A DNA stretch of 64,000 nt from Alphaproteobacteria bacterium (GTDB taxonomy: Bacteria > Pseudomonadota > Alphaproteobacteria > CAAHEQ01 > UBA3637). The translations under genes were made by a program, and so were the position numbers. Shown here in pieces: positions 1 through 64,000 of this stretch (the first letter of the stretch is position 1; each line of letters begins with the position of its first letter). The stretch covers positions 3,204 through 67,203 of the forward strand of contig JAZOOQ010000043.1 of assembly GCA_045655105.1 (NCBI GenBank), given 5' to 3'. Under the pieces are notes generated by a model. That model saw only the letters and a list, made by a program, of their open reading frames with translations. It was not told where the DNA came from and made no database searches.

Positions 1-1
1 T

Positions 2-163
2 GTTGATTATGACGAAAAACACAAAATATATATCGAAAATATCAAAAAACGTGATGATTATATAAAAAATCAGCGATCATTAGGTCAATCACCACAGTAT
101 ATTTCAAAACGGATTCAACAACTTTATCCAACATTACACCATTATGAAAAGATAAGAGAGTAG
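2..163 (+). CDS. 3' end of an upstream ORF (partial, unknown function)
   Basis: The frame is open from the window edge to TAG at 161-163 (...LYPTLHHYEKIRE*). The stop lies 1 nt before the ATG of the next gene, which suggests an operon. No motif recognised. Confidence 0.3.
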   Translation, partial: VDYDEKHKIYIENIKKRDDYIKNQRSLGQSPQYISKRIQQLYPTLHHYEKIRE

Positions 164-164
164 T

Positions 165-1241
165 ATGAAACAACTTATAAAACCAAAAGCATTACAAAAA
201 GGTGATACAATTGCGGTAGTTTCATTATCGTGGGGTGGCGCAGGTCAGTTTTTAGATTATTACCATTGTGCAAAAAAACAGTTTGAAACAGCATTTGATG
301 TTAAACTTATAGAAATGGCGCATACATTATCAGATCCACGAGTTTTATCTGAACACCCAGAATATAGACTTGATGATTTAATGCAAGCTTTTTTAGATCC
401 TAATGTTAAAGCAATTTTAACAACTATTGGAGGTGATGATACAATTCGGTTGTTATCTTTTATGACTGATGATCACTTTCAAGTTATTCAGTCACATCCT
501 AAAATTTTTATGGGAATGTCTGATACAACAGTCAATCATTTTATGTGTTATAAAGCAGGTATTTCCTCGTTTTATAGTCCTAGTTTGATGTTTGGGTATG
601 CTGAGTTTGGAGGGATTCCTGATTTTATTATTCAGAATACAAAAAAAACACTATTCTCGACACAAAATATTGGAAATTTACCGGAAAGTTCTCAATATAT
701 TATAGAGAGTTTTGATTGGGGCATGACAGATTTTTCTCCTCGTCAAAGAATGTTATCTCCTAAATGGAAATATATTCAAGGAACACATCCTGTTCAGGGA
801 AGATTATTGGGCGGTTGTATGGAAGTATTGAGTATGATGAATGGTAGTAATATTTGGCCTATTGGGTCTGATTGGGATAATGCAATTTTATTCTTGGAAA
901 CAAGTGAAGAAAGACAACCTCCTTCACAGTTAAAATACTTTTTAAGAAATTTAGGTTCACAAGGGATTTTAAATCGCATTAAGGGAATTTTATTTGCACG
1001 ACCCGGTGGTGAATTTTCGGAAAAAGAGGTTTTAGAACAAGAAAAATGGTTAAATCAATATTCTCAATTTGATGAAGTGCTTTTGCAAGTAGCTAAAGAA
1101 TATAATCGAATGGATTTATGTATAGTAACTCATATGGATTTCGGACATACGGTTCCCCAATTAATTTTGCCGATGGGAATGTTAACGAAAATAGACCCCA
1201 TTAGACAAAGGATTTCATTTTTAGAAAGAGCTGTTGAATAG
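165..1241 (+). CDS. S66-family serine peptidase (LD-carboxypeptidase / MccF-like)
   Basis: 358-aa ORF with S66 hallmarks in the expected order: nucleophile motif FMGMSDTT, acidic LFLETSEE, and C-terminal MDFGHT (the Ser-Glu-His pattern of LdcA/MccF). Its length is closer to MccF-type proteins than to ~300-aa LdcA. Confidence 0.8.
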   Translation: MKQLIKPKALQKGDTIAVVSLSWGGAGQFLDYYHCAKKQFETAFDVKLIEMAHTLSDPRVLSEHPEYRLDDLMQAFLDPNVKAILTTIGGDDTIRLLSFMTDDHFQVIQSHPKIFMGMSDTTVNHFMCYKAGISSFYSPSLMFGYAEFGGIPDFIIQNTKKTLFSTQNIGNLPESSQYIIESFDWGMTDFSPRQRMLSPKWKYIQGTHPVQGRLLGGCMEVLSMMNGSNIWPIGSDWDNAILFLETSEERQPPSQLKYFLRNLGSQGILNRIKGILFARPGGEFSEKEVLEQEKWLNQYSQFDEVLLQVAKEYNRMDLCIVTHMDFGHTVPQLILPMGMLTKIDPIRQRISFLERAVE

Positions 1242-1245
1242 TTGA

Positions 1246-2343
1246 TTATCTTTGTCGATAGAGAGGGTCTGTTTTATCTAACAACCGTTTCATAAACTCT
1301 TTTTTCTTAGAATAGAGAAAAGATTGAATTTTGCAATCTCCATAATTTTCATCCATTCTATTTAGTATTTCTAAACGCCTTTTATTTCTCATTAAAACAG
1401 ATAATGGGGTTTCTAATAATGATCCTAGATTAAACTCAGGCGCAAGTGGGGTATTGCATGCTCCAAACCCATAAGGAGACATTAAAAGATCTCCTGTTGG
1501 TGTTAACCCCATTACATTGCGAGATATTTGGCAAGGATTAATTTCACCTTCTTTGGGGTATAAATTCTTTAATGAACAAATCAAATTAATTTTTGGGTAC
1601 TTGTATTTTTCTTCTAAATTTTTTAAAAGATTTATGCCTGCTTTATATTCTGAAGCTGTTGGAATATTTGTTTGTATTTGATTTCGACCAACAAAAGGAA
1701 CGATGCGCATTAATAAATGATTTTGTATGCCTGCTTCGTGTAATGCAAAAAACATATCTCTCAGAAGCTTTGGATTTAAATTATCTTTTGTTAGAGTACA
1801 TTCTGTTTGAACAGAAACATTGTTTTTTATAAATTCTTGAGCAATTCTTAGATTATCTGTAACATAATTTTCGCTTCTGTATTCTAGTGCGCGTGTTTTA
1901 TATGGATTATCAAAAGCACAATTATATTGAGAAATATATTTAGAAACATAGGGTATATCGTCTATTTTTATTCCTTTAGATGTTGTAACAAGGCTTAAAT
2001 TATCACGGCCAAATTTTTGAGATGCAGCAACTAAAAATTGCAAATTTTCAGGATTCAATAAGGCATCTCCACCAGAAATTTGAAGTTCTAAATCCGGAAC
2101 ATCTAGTTGGGTTAATATTTTCATTTTATCAGAATAGGATAACTCCAAGCCCTTTTTTGCCAATTCATGAGATGCCTGGGTATACATATTTTGTTGATTT
2201 CTTTTAATAGATAATGTTTCTTTTAAAGCATTATATTGAATTTCTAACAGACCATTTTTTTCCGTTGGTTTAATTGAATCTACACAACAAATGGAACATG
2301 CATGTGGACAAAGATATGTTATATTGTAAATTATTCCAACCAT
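1246..2343 (-). CDS. Radical SAM enzyme with extra C-terminal cysteines (SPASM/twitch-like?)
   Basis: 365-aa ORF with an N-terminal CxxxCxxC (CPHACSIC) and SGGDALL (GGE-like SAM motif). Additional Cys residues near the C-terminus (NPCQ, GFGACN, YGDCK). AAAGGAGA RBS upstream of the ATG. Confidence 0.8.
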   Translation of the reverse strand: MVGIIYNITYLCPHACSICCVDSIKPTEKNGLLEIQYNALKETLSIKRNQQNMYTQASHELAKKGLELSYSDKMKILTQLDVPDLELQISGGDALLNPENLQFLVAASQKFGRDNLSLVTTSKGIKIDDIPYVSKYISQYNCAFDNPYKTRALEYRSENYVTDNLRIAQEFIKNNVSVQTECTLTKDNLNPKLLRDMFFALHEAGIQNHLLMRIVPFVGRNQIQTNIPTASEYKAGINLLKNLEEKYKYPKINLICSLKNLYPKEGEINPCQISRNVMGLTPTGDLLMSPYGFGACNTPLAPEFNLGSLLETPLSVLMRNKRRLEILNRMDENYGDCKIQSFLYSKKKEFMKRLLDKTDPLYRQR

Positions 2344-2364
2344 GAAGTATCTCCTTTGAATGGT

Positions 2365-2393
2365 ATTATATTGAATATTTTTTATTTTGTCAA
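2365..2393 (-). promoter_or_regulatory. Consensus sigma70-type promoter of the radical SAM gene
   Basis: On the minus strand: TTGACA (2393-2388), a 17-nt spacer, then TATAAT (2370-2365). The RBS and the ATG at 2343 follow. Confidence 0.55.
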
Positions 2394-2504
2394 TTTTTGA
2401 TTGTATAGAAACATTTATTTATATTTAACAAAATTTGTTGAAAAAAGTTTAAAGGAATCTTTTAAAACTCGCCAATATGAATAGCTAATAAAGTCTGTGT
2501 ATTA

Positions 2505-2690
2505 CCAGCCACCTATAGCGTTTAAAAAAAGCCGCCTTTGGGCGGTTTTTTTATTGGCTAGGTGAGGGGATTTGACCAACGGATGAGTTGGTTTGTTCAC
2601 GAAGCGTTAGCGAAGTAGAGGCCATAGGCGGTCCCGAGTTTGCGAGGGATAAATTGCCCTGCAATTTACAATCCAGCCACCCCAGCCACA
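2505..2690. repeat. GC-rich structured ~175-bp element, copy A (candidate sRNA gene or MITE-like insertion)
   Basis: Bounded by CCAGCCAC at 2505-2512 and at 2673-2680/2682-2689. Contains hairpin CCGCC-TTTG-GGCGG flanked by A7/T7 (2524-2552), TTATTGG, internal hairpins (CCAAC-GGATGA-GTTGG; TAAATTG-CCCTG-CAATTTA), then ACAATCCAGCCACCCCAGCCA. Collinear with copy B at 4535-4717. Visibly much more GC-rich than its surroundings. Confidence 0.6.
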
Positions 2691-2698
2691 TTTAATAA

Positions 2699-2722
2699 AG
2701 GACGAGAAATTGTCCTTTTTTC
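2699..2722 (+). terminator. Intrinsic terminator-like hairpin
   Basis: AGGAC-GAGAAATT-GTCCT followed by T6 on the plus strand, directly after element A. Confidence 0.45.
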
Positions 2723-3021
2723 TTTATAAATCAAGCATTTGAATTAGTTCGAAGATGAATATATTTTGATAGCTTGTTTTACAACATCTTCGAACTTGCT
2801 TCTATATTTTTCAATAACTTAGCAAATTTCAGCCTTTTTTGAGCAGAAAAATGAACCTCTGCGAATTTTTGCATAGGTTAAATAAAAAATATTTAATAAA
2901 AAATATTTATGCAATCTTTTTTACTGAGTAAGTATATATTGTATTCAATAATTCAAATCCAACTGCTTGATAACATTTATCTTCTGCTAAAATTAACATA
3001 AGCTTTACTTGTATAAAACAT

Positions 3022-3519
3022 TTACCTTAAATAACTAACAAAATCAGCTAAAGCAAGTTCATATTGTACATAAGATAGATCTGCGGCTTTAAATTTTTCT
3101 TTAAACCCTAACTGTGTATACACATGTTTTGCAATATTGTTTGCATTTGAGACATTAATCTGAATTATTTTATAACATTTATTATGAAATAACTCTTGAA
3201 TAAAAAGAGATAAAATCTTTTTTCCAAATCCTTTATTTTGAAAATCTTGTTCACAAATCTTAATACCAATTTCCACATAAAAGTCTTTTATTTTTTTATA
3301 ATGCATTTCTCCTACAGAAGCATTATCTATTTCAATTATAAAATGACATCTATCCTCTGTATCTTTTTGTAGAAGAGATATTACTTTTTCCGAAGTTGTA
3401 CCTAATCCGTTTGGAAAACCAGCATGCGCCATAACTTTTCCATCGTTCCACCAAGAAACCAATTGGGGAACATCCGTTATTTGCGCTTTTCTAATAACTA
3501 AATTTTGAAACCTTAACAT
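3022..3519 (-). CDS. GNAT-family N-acetyltransferase (AAC(6')/RimL-like subgroup)
   Basis: 165-aa ORF with N-terminal WWNDGKVMAHAGFP (typical of the Acetyltransf_8-like subgroup). The acetyl-CoA pocket motif QNKGFGKK matches the Q/RxxGxG/A pattern. Confidence 0.8.
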   Translation of the reverse strand: MLRFQNLVIRKAQITDVPQLVSWWNDGKVMAHAGFPNGLGTTSEKVISLLQKDTEDRCHFIIEIDNASVGEMHYKKIKDFYVEIGIKICEQDFQNKGFGKKILSLFIQELFHNKCYKIIQINVSNANNIAKHVYTQLGFKEKFKAADLSYVQYELALADFVSYLR

Positions 3520-3706
3520 TTTTAATACTGATTATAAATTACACTTATAAACATATACCACAAAATATATCTTAATGCAATAATAAACTCTATATTTGCG
3601 TACAGGCTTCTAAGGTTAGCTATAAATTGTAATATTTTATTGTAATTTTATTGACTTTCCTCCATAGATATTGGTAATATTCATGTAATCACTTACAGAT
3701 ATTGAA

Positions 3707-4318
3707 TTATTTTTTATTTGTTTTTAACCAAAATCGTAACTCTATGTTATTTTTATTAATGGGATGATAAGGATTGGATTTAAAAATATCACAGTCTTTT
3801 AAAGCTAAAGGTGTTTCAATTCTTCCGCCCCATTCGTTCATTCTTCCAATAATTGTCCGATAAGAGGCCTCATTTCTGGCATCACAAGTTACCAGAATTT
3901 CAGGCAGGCTCAGTTTCTCACGACAATAGTCCAAGGATAAATCCAAACCAATTTTTGCATAACCGTGCTTTCTGGCAGACGGTCGAATAACATACCCAAT
4001 ATGCCCCCCAAACTCGCTAAGGGCAGGTGTTAATCTGTGGCGAATACTAAAACGCCCCAGAATGTCTTTTGTATTTGTGTCCACAAGCCATAACGTGCTG
4101 TCTGGTACATGTCCTTCTTTTAAACCAATTCCGGCTTGGGCATCTAGTAGAGGCTTCACCTTATAGGAATAAAAATTTTCTTTCAATTGTTTTTTATCGA
4201 AAGAGGCATATTTTGTATATTGACCAAAAAACGGATCCTTAGCTTCCACCAATTCATCCACAAATCTTAAAAAAGATTCCTGGTATTCAAGAGTTGGATT
4301 TATCAATTCAAAAGACAT
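3707..4318 (-). CDS. GNAT-fold acetyltransferase (COG3981-like)
   Basis: 203-aa ORF. GGHIGYVIRPSARKHGYA and LVTCDARNEASYRTI match my memory of the COG3981 predicted acetyltransferase family pattern. Confidence 0.7.
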   Translation of the reverse strand: MSFELINPTLEYQESFLRFVDELVEAKDPFFGQYTKYASFDKKQLKENFYSYKVKPLLDAQAGIGLKEGHVPDSTLWLVDTNTKDILGRFSIRHRLTPALSEFGGHIGYVIRPSARKHGYAKIGLDLSLDYCREKLSLPEILVTCDARNEASYRTIIGRMNEWGGRIETPLALKDCDIFKSNPYHPINKNNIELRFWLKTNKK

Positions 4319-4534
4319 CTGTTATTCTCCTTTCATTTTAGTGGCTTCCGTTTCAAGCTAACATACAAAACCGAAAATTGCAATGCTAAATTTTAAATTT
4401 AGTTCCGGAAATTGATTTAATTTATGGCGTGTTTAAAACTATGATTTAATTACATTTGCTGTATTTTACTGAATGAGCGACTTAAAAAATACTCATTTAC
4501 CTATCCCAAGTAGTTTGTATATTGTACAGAAAGT

Positions 4535-4717
4535 CCAGCCAATAAAAATCCCCCGTTTATCGGGGGGGGTTATTGGTTTGGTATCTCGGGCGAGAACCAA
4601 TGTTCGGTGAACGAGGATTCATTTGTATCCGAGTGAGAGACGCCCTTGGGCGGTCGCAAGCATAAGCGCGCGATGAAATGTGCGAAGCCATTTCACAATC
4701 CATGGTAGCCCAGCCAA
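4535..4717. repeat. GC-rich structured ~175-bp element, copy B (paralog of 2505-2690)
   Basis: Bounded by CCAGCCAA at 4535-4542 and 4710-4717. Contains hairpin TCCCCCG-TTTAT-CGGGGGG (T5 follows on the minus strand), TTATTGG, long hairpin ATTGGTT...AACCAAT, hairpin GAAATG-TGCGAAGC-CATTTC, then ACAATCCATGGTAGCCCAGCCA. The module order matches copy A, with compensatory stem changes. Confidence 0.6.
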
Positions 4718-5090
4718 AACAGACAAGTCGCTAGAAATAGCTTCAATTCCGACATCAATTCATTTTGCGTTGCCGCTTGAATTCATTGTGTCTCATTGCT
4801 TCTGAGCATAAAAACAATTCGCTGGATTGTTTTTATTTGCGCAGTCTTTATTTTACAAGCACTTATACCGGTCCGTGTATAGTGTTTTTCAAAAAGCCTA
4901 TTTTTCAGCCCTACACGGACTTTAAGCTCAAAAAATCCTTTGTTTTCAATACTTCTATCTTGGAATCTCAATTTTTTATCCCAGAGATATCATGGGGTAA
5001 TCAGAGTTGATTTTAATGTGAAATACTTATTGTATTCTGATAAAATATAAGATAGTATCTCTTTGTTTAGAATATATTAAAGGAAGCAAA

Positions 5091-5717
5091 ATGAATTATC
5101 CTTTATCTAAGAAAAGTGATTTATGCGAGATTTGTCCTTTTAAAGAGGCTTTTTTTGTTCCTTGTTGGCATGTGGGTGAAGAAGCTGAAGTGCTTTTTGT
5201 TGGAAAGACGGCGCGGGCCTCAGAAAATAAATCAACAAAATATTGGAAAAACAGGGCTTCAGAGTTATTTTTAAACAGTTCTTGGCCCTATTGGCGATAT
5301 ACAAAAGAAATCGCAACATATATTTATGGAGATAATGCTTGGAATAAAATAGCTATGACGAATTTGATTAAATGTAATCTGGGGTCAACAAAAGATATGA
5401 CTTCTGATTCTGTGAAAGATTTTTGCATTGTTAAGCAACAATTTATTGCAACAGAAATTAATCAAATTAACCCTAAAAAAATTATTTTTTACACGCATCC
5501 TCATTACGATAGATATCTAAAAAAAATTTTTCAAATTGAGCAAGAAAAACACTTAATGGTTATATTGGGTAAAAAAAAGGTTGATTTTTGGTTTTTTAAT
5601 ATAACCCTAAATGGGAAAAAGATTTCGTGTTTACGAACAGGGCACCCAGAAAGAAAAAAGAAAATAGATTTTGTGCAAGAAACGATTCAATTTTTAACAA
5701 AAAGGGAAGAAATATAA
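5091..5717 (+). CDS. Divergent uracil-DNA glycosylase superfamily (family 4-like fold) protein
   Basis: 208-aa ORF with an AAGGAAG RBS. The layout resembles family 4 UDGs: VLFVGKTA in place of the GE(A/G)PG motif, TNLIKCN...DFC, and C-terminal GHPERKK (HPS/HPA-like motif B). Confidence 0.5.
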   Translation: MNYPLSKKSDLCEICPFKEAFFVPCWHVGEEAEVLFVGKTARASENKSTKYWKNRASELFLNSSWPYWRYTKEIATYIYGDNAWNKIAMTNLIKCNLGSTKDMTSDSVKDFCIVKQQFIATEINQINPKKIIFYTHPHYDRYLKKIFQIEQEKHLMVILGKKKVDFWFFNITLNGKKISCLRTGHPERKKKIDFVQETIQFLTKREEI

Positions 5718-5718
5718 A

Positions 5719-7470
5719 ATGTATGATATTTTGCAAAACATTAACAAACCTGCAGATTTAAAAGCTTTAAATAATGAACAATTAATTGCGTTGGCCAGCG
5801 AAATGCGCGAAGCTATCTTAAACCGCAACAGCACGATAGGTGGGCATGTTGGCCCAAATTTAGGCATTGTTGAAACGGCAATTGCATTGCATTATGTGTT
5901 TAATTCGCCAACAGATAAAATTATATGGGATGTTTCGCACCAATGCTATCCGCATAAACTTTTAACGGGTCGAAAAGAAGGTTTTATAACTGATGACGGC
6001 ATGAAAAAGATTTCTGGTTACACAAACCAAGATGAAAGTGAACATGACTTTTTTAAGATCGGTCATACCTCAACTTCGATTAGTTTGGCTTGTGGATTAG
6101 CCAAAGCGCGTGATTTAAAAAATGAAAAGCATAATGTGATTGCTGTGATTGGTGATGGGTCACTTTCTGGGGGTGAAGCATTAGAAGGGTTTAATAATGC
6201 TTCGGTTTTGAATTCAAATATTATCATTATTATAAACGATAATGAAATGTCAATTGCCGAAAACCAAGGTGGCTTATATGAAAACTTGCGGTTGCTTCGA
6301 AAAACCAATGGGTTAGCTGAGCTTAATTTATTTAAAGCATTGGGTTTTGAGTATCATTATGTTGCTGATGGCAATTCTGTTCAAGATATGATCGAGGCCG
6401 TATCATCTTTAAAAGATACAAATAAACCAACTGTTTTGCATATTCATACAGTTAAAGGAAAAGGATATAAATTTGCCGAAGAAGATAAAGAAACATGGCA
6501 TTGGAACGGGCCTTTTCATATTGAAGATGGCAGATCAAAATGGAATATGTCTGGTGAAAACATTAATGATTTAACTTATAACTATCTTTTAGAAAAAATT
6601 AAAACAGATGACTCAATTGTTGCTGTTAATGCAGGAACGCCTGGTGTTTTTGGATTAAATGCTGAAAGACGCGAGGCCTTAGGCAAGCATTTTGTTGATG
6701 TTGGTATTGCTGAAGAACATGCTGTTGCTTTTTCTTCTGGCTTAGCAAAAGGCGGAGCAAAGCCAATTTATTTGGTGATGAGCTCATTTATTCAACGCAC
6801 ATATGACCAACTTTCTCAAGATTTGGCATTGAATAATAATTCAGCTGTTATTTTGGTTGCTTGGGGTGGAATATCTGGATCTGATATGACTCACTTATGT
6901 TCTTTTGATATTTCTATGATTAGTAATATTCCAAATTTGGTATATCTTGCGCCAACAACAGTTGAAGAATATCTGTCCATGCTTGATTGGGCTGTTGAGC
7001 AAAATGAACATCCAGTGATTATTCGTCAGCCAAAAGAAATGATTCATTCTTCTTTGCCTGTTGAGGCTGATTATGGTAAATTAAACACTTATAAAATTGA
7101 AGAAAAAGGTAGCCAAGTTGCCATTATTGCTGAAGGAAGCTTTTTTAAGCTTGGCAAGATGGTTGCTAAAGAACTTGGTAAACATCATATTAAACCAACT
7201 TTGGTTAATCCACGTTATTTAACTGGAATTGATAAAGAATGCCTGAAAAATTTAAAAGATGAGCATCAGTTGGTTATCACTTTAGAAGATGGCGAGCTTG
7301 ATGGTGGTTTTGGCGAAAAGATAACCCGTTTTTATGGGGTAAGCGATATGAAAGTATTAAATTATGGGTCATTTAAGGAATTTACAGATAGAGTGAGTTT
7401 GGATGAGCTTTACACACGTTATCGCTTAAAGCCAGAACTGATCGTTCAAGATATATTGGATATATTATAA
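5719..7470 (+). CDS. dxs: 1-deoxy-D-xylulose-5-phosphate synthase family (TPP-dependent) enzyme
   Basis: 583-aa ORF. The N-terminus is collinear with DXS: GGHVGPNLGIVETAIALHYVF, IIWDVSHQCYPHKLLTGR (canonical DVGHQAYPHKILTGR), and TPP motif VIGDGSLSGGEALEGFNNA...NDN. Transketolase-like middle (VGIAEEHAV) and C-terminal domains. It is shorter than, and slightly divergent from, typical proteobacterial DXS. Its start is 1 nt after the preceding stop. Confidence 0.75.
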   Translation: MYDILQNINKPADLKALNNEQLIALASEMREAILNRNSTIGGHVGPNLGIVETAIALHYVFNSPTDKIIWDVSHQCYPHKLLTGRKEGFITDDGMKKISGYTNQDESEHDFFKIGHTSTSISLACGLAKARDLKNEKHNVIAVIGDGSLSGGEALEGFNNASVLNSNIIIIINDNEMSIAENQGGLYENLRLLRKTNGLAELNLFKALGFEYHYVADGNSVQDMIEAVSSLKDTNKPTVLHIHTVKGKGYKFAEEDKETWHWNGPFHIEDGRSKWNMSGENINDLTYNYLLEKIKTDDSIVAVNAGTPGVFGLNAERREALGKHFVDVGIAEEHAVAFSSGLAKGGAKPIYLVMSSFIQRTYDQLSQDLALNNNSAVILVAWGGISGSDMTHLCSFDISMISNIPNLVYLAPTTVEEYLSMLDWAVEQNEHPVIIRQPKEMIHSSLPVEADYGKLNTYKIEEKGSQVAIIAEGSFFKLGKMVAKELGKHHIKPTLVNPRYLTGIDKECLKNLKDEHQLVITLEDGELDGGFGEKITRFYGVSDMKVLNYGSFKEFTDRVSLDELYTRYRLKPELIVQDILDIL

Positions 7471-7595
7471 AGTTGGCTTTAAATTAACAAAAGTTTGTAT
7501 TTATATTTAACAAAAAAATGATTGCATAAATGAATATAGAGTGATAAAACTTTAGTTGAGTTTAAAATGGCTTTATATGAAAGGATATTCTATCA

Positions 7596-8003
7596 ATGAA
7601 AAAATATTTATCAATTGCTATTGCAGCGTTGTTTTTATCAGGATGTGCCTCCATTGTGAGAGATGGTTATCAATCTGTTCCTGTTCAAGCAAATGTTGAT
7701 AATGTTGATATTGAAATCACAAATTCTCAAGGTGCATTGGTTTATAAAGGTCAAGCTCCAACAACTGTTATGTTGAAAACATCAAAATCAGGTTATTTTA
7801 GCCCTGAAAAATATACTTTGAAAGCTTCAAAACCAGGATATGCAACACGCTATGGAACAATTGATTGGCATGTCAGCAATTGGTATATTTTGGGTAACTT
7901 AGTGTTTGGTGGTATTTTTGGATGGTTTATTGTTGATCCATTAACAGGGCATATGTATTATTTAGATGAAGTTGCTTCTGTTCAATTGCCAACAGAACAA
8001 TAA
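7596..8003 (+). CDS. Small lipoprotein, unknown function
   Basis: 135-aa ORF with a signal peptide and lipobox (ALFLSGCAS) and a hydrophobic C-terminal segment. An intrinsic terminator follows. Confidence 0.6.
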   Translation: MKKYLSIAIAALFLSGCASIVRDGYQSVPVQANVDNVDIEITNSQGALVYKGQAPTTVMLKTSKSGYFSPEKYTLKASKPGYATRYGTIDWHVSNWYILGNLVFGGIFGWFIVDPLTGHMYYLDEVASVQLPTEQ

Positions 8004-8028
8004 GTTGTTCATTTAATAAATAAAAAAA

Positions 8029-8055
8029 ACTCTCAATATATTGGGAGTTTTTTGT
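8029..8055 (+). terminator. Intrinsic terminator
   Basis: ACTCTCAA-TATA-TTGGGAGT followed by T6. The stem sequence is nearly identical to the terminator at 9801-9831. Confidence 0.7.
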
Positions 8056-8080
8056 TTTATGCGTTGTCATATAGTTACTA

Positions 8081-8104
8081 TGGGGTGGCTGGATTCGAAC
8101 TAAT
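8081..8104 (-). other. tRNA 3'-end-like fragment (T-loop plus acceptor; Gln-like), not a complete tRNA
   Basis: The minus strand reads ATTAGTTCGAATCCAGCCACCCCA, which is a GTTCGAATCC T-loop motif plus an acceptor-like strand. No matching 5' half or anticodon arm is present nearby. AATCCAGCCACCCCA recurs at 2670-2684 (+) and ATTAGTTCGAA at 2743-2753 (+). Confidence 0.45.
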
Positions 8105-8382
8105 GTAAGAATGAGTTGTTTTATCCATAGCAAACTTAAATAATTTAAGGGTTGTTGGGCATTGTTTTTTACTTAAAGAGGGAGAGTTGATTGTTTGAAT
8201 AAAAGGATTGGGATAGCCTTTTTGTTAATATTTGATAATTTTTTTTCTCTAGGTTATTGAAATTTTTATTTATTTTCTTATTTTTTTTATGAAAAACTTA
8301 TTGACGTTTAAAATATTTTTTGATACTTTGAAAAAGTTAGGGGTATGTTCCCGTTCTTTGTAGGTAACAAAAGAGAATTTCG

Positions 8383-9312
8383 ATGCTGAAAAAGAAAAAC
8401 GAAATGGAAAAGGGGAGATCAGTTGCAGATACTTTGGGTGGTGGTGCACTGATTGGTGTTTTATCATTAGGTGGTGTGTATGGATATAACCATGCGATGT
8501 GTTTGTATCGTGAAGCTGAAACATTGGATCAGTTGAGCGTTCTTGTTGCGGGCAGTCGTTCGTTTGATATTCCGCTTCATTTCGGTGAATTGACCGTTCT
8601 TGAAGATGGAAAATATGCACCTTATATTGTTCCAATTAGAGAGGTTGTTTCAAAAGTTAATTATCGTTCAAGTCAAACGGCATATGACGCTGGTTTGGTT
8701 GATGATGATGGTGAGGTCGGCGGTGTGACGCTTCATGATGTGCGTGAATATGAATCGTTTGACACAGCTTTGAACACGCCGGTTTGGGTTCGGGCGGAAG
8801 ATGAAAAGAATTGGTCAGTTCGAATAACTGGTCTTTCTTACTCTGTGTGTGAAAAATTGTTACAAAAACACGATTTAGGTTTTGATTATGCTTATGTCGC
8901 ACATCGAAACGATTCTGATAATTCACCAATAGATCCTGAATATGGTGATTTTTCAATGGTTGATAGCTCAAATAAATATGCTAACCCTCAAAAAAAATTA
9001 ACGGGAGGTGTTTCAACAGAAAAACAAATTGAAAAGGTTTGTTCTATGATTGATTCGGCAAAAGGAAAAACCTCTTTAGCTCAAACATATATTAGTAATG
9101 TTAATAATGTTAAAGTAGCTGGCATTGCTTTTGGCTCTGATGAAGGTCCTTGTTATGATAAAAAAAGCTTGGCTTGTATGGCTTATGGGGCTAGATTATA
9201 TAACCCAGAAACAGAAAAAAAAGACATACCACTTCAAACACTGGTGCTTCATTTTGGATCTGGTGGTTTAGATTCAAGTGTCTCATCCATTTCTCCAGCT
9301 GCAATGGATTAA
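8383..9312 (+). CDS. Hypothetical membrane-anchored or secreted protein (orphan)
   Basis: 309-aa ORF with one N-terminal hydrophobic segment (GGGALIGVLSLGGVYGY) and no motif recognised. The first half looks more GC-rich than neighbouring genes. Possible promoter TTGACG-17 nt-TACTTT upstream. The antisense ORFs here are weaker. Confidence 0.5.
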   Translation: MLKKKNEMEKGRSVADTLGGGALIGVLSLGGVYGYNHAMCLYREAETLDQLSVLVAGSRSFDIPLHFGELTVLEDGKYAPYIVPIREVVSKVNYRSSQTAYDAGLVDDDGEVGGVTLHDVREYESFDTALNTPVWVRAEDEKNWSVRITGLSYSVCEKLLQKHDLGFDYAYVAHRNDSDNSPIDPEYGDFSMVDSSNKYANPQKKLTGGVSTEKQIEKVCSMIDSAKGKTSLAQTYISNVNNVKVAGIAFGSDEGPCYDKKSLACMAYGARLYNPETEKKDIPLQTLVLHFGSGGLDSSVSSISPAAMD

Positions 9313-9368
9313 CAATATATCTGAAAAAAATTTTAAAGCCGATGAATAATTAACGAAATGGATTTATA

Positions 9369-9776
9369 ATGAAGAGATATTTTAATTTGATATTATTTGC
9401 ATTGATGTTTGTTCCTGCTATTGGTTTTGCGGCAAGTTCAGAACTGTTGATTCAAACAGATCGTCATTGGAATCAACAACCAATTAACCCACTTCATATT
9501 AATCAACCACAAGTAACAGTTTTAAGAATCAAAATCGCTGTTGGCGAAAAATTAGAAATGCACAAGCACCCAGTTTTAAATATTGGATATTTAACAAAAG
9601 GAGAATTATCGGTTTATTCTGATAAAGGAGATGTTTTAGTGCTGAAGGCTGGTGATCCTATTGTTGAATTGGTTGATACTTGGCACTATGGCGTTAATAC
9701 AGGGGATCAAGAAGCTGAAATTGTTGTCACCTATGTGGGCGAAAAAGAGGATAGTTTAACCATCTATAATAAATAG
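9369..9776 (+). CDS. Secreted cupin-domain protein
   Basis: 135-aa ORF with a signal peptide (LILFALMFVPAIGFAASS). Cupin motif 1-like MHKHPVLNIGYLTKGEL and motif 2-like GDPIVELVDTWHYGVN. Confidence 0.7.
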   Translation: MKRYFNLILFALMFVPAIGFAASSELLIQTDRHWNQQPINPLHINQPQVTVLRIKIAVGEKLEMHKHPVLNIGYLTKGELSVYSDKGDVLVLKAGDPIVELVDTWHYGVNTGDQEAEIVVTYVGEKEDSLTIYNK

Positions 9777-9800
9777 CTTAAGTAAAGAAACATTAAATCA

Positions 9801-9831
9801 AAAGCTCTCGATATATTGGGAGCTTTTTTTT
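9801..9831 (+). terminator. Intrinsic terminator
   Basis: AAAGCTCTCGA-TATA-TTGGGAGCTTT followed by a T run. Confidence 0.7.
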
Positions 9832-9918
9832 AGAGTAGATTCAAGGTTATGGTTAATTTATTATTGTATTTTCATTTTTCTAAAGATATACTAAGAAAAA
9901 TTTGAAGAAAAGGAGCTA

Positions 9919-10740
9919 ATGATGCAAAAAAAGATTATTGTGGCGATTTGTTGTTTTTTAAGTGGTTATTTGTTCACTTTAGGATATATAAATAAAGAAG
10001 CATTACTAGAATATGGTTCAAATTTTTCTTCCAAGATTTTTAAATCTGAAGAACCTTTAAAAAAGAATCGATTTCTTTTAATGATCAGCAGTTGGAAAAG
10101 ACCGATGCTGTTATCTGGTCAAATATTAAGATTTATGAACCAAACCTATGATAATTATAAAATCAGCGTTTCAATTAAAGGAACACCGGAAGATTGGATT
10201 AGATCAACTTTTATGAAAGAGTGGCAACCCTTTATTGATAAAGGGAGTTTGCTTGTTCGATTTGATGAAAACAAAGAACAGTTAAGCAATTTATTAGATA
10301 CAATCAGAAATATTCCATTAGATGAATATGATTACTTTTGCAAAATTGATGATGATGATTGGTATGCTCCTAATTATTTAGAAGAAGTTAACAGATATTT
10401 AAATAAAGAAAAAGATATTGATATTTCTTCAACACTGAATATGGTAATTTTAGATAACGGGGACGATCAAGTAAAAATGTATTATAGTCCATTGGATTGG
10501 TCTGGGCAAACGATTTGCATTTCAAGACCAATGGCAAAAGCACTGCTTGAAATTGAAGAAAATCCAGCAGCATATGAGCCACTTTATCCTGCTTCAGAAG
10601 TTTTGCGTTTAAGATCAAACAAAGAAGATGCTTTAATTCATCACTTTATTCGCGCAATTGGTGGCAAGCCTCAAGAACGAGATACCCCGAAAACAGATAT
10701 AATTTATGGGCGACAATATCCTTCAATTACAAGATATTAA
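9919..10740 (+). CDS. Membrane-anchored GT-A-like glycosyltransferase (tentative)
   Basis: 273-aa ORF with AGGAG RBS; the second ATG at 9922 has better spacing. N-terminal TM segment, and a KIDDDDWYAPNYL DXD-like motif in a GT2-like context (FLLMISSWKRPMLL...QTY). Confidence 0.45.
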   Translation: MMQKKIIVAICCFLSGYLFTLGYINKEALLEYGSNFSSKIFKSEEPLKKNRFLLMISSWKRPMLLSGQILRFMNQTYDNYKISVSIKGTPEDWIRSTFMKEWQPFIDKGSLLVRFDENKEQLSNLLDTIRNIPLDEYDYFCKIDDDDWYAPNYLEEVNRYLNKEKDIDISSTLNMVILDNGDDQVKMYYSPLDWSGQTICISRPMAKALLEIEENPAAYEPLYPASEVLRLRSNKEDALIHHFIRAIGGKPQERDTPKTDIIYGRQYPSITRY

Positions 10741-10750
10741 TTCTGATCAT

Positions 10751-10784
10751 AAAAAAAGAGCCACTCTTAACGAGTGGCTTTTTT
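10751..10784. terminator. Bidirectional intrinsic terminator between convergent genes
   Basis: A7-GAGCCACTC-TTAAC-GAGTGGCT-T6. Confidence 0.7.
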
Positions 10785-10797
10785 AATAGGGTTAAAT

Positions 10798-12219
10798 TTA
10801 AAGTTTAATTAACTCAATTTCTTTATTTGGTAAATCTTTTACACCAACACCAAGAGCAGCCAGTTTATCTCTGATTTCATCAGATTTTGCCCAATTTTTT
10901 GTAGCTCTGGCTTCTTTGCGTTGTTCTAAAAGATCGGCGATTTCTGGAGTGACTTCAACAGAAGGTGTTTGTTTGGCTTCAATATTTTTTAATTCCAAAT
11001 TAAACACGCTGTCTACATGCAACAAATAGGCAAGGCGAACAGCTTCGCTTTTTTTGTTATCTTTTAAAACACCCCACATATGAGAAATAGCAAGCGGTGT
11101 TTTAATATCATCAAATAAATAATTGTTGAATTCTGATTTTAAGTTTTCAACTTCTTTGTTTTCATCTTCAGTTAATGAAGTATTATTCACTTTAGCTTTT
11201 AAAGAGGCGATGGCATCACATAAGTTTTCATAAGCTTTTTTAGCGCCATCTAAAGCTTCATCTGAAAAAACGGCAGAACTACGATAATGAGAAGTCAATG
11301 TGAAATATTTATAATGCATTGGCAAATAGCCCATTTCTTTTAAGGTATCAATGGTTGTTTTGCCTCCCGTTGATTTACTCATTTTACCAGATTTTGTGTT
11401 CAAAAATTCCATATGTAACCAATAGTTGACCCATTCGTGACCTAAATGAGCTTCACTTTGGGCAATTTCATTTTCGTGGTGCACAGGAATATGATCAATG
11501 CCACCACAGTGGATATCAATACGTTCACCCAAATATTTTGTTGACATAGCAGAGCATTCAATATGCCAGCCAGGGTAACCACGACCCCATGGGCTATCCC
11601 ATTGTAAAATTTGATTTTCAAATTTAGAAGAGGTAAACCATAAAACGAAATCAGAGTCATTTCGTTTATTTAAATCTTGCTCTGTTCGAGCGCCATGTTT
11701 TAAATCTTCGCGATTTTGCCCAGAAAGAGCGCCATATTTTTCAAATTTAGCCGTATCAAAATAAACATTGCCATTTGAAAAATAAGCAAAACCTTTGTCT
11801 TCTAAAGATTTGACGAATTTAATCATATCTTCAATATGTTCAGTGGCGCGGCAAACAATGGTTGGGCGTTTTAAGCCAAGTTCTTGTGTGTGTCTGAAAA
11901 AAGTATCTTCATAATGTCTGGCAATTTCCATAACGCTTTTTTTCTCGCGTTCAGCAGCGATCAGCATTTTATCTTCGCCTTCATCATTATCATTTGTTAA
12001 ATGCCCAACATCTGTTACATTCATAACGTGTTTCACTTTATAACCAGCCAAACGTAAAGTATTGGCAATCAAGTCTTCAAAGATATATGTGCGAAGATTG
12101 CCGATATGTGCATAAGAATAGACTGTTGGCCCACAGCAATACATTGTGACCATTTTTTCATTTATTGGTTTAAATTCTTCTTTGTTTCTTGTCTTTGTGT
12201 TATATAAATAAACAGTCAT
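10798..12219 (-). CDS. cysS: Cysteine--tRNA ligase
   Basis: 473-aa ORF with class I motifs HIGNLRTY (HIGH) and KMSKS, and a CGPTVY start region typical of CysRS. Confidence 0.95.
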   Translation of the reverse strand: MTVYLYNTKTRNKEEFKPINEKMVTMYCCGPTVYSYAHIGNLRTYIFEDLIANTLRLAGYKVKHVMNVTDVGHLTNDNDEGEDKMLIAAEREKKSVMEIARHYEDTFFRHTQELGLKRPTIVCRATEHIEDMIKFVKSLEDKGFAYFSNGNVYFDTAKFEKYGALSGQNREDLKHGARTEQDLNKRNDSDFVLWFTSSKFENQILQWDSPWGRGYPGWHIECSAMSTKYLGERIDIHCGGIDHIPVHHENEIAQSEAHLGHEWVNYWLHMEFLNTKSGKMSKSTGGKTTIDTLKEMGYLPMHYKYFTLTSHYRSSAVFSDEALDGAKKAYENLCDAIASLKAKVNNTSLTEDENKEVENLKSEFNNYLFDDIKTPLAISHMWGVLKDNKKSEAVRLAYLLHVDSVFNLELKNIEAKQTPSVEVTPEIADLLEQRKEARATKNWAKSDEIRDKLAALGVGVKDLPNKEIELIKL

Positions 12220-12247
12220 TTTATGTTCCCTTTATGTTTTTTTAGTT

Positions 12248-12273
12248 AAAAAAAGCAGCTTGAAAAAAGCTGC
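12248..12273 (-). terminator. Intrinsic terminator-like hairpin inside the cysS leader (possible attenuator)
   Basis: The minus strand reads GCAGCTT-TTTTC-AAGCTGC followed by T7. It ends about 28 nt upstream of the cysS ATG and just before the AAAGGGA RBS. Confidence 0.55.
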
Positions 12274-12771
12274 CTTTTGGAATAAATGTATAGCTGAAAA
12301 TCAGCCCCGGCAGCATGGCTTAGGAGGTTTGACAACAGCAACAACAGTTAAAGTTTATATACATTTTTAATCCTTTTTTAATATGTTTTTTATTTTCTTA
12401 TGATTTCATCTTTTTGTCAAGCAATAAATTTTATTTAATAAAAATTATTTATCTATATGGAACGCCTATAGAAATTAAACCTTAAATAATATCTATTATT
12501 TCTTCGTTGATGTTCTCTCGATTCGGGTGTTTTTAATTGCAGGCGTTGGCAAAGAGTTTTAAAAAGCATCTTTTTTTTAAGGCGCGCAATTTCATTTTAT
12601 ATCATAAAGTTAAACAAGAGTCAAATATCTTGGAAAACAAGTCGAATGTTTGACAAAAACAAGATAAATTTTCTTTATTTTTCAAAAAGTTGTATTAAAA
12701 TTCTTTTTGTTATGATAAATTTTAATTGGCTTAAAATATTTTAAGCTTGTATTGATTAAAAAGGAGGAAAT

Positions 12772-13407
12772 ATGATTTATGAAAGTTTAAAAACTGAACG
12801 TCCATATCCAAGAGAAGAAGATTTTATTCGTCCAGGATGTGGATTAGATGGTCATGCTTATATGTCGGCAAAAACTGATTATGAAGTGTATGCTAATTCT
12901 GGTTATGGCGTTTGGAAAGATGAAGAAACGGGCGAGGTATTGTTTACAGAGCGTTCGGAATTTATTCCTGCCAATAGTTTTTATTGCAGTGGGCAAGGCG
13001 AGTGGGAAACAACTTATACAGCTCATTTCCCTTTAAAAGAAGGTCAAACCCCAGAGCAAGCTTTTAAGGAAAGAGAACGGTTAGATGCTGAAAAACAGCA
13101 ATTACGCAATGCTCAACAGGCAAGAGCGCAAAAGATGAGCGAGCTTTCTCCCGAAATTTATAAAAGACTGAAAGATCGATTTGAAACGCTTAAAAGGAAG
13201 TCTGAAATCGAATTAAACCAGCAATTTGATCAAGCTGTTCAGTTGGCTTTAAAGCAAGAAAACAGAAAAAAGCAACTTGAAAAAAGAAATCAAGATCCGT
13301 TGTGGCAAGCAACAAGAGCAGCAGCCAAAATTTTGATTGCTCAAAATCAACAAAGTCAGGCCAGTTTGTTGATTAAGAATTATTTAAAACACCATGAGAA
13401 TGGATAA
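12772..13407 (+). CDS. Hypothetical protein with a Gln/Lys-rich coiled-coil C-terminal half
   Basis: 211-aa ORF with a strong RBS (AAAGGAGGAAAT ATG). No motif recognised. Confidence 0.6.
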   Translation: MIYESLKTERPYPREEDFIRPGCGLDGHAYMSAKTDYEVYANSGYGVWKDEETGEVLFTERSEFIPANSFYCSGQGEWETTYTAHFPLKEGQTPEQAFKERERLDAEKQQLRNAQQARAQKMSELSPEIYKRLKDRFETLKRKSEIELNQQFDQAVQLALKQENRKKQLEKRNQDPLWQATRAAAKILIAQNQQSQASLLIKNYLKHHENG

Positions 13408-13424
13408 GATTGGTTTTTAGAACG

Positions 13425-13455
13425 AAAAGCCTCAATCATTCATTGGGGCTTTTTT
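13425..13455. terminator. Bidirectional intrinsic terminator
   Basis: AAAA-GCCTCAAT-CATTC-ATTGGGGC-T6. It overlaps the stop codon of the minus-strand HTH gene. Confidence 0.6.
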
Positions 13456-13762
13456 ATTTTGAAGAGCTTTCTTGTTTTAAAACGGCTTTAACGGCATTTA
13501 GAAGATCAAATTCTTGTTGTGTGACCGTGAGGCGTGGTTGATATTCCCAAAGCTCTTTTTCTGATATATCGCCAGACATGAAATCAAGAAAAGCCTCTTT
13601 TTCAAATTCCAAAAATTTGGCGGTTTTTTTAATATGAGAAACTTGAAATTTCCAAGTTCCTTTTTCAAGGTCGTTCATTCTGGTTGGATGAACGTTTAAT
13701 AAAAGTGCTAATTGACGTTTGCTTTTTTTAAGTTCTTTTAATCTTCTTGATAACCAATGCAT
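13454..13762 (-). CDS. XRE/Cro-type helix-turn-helix protein
   Basis: 102-aa ORF. The N-terminal LKELKKSKRQLALLLNVHPTRMNDLEKG fits an HTH_3-like pattern. Confidence 0.6.
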   Translation of the reverse strand: MHWLSRRLKELKKSKRQLALLLNVHPTRMNDLEKGTWKFQVSHIKKTAKFLEFEKEAFLDFMSGDISEKELWEYQPRLTVTQQEFDLLNAVKAVLKQESSSK

Positions 13763-13952
13763 CTTTGTCTCCTTAAATTTTTATAAAACTTTAGCTCTGA
13801 TTTTTGGTGTTGTCAAATAAAATATAATAAAAAATGATATACTCTTGGCGCTAAAGTATATCATTTTTCGAAATTTATTTAATAAAAAGGTTTTATTTTT
13901 TTTAATAAGAAAAGCGCCTTAAAAAAGGCGCTTTAAGTTTTGTAAAGAGAAA

Positions 13953-14552
13953 TTAATCACGTTGATTACCCATATTTTTTTGCATCATGGTAATTTTATG
14001 TAATCCCTCATTTTTTGTTTGAGATGCAATACGGTAAAGTTCTGGATTTACTTCTTTTAATGCTTCAACCATAAGCATGCGAGTTTGAAAATATTCTTGA
14101 TGCCAAGAAAGAGGTTTGTTTGGATTTGGTTTATCTCTTGAAACTTCAAAGTTCATAATCTTTTCGGCAAGTAAAATTTCTTGTGCTTGGTGAGATAATC
14201 CTTTTGCCCATTGAGCTTTTTCTTCCCATTGCTTAATTTTTGTTTTATTTTTATCTTCAGGTTCAGAAGCTAATTCTTGAATAACAGATAAAACTTTTTC
14301 ACCTGCAATTTTTTTTACATCAGTTTCTGTTAATGGAGCAACACCATCTGCAATGCGTTTCTTTTCAAAACATTTGTGGAGCAGGGCTGCTAAAACAGCG
14401 GTTTCTTTTTCATCTCCTGTTAAGGTGGAGTGAGCTTTAACGATATTTGTTGTTCCTTTTACTTGGTCTAACATAACAAGACCGCCACCATAAACAACGC
14501 CACTGTGTAATTTTTCGGCATAATATAGACATTTATTTTCTAACTCTGTCAT
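13953..14552 (-). CDS. HD_4 (RelA/SpoT/MESH1-type hydrolase)-like protein with degenerate metal ligands
   Basis: Start moved to the ATG at 14552, which follows an AAGGAGA RBS. AVLAALLHKCFEKK aligns with the family motif AALLHDxxED (HD replaced by HK), and LLAEKIMNF aligns with KLADRLxN. The upstream His motif is not evident. Confidence 0.55.
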   Translation of the reverse strand: MTELENKCLYYAEKLHSGVVYGGGLVMLDQVKGTTNIVKAHSTLTGDEKETAVLAALLHKCFEKKRIADGVAPLTETDVKKIAGEKVLSVIQELASEPEDKNKTKIKQWEEKAQWAKGLSHQAQEILLAEKIMNFEVSRDKPNPNKPLSWHQEYFQTRMLMVEALKEVNPELYRIASQTKNEGLHKITMMQKNMGNQRD

Positions 14553-14646
14553 AGTAATTCTCCTTTTGATATGCGAAATACGAACTAATAATACCATAAT
14601 AGAGTGATATTGTCAACTTTTTCATATATTGTTAATTGATAAATTT

Positions 14647-15501
14647 TTAATCATGTTGCCTTGAAGCAGAAATAATTTTTTTAAGGTATTCATGAGGCAG
14701 TTTCACTTGGCCTTTCCCAACTCCTAAACGAACGCCAGGATGCGCATTTTCGCCATGATAATCAGAACCGCCACTTTTAAGTAATCCAAGTTCATCAGCC
14801 ATCTCATTGTATAGCTTCATTTCTTCTAAACTCATATCCGAATGTTGCACTTCAATTCCTTGTAGCCCTTTATCTTTTAATCTTTTAACTTCAAGATAAA
14901 GATCTTGCCCTTTTAAACGGATAAGGCAAGGATGTGCTAATATGCTTACGGCACCTGTTTCCCTGATAAAATTGATAATTTCTTCTGGGCTTGGGGATTT
15001 TTGCTTCACATAAGCTGGGCATCCTTTATTTAAAAGTTTTTTATACCCAGTTTCTTTATCAGGAATTTGTTTTGTGTTATATAAGAAGTTAACAATATGA
15101 GGTTTGGCTAGTAGAGGTCTTAAATTGCCTTGTTCATCATAAGCAACTTCATTAAACGTAATTGAAAAGCCTAGTTTTGATAATTTATCAATTCGTTGTT
15201 CGCAAGCTTCAATTCGATAAGATTTCAAAAGGCGTTGGCGTTCATAATAAGGCGATAAATCTTGAATGTTAAGAGCCAAAATTTCAATTGTTGCTGGATG
15301 ATCAACACTAAATTCGCATCCATTTATGGCCTTTATATTTGGATATTTTAAAGCTTCCTTTTGAAAAGAAACGCAACCTTCAACTGAATCATGATCTGTA
15401 AGCGCTAATCCCGTTAATCCAATATCATGAGCTTTTTTTAAAAGTTCTGCCGGCGTATCTGAACCATCTGAAAAGCAAGAGTGTGTATGTAAATCAATCA
15501 T
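14647..15501 (-). CDS. PHP-domain phosphoesterase (TrpH/YciV-like)
   Basis: 284-aa ORF with MIDLHTHSCFSDGS, LALTDHDSV and GGSDYHG motifs, typical of the PHP family. Confidence 0.8.
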   Translation of the reverse strand: MIDLHTHSCFSDGSDTPAELLKKAHDIGLTGLALTDHDSVEGCVSFQKEALKYPNIKAINGCEFSVDHPATIEILALNIQDLSPYYERQRLLKSYRIEACEQRIDKLSKLGFSITFNEVAYDEQGNLRPLLAKPHIVNFLYNTKQIPDKETGYKKLLNKGCPAYVKQKSPSPEEIINFIRETGAVSILAHPCLIRLKGQDLYLEVKRLKDKGLQGIEVQHSDMSLEEMKLYNEMADELGLLKSGGSDYHGENAHPGVRLGVGKGQVKLPHEYLKKIISASRQHD

Positions 15502-16448
15502 TAGGAACCTCTTTGATTTTGGTTGTCTTTAGTTAGAGTCTTTTTTTTAGTAATAAATATTGGGTTATTCTTCATAACAGTATTTAATATGGTTCTTTTT
15601 TCAGTAGGTGATATTTTTTGAAGGCAAGATAAAAAAGCTTTAGTTATAATAGATGATGAAAGGCTAATAGGGGTTTCGCCTTGTTTGTTTTTTGCATTTA
15701 TATCCGCACCTCTTTTAAGTAATGCTAAAATCACTTTATCCATCTTTTCTTTTTGAACCGCTAGATGAAGTGCCGTATTTCCATTTTTATCTGTTTTATG
15801 AACATTTGCTTTTTTTTCAATGAGAGCGAGTAATAAACTTTCATCAGCTTTATTATTGATGCCATACATTAATGGTGTTTCACCTTGTTTGTTTTGGGCG
15901 TTTATGTTTGAATATTTTAAGATAATGTTTTTAAGAAATGTAAGCGCATATTCTTTATTTTTCGTTGCTAAAATATGTAAAGGTGTATTGCCGTTTTTAT
16001 CAGGAGCATATAAATCATTTGAGTGGTGATCTTCTAAAAAATTCTTTAGCTTTATCGCATAATTAAACCCATCTCCTGTGGCGTTCAAATATGTTATTTT
16101 ATCGCCTAAAAAGGTTAATCCTTCTTTTGTGTAAACGTTTTTTGGATTTGCGCCTAGTTTAATCAGAGACATTGAATAATCAGATAAGTAAAGTTGTTTC
16201 CTTAACCCAGATATAACATGCCCGTAGCGCATGTCTCCTTTATCTAAATAAGATTCAATTGTTTTTCGTATAAAAGAGGTAATTCCTAAAGCAAGTTGAA
16301 GGGGTGTTTCGCCTTTTGAATTTGCTTGATTGATATCAATCCCATCTTTAACCAATTCTTTTATTTCTTGAATATCAACATAGCTTTGTTTTAAACGATG
16401 AGTGATCAGTGTTTCACTCTCTTGTGTGTTATCTGTTTTAGATGCCAT
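15501..16448 (-). CDS. Ankyrin-repeat protein
   Basis: Start moved to the ATG at 16448 (GGAGGA RBS). Repeated ANK signatures are present: NGNTPLHILA, QGETPLMYG, NGNTALHLAV, QGETPIS...GADINAKN. Its stop overlaps the PHP gene ATG (TAATG). Confidence 0.85.
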   Translation of the reverse strand: MASKTDNTQESETLITHRLKQSYVDIQEIKELVKDGIDINQANSKGETPLQLALGITSFIRKTIESYLDKGDMRYGHVISGLRKQLYLSDYSMSLIKLGANPKNVYTKEGLTFLGDKITYLNATGDGFNYAIKLKNFLEDHHSNDLYAPDKNGNTPLHILATKNKEYALTFLKNIILKYSNINAQNKQGETPLMYGINNKADESLLLALIEKKANVHKTDKNGNTALHLAVQKEKMDKVILALLKRGADINAKNKQGETPISLSSSIITKAFLSCLQKISPTEKRTILNTVMKNNPIFITKKKTLTKDNQNQRGS

Positions 16449-25590: not shown

Positions 25591-26760
25591 ATGGATGAAT
25601 TTGATAAAATCAGAGAGTTAACTGAAGATTTAACAAATAGGCGGGAACCAAGTTTCACAGGGTTTTATCAGACTAAAACTTCTGAACCAGAGCAAAAAAA
25701 AGAAGAAACACAAGAAGTTTCAGCTGTGTCTTTACAATCTTCATTTGATTCATCTGCGAAAACTGTTGAATTAACTTCGGCTGTAATTGCTAAAATTCCA
25801 GAAGAAACTGTTTTGCCAAAAGAGGAATCTGTTGAATTAAAGCCTTCTGTTGAATCAGAACCTGAGATTAAGATTTATGATTTTTCAAAACCAATTGATG
25901 AAGAAATTTCCTTTATTCCATTAGAAGCAGACGCTCAAATTGAAGAAAAAAACTTTCCTTCTTTAAAATTGCATTTGATTTTGATTTCGGTTCTTGTTGT
26001 TGTTTTGGGGATTTCTTTAACTGGATTTTTTATTTTTCAGGCAAGTGAAGCAGAAACAGACGAAGTTGAAACCATTTTGGCATCCCCAGATGCTGTGAAA
26101 GAATTGCCAGAGCATGCAGGTGGCATTGTGATTCCAGATCAAGATAAATTGGTTTATAATCGTATCCGTTCTGATAATGTGACCACAAAAGTGGAAAGTT
26201 TGTTTCCTGAACCTGAAAAGCCTGTTGTGCCTCAAATTTTGGCTATTGAGCAAAATGCGCCTGAAGCAACATTTGTTGATGTGAAAGAGATGAAAACAGT
26301 GAATCCTCTTGAAGAAGAGAAAAAAGAAATTAAAGTTGTTGAACAAAAGAAAGAAGAATTAAAAGTTGAACCAGTTCAACAAGTTTCACCTGTTCAAAAA
26401 GTTGTTGCTCCGGTTATTCAAAAAGAAGAGGTTTTAGCCCCTAAAAAAGAAGTGATTGAATTAGCCCCTGTTGAAAAGGTAACAGTTAAAAAAGAAGTTA
26501 AACCGACGCAAAAAGAAATTTGGCGTGTTCAATTATTTGCTTCTAACAATAAGGCAGCGGTGGAAAAAGCTTGGAAAGTTATGAAAACCAAACATGTGAA
26601 GCTTTTATCCAATATGTCATATATTATCAAAAAGGTTGAAATTCCAAGAAAAGGGGATTTTTATCGTTTGCAAGTTGGACAATTCCCATCCAGAGAAATG
26701 GCTGATGGCATGTGTTCAAAATTAAAGGCAAAAAAACAAGATTGTATCCCTGTTAAATAA
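25591..26760 (+). CDS. SPOR-domain membrane protein
   Basis: Start moved to the ATG at 25591 (GAAGGAG RBS). One TM segment (LHLILISVLVVVLGISLTGFFIF), a P/E/K/V-rich linker, and a C-terminal SPOR pattern (WRVQLFASNNKAAVEKAW...YRLQVGQFPSREMADGMCSKLK). Confidence 0.75.
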   Translation: MDEFDKIRELTEDLTNRREPSFTGFYQTKTSEPEQKKEETQEVSAVSLQSSFDSSAKTVELTSAVIAKIPEETVLPKEESVELKPSVESEPEIKIYDFSKPIDEEISFIPLEADAQIEEKNFPSLKLHLILISVLVVVLGISLTGFFIFQASEAETDEVETILASPDAVKELPEHAGGIVIPDQDKLVYNRIRSDNVTTKVESLFPEPEKPVVPQILAIEQNAPEATFVDVKEMKTVNPLEEEKKEIKVVEQKKEELKVEPVQQVSPVQKVVAPVIQKEEVLAPKKEVIELAPVEKVTVKKEVKPTQKEIWRVQLFASNNKAAVEKAWKVMKTKHVKLLSNMSYIIKKVEIPRKGDFYRLQVGQFPSREMADGMCSKLKAKKQDCIPVK

Positions 26761-26772
26761 GAAGGATTAAAA

Positions 26773-27438
26773 ATGAATAATTTTTTATATGGTTTAAGTG
26801 TTTGGGCCATTCCATTGGTTCTTTGTATGGTTATTCACGAGTTGGCGCATGGATATGTTGCCATGAGGCTTGGGGATAAAACAGCGCAAAGAGCCGGGCG
26901 TTTAACTTTAAATCCTGTTGCACATATTGACCCTATGGGAAGTATCTTTCTTCCTTTAATTCTTGTTTTATCATCTTCGCCTGTTTTATTTGGATGGGCT
27001 AAGCCAGTTCCTGTGAATTTTAGTGCCTTAAATAACCCTAAAAGAGATATGGGTCTTGTGGCGGCAGCAGGTCCTATTTCAAATATTTTATTAGCTATTC
27101 TTTTTGTTTTTTTTGGCAGAATTGTTTTAGAAATTGTTCCTGTTTCTTCCCCAGTTTTCATGTGGTTAAGAGATAATATTATGAATGGAATTTTATTTTC
27201 TCTTATTTTAGCCGTTTTCAATTTATTGCCTATTTTGCCTTTAGATGGCGGAAGAATTTTAGTTTCTCTTTTGCCCAAAAAATTAGCCTATCAGTATCAG
27301 CAAACAGAAAGCTATGGGATGTATATTTTATTAGGGTTAATGATTTTGCCATTTGTTTTGGGCATTAATATTATCGGGTTATTTATAGGAAGTATTTTAC
27401 CTTATTTATATGAATTTATTATGTGGTTAGCATTTTAA
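26773..27438 (+). CDS. Site-2 protease family (M50) membrane metalloprotease
   Basis: 221-aa polytopic ORF with HELAHG and NLLPILPLDGGRIL motifs. Confidence 0.8.
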   Translation: MNNFLYGLSVWAIPLVLCMVIHELAHGYVAMRLGDKTAQRAGRLTLNPVAHIDPMGSIFLPLILVLSSSPVLFGWAKPVPVNFSALNNPKRDMGLVAAAGPISNILLAILFVFFGRIVLEIVPVSSPVFMWLRDNIMNGILFSLILAVFNLLPILPLDGGRILVSLLPKKLAYQYQQTESYGMYILLGLMILPFVLGINIIGLFIGSILPYLYEFIMWLAF

Positions 27439-27464
27439 AAAATCCGCCAAAAGGCGGATTTTTT
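27437..27464. terminator. Bidirectional intrinsic terminator
   Basis: AAAAAA-TCCGCC-AAAA-GGCGGA-TTTTTT between convergent genes. Confidence 0.75.
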
Positions 27465-27472
27465 ATTTCCTT

Positions 27473-27943
27473 TTAAATTTTGCCAGTTGATCCAAATCCA
27501 CCGCTTCCACGAGAAGTATTTTCTTCAATAGTTTCAGTTTCTTCAATTTGAGCATGAATCACTGGGCAAATAACAGCTTGAGCAATGCGTTCACCAGGAT
27601 TAATTGTGAATGGTTTATCGCTTAAATTAATTAAAGGTGTTTTAATTTCACCACGATAGAAGAAATCAACAGTGCCAGGGGAATTAATGATGCCAATGCC
27701 ATGCTTTGCAGCTAATCCGGAGCGCGGTCTAATTTGCAATTCATAATTAAAACCCATGTCATTATCAGGGATCATTTCCATTTTAATGCCACAAGAAATC
27801 AGTTTGAATTCATTAGGTTCTAATGTGACTGGTTCGCTGATTGCGGCTCTTAAATCAAACCCAGAATCTCCAGGATGCTTATATGAAAGCTTTTCCCATT
27901 CTTTATCATATGAAGGTAAATATTCAATTTTTATTTTAAACAT
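27473..27943 (-). CDS. dut: dUTP diphosphatase
   Basis: 156-aa ORF with GDSGFDLR, GIINSPGTVDFFYRGE and C-terminal RGSGGFGSTG motifs. Confidence 0.9.
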   Translation of the reverse strand: MFKIKIEYLPSYDKEWEKLSYKHPGDSGFDLRAAISEPVTLEPNEFKLISCGIKMEMIPDNDMGFNYELQIRPRSGLAAKHGIGIINSPGTVDFFYRGEIKTPLINLSDKPFTINPGERIAQAVICPVIHAQIEETETIEENTSRGSGGFGSTGKI

Positions 27944-28094
27944 AATTTTTCCCTTTTTGATCGAATTTATAACAGGGCTTAAATCTAAAGAACAAATTTT
28001 TTATTGTCAAATAAAAAAACAATAAAAAATGATTGATTTTTTCAAAGAAATCTATATAGTAAGTTTTATATTTTTAATATGAAAAGGAGATATA

Positions 28095-28424
28095 ATGATG
28101 TTTATTTCAAATGCTTTTGCTGGAACGGTTGGAACAGTTGCTCAAAATACACCTGGTGGGGGTGATTGGGTGTCACTTTTACTTCAAATCGCTCTTGTTT
28201 TTTTAGTGCTTTATTTATTACTTATTCGTCCTCAACAAAAACGCTTTAAAGAACATGAAAAAGCTTTAAATAGCATTAAAAAAGGCACAAAAGTTATTGT
28301 TGGGGGCATCATGGGTTCTGTAACAACAATTGAAGAAGATAAACTCAAAATTGAAATTGCAAAAAATGTGGAAATAACAGTTGTTAAAGCATATGTTTCT
28401 CAAGTTTTAGATGAAAAAAAATAA
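28095..28424 (+). CDS. yajC: Preprotein translocase subunit YajC
   Basis: 109-aa ORF with LLIRPQQKRFKEH and GDKV-like KGTKVIVGGIMG motifs. It sits directly upstream of secD-secF. Confidence 0.85.
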   Translation: MMFISNAFAGTVGTVAQNTPGGGDWVSLLLQIALVFLVLYLLLIRPQQKRFKEHEKALNSIKKGTKVIVGGIMGSVTTIEEDKLKIEIAKNVEITVVKAYVSQVLDEKK

Positions 28425-28436
28425 AAAGGAAATAAG

Positions 28437-30005
28437 ATGTTTGGATATTCTAAATTTAAAATAGGTATTGTTGCATTAACAATATTTTTAGGTATTTTGT
28501 TTTCGGTTCCGACATTTCTTTCGGAAGCAACACTTAAAAGTTTGCCAAAATCTGTTCAAAGCTGGTTTAAACCAATCACGCTGGGGCTTGATTTGCAAGG
28601 CGGTTCATATTTGTTAATGGAAGTGGATACACAAGATCTTTTAAAAGAAAGATTGGTCACCTTGGCAGATTTATCTCGTTCTGATTTACGTAAAGGAAAA
28701 ATCAGATTTTCTGGGTTAACTGTTGAAGAAGGGCAAATGAAAGTTCGCATTTTAAATGCTGGAGACGTTATGTCTGCTCGTGAAATTATCAGAAAAATTG
28801 AACCTTCATTGTTAAATATTGAATCTGAAGAAAATATGCTTAAAGTTTCTTATACTGAAAAAGCAATTGAAGAAATGCAAAGAAAAGCTGTTGAACAATC
28901 TGTTGAAATTGTTCGTCGTCGTATCGATGAACTTGGCACAAAAGAACCTCAAATTCAACAACAAGGTATGAATAGGATTGTGATTCAGTTACCAGGGGTT
29001 CAAGATCCATCAGAAATTAAAGCATTGCTTGGTAAAACAGCTAAAATGACATTCCATTTAGTTGATGAAGAAACATCTGTTCAAGCAGCTCAAATGGGTA
29101 AACTTTCTCCTGATTCAATGTTGGTTACAGGTGATGAAACAGGTTATATTGTTTTAAAACGTCGTGTTGTTGTGAGTGGATCGCAATTAGATGGAGCTAA
29201 AGGAAGTTATGATGAAAATGGGGCTCCTGCAGTTTCATTTAGCTTTAAAGCAGCTGGCGCTAAAGAATTTGCAAATGTGACGCGCGAAAACGTTGGTCGC
29301 AGACTGGCCATTGTTTTGGATGGAAAAGTTTTAAGCGCCCCAACAATTAACACGCCAATTACAGGTGGTCAAGGTGTCATTACAGGTAATTTCACAATGC
29401 AAGCAGCCAATGATTTGGCTTTGATGCTTAGAGCAGGGGCTTTACCTGCACCTTTAATTGTTGCCGAAGAACGCGTTGTGGGCCCAGGGCTTGGGGAAGA
29501 TTCCATTAAAGCTGGAACAGGCGCTTGTTTAATTGGTTTGGCCTTTATCTTTATTTTTATGTTAGTGGTTTATGGCTCTTTTGGAATTATTGCCGATATC
29601 ACCTTATTGGTTAATGGAATTTTATTATTGGCTCTTTTAAGCCTTTTAAATGCCACTTTAACATTGCCTGGTGTGGCAGGTATTGCTTTAACGTTAGCCA
29701 TGGCTGTTGATGCAAATATTTTGATTATGGAACGCATGAAAGAAGAAATTCATCGTGGCATTAAAAACCCACAAGAAGTTATTAAAAGAGGTTTCGCTGG
29801 TTCTTTCTCTGCCATTTTTGATGGCCAGTTAACAACTCTTTTTGCAGCTCTTTTCCTCTTTATGTTAGGATCAGGCTCAGTGCGTGGATTTGGTATCACA
29901 TTGGGTCTTGGGTTAGCAACAACAATGTATGCAGCCATTGTTGTCAATAAAGTGATTTTCATGATTTGGTATATGATTAAAAAGCCAAAAACAATTAATA
30001 TATAA
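28437..30005 (+). CDS. secD: Protein translocase subunit SecD
   Basis: 522-aa ORF. LGLDLQGG, a large periplasmic domain, and a C-terminal 6-TM bundle with the LTLPGVAGIALTLAMAVDANILIMER pattern. Confidence 0.95.
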   Translation: MFGYSKFKIGIVALTIFLGILFSVPTFLSEATLKSLPKSVQSWFKPITLGLDLQGGSYLLMEVDTQDLLKERLVTLADLSRSDLRKGKIRFSGLTVEEGQMKVRILNAGDVMSAREIIRKIEPSLLNIESEENMLKVSYTEKAIEEMQRKAVEQSVEIVRRRIDELGTKEPQIQQQGMNRIVIQLPGVQDPSEIKALLGKTAKMTFHLVDEETSVQAAQMGKLSPDSMLVTGDETGYIVLKRRVVVSGSQLDGAKGSYDENGAPAVSFSFKAAGAKEFANVTRENVGRRLAIVLDGKVLSAPTINTPITGGQGVITGNFTMQAANDLALMLRAGALPAPLIVAEERVVGPGLGEDSIKAGTGACLIGLAFIFIFMLVVYGSFGIIADITLLVNGILLLALLSLLNATLTLPGVAGIALTLAMAVDANILIMERMKEEIHRGIKNPQEVIKRGFAGSFSAIFDGQLTTLFAALFLFMLGSGSVRGFGITLGLGLATTMYAAIVVNKVIFMIWYMIKKPKTINI

Positions 30006-30015
30006 GAGGCTATAC

Positions 30016-30936
30016 ATGTTAAAAAAATTATTTAGAAAAAGAGATTATAATTTTGATTTTATGAAGATTCGAAAAATCGGGTTTTCAGTTGCTGTTGCCT
30101 TAGTTCTTGCCAGTATTGCATCTTTTGTTGTAAAAGGGTTAAATTTTGGTATTGATTTTCAAGGTGGTATTTTAGTTGAAGTTTCCTCAACGAAATCTGT
30201 TGATATTTCAACACTTAGAAAAGATTTAAATGGATTAAAAGATTTATCTATTCAATCAGCTGGTCTTGATGGGAATATTTTCCTTATCCAAGCTCAACCT
30301 GAAAAAGGCCAAACAGGCAGTCAAGTTGTTGATCAAATCAAATCCATTTTGGGATCTGATTTTAATTATGAACGCGTTGAAGTGATTGGCCCAACAATTG
30401 GGGAAGAATTAAAGAAAAATTCTTTATTGGCTTCTGTTTTGGCTCTTTTAGCCATTGCCATTTATATTTGGTTTAGATTTGAATGGCCATTTGCTATTGG
30501 TTGTTTAATTTCTTTAGCCTTTACCTTAATTGTTGTTCTTGGCTTATTCTCTGCTTTTTATTGGGAATTTGATATGGTTGTTGTTGCGGGTGTTCTTTCT
30601 TTAGCAGGGTATGCTTGTAATGATACAATCGTCACTTATGATCGTGTACGTGAAAACTTAAAGAAACATCGTGCAAAATCAACAGATGCAATTTTAAATC
30701 AAGGGATTAATGAAACATTATCTAGAACTATTTTAACAGGTATTTCAACGCTTGTTATGATTTTTGTTTTGCTTGTGATGGGTGGAACAACATTAAGAGG
30801 ATTCTCTCTTTCATTATTCTTTGGTATTTTATTTGGAACATTTGCTTCTATTTTCGTTGCTGTTCCATTGCTCAGATATTTTGATATCAAAGTCTTGGGT
30901 GATGAAACTGCAGGGGCTTATAAACCAAAAGAATAA
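30016..30936 (+). CDS. secF: Protein translocase subunit SecF
   Basis: 306-aa ORF with GIDFQGG and the YACNDTIVTYDRVREN pattern, adjacent to secD. Confidence 0.95.
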   Translation: MLKKLFRKRDYNFDFMKIRKIGFSVAVALVLASIASFVVKGLNFGIDFQGGILVEVSSTKSVDISTLRKDLNGLKDLSIQSAGLDGNIFLIQAQPEKGQTGSQVVDQIKSILGSDFNYERVEVIGPTIGEELKKNSLLASVLALLAIAIYIWFRFEWPFAIGCLISLAFTLIVVLGLFSAFYWEFDMVVVAGVLSLAGYACNDTIVTYDRVRENLKKHRAKSTDAILNQGINETLSRTILTGISTLVMIFVLLVMGGTTLRGFSLSLFFGILFGTFASIFVAVPLLRYFDIKVLGDETAGAYKPKE

Positions 30937-30960
30937 AGAATAAAGAATAAAATAAATAAA

Positions 30961-30988
30961 ACGCCTCCTTTTTTAAGGGGGCGTTTTT
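30961..30988 (+). terminator. Intrinsic terminator after secF
   Basis: ACGCCTCC-TTTTTTAA-GGGGGCGT followed by T5. Confidence 0.7.
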
Positions 30989-31169
30989 ATTGCATATAGA
31001 AAACCACCAGCTAGGCCACTTGGTTCCTTTTTTATGCAAAAAAATACCTCTATATATGAAGAGGAAGCAGATGAATAACTTTTGCGCATAGAACAGTATA
31101 TATAAAAAAATAAACCGCTTTGTTTTTTAAAACGGTTTATTTTTCTATGAACTAAAAAGAGACTTCTTT

Positions 31170-34100
31170 TTATTCGCTTTTAGCTAATTGTTCATAAAGT
31201 TTAAAGCGGTTTTCAATTTGCTTTTGCGCTTTTTGAACTAATTCTTCGTAATGATCGGCATTTGTTTGTTTCACCGCTTTAAAGCGAGATTCAAGTGCCA
31301 TAAATTCCGAAACGGGTTTTGTTGGCTTACTATCCAATTGGAATGGATTTAAACCTTGTTCGCTTCGTCTTGGATCAAAACGATAAAGTGGCCATAATCC
31401 TGTTTCAACGGCAAGTTTTTGATGATCAAGACCTTCTTTGCCAATATCATAACCATGAGAAATACAATGGCTATATGCAATAATCAATGATGGGCCATTA
31501 AAGCTTTCAGCTTCGTTTAAAACTTGCAATGTATGCATGTCTTTTGCACCTAAGGCAATGCTTGCAACATAAACCCCACCACTTGAAGCTGCAATCATGC
31601 CTAAGTCTTTTCGTGGTAATTCAGAACCTGCAATGGCAAATTTAGCTGAAGCACCGATTGGCGTTGCCTTAGAGCGTTGACCACCTGTATTTGAATAAAC
31701 ATTGGTATCCATTACCATAATGTTAACGTTTTTACCGCTATATAATACGTGATCTAGCCCACCATAACCAATATCATAAGCCCAACCATCGCCACCTAAA
31801 ATCCAAACAGATTTTTTAACTAAATAATCAGCATTATCAAGTAAAAGTTTGGCTTTTGGTGTTAAAATGCGTTCTAATTTTTCTTTTAATTCTTGAACGC
31901 GTATGCGTTGTTCTTGAATGCCTGTTTCATTTGATTGATCGGCATTTATAATGCTATCAACCAATGTTTCGCCAACTTCAGCACTCATTTCTTTTAAAAG
32001 TTGTAAAGAAAATTCTTGTTTTGAATCAACACTTGTTCGAATACCTAATCCAAATTCAGCATTATCTTCAAATAAAGAGTTTGCCCAAGCAGGACCATAT
32101 CCATTATTATTTTTTGCATAAGGAGTTGTTGGTAAGTTGCCACTATAAATGGAAGAACAACCCGTTGCATTAGCAACAATTAAACGATCCCCAAATAATT
32201 GAGTCATCATTTTAACATATGGTGTTTCACCGCATCCTGCACAAGCGCCAGAAAATTCAAATAATGGACGCATTAAAGCCAATGATTTAATTTGTTTTGG
32301 ATTTAATTTTATTCTATCTGGATCAGGTAAAGACATAAAGAATTCAAAATTTTTAATTTCATCTTCTAAATGCTTTTCAATTGGTTCCATCATTAATGGT
32401 TTTTTGGTTGGATCCAATCGATCTTTGACAGGGCAGTTACTTGCGCAAAGACTACAACCAGTACAGTCTTCTGGAGCAACTTGAATCATGAATTTTTCGC
32501 CAGCAAATTCTTTGCCTTTATAATCAGCTGTTTTAAGGCTGGCAGGGGCATTTTTCAGTTGTTCAACCGTTGCTGTTTTTGCTCTAATGGCAGCATGAGG
32601 GCAAACGCTGATACATTTACCACATTGAATGCAAATACTTGGATCCCAAACAGGAATTTGAGTTGCAATGCGGCGTTTTTCATATTTTGCAGTATCAGTT
32701 GGCCAAGTTCCATCAGCTGTCCATTCTAATTTACTAACAGGTAATTGATCTCCTCTGCCTTCAATAATTTTTCCAGTTACTTCTTGAAGCAATTCTGGTG
32801 CTGTTGCAGGAATGCCAGGTTGTCTAAAGTAAATAGAATCTGCTTTTCCAATTTCAATTTGGTGCAAATGCTCTAAAGAAGCATCAATGGCTTTAATATT
32901 GGCATCAATAACTTCTTGACCTTTGCGTGCATATGTTTTTTCAACAGCTTTTTTGATTTTTTGAATGGCTTCTTCTTTAGGTAAAACACCTGAAATAGCA
33001 AAGAAGCATGTTTGCATAATTGTGTTAATTCTGCGACCCATTCCTGTTTTTAAAGCCACATCAACAGCATCAATTGCATAAAGTTTAATCTCTTTATCAA
33101 TGATTTCTTGTTGCACTTCTCTTGGAAGAGAGGACCAAACATTTTCTTTTTTCTCTTTTGTATTAATCAAGAAAACAGCATTTTTGCTGGCATAAGAAAG
33201 CACATCTGTTTTAAATAAAAATGGCATATGGTGACAAGCAACAAAGCTTGCTTTTTGAATCAAATAAGGGGCTTTAATTGGATTTTTTGAAAATCTTAAG
33301 TGAGAAGTTGTCATCCCGCCTGATTTTTTTGAATCATACACAAAATAAGCCTGACCAAAATAATCATCTCCATCAGCAATAATTTTAATGGAGTTTTTAT
33401 TTGCGCCTACGGTTCCATCTGATCCAAGGCCAACAAAGATGCAACGTGAAACATCTTCTGCTTCAATATCAAAATCAGGATCATAATCTAATGATAAATT
33501 GGTAACATCATCTTGAATCCCAACAGTAAAATGAGGTTTTGTTTGATTTATAAAAACAGCTTTTGCCATAGCAGGCGTAAACTCTTTTGAGGAAAGGCCG
33601 TATCTACCGCCTAAAACTTTTGGCATAGCTGTTAATGAACCATTGGCAACGCCTTCAGCTAATGTTGAAACAACATCTAAATAGAGTGGCTCCCCAACAG
33701 AACCTGATTCTTTTGTTCTATCTAACACATTGATATATTGAACTGTTTTAGGCAAGGCTTTCAAGAAAGCTTCTTTAGGGAAGGGGCGATATAAGCGAAT
33801 GCCAATAACCCCAACTTTTTCTCCATTTTGATTTAAAACTTTAGCTGTTTCTTCCAATGTTTCAACGCTTGAACCCATTGCAACAACAACTCTTGTGGCA
33901 TCACTTGCCCCTTTATATTCAACTAAATTATAAGATCTGCCTGTCACCAAAGCAAATTTTTGCATGGCTTGTTCAACAAATGAAGGACAGTTGTTATAAT
34001 ATTTATTTGCAGCTTCTTTAATTTGGAAGAAAACATCTGGATTTTGAGCCGTTCCTTTGATTTTTGGGTTTTCTGGTTTCAACGCATTTTGGCTCATAAA

Positions 34101-34706
34101 ATGAGTTGGAATATCTTTCATTAATTCTCTTAAATCATCATCTGAAAGAATCTCAATTTTATTAATTTCATGACTTGTTCTAAATCCATCAAAGAAATGA
34201 ATAAATGGAATTCTGGAAAGGAAAGTTGACATTTGAGCAACAGCAGCCATATCTTGGGCTTCTTGAACAGAATTTGATGCAAGCATAGCAAAACCTGTTT
34301 GCCTGCAAGACATAACGTCTGAATGATCACCAAAAATTGAAAGAGCATGTCCAGCCACAGTTCTTGCTGCTACATGCATCACAAAAGGCGTTAATTCCCC
34401 TGCGATTTTATACATGTTTGGAATCATCAATAATAAGCCTTGAGAAGCGGTATATGTTGTTGTCATAGAACCAGCTTGTAAAGATCCATGAACGGCGCCA
34501 ATAGCTCCAGCTTCTGATTGCATTTCAAGAACATCTGGCACTTTTCCCCAAATGTTTTTAACACCAGCACTGGCCCAAGCATCAGACCATTCTCCCATAG
34601 GAGAAGAAGGTGTAATCGGATAAATAATAGAAACTTCATTTAATTTATGCGCAACCAAAGCAGCCGCTTCATTTGCATCAACCATTTTAATTTGTTTTTC
34701 AGACAT
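31170..34706 (-). CDS. nifJ: Pyruvate:ferredoxin (flavodoxin) oxidoreductase, single-polypeptide type
   Basis: ~1,178 aa from the ATG at 34706 (AAGGAAA RBS); the ORF-track start at 34754 adds 16 aa with no RBS. Two ferredoxin motifs (CIQCGKCISVCPHAAI, CTGCSLCASNCPV) and TPP motif GGDGWAYDIGYGGLDHV. Confidence 0.9.
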   Translation of the reverse strand: MSEKQIKMVDANEAAALVAHKLNEVSIIYPITPSSPMGEWSDAWASAGVKNIWGKVPDVLEMQSEAGAIGAVHGSLQAGSMTTTYTASQGLLLMIPNMYKIAGELTPFVMHVAARTVAGHALSIFGDHSDVMSCRQTGFAMLASNSVQEAQDMAAVAQMSTFLSRIPFIHFFDGFRTSHEINKIEILSDDDLRELMKDIPTHFMSQNALKPENPKIKGTAQNPDVFFQIKEAANKYYNNCPSFVEQAMQKFALVTGRSYNLVEYKGASDATRVVVAMGSSVETLEETAKVLNQNGEKVGVIGIRLYRPFPKEAFLKALPKTVQYINVLDRTKESGSVGEPLYLDVVSTLAEGVANGSLTAMPKVLGGRYGLSSKEFTPAMAKAVFINQTKPHFTVGIQDDVTNLSLDYDPDFDIEAEDVSRCIFVGLGSDGTVGANKNSIKIIADGDDYFGQAYFVYDSKKSGGMTTSHLRFSKNPIKAPYLIQKASFVACHHMPFLFKTDVLSYASKNAVFLINTKEKKENVWSSLPREVQQEIIDKEIKLYAIDAVDVALKTGMGRRINTIMQTCFFAISGVLPKEEAIQKIKKAVEKTYARKGQEVIDANIKAIDASLEHLHQIEIGKADSIYFRQPGIPATAPELLQEVTGKIIEGRGDQLPVSKLEWTADGTWPTDTAKYEKRRIATQIPVWDPSICIQCGKCISVCPHAAIRAKTATVEQLKNAPASLKTADYKGKEFAGEKFMIQVAPEDCTGCSLCASNCPVKDRLDPTKKPLMMEPIEKHLEDEIKNFEFFMSLPDPDRIKLNPKQIKSLALMRPLFEFSGACAGCGETPYVKMMTQLFGDRLIVANATGCSSIYSGNLPTTPYAKNNNGYGPAWANSLFEDNAEFGLGIRTSVDSKQEFSLQLLKEMSAEVGETLVDSIINADQSNETGIQEQRIRVQELKEKLERILTPKAKLLLDNADYLVKKSVWILGGDGWAYDIGYGGLDHVLYSGKNVNIMVMDTNVYSNTGGQRSKATPIGASAKFAIAGSELPRKDLGMIAASSGGVYVASIALGAKDMHTLQVLNEAESFNGPSLIIAYSHCISHGYDIGKEGLDHQKLAVETGLWPLYRFDPRRSEQGLNPFQLDSKPTKPVSEFMALESRFKAVKQTNADHYEELVQKAQKQIENRFKLYEQLAKSE

Positions 34707-34829
34707 TTTTTTTCCTTTCGCCCAAAAATGTTTTTTTATGCATTTTTTATACACGAAATAAAAAAAATTGTCTAGTATAAATGCCTGAAAGAGGCATAAA
34801 ATTGTATCTATTTGTTTTAAAAAGGAATT

Positions 34830-43432: not shown

Positions 43433-46400
43433 GTTGTGTTAACTCCATTAAAGATAAATTTTCAGTCCATAGTAAAAAAGTTTTAACCATCTTATCAGGA
43501 AAAATTTTCTTTAGCAACTTTTTATACATCATCATTTGTTTAATATACGCCATTGGAACAAAAGTTTCGTTAGTAGGAACGTGTTTTCCTGATTTAAAAT
43601 CAACAATTAATACAGAATCTTGAGTGATAACTAATCGGTCAATTTGTCCAGAAATCACTTGGTTGTCAACAACACCAACAATTGGAACTTCCGCTTTGGA
43701 ATCTTTTGAAAATAAATATTTAAATTCTTCTTTTTCAAAAATATCAAATAAATTTTCAGGAATATCCATTCCTTCCGGTTTTAAACGATTTGCAACTTCT
43801 TTTCGTTTATTAGGATCAATATCTGGCAAATATTGCAATAATTGATGGATAAACGTTCCTCGTTTCATCGCATATGCTCTATCTAATCCCAAAACCGTTT
43901 CTGTTTCAATAATCTCATCTTCCATTTTTGATGGCATCAATGGTTTTGAAAGTGGTGTTTCAAGTGGCGCATTTTCAAAAAGAAAAGCGGGCAATTCTAT
44001 TTGTTTTTCTTTAGAAACTTCTTTTTCTTTTATCTCCACTTCTTTTAATTGTGGAGATGTTAAACGAATAATATGATCTTCATCTGGTTTAATATTTTCT
44101 GGAATAGAAGAAAGAATTAAATCATACCAATTACATGTAAATGTTTCTTTTTTCTTTTTCCTATTATCCCAACCGCAGATATAAAGCCGATCTTTTGCTC
44201 TTGTTAAAGCAACATATAATAAGCGGTTTGATTCTTCAAGCTCTAACTCATCTAATTTTTCATACAGATCTTCTACTTCATCTGTTTTTAAAGCAGCTCC
44301 TGCAATCCATAAAGGTAATTGTTCATTGGTCCATAAAAAGGTGGCTTTTGATTTTGGAACACTGCGTGTATCTGGCAAGAAAACAATATTGCCTTGCAAT
44401 CCTTTAGAAGCATGAACCGTCATAATACGAACGGCATCAATACCCGATTGATCTAAATCTCGTTTAATTTCAACCTTTCTGTTAGAAATCCATTTCAAAA
44501 AGTTTTGTAAAGAAGGGATTTCTGTTTCTTCAAAGTGAAGTGTTAAAGATAAAAATTCATCTAAGGCTTCATTTACTTCACTTCCAAGTCTTTCAACAAA
44601 GGCTTTTCTTCCTTTTAATGGACCTAAAAGATATGAGAAAAATTCAAAAACAGGCATTTTATCGGCTTGATTTAATATCAAAGATAATTTTTTTGCCAGC
44701 TCTGGTTTTTCTTTCATAACTTGTTGATATAAAGATAATTCTTTTCGATAATGAGCTAATTTAAATAACTCTTCTTCAGAAAGCTTGAATAACGGACTTT
44801 TAAGCAAACAAGCCAAGTTTAAATCATCTTCTGGCAATAAAACAAATCTTGCAACTGAAATTAAATCTTGAACGGCAATATGCTCTGTTAAAATAATTCT
44901 ATCCACCCCGGCAACAGGAATGTTTCTTTCTTTTAAAGCTCGAACCAATTCAGAAACAATTTTATTGCGACTGCGAACCAAAATCATAATATCACCCGCT
45001 TCAATAGGCGTTCCTCTTGACGGAAGAATTTCTTTTCCAATCATATCTGAAATTTTATTGGCAATTCGTTGAGCAAGCTTTGTGGCGCTTGCAGGTGTTT
45101 TACTTGGTTCTGGGAAACTCCAATTGATCAAGCTTTCTTTTTCTTGCCCTTCTTCTAAAGGCCAAATTTCAACAAGCCCTCCATCTTTTGATCGAAAAGG
45201 GGTATGAATGGCCTCTTCTTTGTCATTTAACAATCCTTTTCTAATTTTTGGATTTTTTAAAGTGAGATTCACTAAATCTAACACGGCTGCTGTTGATCTA
45301 AAAGATACATTAAGTGGAACCGTTTCAAAATTTTTTTCAGATCTTTTAACCTGTTTTTCAAAAAATTGATGCATTTTTTCAAATTCATTTGGATCAGCGC
45401 CTTGAAAGCTATAAATAGATTGTTTTTTATCGCCAACAGCAAAAATGGTTCGAACCAAATCAGGACGCGACCCTAAACCTGAAAAGAATTCTTCAGCAAT
45501 CAAGCGAACAATTTCCCATTGCTCTGGATTTGTATCTTGCGCTTCATCAATTAAAATATGATCAATTCCACCATCTAATTTATATAAAACCCATTGAGAC
45601 ATACCCGATTTTTTAAGCAAATCTCTGGTCAATGAAATTAAATCCGAATAATCTAAAAATGATTCTTCTTTTTTCAGTTTTTTATATCTTTTTAAAATAT
45701 GAGCGATAATATCTGTGATGGCTAAAGTAACTTCAACCAATTTAAATGCTTTTAACCTTTGATTAATCTCATAAATTTGATAGGCTTCATCTTCTTCTTG
45801 ATATTTTTTTAAAATGGTTTCATCTTTTGTGAGATATTTAGATCTGAGCAAAAAGAATTCTTCAATTTCAAAAGATTCTTTAATAATTTCTATAAGCGTT
45901 TGATATTTTTCAATTTTAAAATACTTCTTTAATCGTTGTTCCAAATTATTTTTTTCTTTAAAACTTGTTAAGCGATCATCTAATAAAGATTGATTTTGCA
46001 AAATCATGTCAAAAATATTTTTGATTGCTTTATCATAAAAATAATCACTTAATAAATTTGCTTTTTTCTTGAATTTTGGATGAACAAATGTTTCTGAAAT
46101 TGCTTGATGCATTAAACTATGAGATTTTGTTTCATCAATTACTTCAAATTGCGGCGGAATAGATGCTTCAATTGGAAATCTTTTTAAAATTGATTGGCAA
46201 AAGCTGTGAATAGTCATGATTTTAAGGCCACCAGGTGTTTCCAAAACCTTTACAAATAAGGCTCTTGCAATTTTTAACATTTCTTCAGTTGGTGGAATTC
46301 CTTTTAAATTAAACAAAAGTTTTTCAAGATCTTCATCTTCAGAAATCGCCCACTGTTTAAGCGTTGTTGTGATACGGTTAGCCATTTCAGCAGCAGCAGC

Positions 46401-46577
46401 TTTTGTAAACGTTAAACAAAGCAAACGCTCTGGTTCAGAACCTTGCAATAAAAGGTTTAAAACCCGATCCGTTAAAACTTTCGTTTTTCCAGAACCCGCT
46501 GAGGCTGAAACCCAAACGGAATTTAACGGAAAGGCCGCGGTTTGTTGTTTTTTTGTTATTTCGGCTAATAATTCCAT
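43422..46577 (-). CDS. addA: Double-strand break repair helicase-nuclease AddA
   Basis: UvrD-like helicase with Walker A SAGSGKTKVL and DEAQDTNP. The C-terminal PD-(D/E)XK nuclease reads GQIDRLV...IVDFKSG. Preferred start is the ATG at 46577 (MELLAEI), 1 nt after the addB stop with GAGGAG upstream; the ORF-track start is 46601. Confidence 0.85.
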   Translation of the reverse strand: MELLAEITKKQQTAAFPLNSVWVSASAGSGKTKVLTDRVLNLLLQGSEPERLLCLTFTKAAAAEMANRITTTLKQWAISEDEDLEKLLFNLKGIPPTEEMLKIARALFVKVLETPGGLKIMTIHSFCQSILKRFPIEASIPPQFEVIDETKSHSLMHQAISETFVHPKFKKKANLLSDYFYDKAIKNIFDMILQNQSLLDDRLTSFKEKNNLEQRLKKYFKIEKYQTLIEIIKESFEIEEFFLLRSKYLTKDETILKKYQEEDEAYQIYEINQRLKAFKLVEVTLAITDIIAHILKRYKKLKKEESFLDYSDLISLTRDLLKKSGMSQWVLYKLDGGIDHILIDEAQDTNPEQWEIVRLIAEEFFSGLGSRPDLVRTIFAVGDKKQSIYSFQGADPNEFEKMHQFFEKQVKRSEKNFETVPLNVSFRSTAAVLDLVNLTLKNPKIRKGLLNDKEEAIHTPFRSKDGGLVEIWPLEEGQEKESLINWSFPEPSKTPASATKLAQRIANKISDMIGKEILPSRGTPIEAGDIMILVRSRNKIVSELVRALKERNIPVAGVDRIILTEHIAVQDLISVARFVLLPEDDLNLACLLKSPLFKLSEEELFKLAHYRKELSLYQQVMKEKPELAKKLSLILNQADKMPVFEFFSYLLGPLKGRKAFVERLGSEVNEALDEFLSLTLHFEETEIPSLQNFLKWISNRKVEIKRDLDQSGIDAVRIMTVHASKGLQGNIVFLPDTRSVPKSKATFLWTNEQLPLWIAGAALKTDEVEDLYEKLDELELEESNRLLYVALTRAKDRLYICGWDNRKKKKETFTCNWYDLILSSIPENIKPDEDHIIRLTSPQLKEVEIKEKEVSKEKQIELPAFLFENAPLETPLSKPLMPSKMEDEIIETETVLGLDRAYAMKRGTFIHQLLQYLPDIDPNKRKEVANRLKPEGMDIPENLFDIFEKEEFKYLFSKDSKAEVPIVGVVDNQVISGQIDRLVITQDSVLIVDFKSGKHVPTNETFVPMAYIKQMMMYKKLLKKIFPDKMVKTFLLWTENLSLMELTQHDI

Positions 46578-46578
46578 T

Positions 46579-49386
46579 TTAGGACTCCTCATCTTCTTCA
46601 TTTAACCATTCTTTTTCGCGACTGAGCAAAGCATAATCATTATATGTGACTTTATCCGGACGGGGAGAGGCTGTATAAGGTGTTTCTTCCTCTCTAAATC
46701 GATTTAAAATTTCTTTAACCCCTTCATATGCTTCTTCAATTAATTCAGCTGGATCTTTTTTTGAACGCGTTGAAGGTATAGAAATTTTTTCGCCTCCTTC
46801 GCGTTTGCCATTAATATGCCAATAAGAAAGCTCAATATTCTTTGTTTCTTGAAATTCTTTAAATCCTTTTTCTCTTAAAATAACGGCTTCTAAAGTCATT
46901 TGTGGTGATAACCCAGATTCAACTGCTGTGCTTGAAGGTGGTGTTCCTGTTTTATAGTCAATGATTTCATATGTATTTCCTTTAAGAACATCAATTCTAT
47001 CTGCTTTGGCTGTTAATTTAAATTTAGAATTATCTTTTAACAAAAATTCAATTTCGCCTTTTTGTTCTGGCAAAGATAAAAGCGTAAGTTCTTTACGATT
47101 TTCTTGTTCTTTGGCAATAAATTCAGCAACTTTTTCAATTTTTTCTTCATAAAAAGCTAAACTAGCTTCTTTAAATCCTTTTTCTTTTAAAATCTCAAGA
47201 ATTCGCTCTTTAAGATCACTGGCACAAACATTTAAATAGTCTTTTTTAAAAAATTCTTCTAAAGCTTGATGAAGAGCTGATCCATATACTAAATTTTCTT
47301 TTAAATCATCAATATCATTTAAAGGGAATAATTTTAAGATATATTTTGCATAAACAGCATATGGATTTTTCATTAATAATTCAATATTTGTTACAGATAG
47401 CTCGGTTGGTCTTGCAGAAACGGGTGGTGTTGGAGCAGGGCGCTCTGTTTGTTCAATTTTATCTGTTTTATCTAAAAGCCTTGCATAATCAGGAGATTGA
47501 ATATCCCATTTGACATTACTGGCATTTAACACAGCTTCCATTCTTGAAAGAAATCTGGAAGGAATGGTTTGAGAGCCATCTGATTTCACTGATCTTGTTA
47601 AATAAACTTCTGGGCTTAAAAAACAATGGGCAAAATCCATACTTTGAGAAGCAATTTTATTTTCAATTGCGGGCAATTTTAGAGATTTACGCATTCCTCT
47701 TGAAAGCCAAGGACCCATATCTGAGAGCATGGGGAAAGATCCTTCATTTAATCCAGAAATAATGCAAACATCAGGGTGCGTTAACCTTGCTTCAATTGGC
47801 CCTAAAATATCTAATCTTTGATGCATTCCATATCTGGCACGTACGCTGATGCCAGATAAAAATAATTCAATAATATTTGGATAATCTTGAGGCTGAATCA
47901 TGCCAAATTTGGCCCCATGTTCTTTAAGTTCTACAAAAAGTTTATAAGCTTCTTGACCTGCTTGACTTTCCCAGAGTCGTTCAACGCCCGTTCTATCCGA
48001 ACTGTTTGCTAGTTCTTCTGCAATTTTTAAATGTTCATTTAAGATTTCTTCAAATTCAACAGGTTTATTTTCCATAAAAAAGGAAAGAAATTTATCTAAA
48101 GAGGTGTTCAACTGCATTTGAAATGGTTTTTGATCTTTACGGGCAATTTTTTCAGCTTTTTTAACTTCTTTTCTAAACTCTGTGGGCAGTTTTCCATCTG
48201 AACTAAGTGGATGTTTTAATAAAGAAAGCAATGGGCTAGAAGAAGTTAAATCCTTTCCAAGTGCTGCAATTAAAGATAAATAAACACCAGCAGGTGTGTG
48301 ATGTAATGGTGTTCCTGCTGAATCATCTAATTCAACACCCCATCTTTTCATTTCTAAGATTACACGACGGGCAAGCATTCGATCATTTGTCACCAATGCG
48401 GCTGTTTTTAAAGGTGTTTCAAGCGTTTCGCGTAAAATAAGTGCAATTGTTAAAGCTTCCTCGTTAATATTTTCACAATCAATTCTGGTAACATTTTTTA
48501 AAACAGAGTCATCTAAATTTAATGTTCTCCATTCTGAAACTTGATCAGCTGGTCTTAATGATTCAATAATAAATTCTTCACGTGGCAAAAAATCACCAGA
48601 AAGGTTTTCAATTTGTTGTGGATAAAGTTTAAGCAAGGATAAAAGTTTTTTAAACGAATAATGATAATGATTTTCATCAATAGAATTTAAATCATCTGTT
48701 GTGAGCTCTGTATTTAACCCTTGCAATAAAATCAATGCATTATCAAGTTTACTGAGTTCGCCTATTAATCGAACAACAGCAGGGATTGCCCCATCAAAAC
48801 CCGCCATTATAATTTGATTTTTAGGAGGATTTTTTTGAATCTTTCTAATAAAGGCATTAATGAGTCTGATTTTCCTATCTTGCAGATCAATTAATCCTTT
48901 TTCTTTTAACAAAGCGGGCCAAACAGTTTGAATAATATCTAAAAAATCAATGGTTTCATTCCAATGCTTTGCCAAATCCATATCTGGAACTAATTTATCT
49001 AAATCATCAAATGAAGCTTCATATTGATAAAATTCATCTAATAAACCACTTAAACTCACCGCTATGGTTAAAGCATGGTCAAATGTTTCAATATTTGGTT
49101 TTTTTTGACATAATCTTGTTAACAAAATTAAGCGTTCAATATTTGAAATGGCTTCTGGGATATCTTCTTCTAATGATTCAATATCATATAATGGTGTTAA
49201 TTTTGGTAACAAAAGGGGCGTATTTTCGCATTTTTTAACAAAAGTATCTTTAACTGTTTTCACCGCCCGTTTGGTTGGCAAAATAATTTCCATTTTTGCA
49301 ATTTCAAAAGGATCTTTTGTTTTTTCTAAAATAAAATCAACTAATTTTAAAGCAAAATCATCTGTTAAATTTAATGTATAAATCAT
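46579..49386 (-). CDS. addB: Double-strand break repair protein AddB (alphaproteobacterial type)
   Basis: 935-aa ORF immediately upstream of addA. C-terminal nuclease motif KADRIDV...EIIDYKTG. No canonical Walker A noticed, as expected for this AddB type. Confidence 0.8.
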   Translation of the reverse strand: MIYTLNLTDDFALKLVDFILEKTKDPFEIAKMEIILPTKRAVKTVKDTFVKKCENTPLLLPKLTPLYDIESLEEDIPEAISNIERLILLTRLCQKKPNIETFDHALTIAVSLSGLLDEFYQYEASFDDLDKLVPDMDLAKHWNETIDFLDIIQTVWPALLKEKGLIDLQDRKIRLINAFIRKIQKNPPKNQIIMAGFDGAIPAVVRLIGELSKLDNALILLQGLNTELTTDDLNSIDENHYHYSFKKLLSLLKLYPQQIENLSGDFLPREEFIIESLRPADQVSEWRTLNLDDSVLKNVTRIDCENINEEALTIALILRETLETPLKTAALVTNDRMLARRVILEMKRWGVELDDSAGTPLHHTPAGVYLSLIAALGKDLTSSSPLLSLLKHPLSSDGKLPTEFRKEVKKAEKIARKDQKPFQMQLNTSLDKFLSFFMENKPVEFEEILNEHLKIAEELANSSDRTGVERLWESQAGQEAYKLFVELKEHGAKFGMIQPQDYPNIIELFLSGISVRARYGMHQRLDILGPIEARLTHPDVCIISGLNEGSFPMLSDMGPWLSRGMRKSLKLPAIENKIASQSMDFAHCFLSPEVYLTRSVKSDGSQTIPSRFLSRMEAVLNASNVKWDIQSPDYARLLDKTDKIEQTERPAPTPPVSARPTELSVTNIELLMKNPYAVYAKYILKLFPLNDIDDLKENLVYGSALHQALEEFFKKDYLNVCASDLKERILEILKEKGFKEASLAFYEEKIEKVAEFIAKEQENRKELTLLSLPEQKGEIEFLLKDNSKFKLTAKADRIDVLKGNTYEIIDYKTGTPPSSTAVESGLSPQMTLEAVILREKGFKEFQETKNIELSYWHINGKREGGEKISIPSTRSKKDPAELIEEAYEGVKEILNRFREEETPYTASPRPDKVTYNDYALLSREKEWLNEEDEES

Positions 49387-49388
49387 TG

Positions 49389-50111
49389 CTAACCTAAAGA
49401 AAAAAGAGATTCTGTTTCAATAACAGCTTCAGGCGTTCCCACGTGAAACCAGCGTCCATCAAAAACAATATAGCTTAATTTACCTTCTTGCTCAGCTTTA
49501 TCATATAAATCTCTTAATGAAAAAGCATCTGGTAGGGAGGTGTTAAAAATTCTTGGATGCAAAATTTGAATTCCCATAAAAAGATATGGAATATTTTTTT
49601 CACCTTCTTTTTTGCGTCTTGGTTTGTTGTTTTCAATAAAATAATTGCCATCTGGAACATCCCCAAAGGCCTTTTCAATTGGCACAAGCGCAAGCAAAAT
49701 ATCCATTTTATCTGGATCCCATGCTTTTTCTAATTGAGATAATATAGATAAACCTGGTTCATCCCATAATGGATCTGCATTTAAAACAAAAAAACCATTT
49801 TCTCCTTTATTTTTCATTAAAAGAGGAAGGGCTTTTTTAACACCGCCTCCTGTTTCAAGAGGATCTTTTTCTTCAGAAAAATCAACTAAAAGTGTTGTTG
49901 ATTTCATCACTTCTTCTTTAATCATTTCCCCTTTATAACAGGTGTTAATCACAATGTTTTGAAGCCCATGATTTTCAATTTTTTCAAGAATATGACCAAG
50001 CAATGTATTGTGACAAACTTGAACCAATGGTTTTGGTTTATCCACTGTTAAATGTTTCATTCTAGTGCCACGGCCTGCTGCTAAAACCATTGCTGTTTGA
50101 ATTTTATTCAT
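49389..50111 (-). CDS. Sugar-phosphate nucleotidyltransferase (MurU-like)
   Basis: 240-aa ORF with the N-terminal LAAGRGTRMKHLT-DKPKPLV motif. It occupies the conserved position between the kinase-like gene and addB. Confidence 0.75.
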   Translation of the reverse strand: MNKIQTAMVLAAGRGTRMKHLTVDKPKPLVQVCHNTLLGHILEKIENHGLQNIVINTCYKGEMIKEEVMKSTTLLVDFSEEKDPLETGGGVKKALPLLMKNKGENGFFVLNADPLWDEPGLSILSQLEKAWDPDKMDILLALVPIEKAFGDVPDGNYFIENNKPRRKKEGEKNIPYLFMGIQILHPRIFNTSLPDAFSLRDLYDKAEQEGKLSYIVFDGRWFHVGTPEAVIETESLFSLG

Positions 50112-50114
50112 TTT

Positions 50115-51110
50115 TTAATCCTCTTGAAAGGGAACTTTGGATCGAATATCATGGGGAACATGTTTATCAAGCCAATTTTTATATTTTAATAAAAGTGGGT
50201 TATCCAAATGTTTTTCCAATAAAGACCAAACAAAAGGGATATGTTTTAAATAACGATTTTTATTATCTCTCACAAACAAACGAACAAAAATTCCAATCAC
50301 TTTTGTGTGTCGTTGAACGGCCATTAATGGATAAGCTTCTTTAAACTCTTTAGTGTTAAAAGAAGGCAATTCGTTAAAATATAACTCAAGCATTTCATCT
50401 TGGATTTCTTGCTTTACTTCACGTCTTGCATCTTCAAGCAAGGAGGCTAAGTCATAGGTAACTGGTCCAAAACGGGCATCTTGAAAATCAAGCAAACCAC
50501 AATCACCAGATTTCGTGATCATTAAATTATCAACATGGTAATCAAGTAACACCAATGTATTTGGAACTTTTTTAATTTTTTCATAAAGTTCTTTCCAAAT
50601 CTCTTCAAATTCAGCCATGTCTTCCTGAGATAATTCTTTTTTAACCACATATTTAATATACCAAAGTGGGAGGAGGGAGGCTTCAAACAACATTAAGTCC
50701 CAATCATATTCTTTTAAGCCTTGATTAGCTGAAACTTTTTTTTGCAAATGAATCAAAGATTGAACTGCTTGTCTATAAAGCTCTTTTTCATCATATCCCT
50801 TATTAATCAGTTTTGTAAAAGTATCATCACCAAAATCTTCTAACAATAAAAAACCATTTTCAAGATCTCTATGAAAGATATGAGGCACTTTTAAACCGAT
50901 CTCTTCAAGCAATTCATCAACAAAAACAAACTGAGCTGGATTTTCTTTTCCAACAGGGGCATTCATTAAAACCATTGTTTCGCCTGTTTCTTTTTCAAGA
51001 CGATCATACCATCTAAAAGAAGCATCATGAGCAAGCAAACTTTTTTTTGCGGTATGCCACCCTGTATTTTTTAAAAAACTTTCAAGAGCATAATTTTCAG
51101 ATATAGACAT
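50115..51110 (-). CDS. Aminoglycoside phosphotransferase-fold kinase (AmgK-like anomeric sugar kinase)
   Basis: 331-aa ORF with the Brenner-type motif LLDYHVDNLMI and LLDFQDARFGPVTYDLASLL. Confidence 0.7.
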   Translation of the reverse strand: MSISENYALESFLKNTGWHTAKKSLLAHDASFRWYDRLEKETGETMVLMNAPVGKENPAQFVFVDELLEEIGLKVPHIFHRDLENGFLLLEDFGDDTFTKLINKGYDEKELYRQAVQSLIHLQKKVSANQGLKEYDWDLMLFEASLLPLWYIKYVVKKELSQEDMAEFEEIWKELYEKIKKVPNTLVLLDYHVDNLMITKSGDCGLLDFQDARFGPVTYDLASLLEDARREVKQEIQDEMLELYFNELPSFNTKEFKEAYPLMAVQRHTKVIGIFVRLFVRDNKNRYLKHIPFVWSLLEKHLDNPLLLKYKNWLDKHVPHDIRSKVPFQED

Positions 51111-51115
51111 TTTTT

Positions 51116-51532
51116 TTACTCCTCAATGGTGATTAATCTTGATTGATCTTCTTGAATTAATATAGTGATTTTAATAGCATTTTTAGGTAATAACGAACCA
51201 ATTTTTTCTGGCCATTCAATAAGGCTAACTCCTTCAACAAATGCATCTTCAATTCCAATTTCAAAAGCTTCATCTTCTTTTTTTAAACGATACATATCAA
51301 AATGATAAATATCAAAGTCATTCGCTTCGTATGTTTGCAAAATCGTAAACGTTGGGCTCGGAACATCTTTCACATTTGGGCACAAAGATTGAATAAATCC
51401 TCGGCAAAACGCACTTTTGCCAGCTCCTAATGTTCCATAAAGTGCAAACACTGTTCCTGCTTTAGCAGTTTTAGCAATTTGTGCTGCAATTTTAATGGTT
51501 TCTTGTTCGTTTTTTGAAATGAATTGTTGCAT
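51116..51532 (-). CDS. tsaE: tRNA t6A biosynthesis ATPase TsaE
   Basis: 138-aa ORF with YGTLGAGKSAFCRG, SPTFT and HFDMYRL motifs. Confidence 0.85.
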   Translation of the reverse strand: MQQFISKNEQETIKIAAQIAKTAKAGTVFALYGTLGAGKSAFCRGFIQSLCPNVKDVPSPTFTILQTYEANDFDIYHFDMYRLKKEDEAFEIGIEDAFVEGVSLIEWPEKIGSLLPKNAIKITILIQEDQSRLITIEE

Positions 51533-51619
51533 TTGTTTATCCCTATATAAGCTTATTCAGCATAAATGAAAAAAAGACAAAAAAGCAAGCTTTTTTGCCT
51601 TTTTTTATTAAAAATATTC

Positions 51620-52093
51620 TTATTTACTTTCAGCTGCTTTTTGAGCTTGAATTTGTTGAATTTTTGCTTGATAAAGCCCAGCAAAGTCAATCGGATTAAT
51701 TTGAAGAGGAGGTAATCCTGCTTCTCTTGTTGTATTTGAAACAATTGAGCGCACATATGGGAACAATAAGTGTGGAATTTCAACTAATAATACAGGTTCA
51801 ACATGTTCTTGTGGCACATTTAATGTTACTAAAGCACCATATGTTAAATCACAAATGAAAACAGGTTTTTTTGTATCAACTGTTTGAGCTGCAGCTTTTG
51901 CATTTAATTCAACTGTAAACATATTTTCTTGATTTGTTTTAGAAACTTGGATATCAACATTTACACTGATTTCTGGTGCAGCTGTGATTTCTGTTAAAAT
52001 TTGAGGCATTCCTGGTGCTTCAAATGATAAATCCTTAATATATTGAGCATTTACTTGAATGTTTGGTGTATTTTGTGTCTCGTTTTTAGTCAT
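51620..52093 (-). CDS. secB: Protein-export chaperone SecB
   Basis: 157-aa ORF with the typical SecB N-terminal pattern (NAQYIKDLSFEAP) and PFIRE-like LLFPYVRSIVSNTTREAG. Confidence 0.85.
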   Translation of the reverse strand: MTKNETQNTPNIQVNAQYIKDLSFEAPGMPQILTEITAAPEISVNVDIQVSKTNQENMFTVELNAKAAAQTVDTKKPVFICDLTYGALVTLNVPQEHVEPVLLVEIPHLLFPYVRSIVSNTTREAGLPPLQINPIDFAGLYQAKIQQIQAQKAAESK

Positions 52094-52185
52094 TTTTAAA
52101 ATTCCTCTTGAAATAAAATCAATTTTTAGGTTATATTACAATAATGTTTATACGCGCGTTTTTTTAAGATGTAAAGGAAAAATAT

Positions 52186-52782
52186 ATGTCATTTGAAAAT
52201 ATTGTTTTATTGGGTATTGTTCTTGTTTTAGGAATTATGTTATTTAAACACACGGATGCTCCTTCTTCAAAAAAAAGAAACAGGGGTCAAATTCCTGGAA
52301 AAATTAGATTTATTTCAGAACAAACCGGTGAAATAATTGAAATGAATTTAATTGATCAATCAAAAAAATCCATTAAAGAATTTAGTGAAGAAACATTTTT
52401 AGCCAATGCAAAACTTGCTTTTCAATTGATCACAGATTCTTTTACGAAAGGAGATATTGCAAGCCTTAAAAAACTTTTAATACCAGAACTTTATTCTGTT
52501 TTTGAAAAAGAAGTTTTGGATAGAAAAGAAAAAAAACATATTGTTGATTTTTCTCTTATTTGTTTTGATTCAGTTAAAATTTTGAATAAATCTTTAAATA
52601 AAGAAGAAGTAACAGTTCAATTTGTAACAGAACAAATCAATCTTTTAAAAGATGCAGAAGGAAAAGTGATTGAAGGAGATGAAATGAGCGTTGCTACTGT
52701 TACAGATACATGGACATTCAAACGCAAAAACAAAACAAAATGGGTTGTAAGCGCAACAAAGAGCGGAGCGATCTATGGTTAA
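52186..52782 (+). CDS. Tim44-like domain membrane protein
   Basis: 198-aa ORF with an N-terminal TM segment and a C-terminal Tim44-like pattern (WTFKR...W). It sits in the conserved alphaproteobacterial position between secB and mltA. Confidence 0.7.
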   Translation: MSFENIVLLGIVLVLGIMLFKHTDAPSSKKRNRGQIPGKIRFISEQTGEIIEMNLIDQSKKSIKEFSEETFLANAKLAFQLITDSFTKGDIASLKKLLIPELYSVFEKEVLDRKEKKHIVDFSLICFDSVKILNKSLNKEEVTVQFVTEQINLLKDAEGKVIEGDEMSVATVTDTWTFKRKNKTKWVVSATKSGAIYG

Positions 52783-53806
52783 AAATATGTCTTTTGCCAG
52801 TATTTTACTTTTCTCAGCGTCCCTCATTATCACTGGTTGCACTTCAACGCATTCGCTTTCTCAAGGACGATCCTTTAAATTAAAACAAGTTTCCTTCTCT
52901 GAATTAAATGGCTGGGAAGAAGATAATTTAAAAGAAGCAATGCCTGGCATGATTGCCTCTTGCAAAAAACCAATCAAAATGTTTTCTGGATTTTGCAAGA
53001 ATTTGCCACAATATAGATATGCCTCATCTGATGAAATCAAAGCTTATTTTGAAAAAACACTGAACCCTTATCAAGTGATTTCATATGGTCAAAAAACAGG
53101 CACGATTACAGGTTATTATGAAGCAGAATTAACTGGAACACTTAAGCGAACAAGTTCAAGTCAAATTCCAATTTATGGATTGCCTAAAGGATATAAAAAT
53201 GGCAAAAAATATCCTGAACGAGAAGAAATTGAAGAAGAGGGGATTGATGCTCCAATTCTTGCTTGGGCAGATGATCCTGTTGAATTATTTATTTTGCATA
53301 TTCAAGGCTCAGGGCGTTTAATTACTCCTGAAGGAGAAATTAAACTAGGTTATGCTGGTAATAATGCTCGTGAATTTAAAAAACTAAGTCAAATTTTAAA
53401 AGATTACGATGTTGATTTGCCCTCATATTCTATGCCATCCATGAAAAAATGGTTGCAAGCAAACCCTGAAAAAGCAAGAAAATTAATGGCAAAAAATCCT
53501 CGTTTTATTTTCTTTAAGGAAATAAAAGGAGACTCTCCTTATGGCGCAGCTGGCGTTGTTTTAACTCCAGAACGCTCTGTAGCTGTTGATAAAAACTTTA
53601 TTCCACTGAACACGCCAATGTGGTTAAATACAAAAGATCCAAATGGATATAATATTCAAAAGCTTGTTATTGCTCAAGATATCGGTAGCGCCATTAAAGG
53701 TGGTATTCGAGCTGATTATTTTTGGGGTCATGGCGAAGTTGCTTTTGAAAAAGCAGGTCGTATGAAAAGTGTTGGATCTTATTATTTATTATTACCGAAA
53801 GATTAA
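52775..53806 (+). CDS. mltA: Murein transglycosylase A
   Basis: 343-aa ORF with lipobox-like IITGCTS. MltA pattern: TGYYEAEL, LHIQGSGRL, VAVDKNFIPLNTPMWL, AQDIGSAIKG. Confidence 0.85.
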   Translation: MVKNMSFASILLFSASLIITGCTSTHSLSQGRSFKLKQVSFSELNGWEEDNLKEAMPGMIASCKKPIKMFSGFCKNLPQYRYASSDEIKAYFEKTLNPYQVISYGQKTGTITGYYEAELTGTLKRTSSSQIPIYGLPKGYKNGKKYPEREEIEEEGIDAPILAWADDPVELFILHIQGSGRLITPEGEIKLGYAGNNAREFKKLSQILKDYDVDLPSYSMPSMKKWLQANPEKARKLMAKNPRFIFFKEIKGDSPYGAAGVVLTPERSVAVDKNFIPLNTPMWLNTKDPNGYNIQKLVIAQDIGSAIKGGIRADYFWGHGEVAFEKAGRMKSVGSYYLLLPKD

Positions 53807-53807
53807 A

Positions 53808-54227
53808 ATGACAGAAGAGGATTTAGCTTATTGGTCATTATTTATTTCTTCAATCAAGCCTCTAAAGCAAAAAAAAGGGGTTGAACGAGTTAAGCCTGTT
53901 TTAAAAGAACGCTTAAAAATTAAGCCAAAACCAGAAAAACAGCTTTCTTATATCCTTGATTTACATGGATTAACCTTACAAGAAGCTTATGCAACTGTTT
54001 TTAAATTCATTAATCTTCATTTTGCTTTATCTTCCAAATCTATTTTAATTATCACGGGGAAAGGTTTAAAAGGCGAAGGGAAAATTAAAAAAGAAATCTC
54101 TTTTTGGTTCGAAACTGATAAATTTAAAGAAAAAATTTCAAAGTATGAAGTTGAAAATGAAGGTGGAGCAATCCGTCTTTATCTCAAAAAAGAAAAAGGA
54201 ACAAAAAAATGTCAACTGAAAAAATAA
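53808..54227 (+). CDS. Smr-domain protein
   Basis: Start moved to the ATG at 53808 (MTEEDLAYW). LDLHGLTLQEA and ITGKG motifs. The ORF-track start at 53769 overlaps mltA. Confidence 0.7.
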   Translation: MTEEDLAYWSLFISSIKPLKQKKGVERVKPVLKERLKIKPKPEKQLSYILDLHGLTLQEAYATVFKFINLHFALSSKSILIITGKGLKGEGKIKKEISFWFETDKFKEKISKYEVENEGGAIRLYLKKEKGTKKCQLKK

Positions 54228-55246
54228 TTTTAGGCATTGAAAGTAGCTGTGATGAAACAGCTTGTGCACTTGTGAATGACAAAAAGGAAATATTAGCCTC
54301 TATTGTTTGGTCACAATATGATGAGCACCGCAGATTTGGTGGTGTTGTTCCAGAAATTGCAGCAAGAGCTCATCTTGAAAAATGCGATTTATTAATTAAT
54401 GAGTTAATGCAAAAAGCGAATAAAACATTTAAAGATTTATCTGGCGTTGCCGTTGCTGGTGGCCCAGGATTAATTGGGGGAGTTTTAGTGGGTGTGATGA
54501 CGGCCAAAACCATTGCACTTTCCCATAATTTGCCTTTCATTGCCGTTAATCATTTAGAAGGCCATTCTTTAACCGCGCGGTTATCCCATCCAGTTCAATT
54601 TCCTTACCTTTTATTATTAACCTCAGGTGGGCATTGCCAAGTTTTAATTGTTGAAGAGGTTGGTAAATATAAAAAACTAGGTGGAACGATTGATGATTCA
54701 GCTGGAGAAGCTTTTGATAAAGTTGCCAAAATGCTTCAAATTGGATATCCTGGTGGCCCTAATGTTGAAAAACAAGCCAAAGAAGGAAATCCTAAGAAAT
54801 TTAAATTTCCAGTTCCAATGAAAGGTCGCGAAGGATGTGATTTTTCATTTTCTGGATTAAAAACAGCTGTTCGGGTTGCAATTGAAAAATTAGAAACGAT
54901 TACAGAGCAAGATAAAAAAGATATTTGCGCCTCTTTTCAAACAGCTGTTGTTAAACAAATGGAAGATCGTTTAACTCATGCGATTGAAATCTTTAAAAAG
55001 GAATATCCAACAGCAAAGGATATGGTTGTTGCAGGTGGTGTTGCAGCTAATTTAGCCGTTAGAGAAATGCTTCAAACCCTTGCAGATAAAAATAATCTTA
55101 TTTTTTCAGCACCACCGATTGGATTATGCACAGATAATGGGGTGATGATTGCGTGGGCTGGTATGGAACGCTTTTTGAAAGGGAAAACAGATTCTTTTGA
55201 CTTTAAGGCAAGACCTCGATGGCCATTAGACACAATGGATAATTAA
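54209..55246 (+). CDS. tsaD: tRNA N6-adenosine threonylcarbamoyltransferase TsaD
   Basis: 345-aa ORF with GIESSCDETA, HLEGH, LLTSGGHCQ and GLCTDNGVMIA motifs. Confidence 0.95.
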   Translation: MSTEKIILGIESSCDETACALVNDKKEILASIVWSQYDEHRRFGGVVPEIAARAHLEKCDLLINELMQKANKTFKDLSGVAVAGGPGLIGGVLVGVMTAKTIALSHNLPFIAVNHLEGHSLTARLSHPVQFPYLLLLTSGGHCQVLIVEEVGKYKKLGGTIDDSAGEAFDKVAKMLQIGYPGGPNVEKQAKEGNPKKFKFPVPMKGREGCDFSFSGLKTAVRVAIEKLETITEQDKKDICASFQTAVVKQMEDRLTHAIEIFKKEYPTAKDMVVAGGVAANLAVREMLQTLADKNNLIFSAPPIGLCTDNGVMIAWAGMERFLKGKTDSFDFKARPRWPLDTMDN

Positions 55247-55312
55247 TATTGACATTTATATCATATCCTTGCTATATATAAAATGCTTTCATAAATGGAG
55301 GAAGATATATTT

Positions 55313-56059
55313 ATGACAAAAGAAGAAAAATTATTAAGAAAGGCTATTGATACAAAGTCTCTCACAGAAATTAAAAAAGTTTTAGGTCAATCAACCAAAC
55401 CCATTTCAAAAGAGTTAGTTGTTCCTGTTTTAAGAAAATTAATTGGCAGATCAAATTTTGATTTTTCTGTTGTTGATTTATTAAAAAAACGCAATTGCGA
55501 TTTGAATCCAACACTTGAATCTGAATATCGTTTGGGCGATTATTTAGCTTATTTTGGGCGCCTCTCTCCCAGATTGATAACAGAAATGGGCAAAGCTGGT
55601 TATTCATTTGCAAGCAAAAACCAAAAAGGAGAACATGCAGGTTTTTATTTAATTGCATCTGCTCCTTTAAATAAAAAGGTTATTGCCTCACTAAAAGCTC
55701 AAGGTGTTGATTTTAATGAAAAAAATAAAAATGGGCAAACCGCTATGGATGTGATGGTTTCTGTAATCCAGCAATATACTGTTCAAGGGGAACAATCTTA
55801 TTCATCCAATTTAAAATATAACAGGTTTTCTGGGTTAATTGACACGCCTGAAGATTTAGAAAAGATTTTAACGAAGAAAAGCTCCGAATTAAAAGAAGTT
55901 CTTCAAACAATGATTGATAAAATCGAACCTAATTCATATGAAAATGTTGGGATTAATGATCTTGACAAAGATATGAGAAATAATATTTTAAATGTAAGAA
56001 AGATCAACTCAAATCCGCTCCCTATTTGTAAAAAACAACACATAAGGGAAGGGGAGTAA
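55313..56059 (+). CDS. Hypothetical protein with weak ankyrin-like repeats
   Basis: The ATG at 55313 follows GGAGGA; the ORF-track start is 55295. It contains degenerate ANK-like segments (LKAQGVDFNEKNKNGQTAMDVMV; LLKKRNCDLNP). Confidence 0.5.
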   Translation: MTKEEKLLRKAIDTKSLTEIKKVLGQSTKPISKELVVPVLRKLIGRSNFDFSVVDLLKKRNCDLNPTLESEYRLGDYLAYFGRLSPRLITEMGKAGYSFASKNQKGEHAGFYLIASAPLNKKVIASLKAQGVDFNEKNKNGQTAMDVMVSVIQQYTVQGEQSYSSNLKYNRFSGLIDTPEDLEKILTKKSSELKEVLQTMIDKIEPNSYENVGINDLDKDMRNNILNVRKINSNPLPICKKQHIREGE

Positions 56060-56088
56060 TTTATTCAACTTTAGGAAAGGAGATACTT

Positions 56089-56400
56089 ATGGAAATTATT
56101 AATGATGTAGAATTTAATTCAAAAGTAATAGAATCATCTAAACCTGTATTGGTGGATTTTTTTGCCACATGGTGTGGTCCATGCAGACAAATGCTTCCTA
56201 TTGTTAGCGAAATTTCTGAAGAAATGCCTGAAATTTGTGTTTACAAAATGGATGTTGATGAATCTCCGAATACACCTGAAGCTTTAGATATTCAAAGTTT
56301 GCCAACATTAATTTTATTTAAAGATGGAAAACCTGTTGCAAAAAAAACAGGCCCAATGTTGAAAGCAGAACTTATTTCTTGGATTAAAGAAAATATTTAA
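56089..56400 (+). CDS. trxA: Thioredoxin
   Basis: 103-aa ORF with the active site WCGPC and the typical VDFFATWCGPCRQ...PTLILFKDG pattern. Confidence 0.9.
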   Translation: MEIINDVEFNSKVIESSKPVLVDFFATWCGPCRQMLPIVSEISEEMPEICVYKMDVDESPNTPEALDIQSLPTLILFKDGKPVAKKTGPMLKAELISWIKENI

Positions 56401-56423
56401 TCTATCAAGAAAAAAATATTAAA

Positions 56424-56453
56424 AGCCATTATCTTTATGATAGTGGCTTTTTT
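56424..56453 (+). terminator. Intrinsic terminator after trxA
   Basis: GCCATTATC-TTTAT-GATAGTGGC followed by T6. Confidence 0.7.
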
Positions 56454-56621
56454 AATAGAAGCCTCAGAGAAAACTCTTTATTAGATAGATGCATGACAAA
56501 AAATAACTTTTATTAGAAACAAATTCTTATCTGGTTTTGCTATTTCCTAAGCTGGTTGAGAGAAAATATTATTTCTAATTTATTGACGATTACCTTAATG
56601 GGCGTATAAGGATTTTTATAA

Positions 56622-56810
56622 AGATATGATCGTAGTTTAAATCGAAAGCTGCAAACAATTTGCCTGAAAATCGCTCTAATTTTTCCCTTAAAATGGCCTA
56701 AAAAGCCCGAAAATCAAGGAAAAAAGAGCTATTTTGATGATTTTTTGAATCGATTTTAAAGCCCGTCAGCTTAAAAAAACGTCTATTTATTACGTTCATT
56801 TGTCTGAAAT
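56622..56810. repeat. Direct repeat, copy 1 (includes a relic of the MBL-hydrolase gene 3' end)
   Basis: Aligns with 57338-57525. The 79-bp core at 56657-56735 is identical to 57373-57451. The repeat ends with TCATTTGTCTGAAAT, against TCATTTGCTTGAAAT at the true gene end. Confidence 0.8.
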
Positions 56811-57337
56811 AGCCTCTCTCATTTTAAGATGGATCCTAAAAAGGGAGTTGCATGGGTTAATTTTTTTCTTTTATCCGTTATTCCAGAGATATATCAATTA
56901 AAATATTTTTACCGGATAGCCACGCACAAATACTATGCGTATATAAAGATAAGAATAACTAATAATATTTATTTTTTAACAAACACAGATATTTGTTACA
57001 ACCTAGAAAATCTTTAAGCTGTAATCCTTAAAAAACTTATTATTTGAACTGCCCACCTCTCATAATATATTTGTCGCATAATTTATATTATGTATAAAAC
57101 AAAGGGTGAAAGAGTAGGAATATCAAGAGTATTTAAACTTTAAGTATTTAATTTCAATAACATTATAAAGAAAAAAAGGAAAAAACCATGAATATAATTA
57201 ATAACATCTATTTAATAAGATTTTGTTTGAAAATTAAGATTTTTAATAACCAATCCAAGTATTCCATATATCTCAATCTCAGAAAAACATTCAGACTATT
57301 CTTCTCTTTAAGGTCTTTTATTGATATAAAATATCAA

Positions 57338-57525
57338 GGATATGGCCGTAGTTTAAGTCGAAATCAAATAAGAATTTGCCTGAAAATCGCTCTAATTTTT
57401 CCCTTAAAATGGCCTAAAAAGCCCGAAAATCAAGGAAAAAAGAGCTATTTTTGATGATTTTTGAAGCGTTTTTCAGCCCTTTTAACCTTAACAAACGTCT
57501 ATTTATATGATCATTTGCTTGAAAT
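57338..57525. repeat. Direct repeat, copy 2 (overlaps the stop and last codons of the MBL-hydrolase gene)
   Basis: See copy 1. This copy covers the 3' flank plus the last ~5 codons of the 57511-58290 gene. Confidence 0.8.
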
Positions 57526-58290
57526 TTCAATTTCCATACCATCAAAGCATGGTTTAATATTTTCTGGCAAGATACAACATAAGTGTCTATAATCCATCTT
57601 TTGGCCCATATGCGTTAAAAAGGCATTTTCTGGAGCAATTTCGTTTATCAGTTCTAAAGCTTCATTCAAATAAATATGTTTTTGTGCACCTTTAAAATTT
57701 TCCGGCTTTTCCAAACTTACAACGCCTAAAATCCATGTTTTGATGCCTTTTAACAAGTCTAAACCCTTGGGTTCCATGGAGCATAAATCTGTGGAATATG
57801 CTAACTCATCAATTCGATATCCCATTGACTGTTGTATGCCATGATATTGCAAAATAGGTATAATTGTTGTTTTCCCAATTTGAAATGGGCAGTATGGTTC
57901 AATTAAATGGATTTCAAAAGGTGAATTATCAGCCCTAAATAAATAATGCAAATGGGCTTTTATCTCTTCATAATCTCTTTTTGTCAAATAAATTGGCAAT
58001 TTTTCTTTTCTATCCATCAAAAAACCCGCTAAATCATTAGCTCCCCCCATGTGATCATAATGGCTATGTGTATATAAGACAGCATCAATTTTGGGGTTTT
58101 CGGCTTTAATGAGCTGTAAGCGAACTTCTGGAGATGTATCAATTAAAATATTTTCACCATTATTTGTTGTGACCAATGCTGAGGTTCTTGAACGCGTATT
58201 CTTTGGTTCTAATGGATCACACTCACCAAATCCTCTGGATAAAGAAGGAACACCATGAGAAGGGCCACACCCTAAAATTTTTACTTTCAT
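57511..58290 (-). CDS. MBL-fold metallo-hydrolase (PhnP-like)
   Basis: 259-aa ORF with the HSHYDHMGG (HxHxDH) motif. It sits in the conserved position downstream of tatD. Confidence 0.8.
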   Translation of the reverse strand: MKVKILGCGPSHGVPSLSRGFGECDPLEPKNTRSRTSALVTTNNGENILIDTSPEVRLQLIKAENPKIDAVLYTHSHYDHMGGANDLAGFLMDRKEKLPIYLTKRDYEEIKAHLHYLFRADNSPFEIHLIEPYCPFQIGKTTIIPILQYHGIQQSMGYRIDELAYSTDLCSMEPKGLDLLKGIKTWILGVVSLEKPENFKGAQKHIYLNEALELINEIAPENAFLTHMGQKMDYRHLCCILPENIKPCFDGMEIEISSK

Positions 58291-59057
58291 GCCCCCTTCC
58301 CTCCAAATAAATCAAAAAAGTTTTTTGTTGTTTGTTCTTCAACCAATTCTATTGCTTCCTCTCTTATATTTGCCAAGCATTCCAATGTTTTTGCAACAAA
58401 GGCAGGTTCATTTTGTTTTCCCCTGAATGGAACAGGTGCCAAATATGGTGCATCTGTTTCAATTAAAAGGCGATCTAATGGTATTTTTTTTGCAATTTCA
58501 CGCAAATCAGATGCATTTTTAAACGTTATGATACCAGAAAAAGAAATATAAAATCCCAAATCCAACGCTGTTTTAGCTAAATCATATGAGCCACAAAAAC
58601 AATGCATTACCCCTGATTTTTTTAATAAATTATTTTGATAAGCATTTGATAAAATTGCTTTTGTTTCTTCATCTGCAGCTCTTGTATGAATAATCAAAGG
58701 TTTTTGAATTTCAGAAGCCAATTCTATATGTTTTTCAAATACTTCTATTTGCAAATCCTTTGTTTCTGGATTATAAAAATAATCTAACCCCGTCTCTCCA
58801 ACAGCTGAAATAAAAGGATATTTTTCAAAAATATCTTTTACTTTTTTATAATCAAATTTTAAAGCATTTTCTGGATGAATTCCAAAAGCCGTGTAAACAG
58901 ATGGATATTGAGCCATATGGCATAAATCATCTATTTGATCATAATCACAAGCAACCGTTAATAAATGAGAAACACCCACTTCATGTGCGCGCTTTAAATA
59001 ACCCTCTATATCCGTTTTAAAATCCTCAATTCCTAAATGACAATGGCTATCTATCAT
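58287..59057 (-). CDS. tatD: TatD-family metal-dependent hydrolase
   Basis: 256-aa ORF with IDSHCHL, GETGLDY, HTR, HCF and ETDAPYL motifs. Confidence 0.9.
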   Translation of the reverse strand: MIDSHCHLGIEDFKTDIEGYLKRAHEVGVSHLLTVACDYDQIDDLCHMAQYPSVYTAFGIHPENALKFDYKKVKDIFEKYPFISAVGETGLDYFYNPETKDLQIEVFEKHIELASEIQKPLIIHTRAADEETKAILSNAYQNNLLKKSGVMHCFCGSYDLAKTALDLGFYISFSGIITFKNASDLREIAKKIPLDRLLIETDAPYLAPVPFRGKQNEPAFVAKTLECLANIREEAIELVEEQTTKNFFDLFGGKGA

Positions 59058-60007
59058 GACAACACCTCTGAAATACTTAAAATACTATTCATAATTGTTT
59101 GGCGTCTATCAAGATAAATGGTTGAAACATTTGAAAAAAGAGTGATTGTGTTTTCATATATACCCATTAAGGTTTCGCTTAACTCTTTGTTTACATCATA
59201 TTCTTCTTTAATTTTTTGAGTTAGCCAATTTAACAAAAAGGTTTGGAAAAGAAAATAAATATTTTCATCTTTATATACAAGATCTGCAAAATCATTTAAA
59301 GCTTGAATATCAACGCGATGCACAGGAACAAAAAAAGAAGTCATTTTTTGATAGATTTTTAAACCATCATTTTCATGAATTTTAATAGCCATGCCAATAG
59401 ACCCATCAGATAATTCGGCTAATAAATCCAGATGAGGATCCCCAGGGAATTTTTCATTTAATTTGGCCATCATTTTATCAAAAGATAATTTAGGAATCTT
59501 AATTTTTCGACATCTTGAAGCAATTGTTGGCAACAACTTTCCTGTATTTTGGCAAAGCAATAAAATAATGCTTCTAGGAAAAGGTTCTTCCAGCATTTTT
59601 AATAACGCATTCGCCGCATTCGTATTCATATCTTCTGCTAAAGAAATAACCAAAACGCGATATTCATTTTCGCTTGATTTTAAAGAAAGAAATTTAATCC
59701 CTTCTCTAATATCATCCACGGTAATTTCCTTTTTTTTGGCCATTGTTTTAGCATTTGATTCAACTTCTTTGCCTGCCAAAATCATTTTTTGAATTTCTTT
59801 TTTAGCTTCCTCTGTTAAATCACATTCAATCCATTTGACATTTGGATTAAAACTTTGGCTTTCATTCCAATTTCCAGTGGTTAAAAAAGAGCATAAAGAT
59901 CTTGCAAATGTTTTTTTCCCCACACCAAAAGGGCCTGTAATAAGCCAAGATCCACTAATTTTTGAGTTTTTTAAGGCTGAACTAATTTGCTCTTGCGCCG
60001 TTTGCAT
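59054..60007 (-). CDS. holB: DNA polymerase III subunit delta'
   Basis: 317-aa ORF with the AAA+ pattern GPFGVGKKTFA and NALLKMLEEP, SRC-like TIASRC. It follows tmk as in many bacteria. Confidence 0.8.
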   Translation of the reverse strand: MQTAQEQISSALKNSKISGSWLITGPFGVGKKTFARSLCSFLTTGNWNESQSFNPNVKWIECDLTEEAKKEIQKMILAGKEVESNAKTMAKKKEITVDDIREGIKFLSLKSSENEYRVLVISLAEDMNTNAANALLKMLEEPFPRSIILLLCQNTGKLLPTIASRCRKIKIPKLSFDKMMAKLNEKFPGDPHLDLLAELSDGSIGMAIKIHENDGLKIYQKMTSFFVPVHRVDIQALNDFADLVYKDENIYFLFQTFLLNWLTQKIKEEYDVNKELSETLMGIYENTITLFSNVSTIYLDRRQTIMNSILSISEVLS

Positions 60008-60641
60008 CCAATCGTTCCTCTAATTTCTTAATAATCTCTAAATGAATTTCTTCAATAGATTGATCCGCATTAATAACAATAAATCGTTCAGGTTCCTTTT
60101 CTGCCAATGTTAAAAAAGCTTTTTGAATATTTTGATGAAAAGATAAATCCATTAATTCAAAGCGCTGTTCATCATTTCCCAAACGGTTCTTGCTTCTTAA
60201 AATGCCCTTTTCAGGATCAATATTTAACACTATTGTTAAATCTGGTTTAAACCCATCAGAAATAAATTGATATAACATAGAAATATCTTGTTCAATAGCT
60301 TTATCATAGCCATATCCAAAACATTGATATGCCACTGTGCTATCATGAAAACGATCCGAAAGAACAATTTTTCCACTTTCTAATTCTGGCCAAACCTTTT
60401 TAACCAAATGATCTCTTCTGGCTGCTAAAAAGAGCAAGATTTCTGTTTTTTTATCCCAACGATCTGTTCCGCCTTTTAAAAGAAGATTTCTAATTTCTTC
60501 GCCACCTTCTGATCCGCCGGGTTCGCGCGTTAAAACAATTTGCTTTCCTTGTTTTTCAAAATATTCTTTTAATAACTTAATTTGCGTTGATTTACCAGAA
60601 CCTTCGCCACCTTCAAATGTTATAAAAATACCCTTATCCAT
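59982..60641 (-). CDS. tmk: dTMP kinase
   Basis: MDKGIFITFEGGEGSGKSTQ (P-loop) and DRF/DRY-like SDRFHDST motifs. The start could instead be the upstream ATG at 60653. Confidence 0.9.
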   Translation of the reverse strand: MDKGIFITFEGGEGSGKSTQIKLLKEYFEKQGKQIVLTREPGGSEGGEEIRNLLLKGGTDRWDKKTEILLFLAARRDHLVKKVWPELESGKIVLSDRFHDSTVAYQCFGYGYDKAIEQDISMLYQFISDGFKPDLTIVLNIDPEKGILRSKNRLGNDEQRFELMDLSFHQNIQKAFLTLAEKEPERFIVINADQSIEEIHLEIIKKLEERLDANGARAN

Positions 60642-60643
60642 TT

Positions 60644-61768
60644 TTAAAACCATGATAAAATAATTTGTTTTACGCGTTTGAAATATCCCGCTTTTTCAAT
60701 ATCTTTTGTTGCTAATAAATTCACTTTAGTATTGATATTTTCGTCTTTAATCACTAAATGAGCCAACACATCACCTTTTTTAATTGGCGCTGTAACAGGA
60801 GTATCATAAACAATTGAAACTTTTGGTTCTTTTTTAGAACGTGGCAAAGTAACTTTAACTTCTTTGTCTGTGATCACTTCAACAAAATCTTCTGCTCCTA
60901 GCCAAACAGGGATTTTTTCAACTATTTTATCTTTTGAAATTAATGTAATCACTTTAAATCCAGCCATACCATAAGTTGCAAGTTTTGAAGATTCTTCATC
61001 ACGTTCTTTGATTGTTTTTAAGCCATTTACAACAAGAATTAACCGACGTCCATCTGTTGTTTTTAAAGCGCCGGTTAATCCATAGCCTGATTCAATTGTG
61101 TGGCCTGTTTTTAATCCATCTGCGCCCCCTACACGATATAAAAGAGGGTTTCTATTATCTTGTCTAATCCCATTATGCGTAAATTCTTTTTCTGAAAAAA
61201 TAGAATAATATTCAGGGAATTTTTGAATCAATACTTGAGCCAATTTAGCTAAATCAGCTGCCGTCATGCGATGATTTGGATTGGGTAACCCAGTTGCATT
61301 TTTAAAGGTTGATCCTGTCAAACCAATTTCTTTTGCCTTTTCATTTAAAATTTCAGCAAAAGCGCTTTCAGATCCTGCAAAATTTTCAGCAACAGTGATG
61401 CAAGCATCATTTCCAGACTGGATAATAATACCTCTTAATAAATCTTTAATCTTAACCTTTTCGCCAGGGTTTAAAAACATTGTTGATCCCCCGCTTGTGG
61501 CCCCACCTGTGCGCCAAGCATTTTCAGAAACAACAAATTCATCGTCCATAGACAATCTTCCCTCTTTCAAAGCTTCAAAAACAACATATACCGTCATCAA
61601 TTTACTCATTGAGGCTGGTGGCATAGGCTTATCGGCTTCTTTTTCAAATAAAATGGAACCCGTATCGCCATCTAATAACAAAGCATTTGTTGCTTTTGTT
61701 TCAAAAGCGTGAGCTGAAACAGAAAATAAAAGTGCACTCATCAAAGGGAAAATTAAGATTTTTTTCAT
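60644..61768 (-). CDS. D-alanyl-D-alanine carboxypeptidase (PBP5/6-type, S11)
   Basis: 374-aa ORF with a signal peptide and the SxxK (SMSKLMT), SGN (QSGND) and KTG (LKTGHT) motifs. Confidence 0.85.
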   Translation of the reverse strand: MKKILIFPLMSALLFSVSAHAFETKATNALLLDGDTGSILFEKEADKPMPPASMSKLMTVYVVFEALKEGRLSMDDEFVVSENAWRTGGATSGGSTMFLNPGEKVKIKDLLRGIIIQSGNDACITVAENFAGSESAFAEILNEKAKEIGLTGSTFKNATGLPNPNHRMTAADLAKLAQVLIQKFPEYYSIFSEKEFTHNGIRQDNRNPLLYRVGGADGLKTGHTIESGYGLTGALKTTDGRRLILVVNGLKTIKERDEESSKLATYGMAGFKVITLISKDKIVEKIPVWLGAEDFVEVITDKEVKVTLPRSKKEPKVSIVYDTPVTAPIKKGDVLAHLVIKDENINTKVNLLATKDIEKAGYFKRVKQIILSWF

Positions 61769-61782
61769 TTATTACCTCATTA

Positions 61783-62646
61783 TTATTTGCTCATTATTCT
61801 GGCATCAGAATAACCTGATGACTTTAGTTTGTCAAGACTGATTAATGCCTCTTTTTTCGTTTTTAATCCACCAATTTGAACGCAATTTAAAATCATCCCA
61901 TTCACATTCTTTTGAATAATAAAAGCACGATATTCTTTTAAAGCATTTTGAAGCATAAGGGCCCTGTTTTCCTCTCGAAAAGCCCCTATTTGAATCACAT
62001 ATCCAAAACTTTTTTCATGTTGTTTATTACTATAGATAATATCATCTTCTTTTGGCATTGTTTCTTTTATTGTTACTGAAGAAGTTGCTTGCCAAGGGCT
62101 TAAAATAATTTTGCTATTTGCCATAGCATCTTTAGCTTCTTTTTGAAGCAATTCTTGTTTTAAATTTTGGCTTTCAATGGCCATAATTTCCACCAAAACT
62201 TTTGTTGAGCCATCTTTATTTAGTTTTAAAACATCAGCAGCTTCCTTTGAAACATCTATGATCCTATTTTTAACCATTGGCCCACGTTCATTAATACGAA
62301 CAATAACAGCTTCATTATTCTCAAGGTTGGTTACTTTAACAAGAGAGGGTAACGGCAAAGTGCGGTGCATCCCAGAAAACACCTCTTTTTTATATGTTTC
62401 ACCATTTTGCGTTACGGGATGATTTTTATCATATTCAAACCAACCGGCATATCCTTCTTCAATATAGGTATAATCTTCAGCTGGTGTAAACATTTCTCCT
62501 TGAATTTCATAACTTTCACCAAGCATATAAATATTATTTTCATCCTGAGGCAAATATTGCCCATTTGAACGCACCAATAATCCATTATCAGTGCATGAAC
62601 ATAAAAACAATGGTAATATTAAAAAAAACGATTGGCGAAGTTTCAT
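61783..62646 (-). CDS. rlpA: Septal ring lytic transglycosylase RlpA-family protein with a C-terminal SPOR domain
   Basis: 287-aa ORF with lipobox LFLCSCT, the DPBB pattern HRTLPLPSLVKVTNLENNEAVIVRINERGP, and the SPOR-like YVIQIGAFREENRA... Confidence 0.85.
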   Translation of the reverse strand: MKLRQSFFLILPLFLCSCTDNGLLVRSNGQYLPQDENNIYMLGESYEIQGEMFTPAEDYTYIEEGYAGWFEYDKNHPVTQNGETYKKEVFSGMHRTLPLPSLVKVTNLENNEAVIVRINERGPMVKNRIIDVSKEAADVLKLNKDGSTKVLVEIMAIESQNLKQELLQKEAKDAMANSKIILSPWQATSSVTIKETMPKEDDIIYSNKQHEKSFGYVIQIGAFREENRALMLQNALKEYRAFIIQKNVNGMILNCVQIGGLKTKKEALISLDKLKSSGYSDARIMSK

Positions 62647-62647
62647 T

Positions 62648-63877
62648 TTATTTCTCTTTCGTTAATTTTTTGATGAGTTGAACAGAAGGATACCCATCTT
62701 GGGGTAATCCTTTTCTTTTTTGATAAATTTGAATGCTTTTTCTTGTATCTTTCCCTAAAATTCCATCTGCTTTGCCTTCATAAAGGCCTTTTTGAGATAA
62801 CAAAACTTGAATTCTTTCAATATCTTTGATTGAAATTTTTTCATTTTTATGTTTTGCATAAAGTTTAAAATTTTTATCTTGCAACATATCCGATAACAAT
62901 CCAACAGATAATGCATATAAAACAGAGTTATTCCATCTTAAAATCCTGTCAAAATTCGAATAAACCAAAAACTTTGGCCCATTATAGCCCATCGGCATAA
63001 TTAACTTTGCCTCAAAATCTTTTTCTTTTTCTGAAATAGATAAAACAGGTTTAATCCCTAATTTACCCCATTCAGAAACCTTTCTAGTTGAATGTTTTGA
63101 AATTTTATTCCAATCCACTTTTTTTTGAAAGGAAACCTCCCTTCCCCATGGCTCTTCTTGTTTCCATCCCATCTTGCTTAAATAATTTGCTGCAGAAGAA
63201 AACGCATCTGGCAAAGAATTAATCACATCTTTTTTACCATCTCCATCGGCATCAACCGCATAAGCCGCATAAGTTGTTGGCATAAATTGAAAATTACCAA
63301 ATGCACCTGCCCAAGATCCATAAAATTTTGTTGTTTCGCCTTGATCCATTAATTTTAAAAGCGTTATAAACTCTCTTGTAAAAAAAGAACGGCGGCGCTT
63401 ATCAAATGATAGCGTTGCCAAAGCATCAAAAGTTTTAATATTCCCTTTAAAAAGGCCATAGTTCGTTTCAAGCCCCCAAAAAGCAACCAAATAAGAAGAT
63501 GGAACTTTATACTTTTCTTCCATTGATTTTAGAAATGCTTGATTTTGCTTTAAAATTTCGCGTCCTTTTTTAATTCGCGATTCGGATAAAGTTCTTGTTG
63601 TATAGTCCCAAAAAGAAAGCAAAAACTCTGATTGTTTTTTATCAGAATCTAACACATTTTTAAGCAACTTTACTTCAGATAACACCTTGTTTAAATTGGA
63701 TTTTCTTACACCCTGACTCAAAGCAGTTTCTTTAAAATCTTTCTTCCACTTTTCAAAATCTTGACGCATATCAGCATTCAATGAGTCAGCTGCAAAAATA
63801 CAAGGCGATGCAAAAAAAATATTTAAAAACACACAAGTTGTTGAAATAATTGTTAAAAATTTGTTTTTTTGTTTCAT
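62648..63877 (-). CDS. Lytic murein transglycosylase (MltB/Slt35-like) with a C-terminal peptidoglycan-binding domain
   Basis: 409-aa ORF with a signal peptide, WGLETNYG and GAFGNFQFMPTTY motifs, and the PG_binding_1-like LYEGKADGILGKDTRKSIQIYQKRKGLPQDGYPS. Confidence 0.85.
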   Translation of the reverse strand: MKQKNKFLTIISTTCVFLNIFFASPCIFAADSLNADMRQDFEKWKKDFKETALSQGVRKSNLNKVLSEVKLLKNVLDSDKKQSEFLLSFWDYTTRTLSESRIKKGREILKQNQAFLKSMEEKYKVPSSYLVAFWGLETNYGLFKGNIKTFDALATLSFDKRRRSFFTREFITLLKLMDQGETTKFYGSWAGAFGNFQFMPTTYAAYAVDADGDGKKDVINSLPDAFSSAANYLSKMGWKQEEPWGREVSFQKKVDWNKISKHSTRKVSEWGKLGIKPVLSISEKEKDFEAKLIMPMGYNGPKFLVYSNFDRILRWNNSVLYALSVGLLSDMLQDKNFKLYAKHKNEKISIKDIERIQVLLSQKGLYEGKADGILGKDTRKSIQIYQKRKGLPQDGYPSVQLIKKLTKEK

Positions 63878-63977
63878 ATTTAGCCCTTTTTTCTGCTTTT
63901 TTTTATAATATAATACATTTTTTTAAAAAAAGCACTTGATTTTTTATTTTTTTCGTGTATAGTTAAATTTATCGACT

Positions 63978-64000: not shown

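What the first reader, a model, noticed from the sequence alone, without database searches (positions are those of the whole stretch)
2505..4717. Two paralogous GC-rich ~175-bp structured elements bounded by element-specific CCAGCCA(C/A) direct repeats, bracketing the two GNAT genes
Seen in sequence: copy A (2505-2690) and copy B (4535-4717) share the same module order.
1. An 8-bp box: CCAGCCAC in A, CCAGCCAA in B.
2. A strong GC hairpin. In A it is CCGCC/GGCGG with A7/T7 flanks. In B it is TCCCCCG/CGGGGGG with T5 on the minus strand.
3. TTATTGG.
4. About 120 nt of GC-rich sequence with several local hairpins.
5. A hairpin whose stem differs but stays complementary: TAAATTG/CAATTTA in A and GAAATG/CATTTC in B.
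6. ACAATCCA...CCCAGCCA, which ends in the same 8-bp box that starts the element. In A the box is tandem, at 2673-2680 and 2682-2689.

Further observations:
- The TTGG(C/T)T(A/T)GG near the left end can pair with the CC(C)AGCCAA at the right end in both copies, giving a closing stem.
- The box variant is matched within each copy but differs between copies.
- Both copies stand out as roughly half G+C by eye in a ~30% GC background.
- No protein-coding frame is evident in either copy.

Inference, with alternatives:
- A pair of ~190-nt sRNA genes read on the minus strand. Both GC hairpins would then act as 3' intrinsic terminators.
- Non-autonomous mobile (MITE-like) or integrative-element relics with 8-bp target duplications at a preferred CCAGCCA target that resembles a tRNA discriminator plus CCA end.

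I cannot assign these elements to any RNA family I know.
Basis: seen in the sequence. Interest (0 to 1): 0.7.

Follow-up and report, generated by a model that had tools for sequence, protein, structure and literature searches.

The report
tRNA-Gln-end junction modules of island array
The two GC-rich elements are copies of a clade-specific, strongly folded repeat built from the 3' end of the tRNA-Gln gene. It marks the junctions between swappable gene units stacked next to that tRNA in gut Alphaproteobacteria, so the layout is a familiar kind of island array but the folded module is not a described family.

Summary
Window 2505-2692 (A) and 4535-4719 (B) are paralogous modules of about 185 bp and about 50% G+C in a 25-30% background. 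They match no Rfam family, tRNA or tmRNA.

They belong to a family of at least 27 distinct copies, found only in ruminant-gut Alphaproteobacteria MAGs. Read on the window minus strand, a module has these parts:
- A 5' arm identical to the reverse complement of the last 19 nt of tRNA-Gln.
- Five hairpins with strong compensatory changes.
- A 3' arm that is a decayed copy of the tRNA-Gln T-arm, acceptor strand and CCA.
- An intrinsic terminator.
- The 8-nt core TTGGCTGG.

In relatives, modules stand singly or in tandem against the 3' end of tRNA-Gln. They also recur between variable cargo, including the same GNAT genes.

Every cargo unit ends with a terminator plus the core, which would rebuild the tRNA end after integration. 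Large serine recombinase genes lie 0.7-2 kb from such junctions in four clades. The CCAGCCA boxes are therefore att-core copies of the tRNA end, not target-site duplications.

Best reading: these are junction modules of a tandem integrative-island array. The folded core is probably transcribed, but its role is unknown and transcription was not tested. This is a new variant of a known kind.

The parts
2493..2504 (+). GTCTGTGTATTA, the end of a P'-type arm. On the minus strand it reads TAATACACAGAC. This arm starts many cargo units in relatives; here it leads into the 365-aa gene block.
   Evidence: The same arm follows the core in L003, L007, L054, L010, L002 and L013. Coordinates.
2505..2513 (+). 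Left box of A, CCAGCCACC. It is the stump of the 5' arm (Y) of a neighbouring module that has been deleted.
   Evidence: In tandem copies the same linker and arm continue into a full module...TTTTTTTAAACGCTATAGGTGGCTGGATTG... in L008.
2514..2523 (+). Inter-module linker TATAGCGTTT (AAACGCTATA on the minus strand).
   Evidence: The linker recurs between tandem modules in L008, L026 and L004.
2524..2552 (.). Bidirectional intrinsic terminator of A: A7, GCCGCC, TTTG, GGCGG, T7.
   Evidence: Terminator scan. The stem sequence varies between copies with compensating changes (CCGCC/GGCGG, CCACC/GGTGG, CGCCCC/GGAGCG, CCCCCG/CGGGGG).
2553..2585 (-). 3' arm of A, a decayed copy of the last 33 nt of tRNA-Gln (variable loop, T-arm, acceptor 3' strand, G, CCA). 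It is the 3' strand of the closing stem.
   Evidence: Local alignment to tRNA-Gln scores 28, against a shuffle maximum of 20.
2576..2668 (-). Folded core of A: hairpins H5 (2576-2591), H4 (2592-2614), H3 (2620-2631), H2 (2632-2649) and H1 (2650-2668).
   Evidence: Fold. Covariation: 84.8% of cells paired against 28-40% with slid partners, and 29 pairs with changes on both sides against 6-10. Coordinates.
2670..2688 (-). 5' arm of A, TGGCTGGGGTGGCTGGATT. It is the exact reverse complement of the last 19 nt of tRNA-Gln. It contains both right-hand boxes and looks like an attB site (X|Y).
   Evidence: 19 of 19 identity to tRNA-Gln of relatives.
2697..2718 (.). Bidirectional terminator of the 165-aa GNAT unit, followed by ATTAAATG and the core. 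This is the right end of that cargo unit.
   Evidence: Terminator scan. The same flank ends in TGGCTGG followed by AGAAGTCTGGTAATACAC in L003, where no module is present.
3022..3519 (-). 165-aa GNAT acetyltransferase, mobile cargo.
   Evidence: Pfam. The identical protein occurs on 23 contigs read, in many different neighbourhoods.
3707..4318 (-). 203-aa GNAT acetyltransferase, cargo that always lies about 200 nt downstream of a B-type module.
   Evidence: Pfam. Contexts.
4535..4542 (+). Core X of B, CCAGCCAA (TTGGCTGG on the minus strand), next to the start of the 203-aa GNAT unit.
   Evidence: The same junction TTGGCTGG|ACTTTCTGTACAAT occurs in L031 and L032.
4544..4569 (-). Intrinsic terminator of B (CCCCCG, ATAAA, CGGGGG, then ATTTTT). 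It has no A-run upstream, so it works in one direction only, on the minus strand.
   Evidence: Terminator scan; sequence.
4572..4696 (-). 3' arm (ACCAAACCAAT) and folded core of B: H5 4578-4600, H4 4602-4630, H3 4641-4652, H2 4655-4672 and H1 4673-4696.
   Evidence: Fold, covariance-model hit, coordinates.
4697..4717 (-). 5' arm of B, TTGGCTGGGCTACCATGGATT. The core X is intact and the Y part has diverged.
   Evidence: Alignment to the tRNA-Gln reverse complement.
4718..5017 (-). A repeat of about 300 bp that precedes modules in relatives. It holds an inverted repeat (GTCCGTGTAGGG...TATACACGGAC at 4871-4920), an internal bidirectional terminator (4810-4834) and a short palindromic hairpin (4730-4741) just before the core. 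In related copies the equivalent hairpin is a stronger stem followed, on the tRNA strand, by a T-run.
   Evidence: blastn finds up to 3 copies per locus at 83-95% identity. Alignment with a compensating terminator stem. Coordinates.

Best explanation
A and B are two copies (one typical, one divergent) of a clade-specific module derived from the end of tRNA-Gln. The module sits at the junctions of a tandem array of integrative gene units.

The array is built at the 3' end of the tRNA-Gln gene. Recombination joins partners between ...AATCCAGCCACC and CCAGCCA-3'. Each incoming unit carries the last 8 nt of the tRNA (the CCAGCCAA core) and a terminator at one end. The tRNA gene is therefore rebuilt, and the previous end is pushed outward. 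This leaves a trail of cores all on one strand.

The most likely enzyme is a large serine recombinase of about 530 aa, encoded on some units in relatives. It is absent from this window, so the window's units would be recombinase-less relics that can only be moved in cis.

The module begins with an exact 19-nt copy of the tRNA end, which is an attB look-alike. It ends with a terminator plus the core. It can therefore be stacked in tandem and can serve as a further landing site, which would explain why modules and cargo are interleaved and mosaic.

Between its arms the module keeps five GC-rich hairpins closed by a stem made of the two inverted tRNA-end copies. An intrinsic terminator follows on the window minus strand. 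I infer that it is transcribed as an RNA of about 165 nt, convergent with tRNA-Gln, with an unknown role.

What is shown: the anatomy, the tRNA homology, the covariation, the array architecture, the presence/absence polymorphism, and the proximity of the recombinase to junctions. What is inferred: the recombinase assignment, the exact crossover point, and transcription.
For: Family and distribution
- The covariance model finds 51 matches, 27 of them distinct. All lie in Alphaproteobacteria MAG loci, and none lies in the 9 chance pattern hits from other phyla.

Link to tRNA-Gln
- Wherever a tRNA-Gln gene is in view in a locus that holds modules, the array abuts its 3' end in convergent orientation. 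This holds in L002-L005, L008, L015, L016, L022, L026, L027, L030, L032 and L033.
- The 5' arm matches the tRNA end at 19 of 19 positions. The 3' arm matches the tRNA 3' part at about 27 of 33 positions, with a score of 28-29 against a shuffle maximum of 20-21.

Structure
- 84.8% of cells are paired, against 28-40% in slid controls. 29 pairs have changes on both sides, against 6-10 in slid controls. None of 500 shuffles reaches the observed covariation score.

Junctions
- TGGCTGG occurs 4-9 times per array locus on one strand, and 0-1 times on the other. It is always preceded by a hairpin and followed by a module arm, the tRNA, or a cargo arm.
- Those hairpins read as terminators on the tRNA strand.

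Occupied and empty sites
- L003 reads AAATG TGGCTGG AGAAGTCTGG TAATACAC. The window has module A between TGGCTGG and ...CTGG TAATACAC.
- L013 has the 365-aa flank joined to CCAGACTTCTCCAGCCAA and different cargo.

Mobile cargo
- The identical 165-aa GNAT protein occurs in many neighbourhoods.

Recombinase
- L007 carries a serine recombinase gene with a TAG stop. Intact homologs at 75-96% identity are P0001, P0002, P0005 and P0006.
- Each of these has a core|arm junction 0.7-2 kb away, and the arms are homologous.

Transcription direction
- Terminators score on the minus strand, and B's terminator works in one direction only.
Against: - The window holds neither a tRNA-Gln gene nor a recombinase. 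The model therefore rests on relatives.
- No recombinase gene lies inside any of the arrays next to tRNA-Gln that were inspected.
- The recombinase link is by proximity only. One homolog clade at 56% identity has no such junctions.
- In L055 a module lies about 6 kb from a tRNA-Tyr gene with no tRNA-Gln in view, so targeting is not strictly tRNA-Gln.
- No convincing sigma-70 promoter precedes the modules, and tandem copies have no room for one (reading).
- The internal hairpins contain almost no G-U pairs: 2 against 617 Watson-Crick pairs. This is unusual for an RNA and would also fit a structure that matters at the DNA level.
- The excess of G-U pairs in the closing stem is what neutral transitions in a C-rich arm would give, so it does not fix the strand.
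Confidence: 0.6

Rival explanations
1. The elements are first of all free-standing genes for a trans-acting small RNA, a conserved neighbour convergent with tRNA-Gln. The array features are secondary. Islands happen to integrate between the sRNA gene and the tRNA, and they duplicate the sRNA gene as part of a long att repeat.
For: - At least one module abuts tRNA-Gln in every species seen, including divergent L030.
- Covariation is strong.
- Every copy keeps a terminator whose stem covaries.
- The fold z-scores are -3.7 and -2.8.
Against: - No promoter was identified, and tandem copies are separated only by the previous terminator.
- There are almost no G-U pairs in the hairpins.
- Copies are mosaic, with whole hairpins swapped.
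- Both ends of the RNA are copies of the tRNA end, which coincide exactly with the recombination junctions.
- Expression was not tested.
Confidence: 0.3
2. The elements are non-autonomous MITE-like transposable elements. They have terminal inverted repeats and make 8-bp target-site duplications at a preferred CCAGCCA target.
For: - The two arms are inverted repeats of about 19 bp.
- Boxes flank each copy.
- There is a presence/absence polymorphism.
Against: - The same core ends cargo units that contain no element, and it ends the tRNA gene itself.
- The left box of A belongs to a truncated neighbouring module.
- Modules sit only at core-marked junctions inside variable, cargo-carrying arrays, and only two hits occur in this 64-kb window.
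- No transposase was found.
- All copies share one orientation.
Confidence: 0.05
3. The elements are integron-like recombination sites (attC analogues) that fold as single-stranded DNA. A tyrosine recombinase would use them to insert cassettes at a fixed site, the tRNA-Gln end.
For: - Structure is conserved while sequence is replaced.
- G-U pairs are nearly absent.
- CCTAGCCAAT, the terminator and ATTGGCTGG form an imperfect palindrome of about 48 nt with one unpaired base (reading).
- The cassette arrays contain integron-typical cargo such as GNAT, toxin and defence genes.
Against: - No IntI or other tyrosine recombinase lies near any array.
- There is no GTTRRRY core.
- Cargo units hold several genes in both orientations, with their own terminators.
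- Many unit ends have the core without the folded module.
- Serine recombinases, not tyrosine ones, lie next to the junctions.
Confidence: 0.07
4. The elements are cis-regulatory leaders (riboswitch or attenuator) of the downstream genes, the 203-aa GNAT for B and the 365-aa gene for A.
For: - B always lies about 200 nt upstream of the 203-aa GNAT gene, on the same strand, with a terminator in between. The promoter scan found no promoter between them.
Against: - The 365-aa gene has its own perfect TTGACA-17-TATAAT promoter downstream of A's terminator.
- Most copies face the tRNA gene or another module, with no gene downstream.
- No riboswitch or T-box family matches.
Confidence: 0.05
5. The elements are functionless debris: decaying pseudo-tRNA fragments and old att scars with no constraint.
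For: - The arms are tRNA fragments, and the 3' arm is decayed.
- Truncated copies exist (L010, L002, L004:2006).
Against: - Hairpins H1-H3 keep pairing through complete stem replacement. Paired cells are 93-96% in these helices, and many changes are on both sides.
- The terminator stems also covary.
- G+C is held about 20 points above the background.
Confidence: 0.08

Closest known systems
[quoted passage not shown]
   Same: - Several islands lie in tandem downstream of a tRNA-like gene.
- Each is bounded by a direct repeat of about 20 bp of the gene's 3' end.
- The integrase is a large serine recombinase encoded next to one junction.
- Some units lack the integrase and are thought to be moved in cis.
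   Different: - The target here is tRNA-Gln rather than tmRNA.
- Units are much smaller (0.2-3 kb).
- The junctions carry a folded, covarying module of about 150 nt with an inverted second copy of the tRNA end. Nothing like this is described for ssrA-GIs.
- The recombinase link here is by proximity only.
Staphylococcal cassette chromosome elements (SCCmec and pseudo-SCC composite islands; CcrAB serine recombinases). This comparison rests on my own knowledge.
   Same: - Cassettes are stacked at the 3' end of one conserved gene.
- A short repeated integration-site sequence marks each boundary.
- Many cassettes have no recombinase.
   Different: - The target here is an RNA gene end, not rlmH.
- The folded GC-rich module has no counterpart.
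- The taxon and the scale are different.
Tycheposons and other islands integrated at tRNA genes (bioRxiv 10.1101/2020.12.28.424599)
   Same: - Integration is at tRNA genes.
- Partial tRNA copies flank the elements.
- Later arrivals push earlier ones into the island.
- Degenerate remnants are scattered through the island.
   Different: - The elements found in that study's screen each carry an integrase and are larger.
- No structured junction module is described there.
Integron attC sites and cassette arrays
   Same: - There are arrays of small cargo units.
- Junction elements keep their structure rather than their sequence.
- One short core recurs at every boundary.
   Different: - There is no IntI, no GTTRRRY core and no single long hairpin.
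- Gene orientations are mixed and genes have their own terminators.
- The array is anchored on a tRNA gene.
Structured bacterial small RNAs of similar size (6S RNA, the tRNA-like YrlA, tmRNA pieces)
   Same: - The length is about 165-190 nt.
- A long closing stem surrounds an internal multi-helix region.
- tRNA-derived sequence sits at the ends, followed by an intrinsic terminator.
   Different: - No Rfam model matches, even at an E-value of 10.
- ARAGORN finds nothing.
- The T-arm of the tRNA-like part is not kept as a T-arm. Its 5' strand pairs with a new partner to form H5.
- Expression is unknown.

Membership tests
Tandem integrative islands at the 3' end of a tRNA or tmRNA gene (accretion arrays; ssrA-GI or SCC-like) | The array abuts the 3' end of the target gene. 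| tested here: met
   tRNA-Gln lies directly after the last module in 13 related loci. This is not visible in the window itself, which has only tRNA-Leu at 25182-25270.
Tandem integrative islands at the 3' end of a tRNA or tmRNA gene (accretion arrays; ssrA-GI or SCC-like) | Direct repeats of the target's 3' end mark every unit boundary, all in one orientation. | tested here: met
   TGGCTGG cores occur on one strand only, at all unit boundaries. There is 19 of 19 identity to the tRNA end at module 5' arms.
Tandem integrative islands at the 3' end of a tRNA or tmRNA gene (accretion arrays; ssrA-GI or SCC-like) | A site-specific recombinase is encoded in at least some units, next to a junction. 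| tested here: inconclusive
   Large serine recombinase genes lie 0.7-2 kb from core|arm junctions in four clades. None is in the window, and none is in the arrays next to tRNA-Gln that were inspected.
Tandem integrative islands at the 3' end of a tRNA or tmRNA gene (accretion arrays; ssrA-GI or SCC-like) | Occupied and empty sites exist in the population. | tested here: met
   L003 and L013 lack module A at junctions that are otherwise homologous. The identical GNAT cargo occurs in many contexts.
Tandem integrative islands at the 3' end of a tRNA or tmRNA gene (accretion arrays; ssrA-GI or SCC-like) | Excision to a circle, and integration catalysed by the recombinase. | not testable with these tools
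   This needs PCR or long reads across circular junctions, or an in vitro recombination assay.
Small RNA gene | A conserved secondary structure supported by covariation. | tested here: met
   See: 84.8% of cells paired, 29 pairs with changes on both sides, and the controls far lower.
Small RNA gene | An own promoter and terminator. | tested here: inconclusive
   The terminator is present in all full copies. No convincing promoter was found (reading).
Small RNA gene | A discrete transcript. | not testable with these tools
   No expression data are at hand.
Known Rfam families (6S, T-box, tmRNA, tRNA, riboswitches and others) | A match to the family's covariance model. | tested here: not met
   No hit at gathering scores. 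At E-values up to 10 the only hits within the two elements fall on their terminator ends, and all score far below the gathering scores. ARAGORN finds nothing there.
MITE | Target-site duplications created at each insertion, and copies dispersed over the genome. | tested here: not met
   The boxes are shared with the tRNA gene and with cargo ends that lack an element. Copies occur only in the arrays, with two in the 64-kb window.
Integron attC | An IntI integrase, and R''/R' cores (RYYYAAC/GTTRRRY) bounding a single imperfect hairpin. | tested here: not met
   No tyrosine recombinase lies near any array. The core is TTGGCTGG, and the fold is a five-hairpin junction.

The most novel reading that the evidence does not exclude
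The module is a portable landing pad made of an attB copy plus a functional RNA. It would let serine-recombinase islands build integron-like arrays of very small gene cassettes at tRNA-Gln. It would do so in Alphaproteobacteria, a class that, to my recollection (not checked here), is reported to lack integrons. The folded RNA would take part in the system, for example by controlling recombination or read-through, or by acting on tRNA-Gln, whose last 19 nt its 5' end complements perfectly.
Probability: 0.15. Interest if true: 0.8.

Novelty: new variant of a known kind. Interest (0 to 1): 0.55.

Why it matters
The finding explains a hypervariable gene hotspot between cysS and tRNA-Gln in an uncultured, low-GC group of ruminant-gut Alphaproteobacteria. 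It shows how identical small cargo genes (GNAT acetyltransferases, ankyrin-repeat proteins, peptidases, defence-type genes) come to sit in many different neighbourhoods.

It also yields a candidate structured RNA motif of about 150 nt that is well supported by covariation and is absent from Rfam. Its ends are made from a tRNA gene's 3' end.

If the module is an active part of the recombination system, it would be a compact, natural landing-pad design for serine recombinases. If it is an sRNA, it is a new family whose 5' end is perfectly complementary to a tRNA.

Tried and rejected
- **Rfam.** Scans at gathering scores and at E-values up to 10 found only matches to the terminator part. 6S RNA, T-box, riboswitch and tmRNA readings were dropped. 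ARAGORN found nothing.
- **Phages and plasmids.** blastn of module A against both collections found nothing. A megablast of window 1-12000 against plasmids also found nothing. A viral-contig pattern scan gave 0 hits.
- **Metagenome scans.** The first pattern (3' half) gave 0 hits. The second gave 13 hits, all chance, with no covariance-model match.
- **Genome scan.** The 9 hits outside the Alphaproteobacteria MAGs were chance.
- **Strand from G-U versus A-C counts.** The closing stem has 76 G-U against 36 A-C, but the A-C cells come from non-homologous 5' ends. The G-U excess is what transitions in a C-rich arm would give. The A-C cells in the internal hairpins are alignment artefacts. I judged this test not decisive.
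- **Fold energies.** They do not separate the two strands.
- **Promoter search.** The candidate CTTGTA-N17-CTATTT lies in a hairpin that is better explained as a terminator on the tRNA strand. I dropped it.
- **An ORF in the 300-bp repeat.** An 80-aa ORF is called there in some loci. It spans unrelated pieces and is not conserved.
- **Neighbouring proteins.** The 171-aa protein next to the repeat and the 208-aa protein in the window are unrelated to each other. Neither has an informative family match.
- **Recombinase in the window.** None was found.
- **RNAalifold on a plain MAFFT alignment.** It gave a poor consensus because whole hairpins are swapped between copies. I replaced it with a hand-set structure and a covariance-model alignment.


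Full report
**1. The observation**

Window 2505-2692 (A) and 4535-4719 (B) are real, related, non-coding and GC-rich.
- The two copies align at 74% mean column identity. Each hits a profile built from the pair at E about 1e-51.
- A two-block pattern taken from them occurs exactly twice in the window and never in 100 shuffles.
- G+C reaches 0.43-0.52, against 0.19-0.35 in the flanking non-coding sequence; the second GNAT gene itself reaches 0.46.
- No ORF of 50 aa or more lies in either copy.
- The GC hairpins score as intrinsic terminators on the minus strand. B's hairpin lacks an upstream A-run, so it works in that direction only.
- Either strand folds better than shuffles, with z between -2.8 and -3.7. 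Energies do not choose a strand.
- Rfam gives nothing at gathering scores. At E-values up to 10 the only hits within the two elements fall on their terminator ends, far below gathering scores. ARAGORN finds only an unrelated tRNA-Leu at 25182-25270.

**2. The elements are members of a family**

The 165-aa GNAT protein between the two copies exists, residue for residue, on at least 23 contigs with quite different neighbours. Those loci are full of further copies of the element, all on the same strand as the GNAT gene. Some stand in tandem with no gene between them.

A genome-collection scan with an end-to-end pattern returned 16 stretches.
- The 7 from "Alphaproteobacteria bacterium" MAGs of sheep, yak, roe deer and rumen (one further MAG record gives no host) are true members.
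- The 9 from other phyla are chance matches.

Viral contigs, phage and plasmid collections, and JGI metagenome contigs hold none.

A covariance model finds 51 matches, 27 of them distinct. In the window it finds exactly A (127 bits) and B (45 bits).

**3. Anatomy and the link to tRNA-Gln**

Wherever a tRNA-Gln gene is in view in a locus that holds modules, the array ends directly at its 3' end in convergent orientation. This holds in 13 loci from several species. Read on the element's strand (window minus), a module has these parts.
1. A 5' arm, TGGCTGGGGTGGCTGGATT. It is identical at 19 of 19 positions to the reverse complement of the last 19 nt of tRNA-Gln...AATCCAGCCACCCCAGCCA.
2. Five short hairpins, H1 to H5.
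3. A 3' arm that is a decayed direct copy of the tRNA's last 33 nt. About 27 of 33 positions match, with a score of 28-29 against a shuffle maximum of 20-21.
4. An intrinsic terminator.
5. The 8-nt core TTGGCTGG.

The two arms are inverted copies of the same tRNA end, so they pair to close the fold.

**4. The structure is under constraint**

I aligned the 27 distinct copies to a hand-set structure through the covariance model.

| Measure | Observed | Partners slid by 1-3 columns |
|---|---|---|
| Cells forming standard pairs | 84.8% | 28-40% |
| Pairs with changes on both sides | 29 | 6-10 |

The covariation score is 0.19, against 0.02-0.06 with slid partners. None of 500 shuffles reaches it.

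- H1, H2 and H3 keep 93-96% pairing through complete replacement of their stems. For H1, examples are TAAATTGC/GCAATTTA, TAAATCGC/GCGATTTA, a GGGAT/ATCCC-based stem, and GAAATG/CATTTC in B.
- The terminator stems also differ between copies while staying complementary.
- Copies are mosaics in which whole hairpins are exchanged.

Two cautions apply.
- The hairpins contain almost no G-U pairs, 2 against 617 Watson-Crick pairs. This is unusual for an RNA.
- The G-U pairs in the closing stem all come from C-to-T changes in the C-rich 3' arm. Neutral transitions would give these anyway.

The folded strand is therefore inferred mainly from the terminators.

**5. The array is built from units that rebuild the tRNA end**

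In the array loci TGGCTGG occurs 4-9 times on one strand, and 0-1 times on the other.

Each occurrence is preceded by a hairpin. In most cases the hairpin reads as an intrinsic terminator on the tRNA strand. Examples:
- CCAGCCAAATCGTGCAAGCGTCCAGAAATGGACGTTTTTTC in L055.
- CCAGCCACAGAATACAAACCGTCAGAAATGACGGTTTTTTC in L061.
- The terminator of the 165-aa GNAT gene in the window.

Each occurrence is followed by one of these:
- the tRNA gene;
- a module's 5' arm;
- a cargo arm such as AGARGTCTGGTAATACACGGACTT.

Every unit thus carries, at one end, the last 8 nt of tRNA-Gln plus a terminator. This is what an element needs if it integrates between ...CCAGCCACC and CCAGCCA-3' and must leave a working tRNA gene. 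Stacking such units gives the observed trail of cores.

Presence/absence supports this.
- L003 reads AAATG-TGGCTGG-AGAAGTCTGG-TAATACAC after the 165-aa GNAT gene.
- The window has module A inserted between TGGCTGG and ...CTGG-TAATACAC.
- L013 has the window's 365-aa flank joined to CCAGACTTCTCCAGCCAA and then to different cargo.

A's left box (2505-2513) with the linker TATAGCGTTT is the stump of a second module that has been deleted. The same linker leads into a full module in L008. The match of box variants within each copy is therefore coincidental, and the boxes are not target-site duplications.

**6. A candidate enzyme**

No recombinase lies in the window. None lies in the arrays next to tRNA-Gln that were inspected. 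Their cargo includes GNATs, ankyrin-repeat proteins, an S41 peptidase, a trypsin-like protein with DUF4357, a NADAR protein, PIN-domain proteins and proteins with no family match.

In L007, however, the 165-aa GNAT unit is followed by TTGGCTGG|AGAGGTCTGGTAATACACGGAC, then one gene, then a large serine recombinase gene of about 530 aa interrupted by a TAG stop.

Intact homologs are abundant in the same kind of MAGs. In four clades at 75-96% identity, a core|arm junction lies 0.7-2 kb from the gene.

| Locus | Features near the recombinase gene |
|---|---|
| L054 | core\|arm junction |
| L061 | core\|arm junction |
| L055 | core\|arm junctions and a 120-bit module |
| L062/L063 | three module-like copies with a variant core TTGGTTGG |

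The arms after the core are homologous to each other. They loosely resemble the tRNA's own sequence at that position. A clade at 56% identity has no such junctions.

This is evidence by proximity, not proof. The pattern matches the Dehalococcoides ssrA islands. There a CcrB-like serine recombinase sits next to one junction of tandem islands that are bounded by 20-bp repeats of the tmRNA gene's end. Units without the recombinase are thought to be moved in cis (PMC3146451). Tycheposons show the same stacking at tRNA genes.

**7. What the window shows in this light**

CysS, the conserved left anchor of the hotspot in relatives, is at 10798-12219(-). The tRNA-Gln anchor is not in the window. By synteny with L003 and L011 it probably lies beyond position 1.

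Read on the minus strand, the finding region contains, in order:
1. the 300-bp repeat (5017-4718) ending in the core;
2. module B;
3. the 203-aa GNAT unit;
4. the 165-aa GNAT unit, ending in its terminator plus the core;
5. module A;
6. the stump of another module;
7. a cargo arm leading into the 365-aa gene, which has its own perfect promoter at 2393..2365.

A and B do bracket the two GNAT genes, but as junction modules of a larger array.

**8. Mechanism, with what is shown and what is inferred**

Shown:
- the tRNA-derived arms;
- the covarying fold;
- terminators on all full-length copies compared;
- cores on one strand at all unit boundaries;
- arrays anchored on tRNA-Gln;
- mobile cargo;
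- occupied and empty sites;
- serine recombinase genes near junctions.

Inferred:
- Units integrate by site-specific recombination at ACC|CCAG.
- The serine recombinase is the enzyme.
- The module's 5' arm, identical to the tRNA end over 19-20 nt, acts as a second attB. This would allow tandem modules and interleaving with cargo.
- The module is transcribed on the minus strand.

The role of the folded core is open. It could be an sRNA, a DNA-level accessory structure, or both.

**9. Novelty and score**

Island stacking at a tRNA-like gene's 3' end with repeats of that end is well known. The folded, covarying junction module made from inverted copies of the tRNA end is not described in Rfam or in the papers read.

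I rate it a new variant of a known kind, with interest 0.55. The more novel reading is a portable landing pad with a working RNA that gives integron-like arrays in a class that, to my recollection (not checked here), is reported to lack integrons. It is not excluded, and I give it about 0.15.

Noticed in passing
window 4718-5017: A repeat of about 300 bp lies between module B and the 208-aa gene. It recurs up to three times per locus in relatives at 83-95% identity. It contains a long inverted repeat (GTCCGTGTAGGG...TATACACGGAC) and an internal bidirectional terminator whose stem is replaced with compensating changes in other copies.
   Followed up: partly
window 2693-3021 (inverted repeat at about 2748-2795): The downstream flank of the 165-aa GNAT gene is itself a repeat, with three partial copies in L001. 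It has an inverted repeat, GTTCGAAGATG...CATCTTCGAAC. In architecture this matches the inverted repeat of the 300-bp repeat, but with different arm sequences. It may be a second family of structured modules.
   Followed up: partly
window 2365-2393 (minus strand): A perfect sigma-70 consensus promoter, TTGACA-17-TATAAT, precedes the 365-aa gene (1246-2343). That protein has only weak similarity to radical SAM, SPASM and viperin-like proteins.
   Followed up: no
L007 2544-4136; L054, L055, L061, L062: A family of large serine recombinases of about 530 aa is abundant in these gut Alphaproteobacteria (714 proteins at E of 1e-20 or better). The L007 copy carries an in-frame TAG stop. Its neighbours include DpnII-type restriction-modification genes, DUF6119, NYN-domain and AAA_15 genes.
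   Followed up: partly
L062 2741-2864, 4151-4281, 4789-4912; L055 8345-8492: There are variant modules whose core is TTGGTTGG instead of TTGGCTGG. One module lies in a recombinase island about 6 kb from a tRNA-Tyr gene, with an rpoC and sigma-factor gene pair further upstream, and with no tRNA-Gln in view. The system may use more than one target.
   Followed up: partly
window 15501-17907 and 24221-24862: Three ankyrin-repeat proteins are encoded within 10 kb, and ankyrin-repeat genes are also cargo in the arrays of relatives.
   Followed up: no
window 5719-7470: A DXP-synthase-like transketolase (583 aa) and a weakly UDG-like 208-aa protein lie inside the variable interval between cysS and the array. 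In L002 only a 145-aa fragment of the transketolase remains.
   Followed up: no
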